Positions 1 to 40,000 of a stretch of DNA of 40,000 bases are shown piece by piece. Both the position numbers and the translations under genes were made by a program. Positions within the stretch are counted from its first letter, which is position 1; every line of letters starts with the position of its first letter. The notes under the pieces were generated by a model that ran no database searches, was not told the DNA's origin, and saw nothing but the letters and a program-made list of their open reading frames with translations. Origin of the DNA: Methylophaga aminisulfidivorans (GTDB lineage: Bacteria > Pseudomonadota > Gammaproteobacteria > Nitrosococcales > Methylophagaceae); the NCBI GenBank assembly GCA_011052985.1, contig DRHY01000046.1, positions 4,396 through 44,395 on the forward strand, given 5' to 3'.

Positions 1-423
1 AGTCAACGTTCCACCAGAGACCGCGATGTACGCCCCCAAACTGTCTCTACCTGTAACGTTAAGTCTGATTATTTTCCCAGCCGGATTATTTTCAACATAG
101 TCATATGCTTTGATGGGATGTATTACAACATTCGCAGTGCCCTGCCATTTCAGAACATAAACACCTGTCTTTATTTTCATTTCTCTGTCATTATGCAACA
201 ATCTAACTGTTGCATTTGTCGCATCAAAATATCCGTCAGATTCCCAGCTGGGCGTTCCGCTGGTAACTGATACCGCTGCGTTTCTCAAAATATTAATGAA
301 AGGTCTGGATGGGCTTGCTATATCAAAAAAAGTCGTGTTCTGACTTAAAAGCATTTTCTTGCCAGTGAACACTTTCCCATCATTGAAATAAGCTTCTTTC
401 GTATTATCTTTATTAACAATCAT
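1..423 (-). CDS. Hypothetical protein in the tail-fibre region. N-terminal 141 codons only; the ORF runs off the left edge.
   Basis: Own reading of the minus strand. ATG at 423..421 overlaps the TGA of the upstream ORF (ATGA). The frame stays open to position 1 (MIVNKDNTKEAYFNDGKVFTGKKMLLSQ...). It is absent from the ORF track because it is truncated. Confidence 0.5.
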   Translation of the reverse strand, partial: MIVNKDNTKEAYFNDGKVFTGKKMLLSQNTTFFDIASPSRPFINILRNAAVSVTSGTPSWESDGYFDATNATVRLLHNDREMKIKTGVYVLKWQGTANVVIHPIKAYDYVENNPAGKIIRLNVTGRDSLGAYIAVSGGTLT

Positions 424-695
424 GAGATTTCCAGCGAGTAAGTTGTGCCGTGTTTCAGGTCATCACTTGGGCCTTCAACAGTGAAATTATCAGCATCAAT
501 AACAACGATATTTGTACAAGCAATCCCACCTAACTTAATTGTTGAGCTACCCGTTACACCATGATTTCTGAGCCTAACTGTCGTTAAGTCACCTTCGGCA
601 GAGTCATATACTTTGCCGCCTGAGAGGTTTACATCGCCACCACCGCCCCGCTTCATCAAACCAACAATCGCCGCCAAAACCGATTTACTAAGCAT
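420..695 (-). CDS. Hypothetical protein (91 aa from the internal ATG)
   Basis: ORF track 420..725. ATG at 695 has GGAG about 9 nt upstream (MLSKSVLAAIVGLMKRGGGG...). The track start at 725 lies inside the upstream terminator. Confidence 0.5.
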   Translation of the reverse strand: MLSKSVLAAIVGLMKRGGGGDVNLSGGKVYDSAEGDLTTVRLRNHGVTGSSTIKLGGIACTNIVVIDADNFTVEGPSDDLKHGTTYSLEIS

Positions 696-711
696 GTATT
701 TTCTCCGGGCA

Positions 712-734
712 TAAAAAAACCGCAATTAAGCGGT
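712..734 (-). terminator. Rho-independent terminator candidate
   Basis: Minus strand reads ACCGC-TTAATT-GCGGT followed by T7. It lies just after the stop of the 759..1028 ORF. Confidence 0.6.
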
Positions 735-758
735 CTTGGTTTTTATTAGTCATTGGAT

Positions 759-1028
759 TTATGCTGCTGGAGCTTCCCACTCAGTAAATGAGATTGCAGC
801 TTTCCCAATGTCACATTTAATCCATGCTTTTTTAGTTGATAGCTTTGGGAACTCTTCCGAACGCTTTAGCACTGTGCCCTTGATGGATTCTCCAGGCTCT
901 GTTGATGCTGTTTCTGCATAACGGCAGGTGGCTCCATCGTTGCAGACTAGACCTTCAAGCCCGTCAGCCGCGGATATTTCTACCCAACCATCAGCGGGTA
1001 TTACTTCATATGTAATTGAGGTAGACAT
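759..1028 (-). CDS. Hypothetical small protein (89 aa), bracketed by terminators
   Basis: ORF track 759..1040. ATG at 1028 has GGAG 8 nt upstream (MSTSITYEVIPADGW...). Confidence 0.55.
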   Translation of the reverse strand: MSTSITYEVIPADGWVEISAADGLEGLVCNDGATCRYAETASTEPGESIKGTVLKRSEEFPKLSTKKAWIKCDIGKAAISFTEWEAPAA

Positions 1029-1051
1029 TCTTATCTCCATCTAATAGGCGT

Positions 1052-1072
1052 AAAAAAACCGCTTTCGCGGCC
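1052..1072 (-). terminator. Rho-independent terminator candidate
   Basis: Minus strand reads GGCCGC-GAAA-GCGGTT followed by T7, downstream of the 1097..1378 ORF. Confidence 0.55.
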
Positions 1073-1096
1073 TTGGGTTTTGGGTTTGGTGTTTGG

Positions 1097-1378
1097 TTAG
1101 TATTGACGGACTATTTTCTGAGCGTTAGTAAAGTCAGTGAGCCACGCTTTGTAACAGTGCTTTTTTTGAAATGGACTGAATATAAAATCTACTACCTTCA
1201 TTGCTCTATACCATCCAGCGTCACCGTCTAATTCGCCCTGACGGAAACACCTGGCACTGATTGACTCGTCAGGATTGCCGCCTAAAAGTAAGCCATTTGC
1301 AGATTGGCTTAATAGCGTTAGAGCATTAAAGAAACGAACACTGATGAATGACTTAACTTTGCTGAGTATTGATGTCAT
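1097..1378 (-). CDS. Hypothetical protein (93 aa)
   Basis: ORF track 1097..1450. The internal ATG at 1378 (MTSILSKVKSF...) avoids most of the overlap with the upstream gene, which ends at 1353. Confidence 0.5.
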   Translation of the reverse strand: MTSILSKVKSFISVRFFNALTLLSQSANGLLLGGNPDESISARCFRQGELDGDAGWYRAMKVVDFIFSPFQKKHCYKAWLTDFTNAQKIVRQY

Positions 1379-1871
1379 TGAATAAGTCCTGCATCCAAGG
1401 TTTATCTTTACCCATTGCTGTGTATGCAGATACAGACATGGTGTCATCAATATCTATATCACCCGCAATAATCCACTCATCCCACATATCAGGATTAGCA
1501 ATCATCAAGGCGCGTAACTTAACCCACAAGCTATCTGTTTCGCCTTCTTCTGTGATTTGTTCTAGCTTGCGTTTGAGTTTGAGTTTTGAGACTGTGGAGT
1601 AATTGATAGGCTCAGGAGTTGGTTCTGTATCCTGCCAGCCTTCTGGTGTTTCGTCTTCTTTGAGAATTTCTTGCGATGTGACCAAATTATTCACTAACTG
1701 ATAAACAGTTCTTTTGTCGCCGCTATAGATAAATGGCTCGCCATTTCGAATGCTGACTTTTTTACCCGATAGGATGGAATTTCTAAGCTCAACATATTTC
1801 TCATCTGTTATTTCAATAGCATCATCAATAAAACCTTTACTAATCAAATCACCTTTCATGTATGCAGTCAT
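1353..1871 (-). CDS. Possible tail fibre assembly/chaperone protein
   Basis: 172-aa acidic ORF immediately downstream of the tail fibre gene, with a 1-nt overlap. The function is assigned by position only. Confidence 0.4.
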   Translation of the reverse strand: MTAYMKGDLISKGFIDDAIEITDEKYVELRNSILSGKKVSIRNGEPFIYSGDKRTVYQLVNNLVTSQEILKEDETPEGWQDTEPTPEPINYSTVSKLKLKRKLEQITEEGETDSLWVKLRALMIANPDMWDEWIIAGDIDIDDTMSVSAYTAMGKDKPWMQDLFNDINTQQS

Positions 1872-2662
1872 TATGCGATCCTCATGTAAAATGTTGCCTC
1901 ACGGGCTTTAATTTGGTTTCGGCTTGCAGTTCTAACAACGCGAGAGGCATCAAATGTAAATCCTCTTCCTATATTCAATGAGCCACCATCTGCATTTGCA
2001 TTTGCATAACCAGATGGCCCTGCTAATGCACCACTACCAGATGTTATTTGTGCCCTGTCCGTACCTATTGAGCCCGTGATGTTTCTAATGGCATCCAGAA
2101 TCAATGTTCCTGATGATTCACCCGGGATGACAGCTGATTTTTCACTGTTTATTAGGTTTACCACCTGCCCGTTCATAGGGCTTGCTGCATAACTAATAGT
2201 AGCCGTGACTGTGACATCTTCTGGGTCGCCTAACCCGCCGCCATCTGCTAATGTCTCACCTGCAAGAAGACCTTCGTTGTACTCACCTACACCATCCTCA
2301 CCAGCAGTTAATTTGATATATTTCACTGTGCCTGAGTTATCAGGCTCATCAACACCGGGAATGTGGTCCCATATCTGTAATAAACCACCTACAGGAGCAT
2401 GAGTCGTATTGTTAGCGATAATCTGCTTCAATCCATTTAAAAAGTCTGATACTTGTGCAGTATCTGGATCGCCGCTGGGCGTGATACCGCCTTCTAACAA
2501 AACAGCGTCACGACTACCTAAAAAATCGTTCATCCACGCTACTTCTAATGGAGTCCCATCCTCAGATGAAGGTGTTGAATCATTTCGGAAACTCCCAGAC
2601 GGGTAATCTAAAGACGCTGCATCAGCATTGTCTGGATATTTCGTTTTTACATTTATTGCCAT
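1871..2662 (-). CDS. Tail fibre protein
   Basis: The N-terminus (YPDNADAASLDYPSGSFRNDSTPSSEDGTPLEVAWMNDFLG) resembles the conserved N-terminal attachment domain of many phage tail fibres. The gene follows baseplate J and a DUF2612-like gene. Confidence 0.7.
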   Translation of the reverse strand: MAINVKTKYPDNADAASLDYPSGSFRNDSTPSSEDGTPLEVAWMNDFLGSRDAVLLEGGITPSGDPDTAQVSDFLNGLKQIIANNTTHAPVGGLLQIWDHIPGVDEPDNSGTVKYIKLTAGEDGVGEYNEGLLAGETLADGGGLGDPEDVTVTATISYAASPMNGQVVNLINSEKSAVIPGESSGTLILDAIRNITGSIGTDRAQITSGSGALAGPSGYANANADGGSLNIGRGFTFDASRVVRTASRNQIKAREATFYMRIA

Positions 2663-3312
2663 TATTGACCCCTATATCTTCTCGCCCTGATATTCTCTTG
2701 CCCAGCTCTTACCGCGTCAGCAGTTGGAGCGGCCCTGTAGTAATCTGATTTCTCTGTAATGCCTAAAAACTGAACGCCTTGCGGCCTCTGAATTAAGTCA
2801 GAGTTAAATAATGACCACCTTGTTAAATCATTAATTTGACCGGAAAACTCAATACCAAACGTCATATCCTGATTATCGAAAACAGAGATGTATTCAATAT
2901 TTGGAGCTATGATCATCATCTGTTTTAATATGCTTCGGATAGTTGCGTCACCATTGTTTTTAGCTATTTTGGCTTTAATGGCAATACGAAGAAGACCGTC
3001 TGACATAGCTGAATCTGATGCAGCTGTTTTAGCTGCTGCTCTTGAACCATCACCAGCCCTCGCCTGCGTCGATACAACGGCATCAGCTCTTACCTGTTCA
3101 AGAGGAATGTTGGCTATAAATCCGCGATCAATAACGACGATTCTTGCAATGATGTCGAGCTGTTCACCTGCCGCCGTATCAATATCGTATGAATATCTAA
3201 CCGCTTCAGCCGCAGCTTCTATATCACCGCCTAGTTTACGGGCAATATTCATCCAATCGACCAGCTTCGGCTTAGTCCGATATTGACTGTAAATTCTATC
3301 TGGAAGATTCAT
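2662..3312 (-). CDS. Baseplate/tail-fibre adaptor protein (DUF2612-like)
   Basis: ORF track 2662..3348. ATG at 3312 overlaps the baseplate J stop (TAATG) and gives MNLPDRIYSQYRTKPKLVDWM.... The position after baseplate J is typical for this family. Confidence 0.6.
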   Translation of the reverse strand: MNLPDRIYSQYRTKPKLVDWMNIARKLGGDIEAAAEAVRYSYDIDTAAGEQLDIIARIVVIDRGFIANIPLEQVRADAVVSTQARAGDGSRAAAKTAASDSAMSDGLLRIAIKAKIAKNNGDATIRSILKQMMIIAPNIEYISVFDNQDMTFGIEFSGQINDLTRWSLFNSDLIQRPQGVQFLGITEKSDYYRAAPTADAVRAGQENIRARRYRGQ

Positions 3313-4532
3313 TAGGCAATCGTCACACTGATATTTGATGCCGTCCACCGGCTTAACTCGTTATACGCAATCGCCTGATTGGTTGTTGCGCCATTAACTG
3401 TAAGCGCCGATACATAGGCGTTGCCGTAAGGCTCAATCACATGGTTTATTGGTGTATATAAACTGCTATAAGGTACTGACTCGCCTATTTCAAAACCTCT
3501 ATTTCTAAACCCGCATGAGGGAGAAGTCATTGACCCGTTGGCAAACTCAAGAAAGGCTTCTTGTATTAGGTTTTCAATGTCTTCCGGTAATTCATCATTG
3601 TCATCAGTCAGCTCAATAGCGATCACCATATCGACATAAGTTGGTCGATTAAAGAGAATAGGCTGTGTATTTGTTGGATATTCTTCGTCTGTCACGATGA
3701 CGGTTACATCATCACCGACATCAACTAATGGTGGCCCCGGGTTTTTCTTTAAATAAATCGCATAAGCGACATCGTAATCATCACCACCATCTACGATGAC
3801 GGCTATCGAGTGAGCAGGTAAACCGTGAGGATTGAATACTGGATCAACAGTTGCGGAGCCAGTAAAGTTCTCGTAAACCCTAGCACGCCTGACTCCATCC
3901 ACCGCATATAATTCACCAAGCGTTGATCCAACCTGATTTGAGCCTGGTCTAGCAACAGACGCTTTACGCTTTAAACGTAATGATGCATCACTTTCTTTTG
4001 TTGTGCCTGGTGTAGCTGGTGAAGGATTGGTAACGCTCACAACCCCTGACATGGTAGTAATGATTTTAGTCAACGTTCCAGCATCAGCTTGAGTCTGACC
4101 GATAGCGGTACAGGTTGCTGTAGCGGTGGCCTGCCCTGAACCATCCAAGGTATAATCCTGATCAATCACCCATCTTGAACCCGTTGTTTCTGATTCAATA
4201 ATGGCACCGGACAAAACCGTTGCGCCGGGATTGCCACTGAATAACAACTCAACGTCTGAAGGTGTACCCAGTGATCTAGTGGTGAATGTCAGAGCAGAGA
4301 CAATATCTAACTCTTTACCGCGCGCTTTGTTTGGGTCTTTTGAGTTGTAGGCTTGCTGCAGTGTTTCATCGAGTGCAGAGAACGCCTCTGCATCATGAGC
4401 CATTTTTAAACCATCTGGCGTTGAGGGATCGAGATTCCAATCAGCATCAATATCTAAATAAAGTTGACGCTCTTCATCGTACCACTCGTTCTGAGTTTTT
4501 AACTTATAACCCTGAGCTGTCAACTGTGCCAT
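3312..4532 (-). CDS. Baseplate J-like protein
   Basis: 406 aa, placed between a small wedge protein and the fibre adaptor. Sequence blocks are typical of the Baseplate_J family (P2 gpJ / Mu gp47 type). Confidence 0.8.
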   Translation of the reverse strand: MAQLTAQGYKLKTQNEWYDEERQLYLDIDADWNLDPSTPDGLKMAHDAEAFSALDETLQQAYNSKDPNKARGKELDIVSALTFTTRSLGTPSDVELLFSGNPGATVLSGAIIESETTGSRWVIDQDYTLDGSGQATATATCTAIGQTQADAGTLTKIITTMSGVVSVTNPSPATPGTTKESDASLRLKRKASVARPGSNQVGSTLGELYAVDGVRRARVYENFTGSATVDPVFNPHGLPAHSIAVIVDGGDDYDVAYAIYLKKNPGPPLVDVGDDVTVIVTDEEYPTNTQPILFNRPTYVDMVIAIELTDDNDELPEDIENLIQEAFLEFANGSMTSPSCGFRNRGFEIGESVPYSSLYTPINHVIEPYGNAYVSALTVNGATTNQAIAYNELSRWTASNISVTIA

Positions 4533-4872
4533 TGTATAAAACCTCTGTTTCGCCGAATTTTGTTAGCACATAACTTGATACAGTTATGGTTCTTTTTTGC
4601 AGGTCATAATCAAGATTGAAAGATAGAAGTCTTACTACGCCTGGTGTGCGTGCAATCCTATTTCTCAGTAAAGATTCGACATTATTCAAATTGCCGAACT
4701 TGCCAAGTATCTGCTGAAACCAAGGAGTACCATCTGTTACATCACGGAAATACTCACCTAAAAACAGATTTAAGCGTGTAACGCAGGTTTGCGCTATTTC
4801 TTCTCTGCCGGATATAAAAATATCGCCATAAGTGACGATATCGCCGTTCTCATCTAATGCTCTTACCGTCAT
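4504..4872 (-). CDS. Small baseplate wedge protein (gp25/W-like position)
   Basis: 122-aa ORF directly upstream of baseplate J and overlapping the spike gene. Assigned mainly by synteny. Confidence 0.55.
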   Translation of the reverse strand: MTVRALDENGDIVTYGDIFISGREEIAQTCVTRLNLFLGEYFRDVTDGTPWFQQILGKFGNLNNVESLLRNRIARTPGVVRLLSFNLDYDLQKRTITVSSYVLTKFGETEVLYNGTVDSSGL

Positions 4873-5549
4873 ACTGGTGGCCCCGAGTTTCCTGCGCCTG
4901 GATCAACGCCTGAGTGAACATGATCTTCACCACTAATCGCACCGTCTCCCCACACAATATTTTCAGGTGTAGTGATAAGTCCTTCAGGAGTGATGACAAC
5001 ATTATTAATTGTGACCGTTCCATCTGCTGCCATGCGTATATGTCCTAGTCCGTTTTCAATCTCAATGCTGTCGTCGTTCTTTAGCCATGCAAACTGACTG
5101 CCTGTTTTGTTCCTTAGCCTGATACCGTTGTTCTGAAAATCAGCAAGCACGTTGCCGTTACTGCGAAATCCAGGAATAAAAAACGCATCTTGTAAATCAT
5201 GCATACGTCCTATTGGATTCTGTGCGATGCCGCCTGTGTTTTTCCAGCCATCTGTACACCGCTGAGAGAATACAATCAGCCCTTCACAGCCTTTATTGAT
5301 CTCGTATTCAATGCAGTAATCGCCACCAGGGAAATGCACCGGCACATCAATAATCGGCTTTAGTGCAAACGAAGCACCATTTACATCAACACGCTCAATA
5401 CCTACTTGTATCTGTGCACGCTGCTTGCTACCTGAATCAATCAATGAAATAACGTAGCCAGGAACGCAGGTATAAACGCCCTTCATTAACTCTCTAAAGG
5501 CGGACTCAATCATTCCAGATGAGCTATTCGTGTTAGGTGAATTACTCAT
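4869..5549 (-). CDS. Baseplate central spike protein (phi92 gp138-like / gpV-like)
   Basis: 226 aa. The N-terminal OB-fold-like region (VYTCVPGYVISL...PIIDVPVHFPGG) and the C-terminal HVHSG (HxH) tip motif are typical of spike proteins. The gene follows the hub gene. Confidence 0.65.
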   Translation of the reverse strand: MSNSPNTNSSSGMIESAFRELMKGVYTCVPGYVISLIDSGSKQRAQIQVGIERVDVNGASFALKPIIDVPVHFPGGDYCIEYEINKGCEGLIVFSQRCTDGWKNTGGIAQNPIGRMHDLQDAFFIPGFRSNGNVLADFQNNGIRLRNKTGSQFAWLKNDDSIEIENGLGHIRMAADGTVTINNVVITPEGLITTPENIVWGDGAISGEDHVHSGVDPGAGNSGPPV

Positions 5550-6961
5550 CGTAGATACTTAAGCCCTTGTTTATAGCTGTCATTAACACGCTCAACTGCT
5601 TCGCCGCGAGTAATCGTGTCATCACCGTTTTTATCGAGTCCAGAGTTTTGTGCGTACTCTCTCGCGTACTTGCCGACCTTTTGCCAAAGCACGTATGAAT
5701 CAGGTCGATTAATTCCGGCAGGCCACAACACAGCCATGTAAGCATCGCCTATATTTCTAATGCGGCTTGCATAGTCTTCATAGTAGCGTTCAACAAAATC
5801 AAGCTGCTGTACCGCTGTCATTCTGGATAAGGCCGCTGTGCTGGTGCCTAAATAGCGCGCCGTTGATGGTATAAACTGAATTAAGCCCGTTGCACCTGAT
5901 TTGTTGAATGCTGACGGACTAAATGAGTTGCCCGTTTCAAATGCAATTACCGACATAATCCAGTCAGCATTAATGCCGAGATTGTCAGAAATTTCTCTGA
6001 TCTTGGCCCTAAATTCTTTTGATACTTTCGCGCCCCACACTAATGAGCCCGTTGATTGCTGTGCATCAATACTAGGCGCTTGCTCTGTAGCTGCTACACC
6101 CGGTCTAATCGCATCAATCATTAAATCCCAATCGTTGCCGTGGCTATCGCCTGAGTAAGACATTGAAAGCACGTTATAAACACCATTAGCGGATGAGTCA
6201 CCGGATAGCGGTGCAATAAAGATATTGCCCGTATTAAACGTACTGAACTCAGATTTAACGTTAATTCGGCTAGTTGTTCTTATGTATGGGTTTATACGCA
6301 TATTAACGTTAACCCCAAGACCGTCAGGTCCGCGATTAACTTCTGGCACACCAACCATTCCAGTGTATTGATTAACCTCAAATATCGGTGTTTTACGCGC
6401 TTTACCTTTCCGGGTAATAACCAGCGTTCCGCGCTCATTAACCCATGTGAAGTCGAACTGATATGCCAGATCGTTTAATATTTTTGGTATGTCGCCATCA
6501 GCAATAAAGCCACTGATAAAGACGGGGTTGTCATTAAACTGTGTTTCATCCAGTTCAAGTCGTCTAGGCCATGAATTAGCTAAATCTTTTAATACATCAA
6601 CAATCTTTGTGCCTGCGCCGTATGAGGAATTTGCCGATCCTCTGTCATTGGCTGGAGAACCTGATCGACATAGCATGCGTGTTGCCGTGCTTGCGCCTTC
6701 ACGCTCTGGCAAAACATTGGTAATTATTCCGTTAAAAATCTGATCAACACTGTTTTCATATCCAGCCTTTAGCGTGATAGCTGAACCTTTACTTATCACG
6801 CTGCTCTTAGCTAAGTTATACAGCCTGATATCTGCAAATGATTGTGTATTTTGAGGTGAAACAATCACATCAAAGACAATTCTTAACTGTCTGTCTCTCC
6901 CACCCCTTGCAAACTCAACCCCATCAATATCAAGTTGCCAGCGTCTTAAGTATTGAGACAT
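5546..6961 (-). CDS. Baseplate hub protein with a C-terminal lytic transglycosylase (SLT-like) domain
   Basis: 471 aa. The N-terminus resembles gpD/gp27-type hubs. The C-terminus carries IAFETGNSFSPS...ATGLIQF...AY motifs characteristic of SLT-family muramidases. Confidence 0.75.
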   Translation of the reverse strand: MSQYLRRWQLDIDGVEFARGGRDRQLRIVFDVIVSPQNTQSFADIRLYNLAKSSVISKGSAITLKAGYENSVDQIFNGIITNVLPEREGASTATRMLCRSGSPANDRGSANSSYGAGTKIVDVLKDLANSWPRRLELDETQFNDNPVFISGFIADGDIPKILNDLAYQFDFTWVNERGTLVITRKGKARKTPIFEVNQYTGMVGVPEVNRGPDGLGVNVNMRINPYIRTTSRINVKSEFSTFNTGNIFIAPLSGDSSANGVYNVLSMSYSGDSHGNDWDLMIDAIRPGVAATEQAPSIDAQQSTGSLVWGAKVSKEFRAKIREISDNLGINADWIMSVIAFETGNSFSPSAFNKSGATGLIQFIPSTARYLGTSTAALSRMTAVQQLDFVERYYEDYASRIRNIGDAYMAVLWPAGINRPDSYVLWQKVGKYAREYAQNSGLDKNGDDTITRGEAVERVNDSYKQGLKYLR

Positions 6962-7254
6962 TAAGGTGTCCAGTTAAGCGAGTTATCAATACCTAAATTA
7001 TCTAGCGTGACTTCTTCACCAATAAAGACCATTGAGCCTATACCAAGTTGATAGCCACCGATAATGTTAGCGTTTGGTTCTAACATAGCGCCGTAAATTA
7101 GCGGTGTTCCATCACGGTATAAGTCAACTGTCCATGCAGGCTGTTCAAGATATGACACGTAGTTAATAACAAAATCGATGTAGTTGTTATCAAGCTGCAT
7201 AGAAAACTGCTGGTGAGCGTTTTCTGAACCTGCCAACAATGGAATGGTTATCAT
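6961..7254 (-). CDS. Hypothetical baseplate-associated protein
   Basis: 97-aa ORF coupled by overlaps to the flanking tail genes. Confidence 0.5.
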   Translation of the reverse strand: MITIPLLAGSENAHQQFSMQLDNNYIDFVINYVSYLEQPAWTVDLYRDGTPLIYGAMLEPNANIIGGYQLGIGSMVFIGEEVTLDNLGIDNSLNWTP

Positions 7255-7916
7255 ATATCCACCCCATCAAATTGCATTACTTGTTCAATCGCTGTTGTCT
7301 GTGCCGCTGTTGGCTCTAAACCTACTCTTTGACCACTTTTAACATCTGCTGCCGCCGCGCTTTTAGATGGATCGCCATCTGGCAATTGAGCTTGAGAAGG
7401 TTGCAGTAAACTTGGGAGTCTATCGAGCGTTATTAATTCTTGAAGCTCAGCGATAAACTCAAGGCCACCTTCGTTTTGTGCGTTACTTGTTCTACTTACG
7501 CGAGTAATGACCATATTAGCCAGATTCGCATCAACTGTATCCACATCAAAGGGTAGACCAACCACCATTAAATCAATAAGGAACTGTAAGGCGCTTGACG
7601 CTCTTGTGTCCTTTGAGCCAGACAGAAAACCAATAGATAAACCAGCAACAGTCGCTATGTATGGGTTGTTGCTGTCTAAATTGGTTCCAAGCCCGATAAA
7701 GTCAGTTAATATCGGCTTTATTGGATTATTACTAACGGCTCCTGTAATGAAATACTTAATTGGGTTAATGATTCGGTGATCGTTAACCATCGCTCCAGAC
7801 TCAACCGGATAGCGTGTTAATTGAATGCTGGCATCAATAGTGTCTTCTAAAACAGCATCAAGCTCATACCCTGCAAGCTTAGGTGATTGCCGAAATAGTA
7901 AATTAATGACGCTCAT
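7251..7916 (-). CDS. Hypothetical tail/baseplate protein (downstream of the tape measure)
   Basis: 221-aa ORF abutting the tape measure stop. Function assigned by position only. Confidence 0.5.
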   Translation of the reverse strand: MSVINLLFRQSPKLAGYELDAVLEDTIDASIQLTRYPVESGAMVNDHRIINPIKYFITGAVSNNPIKPILTDFIGLGTNLDSNNPYIATVAGLSIGFLSGSKDTRASSALQFLIDLMVVGLPFDVDTVDANLANMVITRVSRTSNAQNEGGLEFIAELQELITLDRLPSLLQPSQAQLPDGDPSKSAAAADVKSGQRVGLEPTAAQTTAIEQVMQFDGVDI

Positions 7917-9050
7917 TTATCGGACCGTAGTTGATTGCATATCATCGATAGTCGCCTGCTCGCGCCTTTCAATCACGTTCGTGACTTTTGACTCAATCGC
8001 TCGACCATCTAACTCAAGGGTAATGTCTAAATTGTTTTTAATTTCTGGTGATGCATATTTTGTCACTTCACCTGTACTTGTATCTCTAAAGGTGAAATCA
8101 GGCGTGATGGTTTTTACATCACTACTATCAACAGCGCCTTGACGCATATCATCAGCGCCCATCCAACCGCCGACAGTTGATTTTGTGTTATCCCATGCAT
8201 TACCAAGAAAGGACCATGACTTAAATGGATCGTCTTCACCTTCATACATTCGGTAAAGCATTCTTGCTGGCGTTTCCATGCCGACGAGGTTTGCAGTCTT
8301 GGCTACTATTGAGTTTTTGTTTTCATCAATAAAATTATTTACAGACTCAAATATCCCATTAATCCCTGGCAATAACTTTACTGCTAGAGCATTACTGACA
8401 CCCTCAATTCGCAGCTGAAGCTGAGCCATATTATCGACATATTTACGGGCAGCATCTGCCGCATCCTCAAAATTACCTGTTAACCTTGACACTTCAGCAA
8501 TTGATTTATCTAGCTCTTGCCTACCGCCTCTCAATGACTGCATCACCGCATCAGAGAAGCCGAATGAGTCCTGTAATATTCTTTGCTGGTCTTTGTTTAA
8601 TTCAGGTGTTAACTCAGCCAGTATTTTTATAAATTCTTCACCGTCTTTGGCCTGAGTCAGTGCGGTTGCATCAACGCCAGCTAAAGCGATGCTTTGGAAG
8701 TCACCAAAATCACCTTTGACTCTAAAATTAGTTAAAGCCGCCTCGACACGTTTTAATGCTTGCTCTGCTTCGCTGGCTTCACCGCCAAGCATGGCTAGTG
8801 CACCGCCATAGTCATGCACAAACTTGGTTGATGTATCCATGCCGGAAGTAGACAAATTAAGCTTATCTATACGGCTTCCAGCGTTAACAGCAGCAAGACC
8901 AGCACCGACCATGGCGCTCACCATTGCAGCGCCAGCAAATCCCGCCTTTGTTCTGAAGCTATCTAAGCCCTTATCAACTTTCTCAGAGCCTTTATCAAAG
9001 TCCTTTGTGTCAAGACCTACACCGACAAGGAAGTTTTTTATTGTATTCAC
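7917..9050 (-). CDS. Tail tape measure protein (short, 377 aa, GTG start)
   Basis: Ala/Gly-rich hydrophobic N-terminal segment and long helical regions. The gene lies after the chaperone pair and before the baseplate genes. Confidence 0.7.
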   Translation of the reverse strand: MNTIKNFLVGVGLDTKDFDKGSEKVDKGLDSFRTKAGFAGAAMVSAMVGAGLAAVNAGSRIDKLNLSTSGMDTSTKFVHDYGGALAMLGGEASEAEQALKRVEAALTNFRVKGDFGDFQSIALAGVDATALTQAKDGEEFIKILAELTPELNKDQQRILQDSFGFSDAVMQSLRGGRQELDKSIAEVSRLTGNFEDAADAARKYVDNMAQLQLRIEGVSNALAVKLLPGINGIFESVNNFIDENKNSIVAKTANLVGMETPARMLYRMYEGEDDPFKSWSFLGNAWDNTKSTVGGWMGADDMRQGAVDSSDVKTITPDFTFRDTSTGEVTKYASPEIKNNLDITLELDGRAIESKVTNVIERREQATIDDMQSTTVR

Positions 9051-9283
9051 TATTTATTCGCCACTGACGCTTTGTAATCGGCAATCATTTGATTCATTGT
9101 CTGATTAAACATTTCAACGTCCTCAAGTGAATATGTACCGTCATTAAGCTCAGCCCATTTACATAACGGTGGGCAGATACCGTGAATGCCTGTGCATGGG
9201 CGCATCAGGTGCCAGTTTATTGTTGATTTTCTTGCATTGCCTCTATTGCGGCGCTTTTTTCTTCTGCCCAGTAGGTAAAAAAA
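9050..9283 (-). CDS. -1 frame extension of the tail assembly chaperone (putative frameshift product, G/GT-type)
   Basis: Own translation. The -1 frame opens exactly at the slippery run and stays open for about 75 codons (..YLLGRRKKRRN...CKWAELNDGTYSLEDVEMFNQTMNQMIADYKASVANK*). It ends at a TAG that overlaps the tape measure GTG. Confidence 0.5.
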   Translation of the reverse strand, partial: FFYLLGRRKKRRNRGNARKSTINWHLMRPCTGIHGICPPLCKWAELNDGTYSLEDVEMFNQTMNQMIADYKASVANK

Positions 9284-9618
9284 CCCTCAAGGTTCCATTT
9301 CAATACTTTTGCACGTAGGCGGTTGTAGTCAGTGACCTTGCCGTCAAAGTCTTTGTAACCGATAAAATCTTCACGGCCATTGATTGTGATACGAGACATT
9401 AAAAGCTCATCGAACTTTTGTTTAACTTGAAACGGCAGTGACATCATCATTGGGAATAACACTGATTCATCTGCCTCAATGTTATTCTCACCAGCAGCAA
9501 CAAGGCGCTGAATTAATGCAGCAGTCAAAATACTCAATACTTCGTCTTGCTGTACTGCTGAAGCGCGGGCTACGTTATAAGTAGAGCTTCCTACCGTGAA
9601 TGATTTAACGTTGGACAT
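9217..9618 (-). CDS. Tail assembly chaperone (zero-frame product)
   Basis: 133-aa acidic ORF between the tube and tape measure genes, with a downstream -1 frame extension. Confidence 0.6.
   Translation of the reverse strand: MSNVKSFTVGSSTYNVARASAVQQDEVLSILTAALIQRLVAAGENNIEADESVLFPMMMSLPFQVKQKFDELLMSRITINGREDFIGYKDFDGKVTDYNRLRAKVLKWNLEGFFTYWAEEKSAAIEAMQENQQ
9277..9283 (-). promoter_or_regulatory. Putative -1 programmed ribosomal frameshift slippery heptamer T_TTT_TTT
   Basis: Zero frame reads GGT TTT TTT ACC (G112 F113 F114). A -1 frame TGA lies immediately upstream, so the overlap window starts at the heptamer. Confidence 0.5.
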
Positions 9619-10031
9619 TATTCGCCACCTTTAAGGCCAGTCCAGGCGTTTAGTTCGATCATGTATTCATCGTCAGATATTGTCTGACCGCCACGATTTA
9701 CAGGGCCATCATTTACAATTACACCTTCAGTGCCAATTACCTTTTCAAGTGTGCCGATAACTTGTCTTGTGTAAGTAATTGTCGCATTGCTATTAAATAA
9801 CGATTGCATATAGGCTGAGTCTGGACTTCCTGGGTTTAATGATAGAGTTAGTGCCCTACCAGGATTCACCCTATCGAGGCGGACGGCACCGCCACCTTTA
9901 CCTCTGCGCAAAGTTGCTTTTGGATCAATAGGAGCTTCGCTAATTGGTTGCTCAGACTCGCCCCAATCAGTAATTTCTCGACCATTTACCGTCACAACAA
10001 TCTGTTCAACGCTGAAATTATTTATTGCCAT
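9618..10031 (-). CDS. Tail tube protein (DUF3277-like)
   Basis: 137 aa, directly downstream of the sheath gene. Size and sequence fit the small tube family that pairs with DUF3383 sheaths. Confidence 0.65.
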   Translation of the reverse strand: MAINNFSVEQIVVTVNGREITDWGESEQPISEAPIDPKATLRRGKGGGAVRLDRVNPGRALTLSLNPGSPDSAYMQSLFNSNATITYTRQVIGTLEKVIGTEGVIVNDGPVNRGGQTISDDEYMIELNAWTGLKGGE

Positions 10032-10042
10032 ATCAGTTTTCC

Positions 10043-11182
10043 TTAAAAGACGCTTAGGTCGATGATTGATTTATGGATGGCACCTGCTCGGAATATACGA
10101 ACTCGAATAGGGGCTGATAGTCTGATATTTCTATCCTCATCAGATATAACTAATATATCTTCAGGCTTGGTTAGGATTTCATAACCTACAGTGTATTTCT
10201 CAATACCATCATCGGGGTCTGTATAGATGCGTGGCCCCATGTAGCCGTTAGTGATGAATTTCTGGCAATCATCATCAACAGATGCAAGAATTACTGCCTG
10301 TCCTCGTGGCGTTTGTCTCAGTTTTGTTGGGACGTTTGCAATGGTGTTGTATGTGCTTACCGTCAACGTATTAATAAACGCATCAAGGTTAACCACATCA
10401 TCAATATATTCTCCATATGTGCTGTGCGTGATGGTATTTAACCAGCGACCAACATCAGATGAGCCTTGCAATTCAACTGTGGCATAAAATGTCGCTTTCT
10501 TGGTGTCAGCTTCCATTGCAGCAATTTCACTGCCTTTTAAATCCTCAGAAGCTACGCCGGGTGATTTTTTAAACTCACCTGTAATGGTGGAGTTTTCGCC
10601 GCTGTAATTGACGGCTGCAAAATGTTTAGCTAGTGCCGTTCCTGCGTAAGCATCAGTAGCATGTGCCGCTGTATAAGCATGACGATAACCAAGCGTGGTT
10701 AATTTCGTGGCAATATCGCCTGTTTCGTTTTGGTCACGGATAGCGGTAACGGCTGTGCCTGTTTGATTATCAACAAACATACTTGCATTTTCTTCACACC
10801 ATGCAGCAGCCAGCAACACCTCTGCTTCGGCTGCGTATGTGTCAGCAGTGAAAAGCGTCCAGTACCACCAGAAGCTATCACGGGCCTTGTTAAGTGTTGC
10901 TGTTAATGTTGCATCGGCTGGATCGGTAACCCAGATATTAATTTGACGCATCTTAGGTGTTCCGCCTAGCCATTTAGCGGCGGCTTTATATGTGTCAGTG
11001 GTATCTGCATAGTCAGCTGCCACTTCAGTAATATCAAAGTAAGTTTTGTATGTGTCTTTTGTTAGCGCCCCGATTTCTGTGGAGTCTGCAAACAATGTAG
11101 CTGATGCAAAATTGGCAAAGCCCAAACCAGCAGGGCTGATTCTCGCATTTACCTGAATGATTCTGTCTGCTGGATAAGCCAT
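10043..11182 (-). CDS. Tail sheath protein (DUF3383-like)
   Basis: 379 aa, upstream of tube, chaperone and tape measure. N-terminus MAYPADRIIQVNARISPAGLG. Confidence 0.65.
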   Translation of the reverse strand: MAYPADRIIQVNARISPAGLGFANFASATLFADSTEIGALTKDTYKTYFDITEVAADYADTTDTYKAAAKWLGGTPKMRQINIWVTDPADATLTATLNKARDSFWWYWTLFTADTYAAEAEVLLAAAWCEENASMFVDNQTGTAVTAIRDQNETGDIATKLTTLGYRHAYTAAHATDAYAGTALAKHFAAVNYSGENSTITGEFKKSPGVASEDLKGSEIAAMEADTKKATFYATVELQGSSDVGRWLNTITHSTYGEYIDDVVNLDAFINTLTVSTYNTIANVPTKLRQTPRGQAVILASVDDDCQKFITNGYMGPRIYTDPDDGIEKYTVGYEILTKPEDILVISDEDRNIRLSAPIRVRIFRAGAIHKSIIDLSVF

Positions 11183-11185
11183 TTG

Positions 11186-11716
11186 TTAGCCTCTTATGTC
11201 TATATCAATTTCTTGGATGGTGTCGCCATCCTCGTTTTCCGCCACAATGGACGTACCCAAAATGTTGTTAGTGGTGTATTTAGTGCTTAACTCTGCCCAT
11301 AGATAGATTTCTATCCGTGCTCGTTGCTCATAGTTACTGGATTGAATAGCTGTTAAATCAAGTACGCCGCTTGTGTTGCGAACGGACATTTTGTATTTGA
11401 ATAAATCCCATGTGACCGTTTGGATTTTCCCCATCTGCAATAGTCTTTCGGCTCGCTGATTTGCCTCGCCACGGAAAAACTCAACAGCAACGGTTATCAT
11501 GGCTTGTGGTCTTACATCGGTTTCAACTAGGTCGCCGATTACATCTTTGTTATAGATGTTTGCCTGACCTCTTTCACCTATGGCGTATCGTGGATTTACT
11601 GAGGCGTACTCGCCTTGCGGCGCGTCTGCGTTCTGTGCATAGAGAATGCATTCAGGAACCCCAGTTAAAGCCAATATATGGGACCGTAATATGGCAAATA
11701 ACTCTTCATTGGTCAT
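11186..11716 (-). CDS. Tail terminator / neck protein (by position)
   Basis: 176-aa ORF between the head-tail joining genes and the sheath gene. Confidence 0.45.
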   Translation of the reverse strand: MTNEELFAILRSHILALTGVPECILYAQNADAPQGEYASVNPRYAIGERGQANIYNKDVIGDLVETDVRPQAMITVAVEFFRGEANQRAERLLQMGKIQTVTWDLFKYKMSVRNTSGVLDLTAIQSSNYEQRARIEIYLWAELSTKYTTNNILGTSIVAENEDGDTIQEIDIDIRG

Positions 11717-12059
11717 CGTATCTCACCACCACTATTTTTGCGTAATTGCGATTTTCCCTTACATCGCGAGAGACAATCTTCCAATCTTCGTCAAGAAGCT
11801 GCATATCCTTACCAAGCTTTAACAAGGCAAGGTTTCCGTCATTGATATAAAGCTTTCTTGAATCTAAAATCCGCTGACCACCCATCAATAGGTTGACAAG
11901 CTCTTTATCAGTTAAAGGCTGAATAGTTGCTGTGTATGTCTCTGTTTGTGGCGTTCCACCCTGCCAGATACCGCCAACATAACCACCAGTGCTATAAATC
12001 AGCGTTACCTCACCAGATTCAAACACATCATCGATATGACCCGACATACTTAAGCTCAT
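11706..12059 (-). CDS. Head-tail joining protein (by position)
   Basis: 117-aa ORF, coupled by overlaps to its neighbours. Confidence 0.45.
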   Translation of the reverse strand: MSLSMSGHIDDVFESGEVTLIYSTGGYVGGIWQGGTPQTETYTATIQPLTDKELVNLLMGGQRILDSRKLYINDGNLALLKLGKDMQLLDEDWKIVSRDVRENRNYAKIVVVRYDDQ

Positions 12060-12520
12060 AACGATTCCTCTGGCTTTTTAGACGATACGGTGTGTCTGAT
12101 GCTGGCCCTCATAGCGCCGGTATCGATTAACGGATTAGAGCTGCCTTTGCGCTTGATAGTGCTAGGCGTATTTGCTGGACTTCTTAAATCCGTTATATAT
12201 TCTTTAACATTACCGACAGCCAACAAACCCACCCGCTCGACAATCTGCTTGCTGGTTAATCCGTCTTTAATGCCTTTCTGAATGGTATGCAGGTACTCTT
12301 GATTACCTTTCGCAACGCCTAAATCAAGAAAGGGTCTTGCTGGCACTCTGTCGTTGCCAAAATGCTGAGTAGCGCCGAGCGTTGCCATAGTGAAGTTTTC
12401 ACCCTCAACATTGCCAGCATCTTCATGAATACCAATCAAGGCATACTCACTACTAAACTTGTCTAACTCTTTTTTTAATGCGTCCCTGACTTGTTGCAGT
12501 CCGGTTATTTTTACGGTCAC
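12056..12520 (-). CDS. HK97 gp10-like head-tail (tail completion) protein
   Basis: 154 aa with the VPARPFL motif typical of the HK97 gp10 family. Confidence 0.6.
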   Translation of the reverse strand: MTVKITGLQQVRDALKKELDKFSSEYALIGIHEDAGNVEGENFTMATLGATQHFGNDRVPARPFLDLGVAKGNQEYLHTIQKGIKDGLTSKQIVERVGLLAVGNVKEYITDLRSPANTPSTIKRKGSSNPLIDTGAMRASIRHTVSSKKPEESL

Positions 12521-12939
12521 TAGACTGCTCTCGCACCCATGCCAGCACGGCGACGCAGGCGTAAAAACTGAACGCCGTAGTTAGTCAGTGAAAGCCAGTC
12601 ATCTCCTGTTTCCTGCATTGCTGTTATCCGGTACTGAATAGATTCATCACCAACGGATTTTTGAGACACGTTTAAACGGGCGTTAGGGCTAACATTACTT
12701 GTATCGCCAGCGTCTTGTGTCAGGTAGGTAGTCGATAACCAGTGAGCAGCGTAGTAATACATGCCACGCCGCTTAAAGTTATGACCTTCATCTTCAAAAC
12801 CACCCCACCCACTACCTCCCGTTTCTGCATCAGCTTCATATAGTGCATTTTCCACAATGGCATCAGGCCATTTTGTGTCATCTGCAAACGCCAGCTGAAC
12901 ACCACGAAACGAGGTAATAATTGATGAGGTTATATCCAT
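12520..12939 (-). CDS. Head-tail connector protein (DUF4054-like)
   Basis: 139 aa, first of the neck genes after the capsid block. The AAHWL motif region resembles DUF4054. Confidence 0.5.
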   Translation of the reverse strand: MDITSSIITSFRGVQLAFADDTKWPDAIVENALYEADAETGGSGWGGFEDEGHNFKRRGMYYYAAHWLSTTYLTQDAGDTSNVSPNARLNVSQKSVGDESIQYRITAMQETGDDWLSLTNYGVQFLRLRRRAGMGARAV

Positions 12940-12942
12940 TAT

Positions 12943-13158
12943 TTAATCTTTAGGCTCTTCTGATACTTTTGCTTTTTGTTCAGTTGCTTTAGTTACTGAA
13001 ACTAAATCACCTTTCTCAATAAGCTCTTTAACATGATCAAGCTTTGCCATTTTTGCTGTGATTTCCACGGCTGGGTTATCACCAGGTAAAACTTTTACTG
13101 ATTTTTCGCCTTGACTGTTAATGCCGATGATTCGGGCTGTATTGTTTTTAACAAGCAT
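12943..13158 (-). CDS. Hypothetical small head-associated protein (71 aa)
   Basis: ORF track 12943..13170. ATG at 13158 is preceded by GGAG. The track start lies inside the T-run of the capsid terminator. Confidence 0.5.
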   Translation of the reverse strand: MLVKNNTARIIGINSQGEKSVKVLPGDNPAVEITAKMAKLDHVKELIEKGDLVSVTKATEQKAKVSEEPKD

Positions 13159-13168
13159 ATCTTTCTCC

Positions 13169-13194
13169 AAAAAAAAGCCCCGAATTAACGGGGC
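13169..13194 (-). terminator. Strong rho-independent terminator after the major capsid gene
   Basis: Minus strand reads GCCCCG-TTAATT-CGGGGC followed by T8. Confidence 0.75.
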
Positions 13195-13215
13195 TGAAGC
13201 TGATTAATTTGATAT

Positions 13216-14235
13216 TTAAATTAATGTGCGATATGCACCTGACAATGGGTAGCGGAACTCAACACCAGACACCTTATACTCAGCAGGCACCTTGATTTTC
13301 AGTCCGTCTAACTGTGGGGCTAATGGACGCCACATCATAGGAACGTGCATAACCAAGTTTTCTTGGTTGTACTCGTAAGCCATCATGCGATCTTTAGTCA
13401 CAGTTGGATCGTATTTAACCAGTTCTTCTTGTGATAATTGAAGACGTGGCATGATACGAAGTGGCTGACCTGTCATTTCTGTGTACACATTGCGTTCACG
13501 AAGTAACGCCAGAATGGTTTTATCTGGATTTAAATCGCTAACTGGCATAGTTGCAAGCTTGCTCCAACGTTCCGAAGGCAATACAAGCGTATTAGCTGCA
13601 TTAATGTTTGAAGAGTTGATCCAAACGCTTTTTAAGAAGTCGTTAATATCAGCCAAAATCTCAAGCGCTGTAGTACCAGCATCATTCCAGTCTAACGTTG
13701 AGTTATCCAGCGTTAAGTTAGGGTTATTGAATAAGCCAGTCATGCCACGCCCAGAGTCACCAAAATAAGCAACACTCTGGATATGCTCTTCAGCACCACG
13801 GCGCGCACCACGCGCCAATGTCACATCAAGCGGCATGCGTGTCTGCACTGACTTTTGCAACTCATCACGGCTATAGCTAAATGCGTTACCAGCGTAACCA
13901 ACAGGAATAGATGATTTATGTGCATTTGCCGCTACATTAGGTAAATCGTCAGCATTAGCACCAATGAATTTACCCATAGTTGCCGCATCAATACTGATGT
14001 AATCAACACTATCCACCCACTCAGGCATACTGGTATCAACTGGGATTAAATCCATGTAGTTGATATTTAGGTATTTAGCCTCGTAAATACGGGCCTCTAA
14101 ATTCGCAAGCTGGCTGATGTAAAATGCAACACCATCATCCATTGTACGAATATTTTCATCAAAACTTAATACAGTGCCCTTCGCCAACCCTAAAGCTGGC
14201 AAGTCACGATCAAGCGTAACAGTTGTGTGTCTCAT
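13216..14235 (-). CDS. Major capsid protein (DUF2184-like, HK97-fold family)
   Basis: 339 aa, downstream of the protease/scaffold and decoration genes and followed by a strong terminator. Confidence 0.8.
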   Translation of the reverse strand: MRHTTVTLDRDLPALGLAKGTVLSFDENIRTMDDGVAFYISQLANLEARIYEAKYLNINYMDLIPVDTSMPEWVDSVDYISIDAATMGKFIGANADDLPNVAANAHKSSIPVGYAGNAFSYSRDELQKSVQTRMPLDVTLARGARRGAEEHIQSVAYFGDSGRGMTGLFNNPNLTLDNSTLDWNDAGTTALEILADINDFLKSVWINSSNINAANTLVLPSERWSKLATMPVSDLNPDKTILALLRERNVYTEMTGQPLRIMPRLQLSQEELVKYDPTVTKDRMMAYEYNQENLVMHVPMMWRPLAPQLDGLKIKVPAEYKVSGVEFRYPLSGAYRTLI

Positions 14236-14237
14236 GC

Positions 14238-14735
14238 TTAGCCTCCAACAACAATTGATAATGCAGCTAAACCGCCGGAAGCAGCACCGCTGATAAATTT
14301 AGCATTAGGCATTGCAAGCGCTGTAGTAGCGCCCGTACCCGCTGCATTTGAAAAGTGACCGACTGTATCCGGGTCAGTATCGTTACCGATGACCACGTAA
14401 GCCGCTTGACCCGCTGTTACTGTTGTAATAACAGGAACATAGATAGTGCCAACCGTTAATACGCTGGCATCGCGATCAACTACAGCGCCATGAACATCGC
14501 CATCCGCAACGGCGCGATTCATTTCACGACGAAGCACACCAACGACATCAGCGATGACCGTACTATCTGTTATTAATTCAAAACCATTTTCACCGCTACG
14601 AGCAACAGCCACGCCATAAGGTACGGTTGCACTGGTAGTGTTAAGTTTTGATACCGTGTTGTTTCGTTGTGAATCAACCAACATGCCTGCAATGGCTTTA
14701 TTATGGTTAATTGCATATCCGCCTTGTACAGCCAT
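14238..14735 (-). CDS. Head decoration / cement-like protein
   Basis: 165-aa Ala/Gly/Val-rich ORF between the scaffold/protease gene and the capsid gene. Confidence 0.45.
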   Translation of the reverse strand: MAVQGGYAINHNKAIAGMLVDSQRNNTVSKLNTTSATVPYGVAVARSGENGFELITDSTVIADVVGVLRREMNRAVADGDVHGAVVDRDASVLTVGTIYVPVITTVTAGQAAYVVIGNDTDPDTVGHFSNAAGTGATTALAMPNAKFISGAASGGLAALSIVVGG

Positions 14736-14737
14736 GA

Positions 14738-15835
14738 TTAAGCCTCCTGTGTGCTTTGTGTTGACATACGTTTTCTGTAATCTTCGTATGCATCATTGGT
14801 TAATTGTTGGCCACGTTCACCATCTTCAGCTAAGCGTTGATATTGCTCTTTAGCCTTGTGTTCAGGTGACTTTTCAGCCGATTCCAGCGCCATGTCGAAA
14901 GAAGCCTGAATGTATTCAGGTGATTTATCTTTCCAATCTGTTGCTGGACGCACTGCTTGCATTGCTGAGCGCATAATTTCCACATCGTCTACTGAGTCAG
15001 AGGTGAATTGATCGCCTACAATTTTCAAAGCGCCGCTTTTTACTTTTGCAATCCGTTCAACGCGAGTTTTTAACTCTTCGTCTGAGGATTTAAGTTGAAG
15101 TGTTTTGATTTCTTCATCTTTGGCATCAATTGTGGCCTTATGGCGTTCAATATCCGCTTTGGAATCAGTGATTTCTTTGTTCAATCTGTCTAATGCATCA
15201 GTAACGAGCAGAGCCGTTGCCTCGTCCTGCACATCAACAGATCGACCACTATCTAATGTGACTTTAGTCATAGTTATCTCTCTTCGTTGGTTGTCAAAAA
15301 TACGGGCTTGCCGTCCTGCTCGTCCCATAGGGACTATTGCAACGTGATTAATCTTTATGTCACGCTGCATGTACTGATAATTCTCGCCATTGGGGGCTGT
15401 GCCTTCCTGCTCCACATAGTCGGCTGTATAGCCTGCTGAAAGCTCTGCATTTCCTGCGTTAATGTCGTCGATAGCTACTTGGTCTTTGATGACTAAATCG
15501 GCTAACACAAAATCACCATCACGACGACCAGAACCACGGACCACACCTTTTGATGTTTGGCTGTAGTTTTTAGCGTTAACCAATTCACCAGGATGACGGA
15601 CGGTAATGTCAGCGCCGTTATAACTATCTAGTGATTCAGCCTTAAACACTTCATCCTCTGGACGGTAAACGGTGACGACTGCATTAGGATCGCCATCAAG
15701 CTGCAATTCTTTACGCGTGTACTGTTGCGTTCCGGTTTTAGCTACTCGACCAGGAACCTTTAAGAACCCTTCATCGGTAAATTCTCGGCTTGTAACCTTG
15801 AATGTGCTTTTGTCTTGAATCGTTATGCGTGTCAT
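14738..15835 (-). CDS. Prohead protease/scaffolding protein (DUF2213-like)
   Basis: 365 aa. The N-terminal domain resembles DUF2213. The C-terminal half is charged coiled coil, as in scaffolds. Confidence 0.6.
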   Translation of the reverse strand: MTRITIQDKSTFKVTSREFTDEGFLKVPGRVAKTGTQQYTRKELQLDGDPNAVVTVYRPEDEVFKAESLDSYNGADITVRHPGELVNAKNYSQTSKGVVRGSGRRDGDFVLADLVIKDQVAIDDINAGNAELSAGYTADYVEQEGTAPNGENYQYMQRDIKINHVAIVPMGRAGRQARIFDNQRREITMTKVTLDSGRSVDVQDEATALLVTDALDRLNKEITDSKADIERHKATIDAKDEEIKTLQLKSSDEELKTRVERIAKVKSGALKIVGDQFTSDSVDDVEIMRSAMQAVRPATDWKDKSPEYIQASFDMALESAEKSPEHKAKEQYQRLAEDGERGQQLTNDAYEDYRKRMSTQSTQEA

Positions 15836-16611
15836 GAGCTTCTCTTCATATACTTTTCAACTGATGCCGTTGTTTTCGCTCTAGCTGTGCAACGACACCC
15901 AAAATCAGAACCAGGTTGTATCGTTTCGCCTTTATCGTTCTTTGGTAGGTCATCCCACCTGTAAACGCCTTTGCCGTACTTGGTTTTCTTGTCAGCAATT
16001 AAGCGGTGCTTATGCCTTACTCGCTCATCATCACTATCTAGCCACTGGAAATATTCAAAGCCAGCATCGACTTGACGCCGCTTATCTATTTCACCGTTAA
16101 CCTTTGCTGTTTGATCGCGAGCAATAAATCGGGCTCGACGCTGTGTTACGCCGTAGTCATCTGTTAGTTGCTTGGCAATTTCACGCGCCAGCACACCGTT
16201 TCTCATGCCAGTTAAGACAGTGTTTGCAACGTTGTTTAAGTATTGCTCTGGGATAGATTTAATTAAGTTGGCGTTTTGCGTGGTAGCTGCTGCCAGATAG
16301 TTATTCATCTGTTCTGAGTTACCAAAAGCATCAATACCTGATTTAGCTTTGTTCTTTTTATCAACTGATTTGACGGTAGAGCTAACAAACTCACCAGCTA
16401 TCAGCTTTGATTTTTCATCAAACTCTCTTGATGACCAGATAGCCTTTAGAATATTGAGAATGTTGCTTATTCTGTCAGGCCATGCTTCATCAGCCACATA
16501 CCGATATTCAACCTGTTTAATGGCTGGTATCAGTTCTTTATCGATCGACTTTTTAACCTGTCTTACAATCCGTTGAAGCTCAACGTTGTATTGGATGCCT
16601 ACGCGTAGCAT
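15832..16611 (-). CDS. Minor head protein, Mu F-like / SPP1 gp7 family
   Basis: The C-terminus (DSDDERVRHKHR...PGSDFGCRCTARA) is typical of Phage_Mu_F. The gene follows the portal gene. Confidence 0.75.
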   Translation of the reverse strand: MLRVGIQYNVELQRIVRQVKKSIDKELIPAIKQVEYRYVADEAWPDRISNILNILKAIWSSREFDEKSKLIAGEFVSSTVKSVDKKNKAKSGIDAFGNSEQMNNYLAAATTQNANLIKSIPEQYLNNVANTVLTGMRNGVLAREIAKQLTDDYGVTQRRARFIARDQTAKVNGEIDKRRQVDAGFEYFQWLDSDDERVRHKHRLIADKKTKYGKGVYRWDDLPKNDKGETIQPGSDFGCRCTARAKTTASVEKYMKRSS

Positions 16612-17918
16612 TATTCATCTGCCGTAGGTTCTGGCTCATCCCGGTCAAACAAGTTAGCGTCTTCTAACCCCTCTAACTCTTCAATTTGTCCATCATTAAA
16701 TTGATAGGCTTCTGCTGATTGAAGTCTGCGCTGCACTTGTGATTTTTGAATAACGCCAGCATCGAGTAACATAATGTCGGTTTCAGCTTCTATTTTTGAC
16801 GCGTCAGCTTCTTCTTTACGGTTTGGCTGATAAAGGCGATTCCATTCCCAGTTATAATCTGTAGGCATGTTGCCAAGTGCTGAACGGACCAAAACCTGAT
16901 CAAGAACATTTACAGGTGGATCTAATTGACTAACCTGCCATGAGCGAACATCGTCGTAATAGGTTTTTAGCTCACCGTCACCCGATGAGTTAAGTCCAGA
17001 TGGTGATTTGCCGAATAACTTTGTTTGTGGAATTCTCGATGCGCCACACATCCAACTCATCTGCGTCTCCATTACTGGAGCCACACCGGATAGATTGAGC
17101 GTCATCCTGTCTAGTTTCTCATCACCATCTAGCAATGAGAGCTTAAACAATGACTTCATCATGCTGTATAGGGTATATCTGTCAGTGATAGCAGATTCTT
17201 GGTCAGTCGTTAAATCATCTGCTAAACCTTCACGCGTAATAACATCGAGATTTGCTTCTTGCATTAACTCTGATATTCCCTCGTAAGAGGCAACAGCTAG
17301 CTTTAAATCAGATATACATTTTCGTAACTCAGAATCGCCCCAACCCATTGTGACTTGACGCTGACGACGTGGAAGCTTGGCCCCCATGAATTTAGCAAAG
17401 TGTGTCCAGTGAATACGCTGATTACCCTGATATACCGTGTAGTATTCAGGCATCAGATAATTCTTAGCTAATGGGTTCCAGTTGTTAATTGAAAGCGGCA
17501 TTAACTCATAACGGTCAAATACAATCAGGCGCTCTAAATCACCTTTTTTAACTTGGTTAACATTAAGTGGCTTTTCCAGGTCCTGATTTGTCAGCATTAA
17601 AATAGCTGCACCGCCGTATAAGCGGCCCCAAGATAGCGCCTCATTTACTGTTTGCTGTAAATCGTGTCTATCTTCTTCAATGCGAATTTTTTCTGCGTCC
17701 TGACATTTAATTGCACGCCACTCACGGACCATATCATCCGCTGGAATATCAACTATCTGACGTGCTAACCAGTTAGACTGATAAGCGGCTTCTAGCTGCA
17801 TATAGTCGTTAAATGCATCAAGTTTAAAATGGCTATGGTAATTTTTAGACGAAGCTGTCCCCATGCCTGTCATAACGTTTTCTAATCCGTCAGTGGCCGG
17901 TAGGTTTTGCTTTGTCAT
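16611..17918 (-). CDS. Portal protein (DUF1073-like)
   Basis: 435 aa, immediately downstream of TerL. The N-terminus (DGLENVMTGMGT...DIPADDMVREW) is typical of this portal family. Confidence 0.8.
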   Translation of the reverse strand: MTKQNLPATDGLENVMTGMGTASSKNYHSHFKLDAFNDYMQLEAAYQSNWLARQIVDIPADDMVREWRAIKCQDAEKIRIEEDRHDLQQTVNEALSWGRLYGGAAILMLTNQDLEKPLNVNQVKKGDLERLIVFDRYELMPLSINNWNPLAKNYLMPEYYTVYQGNQRIHWTHFAKFMGAKLPRRQRQVTMGWGDSELRKCISDLKLAVASYEGISELMQEANLDVITREGLADDLTTDQESAITDRYTLYSMMKSLFKLSLLDGDEKLDRMTLNLSGVAPVMETQMSWMCGASRIPQTKLFGKSPSGLNSSGDGELKTYYDDVRSWQVSQLDPPVNVLDQVLVRSALGNMPTDYNWEWNRLYQPNRKEEADASKIEAETDIMLLDAGVIQKSQVQRRLQSAEAYQFNDGQIEELEGLEDANLFDRDEPEPTADE

Positions 17919-17944
17919 TTTGTCTCCGCGCTGTTAACGCATTT

Positions 17945-19309
17945 TTAAAGCATGTCGCCAAGATTTAATCTAGCAACCAAGTTTCTGCTGTTGGCAATAA
18001 TGAATGAGTCAGCAATATTAGGAGAGTCAATATCTCTCGCTTTTAGCTGCTTTTTACTTTCAACCATTTCCTTGCCTGATGTGCTGTAGGTTTTTTCAAC
18101 AACGGATAATTCTTCTTTTAACTTCTCGAGCAGCTTTTTATCTAAATCGCTTGATATGCTGATCATTTCATCAGCCCTGAACTCTTTTCCGCTAGTAACG
18201 GCTAGATATGTATTTCTAAACCTGTTAGATACAGCCCTCCACGCTTGAGCCTTTAAGTTCTCAAAATGGTCTTTGTTTTTAATCTTTCCGGCTGAGTTGT
18301 AATACTTTTCAGGCTTGGCTACTTTTGCCGCTGCATTGAATTTGAAATGTTTTCGCCACTTAAGAGTATTAAAGTGAGAGCCTGTACCAGCGCCAACACC
18401 TATCGAATCATAGCCAATCTGAGTAGCGCTAAATTGCTTGCCAGTATTAACAACTCGCTTAGCTGATTTATCTAGCTCGTCTTCTCGCCCTTTCCATTCA
18501 TCAAGATGAATTGCTACATAACCATCCATTGTTGTTGTAGCGTTAGTATCATCACCATCATCAGCAACGTCATAACCAACGGTTGCCCCACCTAGCCATT
18601 CACCACTTGACGGTGAAACAGTTAAATGTGCGTCAATTGCCGCCTCAATCCATTTAAGTCTGATTATTGAGTTTTCACTGCTATCCTTGGGCACACCTAG
18701 ATAAACGTGCTGGTATTCTTCGTAGTCGTCTTCTTTTAACTGCTCAATCTCTTTTCTGCTCGTTTCAGATAAAAAAGGATTTTCATCGTAATTTATTAAT
18801 CGAGAAACGCAGTCTTTAGGTGGGTTAACAACAAATCGTTTATGTATGTAATCTGTTTTAAATCGCGGGTTCCAGATAAGCCATATTTCAGAGCCTTCCT
18901 TCCTAATGGTAGGCCGAAGAACTTTCATCTGCTCTTCGGTTAGACCTTCAGCCTCTTCTATCCATAATATGTCAGCACCTTCAACTGATTTAATGTCAGT
19001 AAGGTTTCGCTGAATACCGTAGAACATGAACTCAGAACCTGTAACCAGATTCTTGATCCGGTTATTGGTTATATAAAATCTGTCCTGCAATCCAAATGCA
19101 GCAATCTTGTCTTTCAGTACCGTATAAACAGAATCATCAATCCTGTTCTGAAACTGCCTGACGCATAGAAACTTAACGGTGCAGTAATCTGCAATCCTTA
19201 TAGCGTTGCCAGCGGCATCATGGGACTTACTTGAATCCCTACCACCCCGTAACGCCTTGTATCTTGACTTTGTTGCCCAGAAGTCTCGTAGAGCTGGGTT
19301 CATCAACAT
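17945..19309 (-). CDS. terL: Terminase large subunit (PBSX/Terminase_3-like)
   Basis: Walker A-like LRGGRDSSKS and Walker B-like ILWIEEAE. 454 aa. Confidence 0.85.
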   Translation of the reverse strand: MLMNPALRDFWATKSRYKALRGGRDSSKSHDAAGNAIRIADYCTVKFLCVRQFQNRIDDSVYTVLKDKIAAFGLQDRFYITNNRIKNLVTGSEFMFYGIQRNLTDIKSVEGADILWIEEAEGLTEEQMKVLRPTIRKEGSEIWLIWNPRFKTDYIHKRFVVNPPKDCVSRLINYDENPFLSETSRKEIEQLKEDDYEEYQHVYLGVPKDSSENSIIRLKWIEAAIDAHLTVSPSSGEWLGGATVGYDVADDGDDTNATTTMDGYVAIHLDEWKGREDELDKSAKRVVNTGKQFSATQIGYDSIGVGAGTGSHFNTLKWRKHFKFNAAAKVAKPEKYYNSAGKIKNKDHFENLKAQAWRAVSNRFRNTYLAVTSGKEFRADEMISISSDLDKKLLEKLKEELSVVEKTYSTSGKEMVESKKQLKARDIDSPNIADSFIIANSRNLVARLNLGDML

Positions 19310-19314
19310 AGTTA

Positions 19315-19794
19315 TTATTCTTGCCTGTAAAAGTCATCCAGTGTTCTAGGTTGCTCATTATTTATCTGGGTGTTCTGTTGTACCTGTGACGGTTTAGCAT
19401 GTCGCTCATTAATCTTGTTTGTAACGCTTATTCGATCGACACCCTCAACCAGCGCTTTAAAATCGGATCCGCTTTCGGAAACCTGAAGAAGCTCACCCGC
19501 TTTCCGCATTGCGTTACTAGAAAACCTTTCAATATCTTTAATCAATGCAAGTTGACTGCTTACCTGGAAATCATGATATTCAACTTGCTGTTGATTTAGT
19601 GTTGATTTTTCAGTCTCAACCCTTACTTCATCGGCGATTAGCTGTTGATTGACCCCCTTCTCCCATCCAAGTTTTTTTGCCTTCTTGGATATTGTGCTTC
19701 TATCAATATCAGTCTTGAATGAGATCTCTTGTAAGCTGGCCCCACCTTCAAACATGGCCTGAGCCACATCCCAGCTTTCTTGCGAGATAGCCAT
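19315..19794 (-). CDS. terS: Terminase small subunit
   Basis: 159 aa with an N-terminal HTH (SLQEISFKTDIDRSTISKKAKKLGW), directly upstream of TerL. Confidence 0.6.
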   Translation of the reverse strand: MAISQESWDVAQAMFEGGASLQEISFKTDIDRSTISKKAKKLGWEKGVNQQLIADEVRVETEKSTLNQQQVEYHDFQVSSQLALIKDIERFSSNAMRKAGELLQVSESGSDFKALVEGVDRISVTNKINERHAKPSQVQQNTQINNEQPRTLDDFYRQE

Positions 19795-19915
19795 TTAGGC
19801 CACCGCTTGCAATCTATTCTCTAAACCTTTTTTATTGTGCATTTGGCTTAAGCCCCTCACTGATTTTGGTCACTGACCTTATAGGCTAGCTGGTGTTTCG
19901 TTGTTATCGTCTGAT

Positions 19916-19941
19916 GGAAAAGGCTGAATATTTGCTTCAGC
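19916..19941 (-). terminator. Weak terminator candidate after the CheY-like gene
   Basis: Minus strand reads GCTGAA-GCAAATA-TTCAGC followed by CTTTTCC. Confidence 0.35.
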
Positions 19942-19946
19942 TAGTT

Positions 19947-20306
19947 TTATTCTGTTAGCTCTTTCTCAGCCAGATTAATTCGAGCTATTAGCTCATTAAC
20001 ATTTATCGGCTTAGAAACGAACTGGTTAGCTCCTGCACACATTGCTTCATGCATGTCCTGGTAACTGTCTTTTACTGTAATGATGATGATGGGTATTTTT
20101 ACGCCGTGACTTCTAGCTTCTTTAACGAAATCAACGCCGCTTTTATCTGGCATTTCCCAGTCCATCAATAATAAGTCTGCCGATGCCAAATGATTTGCTG
20201 CTTCGTATGCATTCTCAAACATCTGATACGAATGACCGCACCTCTTCACTGCGATAGCTAACAACTCTCTTGAAAGCTCATCATCATCAACAATTAAAAT
20301 ATTCAT
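19947..20306 (-). CDS. Single-domain response-regulator receiver protein (CheY-like)
   Basis: 119 aa with every receiver hallmark: DDD(7-9), phospho-acceptor Asp in LLLMDWEMPDKSG (compare CheY ISDWNMPNMDG), Thr in IIITVKD, Lys in VSKPI. There is no output domain. Confidence 0.85.
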   Translation of the reverse strand: MNILIVDDDELSRELLAIAVKRCGHSYQMFENAYEAANHLASADLLLMDWEMPDKSGVDFVKEARSHGVKIPIIIITVKDSYQDMHEAMCAGANQFVSKPINVNELIARINLAEKELTE

Positions 20307-20560
20307 TTATCGACCTTGGTTAATAATCTGTCGTCAACCCGATCAAACTTCTTTTCAAGTCTTGCGTCCTGCTCTCGATAGATTTTATGTAAAAGGTCAA
20401 CGTCTTTATCGTGTTTTTCGTGAGTGACTGAGTTTTTATCCAACTCGTTCAGTTTCTTTTTTGCAGCGTTAAGCTCGTTCCATAGATATGTGATAAACAG
20501 ACCTAGAATAATTTTCAGGATATCCCAGAAAACATCCCCTAGCTGTTCCAGTCCTCCCAT
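20303..20560 (-). CDS. Small membrane-anchored coiled-coil protein
   Basis: One N-terminal TM segment (VFWDILKIILGLFITYLW) followed by a charged helical tail. The stop overlaps the CheY-like ATG (ATGA). AGGA lies upstream of the ATG at 20560. Confidence 0.55.
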   Translation of the reverse strand: MGGLEQLGDVFWDILKIILGLFITYLWNELNAAKKKLNELDKNSVTHEKHDKDVDLLHKIYREQDARLEKKFDRVDDRLLTKVDK

Positions 20561-20741
20561 CACATATCCTATTCTCTCTGTATAGCTTCCTGGTCAGTGT
20601 TCACATGATCGAATGATTAAGGTTTCGTATCGAGAGGTGTGCCGGGAAAAATCAAATTATTTTGTATAAATAGCTTGTATTTATCAAATAGTTTTAGTAT
20701 AATCTATTCAACGGTTAAGAAAACAACAACGGAGAATACAA

Positions 20742-20912
20742 ATGAACACAAAACAAAAAAGCACTCTAATCGGGCAGATAGTTCAACAGTTAAGAATTTC
20801 AGCCCAATCTCATAAAGATTATTCATTTGATGAAGGCGACACTTTCTTCTCACTATGCTTTAAGACGGATAGTGAAATAATTAAAATCGCCAAAATTGCA
20901 GGTGTTTTATGA
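20742..20912 (+). CDS. Hypothetical small protein (56 aa)
   Basis: Own reading. GGAG lies 8 nt upstream of the ATG, and the stop overlaps the next ATG (ATGA). Below the 60-aa cutoff of the ORF track. Confidence 0.45.
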   Translation: MNTKQKSTLIGQIVQQLRISAQSHKDYSFDEGDTFFSLCFKTDSEIIKIAKIAGVL

Positions 20913-21073
20913 CCCCATCACAGCAATGCAAATCAGCAGGGCTTAAAAGCCTTGCTGAGCTTTCTTCTTTAACTGATGTATCACAACAAACGTTATTCAA
21001 CTGGCACAAGAACAAGCCGCTATTATTTAAAACGGTGCTTATCGGTGCTGTAGTATTAAAAGCTATGCAATAA
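20909..21073 (+). CDS. Small putative HTH DNA-binding protein (54 aa)
   Basis: Own reading: MTPSQQCKSAGLKSLAELSSLTDVSQQTLFNWHKNKPLLF.... The HTH-like segment is translationally coupled to the previous ORF. Confidence 0.45.
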   Translation: MTPSQQCKSAGLKSLAELSSLTDVSQQTLFNWHKNKPLLFKTVLIGAVVLKAMQ

Positions 21074-21104
21074 AAAAGCCCCGACCGAATTAACGATTGG
21101 GGCT
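21072..21104 (-). terminator. Rho-independent terminator (tR'-like) ending a short leader transcript
   Basis: Minus strand reads AGCCCCAA-(loop)-TCGGGGCT followed by T6, about 110 nt downstream of the candidate late promoter. Confidence 0.65.
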
Positions 21105-21191
21105 TGATTGCTGAAACTTCATAGAGGGATAGGCTCTCTGTTTCGTAACCTTCCTATCCTGATTTGTTGAGCCTTCGCTCACGTTACATTA

Positions 21192-21220
21192 TTTATACCA
21201 CTTTCGTGCAGGTTGTGTAA
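21192..21220 (-). promoter_or_regulatory. Sigma70-type promoter candidate (pR'-like late promoter)
   Basis: Minus strand reads TTACAC-17 nt-TATAAA. It starts 4 nt after the stop of the Q-like gene. Confidence 0.55.
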
Positions 21221-21223
21221 GGG

Positions 21224-21613
21224 TTAATTTACATTATTTAAACAATGCCTTGCGACCTTATCTTTAACCGCATCAATACGCCACTTTACACCGCTTTTGG
21301 ATAGCTTTTCAGCCCACGCTATTTCCTGCATTGATTTACCAAATAGCCAATACTCTCTAACAATTCTTTTGGGGTTTCGGCTTAATCCGTTCACAACCTC
21401 ATAAACTGACTTATCAGTATCATCAAGCTCTAGCTCTCGCGTGTCTTTACCGCGGATACGCTCTTGCTCTGGTGATTGTTTAGGATACCCTCTTACTGGC
21501 AACCCTTTCCTGACCAAAACAGCCCACCGCTTTAGCAAGAAGTCTGCTGCGTCTCGCTTTTGCTTTTGACTGTGCGTTGTTGTGCTTCCATCCGCTCTCA
21601 GTGCATGTATCAT
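21224..21613 (-). CDS. Putative late-gene antiterminator (phage 82 Q / QuuD-like)
   Basis: 129 aa. By-eye blocks shared with E. coli QuuD: LKRWAVL vs LERWGAW, an acidic DD block, and the C-terminal Y..G.S...IA....S......L pattern. Context is a promoter plus terminator immediately downstream. The start is uncertain because of overlap with the upstream ORF. Confidence 0.5.
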   Translation of the reverse strand: MIHALRADGSTTTHSQKQKRDAADFLLKRWAVLVRKGLPVRGYPKQSPEQERIRGKDTRELELDDTDKSVYEVVNGLSRNPKRIVREYWLFGKSMQEIAWAEKLSKSGVKWRIDAVKDKVARHCLNNVN

Positions 21614-21878
21614 CAGGGAACCCCACTCTGAATAAAATTAACCTAACCCAATCCGGATCAACTCCAGCTTTTGCCGCATGCCACATATCACCAGCTAAAT
21701 ACCTGAGTGCTGATTGCATGTCTCTTTCGTCTGAACCGTTACTGTTTTTTATAAGCGCATCTTCAATTGCCTGACCAACTACACAAGCGAATAACTTCCC
21801 CTCTGACGTATCGGGGAACTCTGCGACTACAATGCTTTTTATCGCCTGAAAACGCTGCTGCACTTCCTTACGATTCAT
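21480..21878 (-). CDS. Hypothetical protein (132 aa from MNRKEV)
   Basis: ORF track 21480..21902. ATG at 21878 overlaps the upstream stop (ATGA). Confidence 0.5.
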   Translation of the reverse strand: MNRKEVQQRFQAIKSIVVAEFPDTSEGKLFACVVGQAIEDALIKNSNGSDERDMQSALRYLAGDMWHAAKAGVDPDWVRLILFRVGFPDDTCTESGWKHNNAQSKAKARRSRLLAKAVGCFGQERVASKRVS

Positions 21879-22054
21879 TCCGCCTGCTCCTTTAAAAACC
21901 AAGGAAGATGTTTATCCTGGTGTTGCTGCATTTCATCGTTAAGAGTGGGTGCTTCTTCATAGCTGGCTTTTTTACCAAAAGCCCTTGTCCAGTTTTCAGC
22001 TACTAACGCATCATCTACTTGCTGAGGTCTTCGCTTGCTGCCTTTGCCGTTCAT
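21875..22054 (-). CDS. Hypothetical small protein (59 aa)
   Basis: Own reading: MNGKGSKRRPQQVDDALVAENWTRAFG.... ATGA overlaps at both ends. One codon below the track cutoff. Confidence 0.5.
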   Translation of the reverse strand: MNGKGSKRRPQQVDDALVAENWTRAFGKKASYEEAPTLNDEMQQHQDKHLPWFLKEQAE

Positions 22055-22494
22055 GCTTTAGCCTCCAGAGATAAAAAACCAAAATAAGCAGCACTTCTTG
22101 TGTCCTCGTTGCTGCGCCCGTCCCATCCGGTAACTTTTCTGAACTGCTCTTTATTCTTAGCCCAATTACCGCGTTGAGGTTTATGTAGTTGGTATGGAAT
22201 ACCTAGATTATCTAAGGCTCTCATTAGCTCTACTTGCGCCTGCTGGCATCGTCCTATATGCATAGCGATTTTACTTTGTTGCGCCTTACTGGACTTCTGG
22301 TTTCTTGTGTAAACAAACTGATTTGCCATAACATCTTCGATACTAAAAAGCTTGTCTTCTTTTCTTGTGCTGGCAGCACCTATCAACTCCATCAGTGACA
22401 TGGCTTTTAATTCCATAAGCCGACCCTCAACGTAGATAGCTACTCCGTGCTTATCGCTATCTGGATCGATTCCGTAAACTATTCGATAACTCAC
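22051..22494 (-). CDS. RuvC-like Holliday junction resolvase (RNase H fold)
   Basis: VYGIDPDSDKHGVA near the N-terminus (catalytic Asp context) and SNEDTRSAAYFG near the C-terminus. 147 aa, in the nin-like region. Confidence 0.55.
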   Translation of the reverse strand: MSYRIVYGIDPDSDKHGVAIYVEGRLMELKAMSLMELIGAASTRKEDKLFSIEDVMANQFVYTRNQKSSKAQQSKIAMHIGRCQQAQVELMRALDNLGIPYQLHKPQRGNWAKNKEQFRKVTGWDGRSNEDTRSAAYFGFLSLEAKA

Positions 22495-22715
22495 CAGCCA
22501 CTCCCTCTTATCTGCTTAGCTCGTTGTTCTTGAATGTGTAAGCAAGGTGCACAAATACACGTACCTCCTGTTACGTGCTGCCTTGCGTAAGGAATCTTTA
22601 TGCCACACTCTATACAATCATCAGAGCGTTCACGCTTAACGCCTTTAGCTGCTTGCAATGCCATATTCAGGTTACGTTCTGCTACTTCGTTTGCAACATC
22701 TACTTCATCAGACAT
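22491..22715 (-). CDS. TraR/DksA-family C4 zinc-finger protein
   Basis: CIECGIKIPYARQ...CICAPC four-Cys motif. 74 aa. Confidence 0.7.
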   Translation of the reverse strand: MSDEVDVANEVAERNLNMALQAAKGVKRERSDDCIECGIKIPYARQHVTGGTCICAPCLHIQEQRAKQIRGSGW

Positions 22716-23317
22716 CAGATATCCTCCACCCCGTGCCTATCCGTGAATCCATTAGCCTTTCTAAACTCTTTAACAGCAACAACAGCGTCATCAATACTGT
22801 GGAATTCTCCAAGATGTCTAATTTTTCTATCTACTGAAGAACTTGCCTGCCATTTCTTGCTCTTTTTATTCCATGCAACACCAGAGTAGCCAGATGAGTT
22901 ATCTTTTCTCATTCTGCAGTTTTTAGCGTTCTCAGAGCCGCTAACATTTCTAATATTTTCTATTCTGTTATTGAGCCCATCACCATCTATATGATCAATC
23001 TGATCTGGCTGACTTCCATAAGTGATAACCCACGCCAATCTATGAGCAAGGTATAATTTTCCGTTAACCTTTATTTGCACATATGATGTCCTATGAGACT
23101 TTGCTACCGCTCCAGCCTTTTTACCTGAATACCGCTTATTCCACTCACTAAACATTCTTTCTGACTCAAACATAGATAATGGTCTTTCCTTCCATGAGAA
23201 ATCCCCTGTATCAGGACAATAATCCAGTACAGAAGAAATATATTCAGGATCTATGTGTATAGCTTTTGAATATTTACTTACCACTCCCAGCACTCCTTCT
23301 CTCAAACTCATTAACAA
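22715..23317 (-). CDS. HNH homing-endonuclease-like protein with a C-terminal AP2 domain
   Basis: HRLAWVITYG...IDHIDGDGLNNRIENIR (HNH_3) followed by SGYSGVAWNKKSKKWQA...LGEF (AP2). Paralogue of 25417..26028. Confidence 0.8.
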   Translation of the reverse strand: MLMSLREGVLGVVSKYSKAIHIDPEYISSVLDYCPDTGDFSWKERPLSMFESERMFSEWNKRYSGKKAGAVAKSHRTSYVQIKVNGKLYLAHRLAWVITYGSQPDQIDHIDGDGLNNRIENIRNVSGSENAKNCRMRKDNSSGYSGVAWNKKSKKWQASSSVDRKIRHLGEFHSIDDAVVAVKEFRKANGFTDRHGVEDI

Positions 23318-23444
23318 CTATTTTCTTAACCCAATTCTGTAAATGCTCTGGTACTTCATCTAATAGCTTTTGCCGTTCTTCTTTGGTTTTGCCTTCCAGT
23401 ATTTTTGCGGCCCAGTGGCGCGGCCATAGTTCGCGGCTAACCAA
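23274..23444 (-). CDS. Possible small ORF (TTG start, 56 aa)
   Basis: Own reading: (M)VSRELWPRHWAAKILEGKTKEERQKLLDEVPEHLQNWVKK.... It fills an otherwise unassigned gap, but it overlaps the HNH gene start by 44 nt and uses a non-ATG start. Confidence 0.3.
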   Translation of the reverse strand: MVSRELWPRHWAAKILEGKTKEERQKLLDEVPEHLQNWVKKIVVNEFERRSAGSGK

Positions 23445-23733
23445 CCTTAATCACCCCACTCTCAAAGCGCCTGATATTGGTTAGCATGATGAAGCGCAGA
23501 AACTGAGCGTCTCTATCGTCTTTACTGTGAAAGCCTGACGTTGTGCCCTCTCTGAATAGCTGGTCGCATACATAACAAAATTCAGCCGTGGCCATGTCGT
23601 GGCACTTGATACCTCTGCCTTTGCCGTATTGGTGCTGATATGTGCCATTGAAGTGGGCTGAATAAGCATCAGAGCTTCCACAGCGTATGCATGTAGTGCC
23701 TTTTGATTTGTTGGTTAGTTTGCTCACAACCAA
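23437..23733 (-). CDS. YbcO/DUF1364-like Cys-rich protein (putative nuclease family)
   Basis: CIRCGS...H...GKGRGIKCHD...CYVCDQ pattern as in the E. coli DLP12 YbcO family. Confidence 0.55.
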   Translation of the reverse strand: MVVSKLTNKSKGTTCIRCGSSDAYSAHFNGTYQHQYGKGRGIKCHDMATAEFCYVCDQLFREGTTSGFHSKDDRDAQFLRFIMLTNIRRFESGVIKVG

Positions 23734-23999
23734 ATCCTCACAATTACCGATAAGACCATAATCAAGAAAGACCAGAGAGCAACCCGTCCAATTGCGTCAG
23801 TATTAACGCCAAGGTAATTTCCGTATGCAGTAAACACGAAGGCAATGAAGAATATAAATAGCGAGGTTAAGGCTATTTTTTGCACGATATCTGTCACGAC
23901 AACCACCACAAAATAGGTAACCCAATAGCTGCAATCATGATTAACTGGGCTATGATTAGTGCTGCTAAACTGTCCATTACGATTTAACCTCCCGCCCAT
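23724..23999 (-). CDS. Small hydrophobic membrane protein (start uncertain)
   Basis: The C-terminal 55-60 aa form two hydrophobic segments (ALTSLFIFFIAFVFTAY, VALWSFLIMVLSVIV). Several internal GTG codons could be the true start. Confidence 0.4.
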   Translation of the reverse strand: MGGRLNRNGQFSSTNHSPVNHDCSYWVTYFVVVVVTDIVQKIALTSLFIFFIAFVFTAYGNYLGVNTDAIGRVALWSFLIMVLSVIVRIWL

Positions 24000-24477
24000 A
24001 AGCCCAGCCCAAGTCGTTAGGGACTGGTAAACTTATTTGAAACTGATGTGTGCAATAACGGTCAATAAGCGTCATGAACTCGTGCATATTTTTGACGTTT
24101 AACCATTCTGTTTTGATGGCATCAAGGAATGTGTTGATAGCCCATTTTCTTGTTTCGTCATCCGGTGCTTGTTCAAGCATCCTGTCTGCATTGGTAAAGA
24201 ACTCGTGATACTGTTCATCTTGATCAAGCAGGATCGGACGAATGTATTTGCCTTTAAAGTAACGATTCCACCCTTCACGGTTTCTACCTTCAAAGCCTGC
24301 ACGTTCTTTCTGTAAGACACCCATCCACACCCACTTAAGACGAAGTTGAGCAGCACTGCGAGTCTCTTTTTTGTTTTTAATGACCACGATTGCGTTTGGA
24401 TCATCAATCTGAGAAATGAACGCTATGCAATTAGCTCTGGTTACTGGTGTTGATATGTGGAAGGTTTCAGTGTTCAT
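23977..24477 (-). CDS. NinB/Orf-like recombination mediator (tentative)
   Basis: N-terminal pattern (...IVVIKNKKETRSAAQLRLKWVWMGVL) resembles lambda NinB (VVTIQERNRSLDQNRKLWACLGDV). Located in the nin-like region. Confidence 0.45.
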   Translation of the reverse strand: MNTETFHISTPVTRANCIAFISQIDDPNAIVVIKNKKETRSAAQLRLKWVWMGVLQKERAGFEGRNREGWNRYFKGKYIRPILLDQDEQYHEFFTNADRMLEQAPDDETRKWAINTFLDAIKTEWLNVKNMHEFMTLIDRYCTHQFQISLPVPNDLGWAYGREVKS

Positions 24478-25139
24478 AGCAAAGCCACCTGCCTAGTTTC
24501 CCTATCGAATCGCTCACTTGCTGCCTTGTAGTAATCCTCGTCTAATTCACAACCGACAAAATCAACACCGAAATAATGGGCTGCTATTGCGCTTGAGCCT
24601 GAACCAAGATGCGTGTCTAGGATTCTTTGCCCTGGTTTGGCGTAGCTACTTAACAGCCATTGATAGAGTTTTACGGGTTTTTGGGTTGGGTGAATGCGTA
24701 ACTCTTTCGTTTTCATATCACCCTGCAGCATTCCAGCCCATTGAAATTTGAACTGCCTAACTGCAGTCTTGAATGACGTATATGCCAGTTCGCAATCAGC
24801 AAAATCAGAAGCTCCGTTTAACTTATCCCAAACAATCCAGCATGGAGATCCTGCAGAAACCAGTCTGTCAGCAAAGTGATTTGCACCCCATATAATTTGA
24901 TTTTTGCTAACCCTTGCTAACTCTGTGAAATACTCAGGCGGAGGTGGCTCTTTGTCATCACCCGAAAAAGATTTGTAATCTTTAGCAATAGCCAGCTTTC
25001 CACGGCTTTTATTTGTTTTACCGCTTTCGCCAATCCCATAAGGCGGATCAACAATCGCCAAATCAAACGCATTATCTTCCAGCGTTTTCATGTACTCCAT
25101 GCAATCAATGTTTAGCAGCTCAATCACAAAGCCCACCAC
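24474..25139 (-). CDS. Orphan DNA methyltransferase (N6_N4_Mtase family; DPPY suggests m6A)
   Basis: Catalytic motif IVDPPYG and AdoMet-binding motif ILDTHLGSGSS. No adjacent restriction gene. Confidence 0.85.
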   Translation of the reverse strand: MVGFVIELLNIDCMEYMKTLEDNAFDLAIVDPPYGIGESGKTNKSRGKLAIAKDYKSFSGDDKEPPPPEYFTELARVSKNQIIWGANHFADRLVSAGSPCWIVWDKLNGASDFADCELAYTSFKTAVRQFKFQWAGMLQGDMKTKELRIHPTQKPVKLYQWLLSSYAKPGQRILDTHLGSGSSAIAAHYFGVDFVGCELDEDYYKAASERFDRETRQVALL

Positions 25140-25417
25140 ACGACTTCCTCATGCGTTAATTTTCTATTGGTGCAGTCGATGAGTTCTTTCTTTTTCATGC
25201 CAGCTAAGCGTCTAGCTATTTGCACATGAGATAGCGCTTTACTGCCGCTTTCTTCTTGACTGATTTCTGCTAACTGCTTAGCCGTTTTCTTGCCGTAACG
25301 ATTAAGCAAATCAAGAATGATGGCTTCGTGGTTTTTAAGTGCTTCTGAGTTAGCAAACTTATAGCCTGCTGCGTGGCTTGAGATTGGATCGTTTGTTTTG
25401 GCTAAAGGAGTGTGCAT
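25124..25417 (-). CDS. Hypothetical protein, possible winged-helix
   Basis: 97-aa ORF in the track, coupled to its neighbours. Confidence 0.45.
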   Translation of the reverse strand: MHTPLAKTNDPISSHAAGYKFANSEALKNHEAIILDLLNRYGKKTAKQLAEISQEESGSKALSHVQIARRLAGMKKKELIDCTNRKLTHEEVVWWAL

Positions 25418-26028
25418 TAGGCTTCTCCTTTTAGAGTCAACCCATGGTTTTCGTGAAAACCAAGCTCTTTTCTCTTCTGATTAACGACTAGGGCGGCTTC
25501 CTTTACATCGTCATAAAGTCCGCAGAAAAACTCCTTGCCATTAAACATGACTCGTGCCCGCCATTTATTTTCCCTTTCATGCCAGCTAACACCCGCATAA
25601 CCGCTCTTATTGGTTTTATATAGCTTCATGTTTCTACAGTTTTGTTTTCTATTTACCTCTCTCAAGTTAGATATTGAGTTATCCGTTGAATCACCGTTGA
25701 TATGATCTATTTCTAGCTCAGGCCACTTTCCATGAGTCATTAACCACGCAACTCTATGAGCATAAAATCGCTTACCTTTTACAGAGAATATTAGGTACGT
25801 TTTATTCTTCTTTTTAAGTTGAGAACCAGCTACTTTTCCAGCACACCTCGAGTTCCAGCTACACCATTGATGTTTATTCTCAAATAAATCCCTATGTCTT
25901 TCTTTCCATGTAAAAACACCGGTATCTTTGTTGTAATCTAAAACCTCGTGGAAAAAACTTACCACCGGCACAAATTCCTGACTGCAGCCTATTTCGTAGA
26001 TTGTTTTGTCTTGGTTAGTTGTCATCAT
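25417..26028 (-). CDS. HNH homing-endonuclease-like protein with a C-terminal AP2 domain (second copy)
   Basis: HRVAWLMTHG...IDHINGDSTDNSISNLR followed by SGYAGVSWHERENKWRA. Collinear with 22715..23317 over the whole length. Confidence 0.8.
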   Translation of the reverse strand: MMTTNQDKTIYEIGCSQEFVPVVSFFHEVLDYNKDTGVFTWKERHRDLFENKHQWCSWNSRCAGKVAGSQLKKKNKTYLIFSVKGKRFYAHRVAWLMTHGKWPELEIDHINGDSTDNSISNLREVNRKQNCRNMKLYKTNKSGYAGVSWHERENKWRARVMFNGKEFFCGLYDDVKEAALVVNQKRKELGFHENHGLTLKGEA

Positions 26029-26453
26029 GCTGTCATCCCCAATTTTTGCTTAATCTCGCTAAGGTGCTTTCTTGCCTTTTCCTTATCTGCTTTCAGTTCA
26101 AGCGCCTTACTTCTATCGAAAGGCTTGTAAGCCTTGGTGTTGTGCTCGTTTTGGCCTATGCAAAGGTCTTTAAACTGCATTGGTGTAGGCGGAAAATCCT
26201 TTGGCAAATTCTTCAATCCGTTCTGGATTTGCTCGCCAGTTAATCCAGCTAATTGCTCTGCCCATGTGTCCATTGCCAGCATCCTTTGCTCAGTAGTTGG
26301 AAACGCGCTTGTCCAGAGGTGCGTATATGTCACCTGCATCTTGCTGAACAGTTTCGCTGTCCACTCCTTTGGCAAAGAGCTTAAGGTCTTCGTGGAAGCT
26401 GGCGCTCTGTGCTGCTGCGCCTCTAAGTTGATTGCCTTGCTGATGTGTTTCAT
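26025..26453 (-). CDS. Replication protein P-like (helicase loader)
   Basis: MKHISKAINLEAQQ... compares with lambda P MKNIAAQMVNFDREQ. The block W...L.GLTGEQIQNGL....FPPTPMQFKDLC compares with lambda P ...GITTMEQVNAGM...FLPSPGQFVAWC. Confidence 0.6.
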   Translation of the reverse strand: MKHISKAINLEAQQHRAPASTKTLSSLPKEWTAKLFSKMQVTYTHLWTSAFPTTEQRMLAMDTWAEQLAGLTGEQIQNGLKNLPKDFPPTPMQFKDLCIGQNEHNTKAYKPFDRSKALELKADKEKARKHLSEIKQKLGMTA

Positions 26454-27135
26454 GGGGTGTCTCCCTTTGGCGCTTTTGCGCGATCATCGTGTCGTACTTT
26501 TCACGTAGCTTTTTGCCTGACTGAACCACTGAGGCCCAAAACATATCGCCGCTATACATCCAGTCGATAATGCATATGAGTTGGGCTTCTGTTCGCTCAT
26601 CAATGCGAATAGCCCGCTCAATGTCTTTTACCCAACCTTTCGGTTTGCTCTTGTTGTCAGGATTTTGAGAAAGTATTTTTTTGTGTAGGTAGAGAGCAAC
26701 GCGATCGGCTTCTGTCCCTTCAGGTTCATTTACTGGTTCAGAAGAGTGACTGGTTCTGGGTGCAGAATTTTCACTAGGGGGTGGTGCAATATTTTCACTA
26801 CCCCCATGCAAATCCTGCACTATGGGTGGTGCAGAATTTTCACTAGGGGGTGGTGCAATATTTTCACTACCTTCCAAGGTTATTTTGTAAAAGTTTGAGC
26901 TGTTACCTTTTGGGGTTTTTCTCTCATATTTTTTTAAAAAACCTTGAGCTTCTAATGCACTGATATGAGCGATAACACTACGCTTTGACATTTCACATTG
27001 ATCTGCTATGTGTCTGTACGATGGGTAACAAGTACCATCCTTACCAGCAATATCAGCCATACAAACGAGCACAAGCTTTCTGGTAGCACTTCCTACCTTC
27101 ATATCAAGAACCTGTGCGGTAAGCTTCATACTCAC
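26290..27135 (-). CDS. Replication initiator O-like protein (N-terminal wHTH; contains the origin iterons)
   Basis: N-terminus LVLVCMADIAGKDGTCYPSYRHIADQCEMSKRSVIAHISALEAQGFL. The internal duplicated peptide GSENIAPPPSENSAP is encoded by the iterons. The gene sits upstream of the P-like gene. Confidence 0.7.
   Translation of the reverse strand: MSMKLTAQVLDMKVGSATRKLVLVCMADIAGKDGTCYPSYRHIADQCEMSKRSVIAHISALEAQGFLKKYERKTPKGNSSNFYKITLEGSENIAPPPSENSAPPIVQDLHGGSENIAPPPSENSAPRTSHSSEPVNEPEGTEADRVALYLHKKILSQNPDNKSKPKGWVKDIERAIRIDERTEAQLICIIDWMYSGDMFWASVVQSGKKLREKYDTMIAQKRQRETPHETHQQGNQLRGAAAQSASFHEDLKLFAKGVDSETVQQDAGDIYAPLDKRVSNY
26759..26869. repeat. Four 18-bp iterons (putative origin of replication)
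   Basis: GGTGCAGAATTTTCACTA at 26759 and 26828; GGTGCAATATTTTCACTA at 26783 and 26852. Spacing is 24/45/24 bp. An A/T-rich tract follows (26871-26950). Confidence 0.7.
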
Positions 27136-27138
27136 TTT

Positions 27139-27618
27139 TTACGCAGCCTCTACTTCTTGTCTTTCCCGAACGGACGTAGAAGAAAGTCGATCAGGCACCA
27201 CACCGCAAAGAACAAGCCTTTGATGCCATTGATGAACCATTTCCCCGCCATTTTCAGGCTGTGCGATCTCATTATTTCTTCTCTCCATTCGTGTCGTCTT
27301 TGACGCTCGTACTGTTTTAGCCATCAGGTAATCTGAATTAGAACCTGACAGGATGATCAACCCACACGTGATAAGTGTTTTTTTGTCGATTTCGCTCAGC
27401 TTGATAACGCCACGAGCCACAAGGATAGAAATACCCTCAAGCGTGTTTCTGGCGTTTAACTCTTTACGGAAAACTGAGGCGTATGACTTGACCGTTTCTG
27501 TATCTACATCAAGCTCTCTGGCTGCTTCTTTGTAACTATCTCCAGAGGCAAGGCGTTTGACCGCCTCTTGAACTCTGGGAGAGAACATATTCTGTATAAA
27601 TTCGACGTGTAGTCTCAT
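27139..27618 (-). CDS. LuxR/GerE-type HTH regulator (in the cII position)
   Basis: SPRVQEAVKRLASGDSYKEAARELDVDTETVKSYASVFRKELNARN matches the LuxR-type HTH pattern. Located between cro and the O-like gene. Confidence 0.6.
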   Translation of the reverse strand: MRLHVEFIQNMFSPRVQEAVKRLASGDSYKEAARELDVDTETVKSYASVFRKELNARNTLEGISILVARGVIKLSEIDKKTLITCGLIILSGSNSDYLMAKTVRASKTTRMERRNNEIAQPENGGEMVHQWHQRLVLCGVVPDRLSSTSVRERQEVEAA

Positions 27619-27696
27619 ATATCCCCCATTTGGGTAATTTTCTGGCCCCGCCCTTTCCGTTAACCTGTAATCATGAAAGAACTGAGTCCTATAAAT

Positions 27697-27894
27697 TCAA
27701 TGATCTTTTTTTTGCTGACGCGGAAATGGACAGATTTCCTTTGCCTCAACAGAACCATCTTTTTTGATTGTTACGGTGATATTCCGATTAGCTTCTACCG
27801 CTTTATGAATTGCGGGCGCGCTAATGTTGAATAGTTTTGCAACTGCGGCCTGCCCTCGTTCATCAACAAGCTTTGATAGTGATAGCTTGGTCAT
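27697..27894 (-). CDS. cro: Cro repressor
   Basis: 65 aa. GQAAVAKLFNISAPAIHKAVEANRNITVTIKKDGSVEAKEICPFPRQQKK closely parallels lambda Cro ([49 protein letters not shown]). Confidence 0.85.
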   Translation of the reverse strand: MTKLSLSKLVDERGQAAVAKLFNISAPAIHKAVEANRNITVTIKKDGSVEAKEICPFPRQQKKDH

Positions 27895-27933
27895 ATCTTT
27901 TTGCGCCTCTAAATTGATTTTTTATCTTTATAT

Positions 27934-27994
27934 TAACCGGCGGTTAGATAAAAAGCAACACCGGCGGTTTCTTCCCGTTATTAACTTGCGGTTA
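27934..27994. promoter_or_regulatory. OR-like operator cluster with divergent promoters
   Basis: 13-bp sites TAACCGGCGGTTA (27934-46, perfect palindrome), ACACCGGCGGTTT (27958-70) and TAACTTGCGGTTA (27982-94). Centres are 24 bp apart. Minus strand reads TTGCTT-17-TAATAT toward cro. TATAGT lies 7 nt before the cI ATG. Confidence 0.7.
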
Positions 27995-28007
27995 TATAGT
28001 TGCGAAC

Positions 28008-28742
28008 ATGAATAAGAAGAAGCCGTTATCAAAAGAACAACTTGAAGAGTGCGAAAAAGCTCACGCTATTTTTTTGTCGAAAAAAAAGGAGTTGGGTTTA
28101 AGTCAAAGAAAGATTGCGGATAAAGCAGATATATCGGCAACAGCCGTTAATTACTACTTCAAAGGCGTGAACCCTCTAAACCTGCCGTTCGCTTTGGTGT
28201 TGTCTGAAATGCTTGGTGTAAAAATCAGTGAATTCAGCCCAAGATTGGCTGATGAAGCTAGTAAAATATCAAAGGCCACATCTGAAGCATCTAAAGATAA
28301 TTCAAATATAAGTGAGTCACCAATAACACCATCAGAGAGAGAAACGCCTCTTATTTCATGGGTGAATGCTGGGAGTTTTTGCGAATCGCCCGATCAATTT
28401 CATCCTGGTGATGCAGAGGACTGGATACCAGTTAAACCGAGAGGATCAAGCGACAAGATATATGCACTTAAGGTAAAGGGCGATTCAATGACAAGCCCAT
28501 ACCCTAATAGTATTAGCTACCCTAACGGCTGGATTATAATTGTCGATCCTGAGCAAGAGGTGCTTGTTGGTATGTGCGGAATATTCAAGCAGCCATCAGA
28601 TGAACTTGCTACTTTCAAGCAACTGACCAGTGATGCAGGAAAGTTGTATCTAAAGCCATTAAACCCCCAATTCCCCATGATAGAGGTAGAAGAAGGTATG
28701 CGCGTCTGTGGGAGAGTGATCGGGCTTTACTTGGATGTGTAG
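28008..28742 (+). CDS. cI: CI-type repressor (XRE HTH plus S24 LexA-like autopeptidase)
   Basis: N-terminal HTH (LSQRKIADKADISATAVNYYFKG). The C-terminus has the Ser nucleophile in KGDSM and Lys in LKPLN. Divergent from cro. Confidence 0.9.
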   Translation: MNKKKPLSKEQLEECEKAHAIFLSKKKELGLSQRKIADKADISATAVNYYFKGVNPLNLPFALVLSEMLGVKISEFSPRLADEASKISKATSEASKDNSNISESPITPSERETPLISWVNAGSFCESPDQFHPGDAEDWIPVKPRGSSDKIYALKVKGDSMTSPYPNSISYPNGWIIIVDPEQEVLVGMCGIFKQPSDELATFKQLTSDAGKLYLKPLNPQFPMIEVEEGMRVCGRVIGLYLDV

Positions 28743-28799
28743 TGCTGAAAGTCTGGGAAGGTAAGGATTTGTAGAGTTAAACCGAATAAGGGATTAATT

Positions 28800-29744
28800 A
28801 TGAGAGTAAGTTATTTTGCCCACTGTTTGAGAAATATTGAGTCAGGGGAAAACGTCAAGTTCGACCTTGGTTCGTTTGCTTCAGCATTCTGTAAATTTGA
28901 AAACCCTATATTCAAAAATACATTCACCCATAACGGGGAAAACGTCTATTTACTTCACAACTCAGGTGATGTTTACCTCTTTATAATGACAAAAAGCAAC
29001 GAAGTAATTAGGAAGATCAACACTGATAATCTGAGCGTTAGTGAGATTAACGACTTGCTAGCTAAAGATGAGCAGCTAGGTTTTGCATCTTATATCCTGA
29101 TAAAAGAAAATCATTTCGGTTATTCCTCGACTTTAATGGCGCCAAGAATAGATTGTTTTAATGATTTTATTGAATTTCTTTTGTCTAAAATTGGTGTAAA
29201 AGATTACCAATTCCGTACGCAAGCATTGCTCTATCAGGCAACAAAGGCAGACGTCTTATCGATGAATTATTTAGGTAGGACCACAATTGATTTAGCGAAA
29301 CACAGTAATGTCGTTAAAAACTTTTTATCTGAATTAAATGTGACAGATGCTGATATACTAGAACTTGATGGAATTGAGATAAAAATTAAGCCGAAACAGC
29401 GAAAAAACATCAAGCCTGTTGTTGATAAGGTTATTCAGAACCTGCCAGATGATGGTGTTGAAAAAATGATCGTTAAAGCTAAGCATCAGGATGCTGGTGA
29501 GGCACTTAAGGATCTATATTTAATTGGTCAAGGCTCAATATCTGACTCTATAGATAAAAGTAAAGAGGCAAAAATTCCAGATCATTTGGAATCTAAGCGT
29601 AAACAAAATAAAATTGTTGATGAGAGGCTTGCGGAGTATATAGAACATGAACAGCTCACAGAAAAGAACATTGAAGTTGTTCAACGTTTTAGTGATGCAG
29701 AGTCCTGGTCCGCTCGTTTTCCTATGCTATCTAACACTGATTAA
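28800..29744 (+). CDS. RexA-like exclusion protein
   Basis: By-eye collinear blocks with lambda RexA: YLFIMTKSNEVIRKIN / FLFTKTNDKSLVQKIN; LAKDEQLGFASY / LADDESLGFPSF; YLGRTTIDL / FIGRTTVKV; IKIKPKQRKNIKPV / IVIKPKFKRDIKKV. Directly downstream of cI. Confidence 0.75.
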   Translation: MRVSYFAHCLRNIESGENVKFDLGSFASAFCKFENPIFKNTFTHNGENVYLLHNSGDVYLFIMTKSNEVIRKINTDNLSVSEINDLLAKDEQLGFASYILIKENHFGYSSTLMAPRIDCFNDFIEFLLSKIGVKDYQFRTQALLYQATKADVLSMNYLGRTTIDLAKHSNVVKNFLSELNVTDADILELDGIEIKIKPKQRKNIKPVVDKVIQNLPDDGVEKMIVKAKHQDAGEALKDLYLIGQGSISDSIDKSKEAKIPDHLESKRKQNKIVDERLAEYIEHEQLTEKNIEVVQRFSDAESWSARFPMLSNTD

Positions 29745-30117
29745 GTATTTCCCTCAATACTCGATTAGCATTTATCCTCAAAAGCAAACTGTAGCTGTGA
29801 TTTTGGCAACATTTGCTTTTACTATGCTGGGCTTTCTTGCTGCAGTAATTGCTTTAATGTTTACCGCAACAAAATCACAAGCTTTTAATATGTATAATAA
29901 GCGAGGATATTTAGAAACATTCTTTTTCGTTTACTACATGGTTATTATTTCTTTAATAATCACATTCTTGCTATCTATTTTCTCATTAGCTGTCAGTTTT
30001 GAGCCATGGTTGCTGAGGGTTGCTGTTATGTCGACAATAAACAACCTAGTCCAGATCGTTCTTGTAACGTTTATCATAGTTAATATGGTGGACAAGGCCA
30101 TATCCAAAAATGAATAA
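29647..30117 (+). CDS. RexB-like polytopic membrane protein
   Basis: About 4 hydrophobic segments. The block FTMLGFLAAVIALMFTATKSQAFNMYNKRGYLETFFFVYY compares with lambda RexB GTMIAILIAALTFLIGSRTRRLAKIREYGYMTSVVIVYA. The start is uncertain (29647 or 29695) and overlaps the end of the rexA-like gene. Confidence 0.7.
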   Translation: MNSSQKRTLKLFNVLVMQSPGPLVFLCYLTLIKYFPQYSISIYPQKQTVAVILATFAFTMLGFLAAVIALMFTATKSQAFNMYNKRGYLETFFFVYYMVIISLIITFLLSIFSLAVSFEPWLLRVAVMSTINNLVQIVLVTFIIVNMVDKAISKNE

Positions 30118-30159
30118 CATTAGTTTGTTCAATAAATGAACATCGACCAGGAATGGTAC

Positions 30160-30213
30160 ACGCCACTTGTGAAGCCCGTATGCAGGCTTATTAAACATAA
30201 GTGGCGTTTTGTT
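30160..30213 (+). terminator. Strong terminator after the immunity operon (tIMM-like)
   Basis: Outer stem ACGCCACTT/AAGTGGCGT (9 bp) and inner stem AAGCC/GGCTT, followed by TTTGTT. Confidence 0.65.
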
Positions 30214-30289
30214 ATCTTGAGCTTGGAAGGTGAAAAGGTTTTTAGGTGTGTGAGGTGTGGGGTTGTATCAACTCGAGGATAGATACCTC

Positions 30290-30592
30290 TTATCCATGCT
30301 CCCACCAGGCTAAAGATCTAAACACGAAGAACAAACCAAGGCCAGCAAAAAATAATACTTTGCCTATTACTTCCGTTGTACTTCCCGTAACCGCGCTAAT
30401 CCACATCAACATCCCCACTATGAGAACGATCACAGCCATCAATGTATAGGCCTTTATTGGTTTACCTGTTTCTTGGGTTGTAACTCTCTGTTCTTCTTTC
30501 ATCTGCGTAATGGGCGCGCCGCACTTAACGCACGCACTAGCTTTATCAGAAACTTCAGCACCGCACTCGCCACATTTAATTAACGCCATATC
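30290..30592 (-). CDS. Zinc-ribbon membrane protein (100 aa from the internal ATG)
   Basis: MALIKCGECGAEV...CVKCGAPI (CxxC...CxxC) followed by two hydrophobic segments. AAGGGA lies upstream of the ATG at 30592. The gene is opposite in strand to both flanking operons. Confidence 0.6.
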   Translation of the reverse strand, partial: DMALIKCGECGAEVSDKASACVKCGAPITQMKEEQRVTTQETGKPIKAYTLMAVIVLIVGMLMWISAVTGSTTEVIGKVLFFAGLGLFFVFRSLAWWEHG

Positions 30593-30672
30593 TAATCCCT
30601 TAATTCGAAACTGAACCAACTTTACCACTATATAAACCAAACACAAAAATTAACCACTCCCACAAAATAAAT

Positions 30673-30713
30673 TAACCGCCGGTATTGACATTATATTATC
30701 CGGCGGTTAATAT
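30673..30713 (+). promoter_or_regulatory. pL-like early-left promoter with two CI-type operators
   Basis: TAACCGCCGGTAT (30673-85) and TATCCGGCGGTTA (30697-709), with centres 24 bp apart, flank and overlap TTGACA (30685-90)-17 nt-TAATAT (30708-13). Confidence 0.65.
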
Positions 30714-30821
30714 ACTCCCAACAGCTACCGAAACGCAGGCAATGACGAGAGATGAGCCGCTGCAACCTGCTTAACGTGAGACTCAACGGTTTCTAAAGGC
30801 TGAAATTACATTAATTGGGGA

Positions 30822-31100
30822 ATGGTTATGGTTGATTACGCAGATATGAAGCTAAATGATGGAAGGTTTAACCCAACCAAAGAAAACCTAGAAGAGCTAT
30901 CTAAATCTTTGCGTGTACAAGATGCGGAAATACTTCTACATCATGTCTTGAAGCGTGCTTCACACGAATACTGCACTAAGTATGAAGTGTTTATTAATTG
31001 TGAAGGTATTAATTCATCGCTAACCACTACCGGCCCCGACTATCTAAAAGCTGCGTCTATTTCAATGAGAAATCTACGCGGCGAATTTATAGGGGAGTAG
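30822..31100 (+). CDS. Hypothetical protein, first gene of the early-left operon
   Basis: ORF track. An alternative ATG at 30828 has better spacing to GGGGAA. Confidence 0.5.
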   Translation: MVMVDYADMKLNDGRFNPTKENLEELSKSLRVQDAEILLHHVLKRASHEYCTKYEVFINCEGINSSLTTTGPDYLKAASISMRNLRGEFIGE

Positions 31101-31104
31101 AGAC

Positions 31105-31242
31105 ATGAATATATACAAAGTAGGCAGCTGCAGCACTGAGTTTAAATCAAAGCCTAAGAGCTTAATTAAAGCGTTTTTATGCAACGTTTTCGCGCTGAAC
31201 TTCATTGCTCTTTTATTCCTTTACGCAATCTTTTGGGGTTAA
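31105..31242 (+). CDS. Possible small tail-anchored membrane peptide (45 aa)
   Basis: Own reading: GGGGAG 8 nt upstream; MNIYKVGSCSTEFKSKPKSLIKAFLCNVFALNFIALLFLYAIFWG*. Confidence 0.35.
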   Translation: MNIYKVGSCSTEFKSKPKSLIKAFLCNVFALNFIALLFLYAIFWG

Positions 31243-31244
31243 TC

Positions 31245-31619
31245 ATGGGACAAGTATTAGTAAGTATTGATTTGCCACACTTCATCACTGATAGAGATGA
31301 GCGTGACTCAAGCATTGATGTAGTTGTTGAGCATCTTCTAAAAGGCGACACCGTTTCAGATGCCTATGACGAAATCAGATACAACCGCAGAGACGTATTT
31401 GATGCTCTAGACCTTATCAATCCAGCCGTTGTTTATAGCCTTATTTGCTTGCCAGCTTTAGGTGAAGATGTGTCTAGCATGAAGCCACAAATCATGATTG
31501 CAGCTAAGAAAGTAGCGGCAGAGATTGTTGATAGCTATTTAGAGAGAGCAGAAGAAGAAAATCAGCCTGACTATAGCGAATATTTCAATGCCGGACTTCT
31601 AGAGCGTAGAGCGTCATGA
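31245..31619 (+). CDS. Hypothetical acidic protein (124 aa)
   Basis: ORF track 31179..31619. The internal ATG at 31245 follows the stop of the small ORF by 2 nt. Confidence 0.5.
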   Translation: MGQVLVSIDLPHFITDRDERDSSIDVVVEHLLKGDTVSDAYDEIRYNRRDVFDALDLINPAVVYSLICLPALGEDVSSMKPQIMIAAKKVAAEIVDSYLERAEEENQPDYSEYFNAGLLERRAS

Positions 31620-31858
31620 GCAGCCTATTAAAAGACTTACAGCTACTCATTAGCACCAATACAGGTCTTGCTCTAACTCTAACCCTACTAATAAGCGCAG
31701 CAATTATGGATCAAAAACAATACGACAATTTTAACGAACAACTAGGCGGCGAAAACTCTAAAAGTGCACTGGCATTTCCTGAGATTTTCGGGGCTGAAAA
31801 ACAAAAGGATGATGATGATGGAAGCACAAAAGCAAGAAATTATGACGCAGCAGAATAA
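31616..31858 (+). CDS. Hypothetical protein with one hydrophobic segment
   Basis: ORF track, with an ATGA overlap to the previous gene. Confidence 0.45.
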   Translation: MSSLLKDLQLLISTNTGLALTLTLLISAAIMDQKQYDNFNEQLGGENSKSALAFPEIFGAEKQKDDDDGSTKARNYDAAE

Positions 31859-32561
31859 TCAGGTTGTTGTTACTCCTTCAACTGTTTTATCTAAAGCGTA
31901 TGAAAGTGGTGCAAGTATTGAGCATATGACTCAACTACTTGAGCTTCAGGAACGTTTTGAAAAGCGTGAGGCAGAAAAGGCATTTAATTTGTCATTGGCT
32001 GCTTTCAAAGCTAACCCACCAAAAATATTAAAAGATAGACACGTTTCATTTGACACTCAAAAAGGTAGAACTGAATACGATCATGCCTCTTTAGCTAACG
32101 TTGTTTACACGGTAAGTGAAGGTTTATCTGAGCATGGACTTAGTGCTTCATGGGAAACATTACAAGACTCAGGCTTGGTTAGCGTTACATGCATATTAGG
32201 ACACGAGTTAGGGCATGAAAAACGCACTACGCTGAGCGCCTCACCTGACGCTTCAGGAGGAAAAAATAATATTCAGGCTATTGGCTCAACTGTTTCATAT
32301 TTACAGAGATATACCCTGCTTTCAATTACTGGCCTAGCTACTCACGACCAAGATAATGATGCTGCTAGTAAGTCTTCATTTATTACATTTGAGCAGGCTC
32401 AAGAAATTGAAAATCTACTGAAAGAGTCAGGCGGTGATATTCAATCATTTGTCGAATATTTCAACGTCTCAAGTATCAGTGAGCTTCCAGCGGATAAGTA
32501 CAAAACCATTATTACATCAATAAAGGCTAAAGCAGCTAAGAAAAAGGAAGCTGTAAAATGA
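31809..32561 (+). CDS. erf: ERF-family single-strand annealing protein
   Basis: YDHASLANVV...GL...HELGHE...NIQAIGSTVSYLQRYTLLSITGL...DNDA matches the ERF family pattern. The start is taken at the MMMM run. Confidence 0.75.
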   Translation: MMMMEAQKQEIMTQQNNQVVVTPSTVLSKAYESGASIEHMTQLLELQERFEKREAEKAFNLSLAAFKANPPKILKDRHVSFDTQKGRTEYDHASLANVVYTVSEGLSEHGLSASWETLQDSGLVSVTCILGHELGHEKRTTLSASPDASGGKNNIQAIGSTVSYLQRYTLLSITGLATHDQDNDAASKSSFITFEQAQEIENLLKESGGDIQSFVEYFNVSSISELPADKYKTIITSIKAKAAKKKEAVK

Positions 32562-33157
32562 TCATTTATAACTCTGAGCAAGGTAGTGAGCAATGGTTTA
32601 TTGACCGCAACGGAATACCTACAGCGTCTGGAGTTACAAAGGTTTTAGCGAAAGGCAAAGGAAAGACTAAATACACATACATGATGGAGCTATTAGCTGA
32701 CAGGTTAGGGCTAGATTCTGATTCTAAGTTTCAAGGTAACGCTGACACCGAAAGAGGCCATGAACACGAACCTGAAGCAAGGACTCTGTACGGTTTTGAA
32801 AATGATGTAGCGCCAAAGTTAGTGGGCTTTATAACCGACGACAATAGAACGGCTGGCGCAAGCCCAGATTCATTAATTGGCGACAGTGGATTACTGGAAA
32901 TTAAATCCAAGAAAGCACATATACACCTGCCAATACTCTTGAGTGGAAAGGTTCCAACAGAGCATATACCGCAAGTTCAAATGCAGTTGTGGATTGCAGA
33001 ACGTGAATGGTGCGACTTCGTTTCATATTGCCCTGGATTAAAGCTAGAAACAATCCGTGTTTACCGAGACGAAGTAAAAATAAAAGAAATAGCAAAAGCC
33101 GTTGATGAATTTAATAACGAGCTTAACGAGTTAGAGCAAAAGATTAGGAGTATGTAA
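32558..33157 (+). CDS. YqaJ-like recombination exonuclease (PD-(D/E)XK)
   Basis: GSEQWF..R.G..TAS..., ASPDSLIGDSGLLEIKSKK and QVQMQLW motifs. Adjacent to the annealase gene. Confidence 0.8.
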   Translation: MIIYNSEQGSEQWFIDRNGIPTASGVTKVLAKGKGKTKYTYMMELLADRLGLDSDSKFQGNADTERGHEHEPEARTLYGFENDVAPKLVGFITDDNRTAGASPDSLIGDSGLLEIKSKKAHIHLPILLSGKVPTEHIPQVQMQLWIAEREWCDFVSYCPGLKLETIRVYRDEVKIKEIAKAVDEFNNELNELEQKIRSM

Positions 33158-34161
33158 TGAGTGAAATAACAGTAATTGAAATAAAGCAGGAAAACGCATT
33201 ATCAATCTTCACTGCTGAAGAAGGACTTGACCCATATTTAAAGAAAATTGAGCAGGAAGCTAGATCACTTGTCCCTGACATGTCTACAAAGAAAGGCCGT
33301 GATCAGATAGCTTCAAATGCTTACAAGGTAAGACAGTCAAAATCAGCATTGGACAAGGTAGGAAAAGCTCTGGTTGATAAATTAAAAGAGCAGCCAAAGC
33401 TTGTTGATGCTGAGCGTAAAAGAATGCGTGAATTCTTAGACAAGCTCGCTGATGAGGTAAGAAAACCTCTTGATGAGTTTGAGCAAAAAGAAGCTGATCG
33501 GATTAAGGCTTTGCAAGATCGCGTTTTCTTTTTCTCATCCTGCGTTATGGATAACGGTGAAGAATCAGAAAAGATAAAAGCTGTTATTGAAACTATTGAG
33601 CTTGAAAAAGTAGATGAAACATATGAGGAGTTTGAAGCAGAGGCTCACAGAGAAAAGGCTGCATGCCTCGACAGATTGAAATCATCACTTGATAAACAGA
33701 TTAAACATGAAGCCGAGCAAGCAGAGCTTGAAAAACTAAGAAAAGAAGCTGCTGAACGTGAACAGAAAGAACGTGAAGAACGCATTGCACGAGAAGCGGA
33801 AGAGAGAGCCAGAAAACAAGCTGAAGAAGCAGCACAAAAAGAACGCCAAGACGCTATTAATCGTGAGAACGAATTGAAGCTTGCAGCTGAACGTGCTGAA
33901 CGTGAAAAACTGGAGGCTGAGCAAAGAGCTGTAAATGCAGCCAAAGAGACCGAAGAAAGATTAAAGTGGGAAGCTGCTGAAAAAGCCAGAACTGAAGCTG
34001 AAGAGCAGGCGCGGCGTGAGCGAAATAAAAAGCATAAAACAAAAATCAACAATGATGCTTTAAGCGCCCTGCTGACTTCCGGAATCAGCGAAGACCAAGG
34101 AAAAACAATTGTCACAATGATAGCTAAGGGCGAAATCCCTAACGTTAGCATCAGTTATTAA
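33157..34161 (+). CDS. Charged coiled-coil protein (DUF1351-like)
   Basis: 334 aa with a long E/R/K/A-rich helical core. Lies between the exonuclease and SSB genes. Confidence 0.45.
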   Translation: MSEITVIEIKQENALSIFTAEEGLDPYLKKIEQEARSLVPDMSTKKGRDQIASNAYKVRQSKSALDKVGKALVDKLKEQPKLVDAERKRMREFLDKLADEVRKPLDEFEQKEADRIKALQDRVFFFSSCVMDNGEESEKIKAVIETIELEKVDETYEEFEAEAHREKAACLDRLKSSLDKQIKHEAEQAELEKLRKEAAEREQKEREERIAREAEERARKQAEEAAQKERQDAINRENELKLAAERAEREKLEAEQRAVNAAKETEERLKWEAAEKARTEAEEQARRERNKKHKTKINNDALSALLTSGISEDQGKTIVTMIAKGEIPNVSISY

Positions 34162-34170
34162 GGAAAGATT

Positions 34171-34662
34171 ATGTCTGTAAATAAAGTAATTCTCGTTGGT
34201 CGATTAGGTGCTGAGCCTGAGTCGAGAGACTTTCCTAACGGCGGCTCAATCTGCAACCTACGCATAGCAACAAGCGAAAGCTGGAAAGACCGTCAAACAG
34301 GCGAACGCCAAGAACGCACTGAATGGCACCGTGTCGTGCTACGCAACAAACTCGGCGAGATAGCACAGCAGTACCTACATAAAGGCTCACAAGTCTACAT
34401 CGAAGGCCGGATTCAAACGAGAAAATGGCAAAACCAACAAGGCCAAGACCAATACACCACTGAGATAGTGGGCAATGAAATGACGATGCTGGATAGTAGA
34501 CCACAAAGTAATGATGACCCAGCAACTCATGCGTCAGGAAATCAATCTCAGCATAATCCGACTTATCAACCAGCACAGCAGCAAGCTAAGCCAGCATCAC
34601 CATCTGCTGGGCCTGATTATGGTGGTGATGAGCAGTATTACGATGATTCAATTCCTTTCTAG
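34171..34662 (+). CDS. ssb: Single-stranded DNA-binding protein
   Basis: OB-fold N-terminus ([15 protein letters not shown]...TEWHRVV...) with a Q/P-rich linker and the acidic tip DDSIPF. Confidence 0.9.
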
Positions 34663-34671
34663 GAGATAACC

Positions 34672-35097
34672 ATGAAGCACTGCAATACATGCGATACCAG
34701 TAAACAAAATGATGATTTTCACAAGAGGGCTGCATCAATTGATGGTCTAGCAGCGCGGTGCAAATCATGCCAAAGCGAGTACGACAAAACTAGAGCGAAT
34801 AAGCCTCACAGAATTATGGCGAGACGCGAATACGCTAGGACTGAAGCAGGTAAACAGGCAGCAACAAAAGCAAAGGTTTCATATATTCAAAGGAACCCAA
34901 CTAAGCGACAAGCTCACAATCAAGTAGCCAATGCTCTTCGTGATGGTCGATTAGAAAAACAACCGTGTGAAGTCTGCGGAGAAAAAGAAGTACATGCACA
35001 CCACGATGATTATGCAAAACCGCTAGATGTTAGATGGCTTTGCAATAAGCATCACAACGAATGGCACCGAATACACGGTGAAGCAGCTAACGGATAA
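34672..35097 (+). CDS. HNH-motif zinc-binding protein
   Basis: N-terminal CNTC...CKSC. C-terminal CEVCG...VHAHHDDYAKPLDVRWLCNKHHNEWH. Confidence 0.6.
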   Translation: MKHCNTCDTSKQNDDFHKRAASIDGLAARCKSCQSEYDKTRANKPHRIMARREYARTEAGKQAATKAKVSYIQRNPTKRQAHNQVANALRDGRLEKQPCEVCGEKEVHAHHDDYAKPLDVRWLCNKHHNEWHRIHGEAANG

Positions 35098-35158
35098 CCA
35101 CACAGCCCCTTAAATGGGGCTTAAAGGTGCCGGAAGGTGAAACTAAATAAAGGAATTT

Positions 35159-35431
35159 ATGATGAATGAACAAGCAGCGATGCCAAAGTACAAATGCCAT
35201 AAAGAGGTTCACGCTATAAAAATAGCAGGGGCAGAGGTTAACAAGGACGGCTCAGTGACTATAGCGCCACATGATGAATGGTTTGCCGTTTTTACAACAG
35301 AAGCGAGTTATGGGGAACGATTCAAAGGTAATGACTCTGACCCGGGTTATTACGTTATTTATGAGGGTGGATATAAGTCATGGAGTCCTTCAAAAGAATT
35401 TGAGTCAGGTTACACGCCCATCCCAACTTAA
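35159..35431 (+). CDS. Hypothetical protein
   Basis: ORF track, 90 aa. Confidence 0.5.
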   Translation: MMNEQAAMPKYKCHKEVHAIKIAGAEVNKDGSVTIAPHDEWFAVFTTEASYGERFKGNDSDPGYYVIYEGGYKSWSPSKEFESGYTPIPT

Positions 35432-35570
35432 CGCATCAAATAACAGCTTCTATGAGGTTGTTATCTAATGCGGAGTTAGTGCAAGCAAAACGACAGTGGG
35501 AGCCTGTGCCGGAGACGTAACCGGACACCGCATTACTGGTTGCTAGTCCAGTTGAAAAAACTAGCTTGTA

Positions 35571-35715
35571 TTTGAGTGGTGGTTGAATAGCAAAACGGTT
35601 TGCTAGGGAATAGCTACTGAGCGAAATACTAGGTAAGTAGCTCAGATAGTGCGCGTATCCCGACTTCTATCGCAGGAGTGTATGCGGTTCGAATCCGTGA
35701 CAGCCATCACTCAAA
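35571..35715 (+). ncRNA. Candidate tRNA-like structured RNA (not a canonical cloverleaf)
   Basis: A 15-bp closing helix (35571-85 with 35701-15, 2 G:U pairs) encloses hairpins at 35588-605 and 35612-42 plus a T-arm-like hairpin TGCGG-TTCGAAT-CCGTG (35683-99). TAGCTCAG and CTTCTA motifs are also present. The strand is assumed from tRNA-like polarity. Confidence 0.4.
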
Positions 35716-35748
35716 TGCAAATAGCAGACTTAATAACGGAGAAATGGG

Positions 35749-35952
35749 ATGAGTGAATACAAGCCACCACAACATGTAATGGATGAATGGCGCAGACAAT
35801 GTGATTGCTGCCAGATGTGCAGCGAGGTTCCTTGTGACGGAGTGATGGCAGGTGATTTTTGCGACAACTTATGTGATTGCGATGATGAGTACGAAGACTA
35901 CCGCTATTGCGACAACTGCGGCGGAGACCTATGCGATTGCGACATGTTATGA
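35749..35952 (+). CDS. Cys/Asp-rich small protein (67 aa, 12 Cys)
   Basis: GGAG lies 9 nt upstream. Repeated CDxxCDCD motifs. Confidence 0.5.
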   Translation: MSEYKPPQHVMDEWRRQCDCCQMCSEVPCDGVMAGDFCDNLCDCDDEYEDYRYCDNCGGDLCDCDML

Positions 35953-36185
35953 ACCAAACAGGCTACTGCACCACATGCAAGCAACCTAACTGCCCTACTC
36001 CTTCCATTAGGAATAGAGAGGACGGCAACTGCTCACATTGGACAGGTGGCAAAGAACATAACGAGCTAAACGAACATGAAGAATGCGAACAGTGCGGCTC
36101 AATAATGACAACACACCATGGTAATTATCCGTTGCGTTGTCGGTTTTGTGAATATCAACTGGAGACAAGCAATGACCTTAGTTAG
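35949..36185 (+). CDS. Cys-rich zinc-ribbon-like small protein (78 aa)
   Basis: ATGA overlap with the previous ORF. CTTC...C...CEQCG...CRFC. Confidence 0.5.
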   Translation: MNQTGYCTTCKQPNCPTPSIRNREDGNCSHWTGGKEHNELNEHEECEQCGSIMTTHHGNYPLRCRFCEYQLETSNDLS

Positions 36186-36348
36186 AGGTAAAAAATACAA
36201 ATTCACCAGCCAACCCGAAATCATCAAGTTTATGGGTAAGGAAAGAGGCTGGAACCAGTTTGAGCTTGATGGTCATCAAGGCGTTTGGTGTGAATTGCTC
36301 GATGAAGACTTGTGGATGATTGAAGAAGTAACAGAAGTCCAATGCTAA
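36172..36348 (+). CDS. Hypothetical small protein (58 aa)
   Basis: GGAG lies 7 nt upstream of the ATG at 36172. The ORF track lists a longer version (36118..36348). Confidence 0.45.
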   Translation: MTLVRGKKYKFTSQPEIIKFMGKERGWNQFELDGHQGVWCELLDEDLWMIEEVTEVQC

Positions 36349-36521
36349 TCCTCAGCCGAAAAACGGATACAAGCTTAATCATCGGTGACGATGTGAAGAT
36401 AACTATTAAAAAAGTGCATGTCAGGAACCAGTAAGTCACGTTTGAAATTGATGCGCCGGATGAGATTGAAGAGGTACTTTCCAAAATGGAAACAACCACT
36501 ATAGATGAATTGGAGGTGTGA
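36342..36521 (+). pseudogene. CsrA-like ORF interrupted by a single in-frame TAA (codon 31)
   Basis: Own translation: MLILSRKTDTSLIIGDDVKITIKKVHVRNQ*VTFEIDAPDEIEEVLSKMETTTIDELEV*. E. coli CsrA for comparison: [48 protein letters not shown]. Confidence 0.5.
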
Positions 36522-36990
36522 GGTGACAGATAAACCTTTATATATTTTTGATATAGACGGAACTCTCGCAAATATTGAGCACAGGTTGCACTTTATAAAA
36601 TCAGAAAAGCAGGATTGGGAGTCGTTTAATAAAGAATGTTTTTATGATCAACCCTACAAAGACATTTGCTTTCTAGCAATGAGCTTAATGATGAGCAGCG
36701 ATGTGTACTTCTTCACTGGAAGGATGGATAAACCAGAAGACGAGGTCAGGATTAACACATGGAAATGGCTTGAAAGAAACCTTAATTCATACATTGATGA
36801 AGAGAGATTGGTGATGAGGGCCAACAGTGATTATCGTCCTGACGATATCGTTAAAGAGGAAATGTATAAAAACATGCTTCAAGAGGATAAAGACCGCCTT
36901 ATATGTGTTTTTGATGACCGGCAGCGTGTAGTCGATATGTGGCGTTCAATTGGCGTTAGATGCCTACAAGTAAAAGAAGGTGATTATTAA
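36505..36990 (+). CDS. HAD-family polynucleotide 3'-phosphatase-like protein (T4 Pnk C-terminal domain-like; no kinase domain)
   Basis: Motif I is IFDIDGTLA. The C-terminus SDYRPDDIVKEEMYKNM...VFDDRQRVVDMWRSIGVRCLQVKEGDY parallels T4 Pnk ...DTRKDDVVKEEIFWKHI...[27 protein letters not shown]. An alternative GTG start at 36523 follows GGAGG. Confidence 0.8.
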   Translation: MNWRCEVTDKPLYIFDIDGTLANIEHRLHFIKSEKQDWESFNKECFYDQPYKDICFLAMSLMMSSDVYFFTGRMDKPEDEVRINTWKWLERNLNSYIDEERLVMRANSDYRPDDIVKEEMYKNMLQEDKDRLICVFDDRQRVVDMWRSIGVRCLQVKEGDY

Positions 36991-37329
36991 ATGACCAAAC
37001 CAACAAAAGAACAGATAGACACTGCTACGGGTGAGCAGCTTAGTGAATGGGTTGCTGTGTGGTGTATGGGATATGAACATGGCGAAAACGGTTTAGGTGA
37101 TAAATGTTATAGGCGTGGCAAAGACTGGATTTACGACTGGCAGCCGCACTTGGAAAATTTAAAAGGAAAGGGTCAGTCGATAGTTTTGGCTGAGAAATTC
37201 GACATGGTGATCCATGCTGCGAAAGGTGCTGTTAACTACGGAAGCTGGTATCACAAAACAGTAAAAGATAATAACTGGCAAATAGCAGCCCTAAAAGCCT
37301 GCCTCTATTCAGTTATAGGAGAAGAATGA
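36991..37329 (+). CDS. Hypothetical protein
   Basis: ORF track, 112 aa, abutting the previous stop. Confidence 0.5.
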   Translation: MTKPTKEQIDTATGEQLSEWVAVWCMGYEHGENGLGDKCYRRGKDWIYDWQPHLENLKGKGQSIVLAEKFDMVIHAAKGAVNYGSWYHKTVKDNNWQIAALKACLYSVIGEE

Positions 37330-37565
37330 TGATTAAATCAATTGAGCTTAAATTTAAATCAGGAAATGATGTGCAGGTTGACCGTGCAATCATCACCCGT
37401 GATGAGTTCATACAGATAAAACAACAAGCCGAAACGATTGAGCGGTTGAAGGCTGCATTAACCAATGTCAAAAACTGCCCTGAATCTGATTTAGCTGCAT
37501 ACGTTAAATCAGTTGACGGCATTGCATGTGAAACATTAACCAAACTAGAGGCAGGTGAGTTATGA
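37326..37565 (+). CDS. Hypothetical protein
   Basis: ORF track, 79 aa, ATGA overlap. Confidence 0.5.
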   Translation: MMIKSIELKFKSGNDVQVDRAIITRDEFIQIKQQAETIERLKAALTNVKNCPESDLAAYVKSVDGIACETLTKLEAGEL

Positions 37566-37930
37566 GTAAATTACCGGAGACATGGAATATGTCAAGAAGC
37601 ATTGCAGATGATATAGCTCGCGAAGGTTATCTTGACTGGGCTGCACATTTGAATGGGGTTATGGATATAGCGGAGGAGTTAGAAGAGCAAAACAAAGCCC
37701 TACAAGCAAAACTATCAAAACTAGGCACACACGTTCTAGCTGATGAACATGAAGAGGCTAAGCGAATTGCTGTGATGAGTAATGATGATGTGGTTAGGGA
37801 GTTGCAGGCTGAGGCTGTTTTAAATGCAATGCATTACGCCGATGAATACGCAAGTACAAAAGATAGTTGGATTGGTGGTATTCAGAAATACTACCGAAAA
37901 CTACGCAACCCAGAACAAGAGAAGGTGTGA
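37562..37930 (+). CDS. Hypothetical protein
   Basis: ORF track, 122 aa, ATGA overlap. Confidence 0.5.
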   Translation: MSKLPETWNMSRSIADDIAREGYLDWAAHLNGVMDIAEELEEQNKALQAKLSKLGTHVLADEHEEAKRIAVMSNDDVVRELQAEAVLNAMHYADEYASTKDSWIGGIQKYYRKLRNPEQEKV

Positions 37931-37932
37931 TT

Positions 37933-38184
37933 ATGAAGTTTATAGATGAAGTTTTATTAAAGGTAAAGACTTATTTCCCAGAAACAAAGCTTATAGAACC
38001 GCGCGTAGGTGCTGGGTGGCGATTAAATATTTATTATAATGGTCATTACTTTATTTATAGATTAGATAAATATAACTACCTAGAAATCAATAATGAAAAT
38101 AGGGTTGATATTATTGATTTAATTGCATCTGATGTGCGTGAAAGCGTTGAGCAAAGATATTCTATGATTGGTAAAGAGTTATGA
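37933..38184 (+). CDS. Hypothetical protein (83 aa)
   Basis: ORF track 37867..38184. The internal ATG at 37933 follows the previous stop by 2 nt. Confidence 0.5.
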   Translation: MKFIDEVLLKVKTYFPETKLIEPRVGAGWRLNIYYNGHYFIYRLDKYNYLEINNENRVDIIDLIASDVRESVEQRYSMIGKEL

Positions 38185-38438
38185 GCCTAATCATTCAAAA
38201 CGAAATAGCAAGCGAATTTCTCACTGACAAGGAAGTGATTGAGCTTACTGGGTTTGAGCAGCGTGGAAAGCAAATTGACTGGCTTATCAATAGACAATGG
38301 GCTTTTAGTGTTTCCGGGAAAAATGAAATTAAAATAAGTCGTTGGTACTCACGCATCAAAATGTCAGGTATAAATATCAATAACGATATCCATGTCAGTG
38401 GTGGCGATCAACTACCTAACTTTAATAAAGCATCATGA
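38181..38438 (+). CDS. DUF4224-like protein, putative excisionase/recombination directionality factor
   Basis: FLTDKEVIELTGFEQRGKQIDWL motif. Immediately upstream of the integrase and overlapping it. Confidence 0.55.
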   Translation: MSLIIQNEIASEFLTDKEVIELTGFEQRGKQIDWLINRQWAFSVSGKNEIKISRWYSRIKMSGININNDIHVSGGDQLPNFNKAS

Positions 38439-39547
38439 CACCTAAACCAAAAACAAAGCATCCAGAGCTACCACCTCGCATGGTTAAGCGCCAATGGAAA
38501 ACGCGTAAGGGGGTGAGTGTAGCTTATTACTACGAGCATCCACGCGATGAGGATGGTAAGCGAGTGCTTGAGTCGTTAGGCACTGACTTTGCCAAGGCCA
38601 AGCAAAAATGGGGAGAGATTGAAGGCGTTAAGGTAGATAAGTATTCAGGCGATACGCTTGGCGCTATCTATCATAAATACATGAAGTGGGCAGAAAACAA
38701 AACGCTTTCCGGGTTATCGCCTAGAACGATTAAAGACCGCAAAAACTATTGGACTCATTTGGAGCCTGTCTTTGCTCATCTGCATATTGATGCATTTAAG
38801 CCAGAGTGGTTTTTGCAGTATTTTGAATCGAGATCATCACAAGTCGGCGCTAAAAAAGAAATCAAGTTTATGTCGGTTATCTTTAACTGGGCCAAGCTTC
38901 GCGGCTTAAGCACGATAGAAAATCCGATCACAGGCACAACCAGGCAATACAAAATTAAAGAACATCGGGATATCCTTATCACTCATACTGAATATAAGGC
39001 TGTACATGACAAGTCAAGGCCGTTTATACAAGACTTAATGGATTTACTGTACATGTCAGGCGCTAGGCCAGATGAGGCGATTAGCTTTAGATTTGCGGAT
39101 GATAAAGGTCATGAGCTTGTCTATCGGATGGGTAAAACCAGAAAGATTAAACGAGTGCAGATTGGGTCTGACTTACGCAAGTTAATTAATAAGCGTAAAA
39201 AGCTGCTGAAGTCATCCAGAGTAACAATGATTAACCCTACTATTCTATTTGATGATAAAGGCCGAAAGCTGACGCTTGGTGGCACAATAAAATACTGGTT
39301 TGGAATAGCGCGTGATGATGCAGAACTAGAAAGACGCTGGCAGCTAAAGGATATACGTCCGTATGCCGCAACTGAGCGATATAGAAAAGAAGGTATTGAG
39401 GCAACACGTAAACTGCTAGGGCACTCAACAGAAGCGCAAACGCGCAGTTACATCAGGGACTATTTAGGGGAGGAAACAGAGTCGCACGAAATGCAAAACA
39501 ATGGCATTATGGCGAAAGTAAAACGTGAGAATGGCGAAAGTAGTTAG
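38435..39547 (+). CDS. int: Tyrosine integrase
   Basis: 370 aa. Catalytic-region motifs: SGARPDEAISF, LKDIRPYAAT, LLGHSTEAQTRSYIRDY. Adjacent to the tRNA 3' end. Confidence 0.9.
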   Translation: MTPKPKTKHPELPPRMVKRQWKTRKGVSVAYYYEHPRDEDGKRVLESLGTDFAKAKQKWGEIEGVKVDKYSGDTLGAIYHKYMKWAENKTLSGLSPRTIKDRKNYWTHLEPVFAHLHIDAFKPEWFLQYFESRSSQVGAKKEIKFMSVIFNWAKLRGLSTIENPITGTTRQYKIKEHRDILITHTEYKAVHDKSRPFIQDLMDLLYMSGARPDEAISFRFADDKGHELVYRMGKTRKIKRVQIGSDLRKLINKRKKLLKSSRVTMINPTILFDDKGRKLTLGGTIKYWFGIARDDAELERRWQLKDIRPYAATERYRKEGIEATRKLLGHSTEAQTRSYIRDYLGEETESHEMQNNGIMAKVKRENGESS

Positions 39548-39577
39548 TGGATACTATCGTTGATACGGCTTAAGAAA

Positions 39578-39654
39578 TGGTACGCCCGGCAGGACTCGAA
39601 CCTGCTACCCTCGGCTTAGAAGGCCGATGCTCTATCCGGATGAGCTACGGGCGC
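39578..39654 (-). tRNA. tRNA-Arg (anticodon UCU)
   Basis: Reverse complement: GCGCCCGTAGCTCATCCGGATAGAGCATCGGCCTTCTAAGCCGAGGGTAGCAGGTTCGAGTCCTGCCGGGCGTACCA. It folds as a cloverleaf with anticodon loop CTTCTAA and closely resembles E. coli argU. Confidence 0.9.
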
Positions 39655-39686
39655 ATTGTCTTGAAGCGAGGAGAAGATTAAGGAAG

Positions 39687-39763
<77 letters not shown>

Positions 39764-39904
39764 ACTTTTTCGAGAAGTCATCCCCGAAGAAGGCGAAATA
39801 ATACGTTGTTGGTTTCCAAGAGTCAATCACTGATTTGATATTTTTTGCTGTTGAACTCTCATCGTGCGATTATAGCGGCTTTTGCATGACTGGGAACCTT
39901 CTGA

Positions 39905-40000
39905 ATGAGCGCACAGATAATCGATGGCAAAGCCATAGCTGCTGAACTTAAACAACAACTCAAACTAGCAACAACAGACCGTCTATCTGAGGGAAAGCGT
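39905..40000 (+). CDS. folD: Bifunctional methylenetetrahydrofolate dehydrogenase/cyclohydrolase FolD, N-terminal 32 codons (runs off the right edge)
   Basis: MSAQIIDGKAIAAELKQQLKLATTDRLSEGKR compares with E. coli FolD MAAKIIDGKTIAQQVRSEV.... Confidence 0.8.
   Translation, partial: MSAQIIDGKAIAAELKQQLKLATTDRLSEGKR

Follow-up and report, generated by a model that had tools for sequence, protein, structure and literature searches.

An orphan receiver and a single-pass membrane protein in the pinholin slot of a Methylophaga phage: a possible lysis trigger open to host phosphorylation signals

A temperate, lambdoid marine phage (cI/Cro, an O-like replication gene and an integrase) carried in 40,000 nucleotides of Methylophaga aminisulfidivorans DNA, the whole of which is called the window below, has had the core of its pinholin gene replaced by two overlapping genes that stand behind the same putative late promoter, terminator and leader. 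One encodes a small membrane protein, the other a two-component receiver domain standing alone. We propose, with roughly equal expectation of being right and of being wrong, that the membrane protein triggers the SAR endolysin, as a holin/pinholin- or releasin-like protein of a new type, and that the receiver is its phospho-switchable cytoplasmic regulator; such an arrangement suggests that the phage may tie the moment of burst to the two-component phosphorylation signalling of its host. Lysis timing is the chief life-history decision of the lytic cycle, and the known timers are either self-contained holin/antiholin clocks or sensors of superinfection. Whatever its role, the pair is a rare, strictly coupled module of membrane helix and orphan receiver which moves between unrelated marine phages.

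Both open reading frames were confirmed on the minus strand directly upstream of terS (Table 1), the stop codon of the 86-aa frame overlapping the start of the receiver frame in the sequence ATGA. A preliminary description of this DNA had placed a receiver, coupled in this manner to a small membrane-anchored helical protein, between a Q-type late leader and terS, and the coordinates as well as the leader and terminator shared with other phages bear this out. The identity of the slot is given by the sister contigs L115–L118, whose terL, the gene used as query for finding them, is 90% identical to that of the window phage. The terS region (window 19203–19816) has 93% DNA identity to L115, and in L115/L116 and L117 the gene order runs late regulator, terminator/leader, pinholin, one extra gene and terS. 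The sister-phage pinholin is of the P21 type (PF04971, 32.9 bits against a cut-off of 26; phrog_20, 5.8e-13), and since the pair in the window still lies between its first 11 and last 24 codons, the arrangement is a replacement of the pinholin core. A tblastn comparison of L115 pinholin residues 91–114 with the 3′ remnant gave 83% identity (E=7e-9). At the opposite end, the 5′ remnant at 20569–20604 persists as a dead-end upstream ORF (MNTDQEAIQRE, then a stop), next to which lies the Shine-Dalgarno sequence AGGA of the small ORF; homology to the L115 pinholin leader breaks ~10 nt upstream of the start codons. No pinholin homologue was found in the window or in contig L109, which adjoins its left edge, and phmmer with the sister-phage pinholin matched nothing in the window. 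The swap of pinholin for pair is seen on backbones otherwise ~90% identical, and as such constitutes a ready-made genetic experiment.

Expression signals point in the same direction. The leader that precedes the sister-phage pinholin also precedes the pair in L014 and L015, a strong terminator comparable to that of the window lies ahead of the pair in L011, and the −10-like element TGGTATAAA may be the late promoter. Homologues of the 129-aa putative late regulator precede the slot in L001, L115 and L117; its analogue in L006, followed by the pair, is Q-like (phrog_79, 1.9e-8). The slot also accepts unrelated cargo: L115 has a homing endonuclease there, L011 an HNH gene, L014 a metallopeptidase and L006 a minor tail protein.

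Table 1. Coordinates of the pair and of neighbouring features in the window
Feature	Position	Strand	Remarks
terL, terminase large subunit	17945-19309	-	Pfam Terminase_3 3.6e-37
terS, terminase small subunit	19315-19794	-	phrog_1206 terS 1.6e-5; first packaging gene past the pair
3′ pinholin remnant, non-coding (last 24 codons and ~28 nt downstream)	19851..19951	-	blastn 91% identity, L115:2822-2922
Weak hairpin and T-run	19923-19941		inside 3′ pinholin remnant
Stand-alone receiver gene	19947..20306	-	119 aa, Pfam Response_reg
Small single-pass membrane protein gene	20303..20563	-	86 aa from GTG; 85 aa from ATG at 20560 (start of gene callers)
Pinholin leader and 5′ remnant (first 11 codons)	20569..20649	-	79% identity to L115:2504-2582
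Insertion peculiar to window phage, 417 nt	20650..21066	+	missing in L115, L014, L015 (terminator there adjoins leader)
56-aa ORF in insertion	20742-20912	antisense to late operon
54-aa HTH ORF in insertion	20909-21073	antisense to late operon	phrog_409 transcriptional regulator 2.9e-7
Intrinsic terminator of late leader, tR′-like, GC-rich hairpin and U6	21071..21105	-	RNA fold; conserved in L115, L014, L015
Extended −10-like element (TGGTATAAA), candidate late promoter, PR′-like	21192..21200	-	conserved in L115, L014
Putative late-gene regulator, 129 aa, sigma-70 region-4-like C-terminus	21224..21613	-	weak NCBIfam sigma-70 matches, 1e-4

The product of the first gene has, after a short acidic N-terminus, a single TM helix and then a charged cytoplasmic helix of ~59 aa ending in TKVDK, and its predicted model is a single helix over residues 4–83. 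Among 11 members of its family the N-terminus bears a net charge of −1 or −2 and the flank after the TM helix +1 or +2, which by the positive-inside rule implies a predicted N-out/C-in topology for all of them; the cytoplasmic helix measures 59–95 aa across the family, and the tail is mildly basic (net +1 to +3). The family is rare, with 12 members among 1.84e9 representative proteins. The protein belongs to no Pfam, PHROG-function, NCBIfam or PADLOC family, in agreement with the earlier view that no known system could be assigned, and no solved structures similar to it were found. It shows no similarity to any holin family by sequence or profile (Pfam, PHROG); the DUF2730 profile, to which the Mu releasin gp25 belongs, matched 0 of 11 family members at E<=5, and hhalign against gp25 gave a probability of 0.7%, although a template consisting of a single sequence makes this a weak test. 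These missing likenesses to holins, DUF2730 and gp25 weigh against a role in lysis. The possibility that the pair would turn out to be a known lysis module had also been raised, with a divided outcome: no holin or spanin family is matched, yet the slot is demonstrably that of a holin. No other membrane protein was found in the late operon, and this one has the general features of holins, being small, with at least one TMD, a charged hydrophilic C-terminus and late expression as judged from leader and terminator, all of which makes it a candidate holin/pinholin- or releasin-like lysis trigger. Other identities were considered and set aside. Membership of the P21-type pinholins (PF04971) is rejected by the lack of a family match and by the presence of one TM helix, not two; a mini-kinase or Hpt protein, by the lack of an invariant His in the family; and an i-spanin (Rz-like), by a charge bias that gives the topology opposite to N-in/C-out and by a partner that is a cytoplasmic receiver. 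An i-spanin is unlikely also because a genuine Rz/Rz1 pair already exists elsewhere in the phage.

The 119-aa partner matches Pfam Response_reg (PF00072) with E=1.1e-24 and 87.2 bits against a cut-off of 30.2, the match covering residues 3–111 of the 111-position profile, that is, end to end. Its AlphaFold2 model (pLDDT 95.2) has the canonical (beta-alpha)5 fold of five strands and five helices. Residues D7/D8, D49 (in DWEMP), T77 and K99 align to D12/D13, D57, T87 and K109 of E. coli CheY, with the aromatic F96 at the position of Y106, and all six are invariant across eight phage homologues; the active-site quintet is thus complete, with D49 as the predicted phospho-acceptor. The polypeptide ends at alpha5, with no output domain, and only the receiver half of the PhoP/PhoB models was matched, far under their full-length cut-offs, the winged-helix Trans_reg_C being absent. 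Having no output domain, the receiver must act via protein–protein contacts. A complete, single-domain, orphan receiver had been described from the first, and the profile search recovers exactly this; its designation as CheY-type, in contrast, is not supported. The PhoB match (4.5e-22) exceeds that to E. coli CheY (~1e-16) by ~6 orders of magnitude, the best PDB, NCBIfam and fold matches are the receivers of PhoB, PhoP, PmrA and CpxR, and the nearest structures are those of PhoP, PhoB, CpxR and KdpE, with TM-scores of 0.91–0.94 against PhoP, PhoB and KdpE (PhoP 0.94). Parts of the alpha4-beta5-alpha5 signature are kept (GADDF.SKP...EL..RI). By these comparisons the protein is closer to OmpR/PhoB-type receivers lacking the DNA-binding half than to CheY. 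CheY proper is rejected on these matches and for want of any chemotaxis or flagellar gene context, there being no che or fli genes in the window, while a full OmpR/PhoB-family response regulator is rejected by the missing winged-helix half. No histidine kinase or Hpt was seen among the annotated ORFs of the window, as had been stated before, the right arm having been profiled in part. The receiver is acidic, net −9 in the window phage and −4 to −9 across the family.

Related loci place the two genes side by side throughout. The pair co-occurs in eight phage backbones with four terminase types, always heading the late operon, and in every related locus examined the genes either overlap or lie <=2 nt apart (L011), so the pairing is not a matter of chance; the joint conservation foreseen in the preliminary description is therefore confirmed. 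From the receiver to the next late gene the gap is 0–3 nt in L006, L008, L011 and L014. Values of dN/dS, taken from lineages already carrying the replacement (three diverged contigs), are 0.07–0.09 for the small protein and 0.03–0.05 for the receiver, and the overall range of 0.03–0.09 denotes strong purifying selection on both. Searches of wider collections returned little: among 50,697 phage records, megablast of the region gave no match; tblastn of the receiver recovered generic regulators only (<=37% identity), many of them bacterial contamination; and metagenome scans with a family-specific DNA pattern and a small-protein profile gave 0 matches, JGI contigs bearing the pair evidently lying outside that collection. 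In a receiver-profile scan of species genomes, generic response regulators dominated the matches listed, the best at 38% identity. Cellular receivers of ~168 aa were considered as fusions linking both genes and rejected, their extensions being non-membrane.

The remaining lysis genes of the phage lie at the opposite end of the late region, >20 kb from the pair. A SAR-type endolysin (MNKKLIASIIGAGSLIMAS..., Phage_lysozyme) lies just past the left edge of the window, on L109, and is followed by an Rz-like i-spanin (L109 5155–5622) with an embedded lipoprotein o-spanin (L109 5381–5575); no holin stands beside it. The sister contigs have the same SAR endolysin and Rz/Rz1 spanins ~20 kb downstream of the slot and, in addition, the pinholin. 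Since endolysin and spanins are present while no pinholin homologue was detected, a trigger is presumably needed, and the locus of the pair shows both the slot and the SAR-endolysin/spanin partnership of a P21-type pinholin. A SAR-type endolysin with Rz/Rz1 was located in L109, L140 and L142; in L148 no lysis genes occur within ~10 kb downstream, and over the 10 kb covered of the L001 contig there are head and tail genes only. The pattern of a SAR endolysin lacking a holin is seen in one backbone only.

According to the lysis-control reading, the 86-aa protein would insert N-out/C-in and oligomerise via its long cytoplasmic helix, and it would either make small depolarising lesions, as a class-III-like pinholin, or act in the manner of Mu gp25; by either route the SAR endolysin would leave the membrane as the late phase ends. 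Translational coupling would supply the acidic receiver in fixed ratio to bind the mildly basic cytoplasmic helix, the complementary charges of the two proteins being counted in favour of this reading. Depending on whether D49 carries a phosphate, from acetyl-phosphate or from a histidine kinase of the host, the receiver could then delay or license triggering, so that it would serve as an antiholin-like timer reading host physiology. The more specific claim of a phosphorylation-gated lysis clock, in which the receiver charged from either source binds the new holin/releasin helix and so times endolysin release, is possible, and we advance it tentatively, at rather less than even chances. In a still sharper version, the tethered acidic receiver might itself be the releasing agent, neutralising the basic cytoplasmic N-terminus (MNKK...) of the SAR endolysin, in which case the two proteins together would correspond to the anionic cytoplasmic domain of Mu gp25. 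If correct, the lysis-control reading would provide the first post-translational link of two-component (or acetyl-phosphate) signalling to phage lysis, with a phage that reads the two-component or metabolic state of its host to time its burst, as well as a new family of lysis-trigger membrane proteins and a second, independently evolved example of a releasin, a concept still little understood, with a separable soluble partner that would be open to biochemistry.

Several known systems resemble the pair in part. With S21/R21 of phage 21 (PF04971) it shares the slot and expression signals of the sister-phage pinholin and a downstream T4-lysozyme-type SAR endolysin with Rz/Rz1; yet the 86-aa protein has no sequence similarity to S21, it has a single TM helix where S21 has two and a long cytoplasmic helix in place of the short charged tail, and its proposed regulator is a separate receiver domain, not a dual-start antiholin isoform. 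The likeness to the Mu releasin gp25 (DUF2730; Chamblee et al. 2022, PMC9239132) lies in a small type I (N-out/C-in) single-pass protein with almost no periplasmic part and a helical cytoplasmic domain of 60–90 aa, here predicted, whose gene sits just upstream of terS and overlaps one small gene by ATGA, in a phage with SAR endolysin and spanins and no holin. On the other hand, there is no DUF2730 match, the endolysin is distant and not within five genes as in Mu, the phage is not transposable, and the cytoplasmic domain, anionic in gp25, is mildly basic, acidity being contributed here by the separate receiver. A membrane trigger co-expressed with a dedicated regulator, as proposed here, recalls T4 t/rI, P1 lydA/lydB and N4 gp63/gp62, but the regulators of those pairs are not two-component receivers and have no homology to ours. 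The single-TMD class III pinholin gp63 of N4 has been reported to act together with a SAR endolysin and has a cytoplasmic regulatory region (PMC12642591); its ‘Receiver domain’ is a mere name for a region of gp63, not a two-component domain, and was rejected as a parallel (PMC12642591).

On the signalling side, the receiver has the canonical fold, phosphorylation site and K-P cis-peptide motif of the OmpR/PhoB family (PhoB, PhoP, CpxR, KdpE) and is nearest in sequence to the receiver halves of PhoB and PhoP, differing from these regulators by the absent winged helix. Like CheY, Spo0F and DivK it lacks an output domain; unlike these and CpdR, it has neither chemotaxis or phosphorelay context nor cognate kinase. 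In contrast to cellular receivers it is phage-borne and strictly paired with a membrane helix, and it is at most about 36% identical to those found. The LytSR-LrgAB/CidAB system of Staphylococcus likewise ties two-component phospho-signalling, acetyl-phosphate included (PMC4830213), to holin/antiholin-like membrane proteins, as is proposed here; its control, however, is chromosomal and works on transcription, by means of a DNA-binding LytTR regulator with its cognate kinase, while ours would be post-translational and exerted by a receiver-only phage protein. Yersinia RoeA was rejected as a comparison, being a wHTH-only protein.

The main rival explanation is that the pair is host-takeover cargo, a membrane-tethered orphan receiver that, late in infection, takes phosphate from host OmpR/PhoB-type two-component pathways or heterodimerises with their components, the pinholin having been destroyed by a chance landing; we hold it to be unlikely, though well short of negligible. 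An OmpR/PhoB-type receiver with an intact active site and a partial alpha4-beta5-alpha5 signature could indeed pair with host regulators, and since the slot is a hot spot known to take unrelated genes, the replacement could be accidental. Lysis would then proceed by slow spontaneous release of the SAR endolysin or by an unrecognised holin. Lysis by a SAR endolysin is possible with no holin, only later, Mu without gp25 taking ~3 h (PMC9239132), and an uncharacterised 3-TMD ORF (23724–23999) is a possible alternative holin, although its place is in the early region, it has no charged C-terminal tail of the kind usual in holins and it matches no family. The cargo hot spot, this ORF and the restriction of the holin-less pattern to a single backbone are points against the lysis-control reading. 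Against cargo, the loss of a lysis timer is costly in fitness, and yet the replacement persists in three diverged contigs at dN/dS <0.1; the late operon begins with the module in all backbones, which is too late for a reprogramming of host transcription to bring much benefit; and the strict coupling to a membrane helix of holin/releasin-like topology is left unexplained. The motility mimicry or generic phosphate sink suggested in the preliminary description fares less well than control of lysis, which is better supported because the slot is a holin slot and the pinholin was physically replaced.

A role of the pair in late transcription or DNA packaging, for instance as a phosphorylation-dependent partner of the late activator or the small terminase, seems very improbable. 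It would suit the constant place between late regulator and terS, and in Mu a small winged-helix gene (gp26) lies between releasin and terS; the terS/terL beside the pair, however, belong to four unrelated types, making a specific terminase partnership unlikely, and a receiver lacking a DNA-binding domain, a membrane-anchored partner with no obvious role in such processes and sister phages that manage without the pair all speak against it. Least credible of all is a prophage defence or superinfection-exclusion module (moron) expressed in the lysogen, which would fit a small membrane protein joined to a signalling domain, a lower-GC region (0.377 across 20001–21000) and the weak hairpin after the receiver, in a phage whose cI-RexA-RexB-like region shows that exclusion genes are present, but which finds no PADLOC match for the window proteins (noise only for one homologue), no convincing promoter of its own, promoter-like sites being not above shuffled expectation, and a pair that lies downstream of the late terminator on the pinholin's own leader, with the receiver abutting late structural genes in other phages. 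The hairpin and T-run reported earlier are real, but the moron-like organisation drawn from them is not upheld, for they fall inside the pinholin remnant. The 417-nt insertion with its two antisense ORFs, judged from its absence in the related phages, lies outside the conserved module.

The small membrane-protein gene and the receiver gene stand where related phages keep a pinholin gene. In the sister phages, chosen as viral contigs whose terL is 90% identical (L115/L116 and L117), a P21-S-type pinholin of 98–114 aa lies between the late regulator and terS (PF04971, 32.9 bits, cut-off 26; phrog_20, 5.8e-13), and a homologous SAR endolysin (70–74% identity) with Rz/Rz1 is found at the opposite end of the late region, with no holin beside these endolysin and spanin genes. 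In this group the late operon therefore opens with the holin slot and closes with the endolysin and spanins. No pinholin homologue was found anywhere in the window phage, and the pair sits exactly between two stumps of the pinholin gene. The 5' stump (window 20649–20570, L115 2504–2582, 79% identity) consists of the leader and the first 11 codons, which now read as the dead-end frame MNTDQEAIQRE*, and the 3' stump (window 19951–19851, L115 2822–2922, 91% identity) of the last 24 codons (83% identity and E=7e-9 by tblastn) and the downstream spacer. Thus, roughly codons 12–90 of the pinholin have been replaced, both transmembrane helices included. Homology on the 5' side breaks about 10 nt ahead of the start codons, which means that the cassette came with a ribosome-binding site of its own. 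Leader, pair and 3' stump are all present in the related locus L015; L014 shares the leader and the pair, after which a different gene comes next. The hairpin at 19923–19941, which the preliminary description had taken as the terminator of a moron, falls within the 3' stump and belongs to the former pinholin gene.

Coordinates of the principal features (window positions unless a contig is named)
Feature	Position	Strand	Remarks
terL	17945-19309	-	Terminase_3
terS	19315-19794	-	downstream of pair
Receiver ORF	19947-20306	-	119 aa
Small membrane-protein ORF	20303-20563	-	86 aa from GTG
ORF in 417-nt insertion	20742-20912	+	56 aa, antisense to late operon
ORF in 417-nt insertion	20909-21073	+	54-aa HTH regulator (phrog_409), antisense to late operon
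Late leader	21071-21200	-	extended -10-like TGGTATAAA, small hairpins, intrinsic terminator
Integrase	38435-39763		abutting tRNA-Arg(tct) and tRNA-Pro(tgg)
Lysis genes	L109 4625-5622		after tail-fibre genes, just left of window

The two ORFs themselves are as first described and overlap in an ATGA; they lie on the minus strand, the smaller one being 85 aa in public gene calls, which start it at the ATG at 20560. The second codes for an entire receiver domain (Pfam Response_reg, E=1.1e-24), modelled by AlphaFold2 with a pLDDT of 95 and with five strands and five helices in canonical order; it ends with alpha5, and a winged-helix domain is absent. In the alignment with E. coli CheY, residues D12/D13, D57, T87, K109 and Y106 correspond to D7/D8, D49 (within DWEMP), T77, K99 and the aromatic F96. 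The label 'CheY-type' did not hold, since the receiver halves of PhoB, PhoP, PmrA, CpxR and KdpE ranked first in structure-profile, NCBIfam and fold searches (PhoB 4.5e-22 versus about 1e-16 to 1e-15 for E. coli CheY against solved structures; PhoP with a TM-score of 0.94 in the fold search). The beta5-alpha5 segment, GA(D/N)(D/Q)F(M/V)SKP..(E/D)L..RI, resembles the OmpR/PhoB signature. As judged from profiles and the structure model, the receiver is OmpR/PhoB-like and not narrowly CheY-like: a genuine receiver-superfamily protein that is neither a CheY orthologue nor a complete OmpR/PhoB regulator.

In the small protein, a short acidic N-terminus is followed by a single hydrophobic helix and a charged helical tail, and its structure model shows residues 4–83 as one continuous helix. 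In all 11 homologues the N-terminus carries a net charge of −1 or −2 and the flank after the transmembrane segment +1 or +2; the positive-inside rule would place the long helix in the cytoplasm, together with the receiver. The tail is mildly basic, with a net charge of +1 to +3, against −4 to −9 for the acidic receiver. Each of the 11 proteins ends in (T/N)K(A/V)DK, whose codons double as the Shine-Dalgarno and start region of the receiver gene. A function as phosphotransfer protein was ruled out because no histidine is invariant among the homologues. Sequence comparison gave no membership in pinholins, DUF2730/releasin, spanins or any profile library tried, which agrees with the earlier view that the pairing could not be assigned to a known system; hence, we do not file the protein in any of those families, and propose that it works like a holin or a releasin without belonging to either.

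No endolysin is encoded within the 40-kb window. On L109, a contig that was reached from a protein encoded close to the window's left edge and that extends past it, we found a 177-aa Phage_lysozyme endolysin whose N-terminus, MNKKLIASIIGAGSLIMASQPL, has two basic residues and then a Gly/Ala/Ser-rich segment of weak hydrophobicity, by its sequence a SAR signature. This segment may instead be a cleavable signal peptide; in the sister-phage endolysins, however, it joins the catalytic domain directly (…LALWEGG), the arrangement typical of SAR endolysins. A 155-aa Rz-like i-spanin follows, with the gene of a 64-aa Rz1-like lipoprotein o-spanin (…VVSGC…) embedded in its own, and no holin stands beside these genes. 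Directly after the spanin genes, on the opposite strand, lies a gene for a hexapeptide-repeat acyltransferase (L109 5576–6133 (−); also L111, a related contig, 5997–6512), probably phage-borne cargo, for instance for surface-polysaccharide modification, rather than host DNA.

The two genes are conserved together and move as a unit. Close relatives of the receiver form five clusters (54–59% identity), the next being generic regulators at 36% identity or less, and the small-protein family comprises 12 proteins among 1.84 billion representatives. In every locus read (window/L003, L014, L015, L001, L009, L006/L007, L008, L011 and L012/L013) the small protein directly precedes the receiver, the genes overlapping by 1–4 nt or, in L011, standing 2 nt apart, and terS and terL follow with at most one extra gene in between. 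The packaging modules differ between these backbones (Terminase_3, Portal_3 and Mu-F; GpA terminase and Portal_2; Terminase_4, TerL_ATPase and HK97-type portal; a P22-like set in L001), and the module therefore travels independently of them. Two positions upstream of the pair, L006 has a Q-like gene (phrog_79, 1.9e-8), and in L011 the pair comes directly after a strong intrinsic terminator. Between the window and L014 and L015, the lineages sharing the replacement, dN/dS is 0.07–0.09 for the small gene and 0.03–0.05 for the receiver (dS 0.27–0.73), pointing to strong purifying selection on both genes since the replacement event.

SAR endolysins are exported by Sec and need a timely release factor. 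Release comes from a pinholin, which collapses the membrane potential, or, in Mu, from the releasin gp25. Apart from the small protein, no membrane protein was found in the late operon. The small protein occupies the genomic place of the sister-phage pinholin, and its predicted topology and its size class are those of Mu gp25, a cytoplasmic protein of 99 aa that is tethered to the membrane N-out/C-in and whose gene lies shortly before terS (PMC9239132). A class III pinholin with a single transmembrane domain, N4 gp63, has also been reported to serve a SAR endolysin (PMC12642591). In our preferred model, to which we give an even chance as a whole, the small protein would trigger lysis in a pinholin-like or releasin-like manner, and the translationally coupled receiver would bind its cytoplasmic helix and regulate it. 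The phosphorylation state of D49, with acetyl-phosphate or a host kinase as candidate donor, would decide whether the receiver delays or permits triggering, like an antiholin-type regulator. The pair would then time lysis by means of a membrane component and a kind of regulator that are both new to such phage modules. Full-text searches turned up no description of a phage holin, antiholin or releasin that has a two-component receiver domain as its partner, and phospho-gated lysis timing, if demonstrated, would be a form of phage regulation that is truly new in principle.

The main competitor, which we consider rather unlikely, is that the pair is unrelated host-signalling cargo, for example a decoy or sink for OmpR/PhoB-type pathways, and that the pinholin was destroyed by chance. 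In its favour, the lysis-gene layout was read for a single pair-bearing backbone, and the head of the late operon is a hot spot for recombination and cargo. Between pinholin and terS, L115 has a homing-endonuclease-like gene (2913–3515; phrog_559/9084) that the window lacks; and other loci hold a metallopeptidase (L014), an HNH gene (L011) or a minor tail protein (L006). Moreover, an ORF at 23724–23999 (−), overlooked by most gene callers, could provide another holin. It encodes 91 aa with three predicted transmembrane helices, in the 244 nt that separate NinB from an HNH-like gene, and has neither a family match nor a charged C-terminal tail, making it a weak candidate. Roles of the pair in late transcription or packaging, which we judge improbable, and as a defence module or moron, slightly more improbable still, both fit the data poorly.

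The leader upstream of the slot fits the description of a Q-dependent late leader. Its extended -10-like element and terminator (a strong intrinsic hairpin at 21077–21105 followed by U6) are common to the window, L115, L014 and L015, an arrangement that by analogy would be a lambda PR'/tR'-like antitermination system. Directly after the late terminator, the window has a 417-nt insertion (20650–21066) that L115, L014 and L015 lack; late transcription has to pass through it, and it may be a small cassette with a regulatory or immunity-like role.

The window covers the greater part of a lambdoid temperate myophage, assigned in public records to a Methylophaga aminisulfidivorans MAG and to marine-sediment metagenomes. 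It carries cI/Cro, RexA, a RexB-like gene, an O-like replication gene, NinB, a DksA-like gene and a sigma/Q-like late regulator, and a portal gene and a Mu-F-like gene come after terS and terL. The search for att repeats within the window was negative, in line with a position of the prophage's other end beyond position 1. The immunity region (28008–30117) is lambda-like, with a cI-type repressor (HTH_3 and Peptidase_S24), RexA (PF15969) and a multi-TM RexB-like ORF. Within the O-like replication-initiator gene, a 44-nt repeat occurs three times with spacings of 24 and 69 nt (26735–26871), likely as origin iterons. Two paralogous genes in the early-right operon encode HNH endonucleases of about 200 aa (phrog_99; 22715–23317 and 25417–26028 (−)), and an HNH-like 98-aa ORF lies at 23437–23733. 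Finally, a 118-aa protein with an N-terminal zinc ribbon and two TM helices is encoded at 30290–30646 (−) by the lone minus-strand gene of the plus-strand early-left arm, a moron-like placement.

Follow-up and report, generated by a model that had tools for sequence, protein, structure and literature searches.

The described RNAs closest to the element analysed here are the RNase III signals that lie between cistrons of phage mRNA, among them the N-leader and sib hairpins of phage lambda, and the tRNA-like RNAs of phages and bacteria. C4 of phages P1 and P7 and CI of phage P4, which have tRNA-like precursors processed by RNase P, as well as the YrlA tRNA mimics, carry modules that are recognised by tRNA-processing enzymes; the tRNA-like domain of YrlA is circularly permuted relative to its long stem. 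The species 1 and 2 RNAs of phage T4 are a case similar to RNA1 and RNA2 of phage T5, and to our knowledge the function of these tRNA-like stable RNAs of T5 and T4 remains unknown. RNA1 (144 nt) and RNA2 (125 nt) are annotated as 'tRNA-like stable RNA with unknown functions' in the T5 genome (NC_005859). The early polycistronic mRNA of phage T7 contains five intercistronic RNase III signals, and the idealised RNase III substrate of E. coli is a helix of about 22 bp, or two helical turns (PMC3867540). The rules on antideterminant base pairs in the proximal box of such substrates are likewise those of the E. coli enzyme.

The window, by which is meant the whole stretch of 40,000 nucleotides that was analysed, is a lambdoid prophage. 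A sequence-only reading had singled out a 145-nt element in it as a tRNA-like structure closed by an acceptor stem and had left three options for its identity: a divergent or decayed phage tRNA-Arg(UCU), an expanded tRNA-like stable RNA or a relic tRNA fragment. This reading is right on the ancestry of the sequence and wrong on its acceptor stem and its isoacceptor.

Genomic context

The annotated gene order of the prophage is headed by cI (28008-28742), which is followed by genes for RexA, an ERF recombinase, a YqaJ exonuclease and SSB, and further along by an endonuclease VII/HNH-like protein (34672-35097) and a 90-aa ORF (35159-35431). The 90-aa ORF borders directly on a gap of 317 nt (35432-35748), and the first gene 3' of the gap is a Cys-rich 67-aa ORF (35749-35952). 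The gap had been called non-coding, and no ORF of at least 30 aa was found to fill it. The integrase gene (38435-39547) is succeeded by tRNA-Arg(tct) and tRNA-Pro(tgg) on the minus strand. The proposal that the tRNA-Arg(UCU) gene serves as the att site agrees with its position next to the integrase gene and is backed by one contig in the attP form, in which the phage portion of tRNA-Arg spans approximately position 29 to its 3' end. A related prophage, L033, is integrated at the same tRNA-Arg/tRNA-Pro site with a host flank that is 85% identical.

The phage was found in two JGI metagenome samples and in a marine sediment metagenome under PRJNA259156, ENA record ERZ940452, which we take to be the Loki's Castle data set. 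Across all four contigs that bear the phage of the window the gap shows 100% identity. An endonuclease with 90% identity carries the NCBI name of an unclassified Methylophaga protein.

The Pnk-type 3'-phosphatase to which the earlier reading drew attention is present downstream as a stand-alone PNKP-type phosphatase (HAD_PNKP, 36505-36990), but a functional link between it and the element found no backing. An RNA ligase or kinase partner is absent from the ten scanned ORFs of 32558-37930, a scan in which ORFs 37326-37565 and 38181-38438 were searched against Pfam only and the small ORFs of 35907-36348 were covered in part. Moreover, a further relative (L039) has the hairpin, yet no phosphatase gene is listed there.

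Structure of the intercistronic gap

The gap comprises a three-hairpin intercistronic RNA region made up, in order, of hairpin A (35432-35472), hairpin C (35542-35565) and hairpin B (35566-35720), all on the plus strand. Hairpin A begins directly after the stop codon of the 90-aa ORF and consists of an outer CGCAU/AUGCG stem, an inner 11-bp AUAACAGCUUC/GAGGUUGUUAU stem and a UAU loop; its fold is far more stable than that of shuffled sequences (z = -5.28). The spacer between hairpins A and C (35473-35541) varies among relatives, except from 35529 onward, which is kept in the relative L020 (86.5% identity over 35529-35580 by blastn), and it is not unusually stable, with z = -0.55 for the fold of 35473-35565. 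Hairpin C lies directly 5' of hairpin B and has a GCUAG/CUAGC stem with an A-rich loop, the stem being extended to 6 bp (GCUAGU/ACUAGC) in the minimum-energy fold. On the other side of hairpin B follows a conserved junction (35721-35751) of AAUAGCAGACUUAAUAACGGAGAAAUGGG and then AUG, which holds the ribosome-binding site and the start codon of the 67-aa ORF. The ribosome-binding site begins about 18 nt past stem B.

The closing helix of the element was first noted as 15 consecutive pairs between 35571-35585 and 35701-35715, including G:U pairs at 35579:35707 and 35583:35703. It is present as described, and when the whole gap is folded it grows at its outer end by 5 bp to a 20-bp stem with three G:U pairs, in which the 5' strand (35566-35585) pairs with the 3' strand (35701-35720). 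Stem B is the longest clean stem found in the 40-kb window, where a 20-bp stem with at most three G:U pairs has a chance expectation of about 0.003 per strand. As an inverted repeat its arms are identical at 17 of 20 positions. The 145-nt element folds at -54.2 kcal/mol compared to -37.1 +/- 3.9 kcal/mol in shuffles (z = -4.41), and the whole gap gives z = -4.11. The element thus beats its shuffled controls in 200 of 200 cases, as the earlier reading demanded of it; however, this strong fold statistic reflects the closing stem, because the 115-nt interior (35586-35700) folded alone is no more stable than shuffles (z = -0.88). No plus-strand terminator-like site is called in the gap, and the 3' flank of stem B reads AAUAGCAGACUUAAU. 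A run of six A residues 5' of stem B on the plus strand corresponds to U6 after the stem on the minus strand.

The 115-nt apex (35586-35700) is specific to the phage of the window and derived from tRNA sequence, and its minimum-energy fold is a five-way junction of stem B with hairpin 1, a long arm, hairpin 3 and a T-arm. Hairpin 1 (35588-35605) is the perfect 7-bp hairpin of the earlier reading and is D-arm-like. In the long arm, or hairpin 2 (35606-35661), GGGA/UCCC surrounds a 10-bp helix of GCUACUGAGC with GCUCAG(A)UAGU, and the GCU triplet pairs with a second D-arm-like motif, UAGCUCAGAUAG, so that both are sequestered. The 7-bp pairing that had been proposed for 35612-35642 can be read directly from the sequence (AGCUACU/AGUAGCU, 35612-35618 with 35636-35642) as an alternative to this 10-bp helix. 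Hairpin 3 (35663-35679) is a 6-bp hairpin, ACUUCU-AUCGC-AGGAGU, at the position of a variable arm in minimum-energy folds. The T-arm (35683-35699), UGCGG-UUCGAAU-CCGUG, has a 5-bp stem and a loop that matches the T-loop consensus perfectly, just as had been noted. GGTTCGAATCC occurs once in the window, in this T-arm, with a near variant in the host tRNA-Arg; its chance expectation is 0.015 in the window and 2e-5 within the apex.

Conservation and covariation in related phages

Two related marine prophages of the Methylophaga type, L020 and L033, were recovered from IMG/VR by using a 334-aa protein and the endonuclease as anchors, at protein identities of 84% (L020) and 90% (L033). Both retain the flanks of the element, with ..AUGUAUUUGAGUGGU.. 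in the 5' strand, ..AUCACUCAAAUGCA.. in the 3' strand and the downstream junction with its ribosome-binding site, patches of which are 97-100% identical in the two relatives. The junction motif recurs upstream of the next gene in both of them. The same long hairpin folds in L020 and L033 (z = -4.46 and -4.41, respectively), with a stem that measures 20 bp in L020, as in the window, and 19 bp in L033, and in all three it is accompanied by an extra flanking helix of 4-5 bp. Stem B is therefore in each case a continuous dsRNA helix of about two turns, as defined by the 20-22 bp of known substrates (PMC3867540). Its apex is 115 nt long in the window, 64 nt in L020 and 35 nt in L033, and these three apices cannot be aligned: neither relative aligns with the window, nor do the relatives align with each other (z below 0.7).

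The outer 15 bp of stem B are conserved and the inner 5 bp covary. The inner five pairs are GGUUG/CAGCC in the window, AUCUA/UAGAU in L020 and GGCUU/GAGUC in L033, which amount to compensatory changes. Pairs were counted on hand-built composite alignments in which a GAAA linker replaces the apices, with three sequences for hairpins B and C and three distinct ones for hairpin A, all from close relatives. For stem B alone 98.3% of cells are paired and four pairs are changed on both sides. Hairpin C reads GGCAG/CUGCC in the relatives; every cell is paired, and two of the five pairs differ on both sides. Taken together B and C reach 98.7% paired cells with six double-sided changes, which none of 500 shuffles equalled, and all slid registers fall to 28-40%. 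Hairpin A has homologues with larger, variable apices in L020 (15758-15830), L033 (6744-6835) and L040 (1896-1972), the last being a more distant phage that shares this hairpin. Aligned without their apices, the copies of the window, L020/L033 and L040 have 98% of cells paired and six pairs changed on both sides; the apex ranges from 3 nt in the window to approximately 50 nt in L033. Homologous hairpins are absent next to endonuclease homologues of 71% identity or less (L042-L053 and L083).

All seven hairpin copies fold better on the plus than on the minus strand, by 0.6 to 15.6 kcal/mol with the maximum in L033, and their non-Watson-Crick pairs are G:U on the plus strand. Stems A, B and C are kept by selection on the mRNA strand and their apices are free to vary. 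The gap is accordingly a conserved sense-strand region of several RNA hairpins with hypervariable apices. The supposed acceptor stem is hairpin B of this conserved region, because the same stem closes unrelated non-tRNA interiors in the relatives. The T-arm does adjoin the 3' strand of the helix, with one unpaired A (35700) between them, as the earlier reading had it, but a helix that covaries around tRNA-free interiors is not an acceptor stem. The covariation that this reading had asked for is likewise found in the stems, and the tRNA-like interior itself is missing from L020 and L033.

Searches for further copies returned little. By 19-mer, three chance matches without a tRNA and no genuine further copy were found in the genomes of 185,579 species (GTDB), and by 20-mer the metagenomes yielded only the phage of the window and an unrelated soil hairpin. 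Exact and gapped DNA patterns from the T-arm and the D-like region returned nothing from IMG/VR, and blastn searches with the gap as query matched neither GenBank phages nor complete E. coli genomes. With the Pnk phosphatase or the 90-aa ORF as anchor, the only phages reached were distant ones, and these lack the element. In a set of 5.8 billion proteins the 67-aa ORF has one homologue, encoded on a contig of 658 bp that does not carry the element upstream of it.

tRNA ancestry of the apex of hairpin B

Similarity to tRNAs was scored against a panel of 34 sequences comprising 24 T5 tRNAs, two host tRNAs, two stray tRNAs and six T5 small RNAs. The best-of-panel z is 6.6 for the apex of the window, compared to 0.0 and 0.5 for the apices of L020 and L033 and -0.5 for the remaining gap. 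Both halves of the apex are significantly similar to tRNAs, which upholds the claim that the sequence is tRNA-like.

The 3' part (35636-35712) resembles positions 6-74 of a class I tRNA, with UAGCUCAG, CUUCUA, the T-arm and the acceptor 3' strand in order. Its score is 55 for a tRNA-Val from soil and 42 for tRNA-Arg(UCU) of the host, with z = 7.7 against shuffles. The top score of the panel thus belongs to an unrelated tRNA-Val (48, or 55 with the 3' strand included), and the alignment to it is collinear from U8 through the acceptor 3' strand. The 5' part (35581-35632) resembles the 5' two-thirds of a class II tRNA-Ser(GCU) and includes hairpin 1 and UAGCUAC (35611-35617). GAATAGCAAAACGGT-TTGC matches GAATAGCATAACGGTATTGC of T5 tRNA-Ser3 with a local score of 35-37 and z = 5.1; as RNA, GAAUAGCAAAACGGU-UUGC aligns with GAAUAGCAUAACGGUAUUGC, and therefore hairpin 1 is the D-arm of that tRNA-Ser(GCU). 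Set against a working T5 tRNA-Ser, the D-arm hairpin matches at 18 of 19 aligned bases with a one-base gap. Further along, UAGCUAC aligns with the anticodon loop of T5 tRNA-Ser(GCU), UUGCUAA, and CGAAAUACUAG with part of its variable arm. GCGAAAUACUAGGUAAGUAGCUCA also aligns with the junction of 3' end, spacer and 5' end in the tandem Ser-Ile genes of T5.

Judging from these alignments the tRNA ancestry is not specifically that of Arg(UCU), since the 3' part matches class I tRNAs generally. The assignment to this isoacceptor, which rested in part on CGACTTCTATCG as its anticodon loop, gives way to one in which the same bases belong to a variable-arm-like hairpin under the Ser/class I reading. 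Overall, the apex contains two D-arm-like segments and one T-arm and looks as though two neighbouring phage tRNA genes had been fused by a deletion. Among the IMG/VR contigs that were checked, the D-arm pattern lies in a recognisable tRNA gene only in T5-like phages, and no intact parent tRNA outside these phages was found by this pattern. An apparent inverted duplication of the 3' half in the 5' half was also considered and is explained by the helices alone.

tRNA models and RNA families

ARAGORN and Rfam at its gathering threshold report only the two host tRNAs in the window and no phage tRNA genes. The tRNA family RF00005 has no match at E <= 10, whether 601 nt or only 106 nt are searched, and no Rfam family of any kind matches at E <= 10 across 35300-35900. 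In the relatives Rfam gave only sub-threshold matches resembling pre-miRNAs. Relaxed ARAGORN settings call nothing down to 80% thresholds, and implausible calls come up only when the thresholds drop to 60% or an 80-nt intron is allowed; no tmRNA is detected either, be it at default or at 80% thresholds. A repaired element, from which 35592-35641 had been deleted, was still not called as a tRNA above 80% thresholds. The earlier finding that the element does not fold as a standard tRNA is thereby confirmed.

Neither candidate region has an anticodon arm with a 5-bp stem, a 7-nt loop and U33: the Ser-like loop UAGCUAC has A at the position of U33 and lacks an adjacent 3' stem strand, and the CUUCUAU region lacks a matching 5-bp stem. 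Nor do the ends of the tRNA-like sequence form a 7-bp acceptor stem of their own, the partner being the 5' strand of the 20-bp hairpin, which is tRNA-free in relatives. An intact T-arm and a D-arm-like hairpin survive in the insert, which offers neither an anticodon arm nor an acceptor end fit for use and is not a decoding tRNA.

Proposed role and alternative explanations

It is proposed that the gap encodes a structured sense-strand segment of the early-left polycistronic mRNA, formed by hairpins A, C and B. Hairpin B, and probably also hairpin A, is taken for a processing or stability signal because an intercistronic helix of about two turns matches the geometry of RNase III substrates. By this geometry and its location, hairpin B with its approximately 20 bp would be a signal of the RNase III type, and it would, probably together with hairpin A, separate the message of the recombination genes from the downstream accessory genes. 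The apices tolerate insertions and deletions; that of the window carries some 115-120 nt of tRNA-gene sequence, a chimera in which the 5' two-thirds of a T5-type tRNA-Ser(GCU) are joined to most of a class I tRNA. The insert is most likely a decayed passenger in this permissive apex. Cleavage of stem B would free the insert with half of the stem as a tRNA-like RNA of about 130-140 nt, which might still be recognised by RNase P and tRNA-modifying enzymes. The combined reading, a conserved RNase III-type mRNA hairpin B with a decayed tRNA-derived passenger at its apex, is put forward with moderate confidence. Among the three options offered earlier the relic tRNA fragment comes closest to it.

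The perfect T-loop and the near-intact D-arm may instead mean that the tRNA elbow is under selection and not in recent decay, given that the T-arm keeps a perfect consensus and the D-arm stays near that of a working T5 tRNA-Ser while the other arms have been remodelled. The insert would then be a functional, expanded tRNA-like stable RNA released by RNase III and/or RNase P, with hairpin B as its expression or processing scaffold, and its elbow, formed by the GG of the D-loop and the T-loop, could for instance decoy or sponge up enzymes that bind tRNA or defence nucleases that target tRNAs. This is unlikely in our judgement. The five-way-junction fold does have the topology of a class II tRNA with tRNA-like linker lengths, its layout is the same as that of T5 RNA1 and RNA2, a 10-bp helix hides the GCU triplet and a T4 Pnkp-type phosphatase lies 0.8 kb downstream. 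However, the insert is present in one phage only and the relatives keep the hairpin without it, the stability of the apex is no greater than that of shuffles, the two D-arm-like segments look like a fusion by deletion of two tRNA genes, and the scanned operon ORFs contain no RNA ligase or kinase partner. The insert is also a single invariant sequence, with no variants that bear on selection. An extended form of this idea is decidedly improbable: hairpin B would be a dedicated scaffold for exchangeable small-RNA cargos, and the cargo of the window a purpose-built mimic of the tRNA elbow, consisting of the Ser(GCU) D-arm and the T-arm with GCU masked, that titrates either a host factor that binds tRNA or an anti-phage nuclease directed at tRNA.

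A divergent or decayed phage tRNA-Arg(UCU) with the closing helix as its acceptor stem is largely refuted by the relatives, in which the helix is conserved and covaries without any tRNA-like content, and must be considered extremely unlikely. The CUUCUA motif and the integration of the phage at tRNA-Arg(UCU) spoke for it, and the host tRNA-Arg(UCU) reaches a local score of 42 compared to 17.9 +/- 3.3 in shuffles, but the unrelated tRNA-Val scores higher (48 to 55), the 5' part is like tRNA-Ser(GCU), the T-arm is unlike the tRNA fragment in attP, and both ARAGORN (to 80% thresholds) and RF00005 (E <= 10) are blank. Very unlikely, too, is a feature that acts at the level of the DNA, be it a palindrome for recombination or insertion, a MITE-like element whose terminal inverted repeats are 20 bp long, or an antisense terminator on the minus strand. 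The near-identity of the arms as inverted repeats (17 of 20 positions), the turnover of the apices through insertion and deletion and the stem followed by U6 on the minus strand can be cited in its favour, and short junction sequences shared between mosaics suggest recombination hot spots. Yet all imperfect positions are G:U on the plus strand and hence A:C on the minus strand, where the folds are weaker in seven of seven copies; the element is single-copy in the window, with no other genuine copies by 19-mer or 20-mer; and the ORF list of the window holds no minus-strand gene to the right of the element for such a terminator.

If the preferred reading of a processing-type hairpin with a decayed passenger is true, the locus represents ordinary phage mRNA architecture that carries a fossil tRNA fragment, and illustrates how a T-loop in combination with a strong z-score of the fold can mimic a novel tRNA-like RNA. 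It would add a small, covariation-supported structured intergenic motif for lambdoid phages of the Methylophaga type, in which hairpin apices act as permissive landing sites for foreign sequence. Should the insert be a stable tRNA-like RNA after all, it would provide an example from a temperate phage in a simple operon that is genetically easier to test than the RNAs of T5 and T4.

Comparison with known systems

Like the RNase III signals of T7, hairpin B stands between cistrons of an early operon on the sense strand and forms dsRNA over about two turns, here with 20 bp and a flanking helix. It combines a conserved stem with a freely varying apex and the generic shape of a long hairpin, as in intercistronic RNase III signals. 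Unlike the T7 sites, which have an internal loop between two stems of about 10 bp and small apices, stem B is continuous and its apex reaches up to 115 nt with tRNA-derived sequence. There is no sequence similarity to the T7 signals, and cleavage in the phage of the window is predicted only.

The insert is reminiscent of T5 RNA1 and RNA2 in its size class of 125-145 nt, in escaping the standard tRNA tools and in the order of its parts, namely a closing stem, a D-arm-like hairpin, a long extra arm, a small hairpin and a T-arm that adjoins the 3' strand of the closing stem. The element thus has the fold of a tRNA-like stable RNA of the T5/T4 type, as judged by a closing stem with a T-arm within 120-145 nt. 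T5 is lytic and encodes its two RNAs, whose acceptor-like stems have 7-8 bp, within clusters of tRNA genes, whereas the insert stands alone in an mRNA hairpin of 20 bp in a lambdoid phage that is temperate, and its similarity to RNA1 and RNA2 is weak and mostly due to the T-arm (scores 31-39).

With canonical tRNAs and their pseudogenes the insert shares the T-arm consensus, a D-arm-like hairpin with GG, the UAGCUCAG motif and collinearity over positions 6-74. It differs from a canonical tRNA in its two D-arm-like segments, in the lack of a 5-bp anticodon stem with a 7-nt loop and of a CCA or discriminator context, and in a nearest acceptor pairing that is offset by unpaired A residues. Like C4, CI and YrlA it represents a tRNA-like module in a phage or bacterial non-coding RNA; unlike them it matches no Rfam family at E <= 10 (35300-35900), and an antisense target within the window was sought with nothing above chance. 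The order of its parts is that of a normal tRNA, unlike in YrlA. A look through the literature on phage tRNA-like decoys and on the T5 stable RNAs returned nothing directly relevant. On the best reading the element is therefore not a new type of RNA and joins two known kinds, an intercistronic hairpin of the processing type and a pseudo-tRNA or tRNA-like insert.

Gene-start junctions and genome variants

The gene-start junction at 35721-35751 of the window carries a conserved motif, AGCAG(A/G)CTTAAT(AAC)GG(A/G)G...ATG, which in two IMG/VR relatives with the same gap hairpins, L020 (copies at 16028 and 16257) and L033 (6938 and 7402), is repeated 5' of consecutive and otherwise unrelated genes. 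When the mosaic genomes are compared, several patches of 32-39 nt that are 97-100% identical are found at gene starts. These patches look like boundary sequences that mediate a cassette-like swapping of genes.

L013, a metagenome contig (JGI 3300005253) carrying the same phage, represents its attP form, in which the integrase gene is followed by a tRNA-Arg 3' fragment, with its end point at window 39626, and then by the lysis genes. L013 also lacks the sequence corresponding to window 37417-37775, and therefore excised and deletion variants of the phage are present together in the sample. The JGI gene table for this contig lists a minus-strand 'gene' at 886-1157 (window 35436-35707) that covers nearly the entire gap, yet its product has 34 residues. 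As no minus-strand ORF of matching size is present at window 35436-35707, the call looks like an annotation artefact.

Other genes of the prophage and its relatives

The HTH_36 replication-protein gene contains a perfect 44-nt direct repeat (26759-26802 and 26828-26871), probably the iterons of the origin. In this prophage, which is marine and apparently of the Methylophaga type, the region 28800-30117 adjoins cI and encodes a RexA-family protein (Pfam E = 3e-61), followed by an ORF in the RexB position. The early-left operon of the relatives L039 (5003-5182), L040 (2934-3113) and L083 (635-832) encodes a CsrA homologue, in some of them immediately 3' of the endonuclease gene.

Comparison with other tRNA-like elements

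Four metagenome contigs taken to be of soil origin, Ga0210401, Ga0210408, Ga0210409 and Ga0307475, have an identical small structure in common (L015 572-591, L017 1048-1067, L018 3053-3072 and L019 883-902). It consists of a T-arm-like hairpin, GCGG-UUCGAAU-CCGU, within an 8-bp stem, after which there is a second hairpin, resembling a terminator, and then a U-run. ARAGORN makes no tRNA call on this structure, which shares a single 20-mer with the phage element but is otherwise unrelated to it.

The T5 genome (NC_005859) encodes two tRNA-like stable RNAs, RNA1 (10502-10645) and RNA2 (12960-13084), whose function is still annotated as unknown. Their folds share the layout of the window insert: a closing stem, then a D-like hairpin, next a long extra arm and finally a T-arm.
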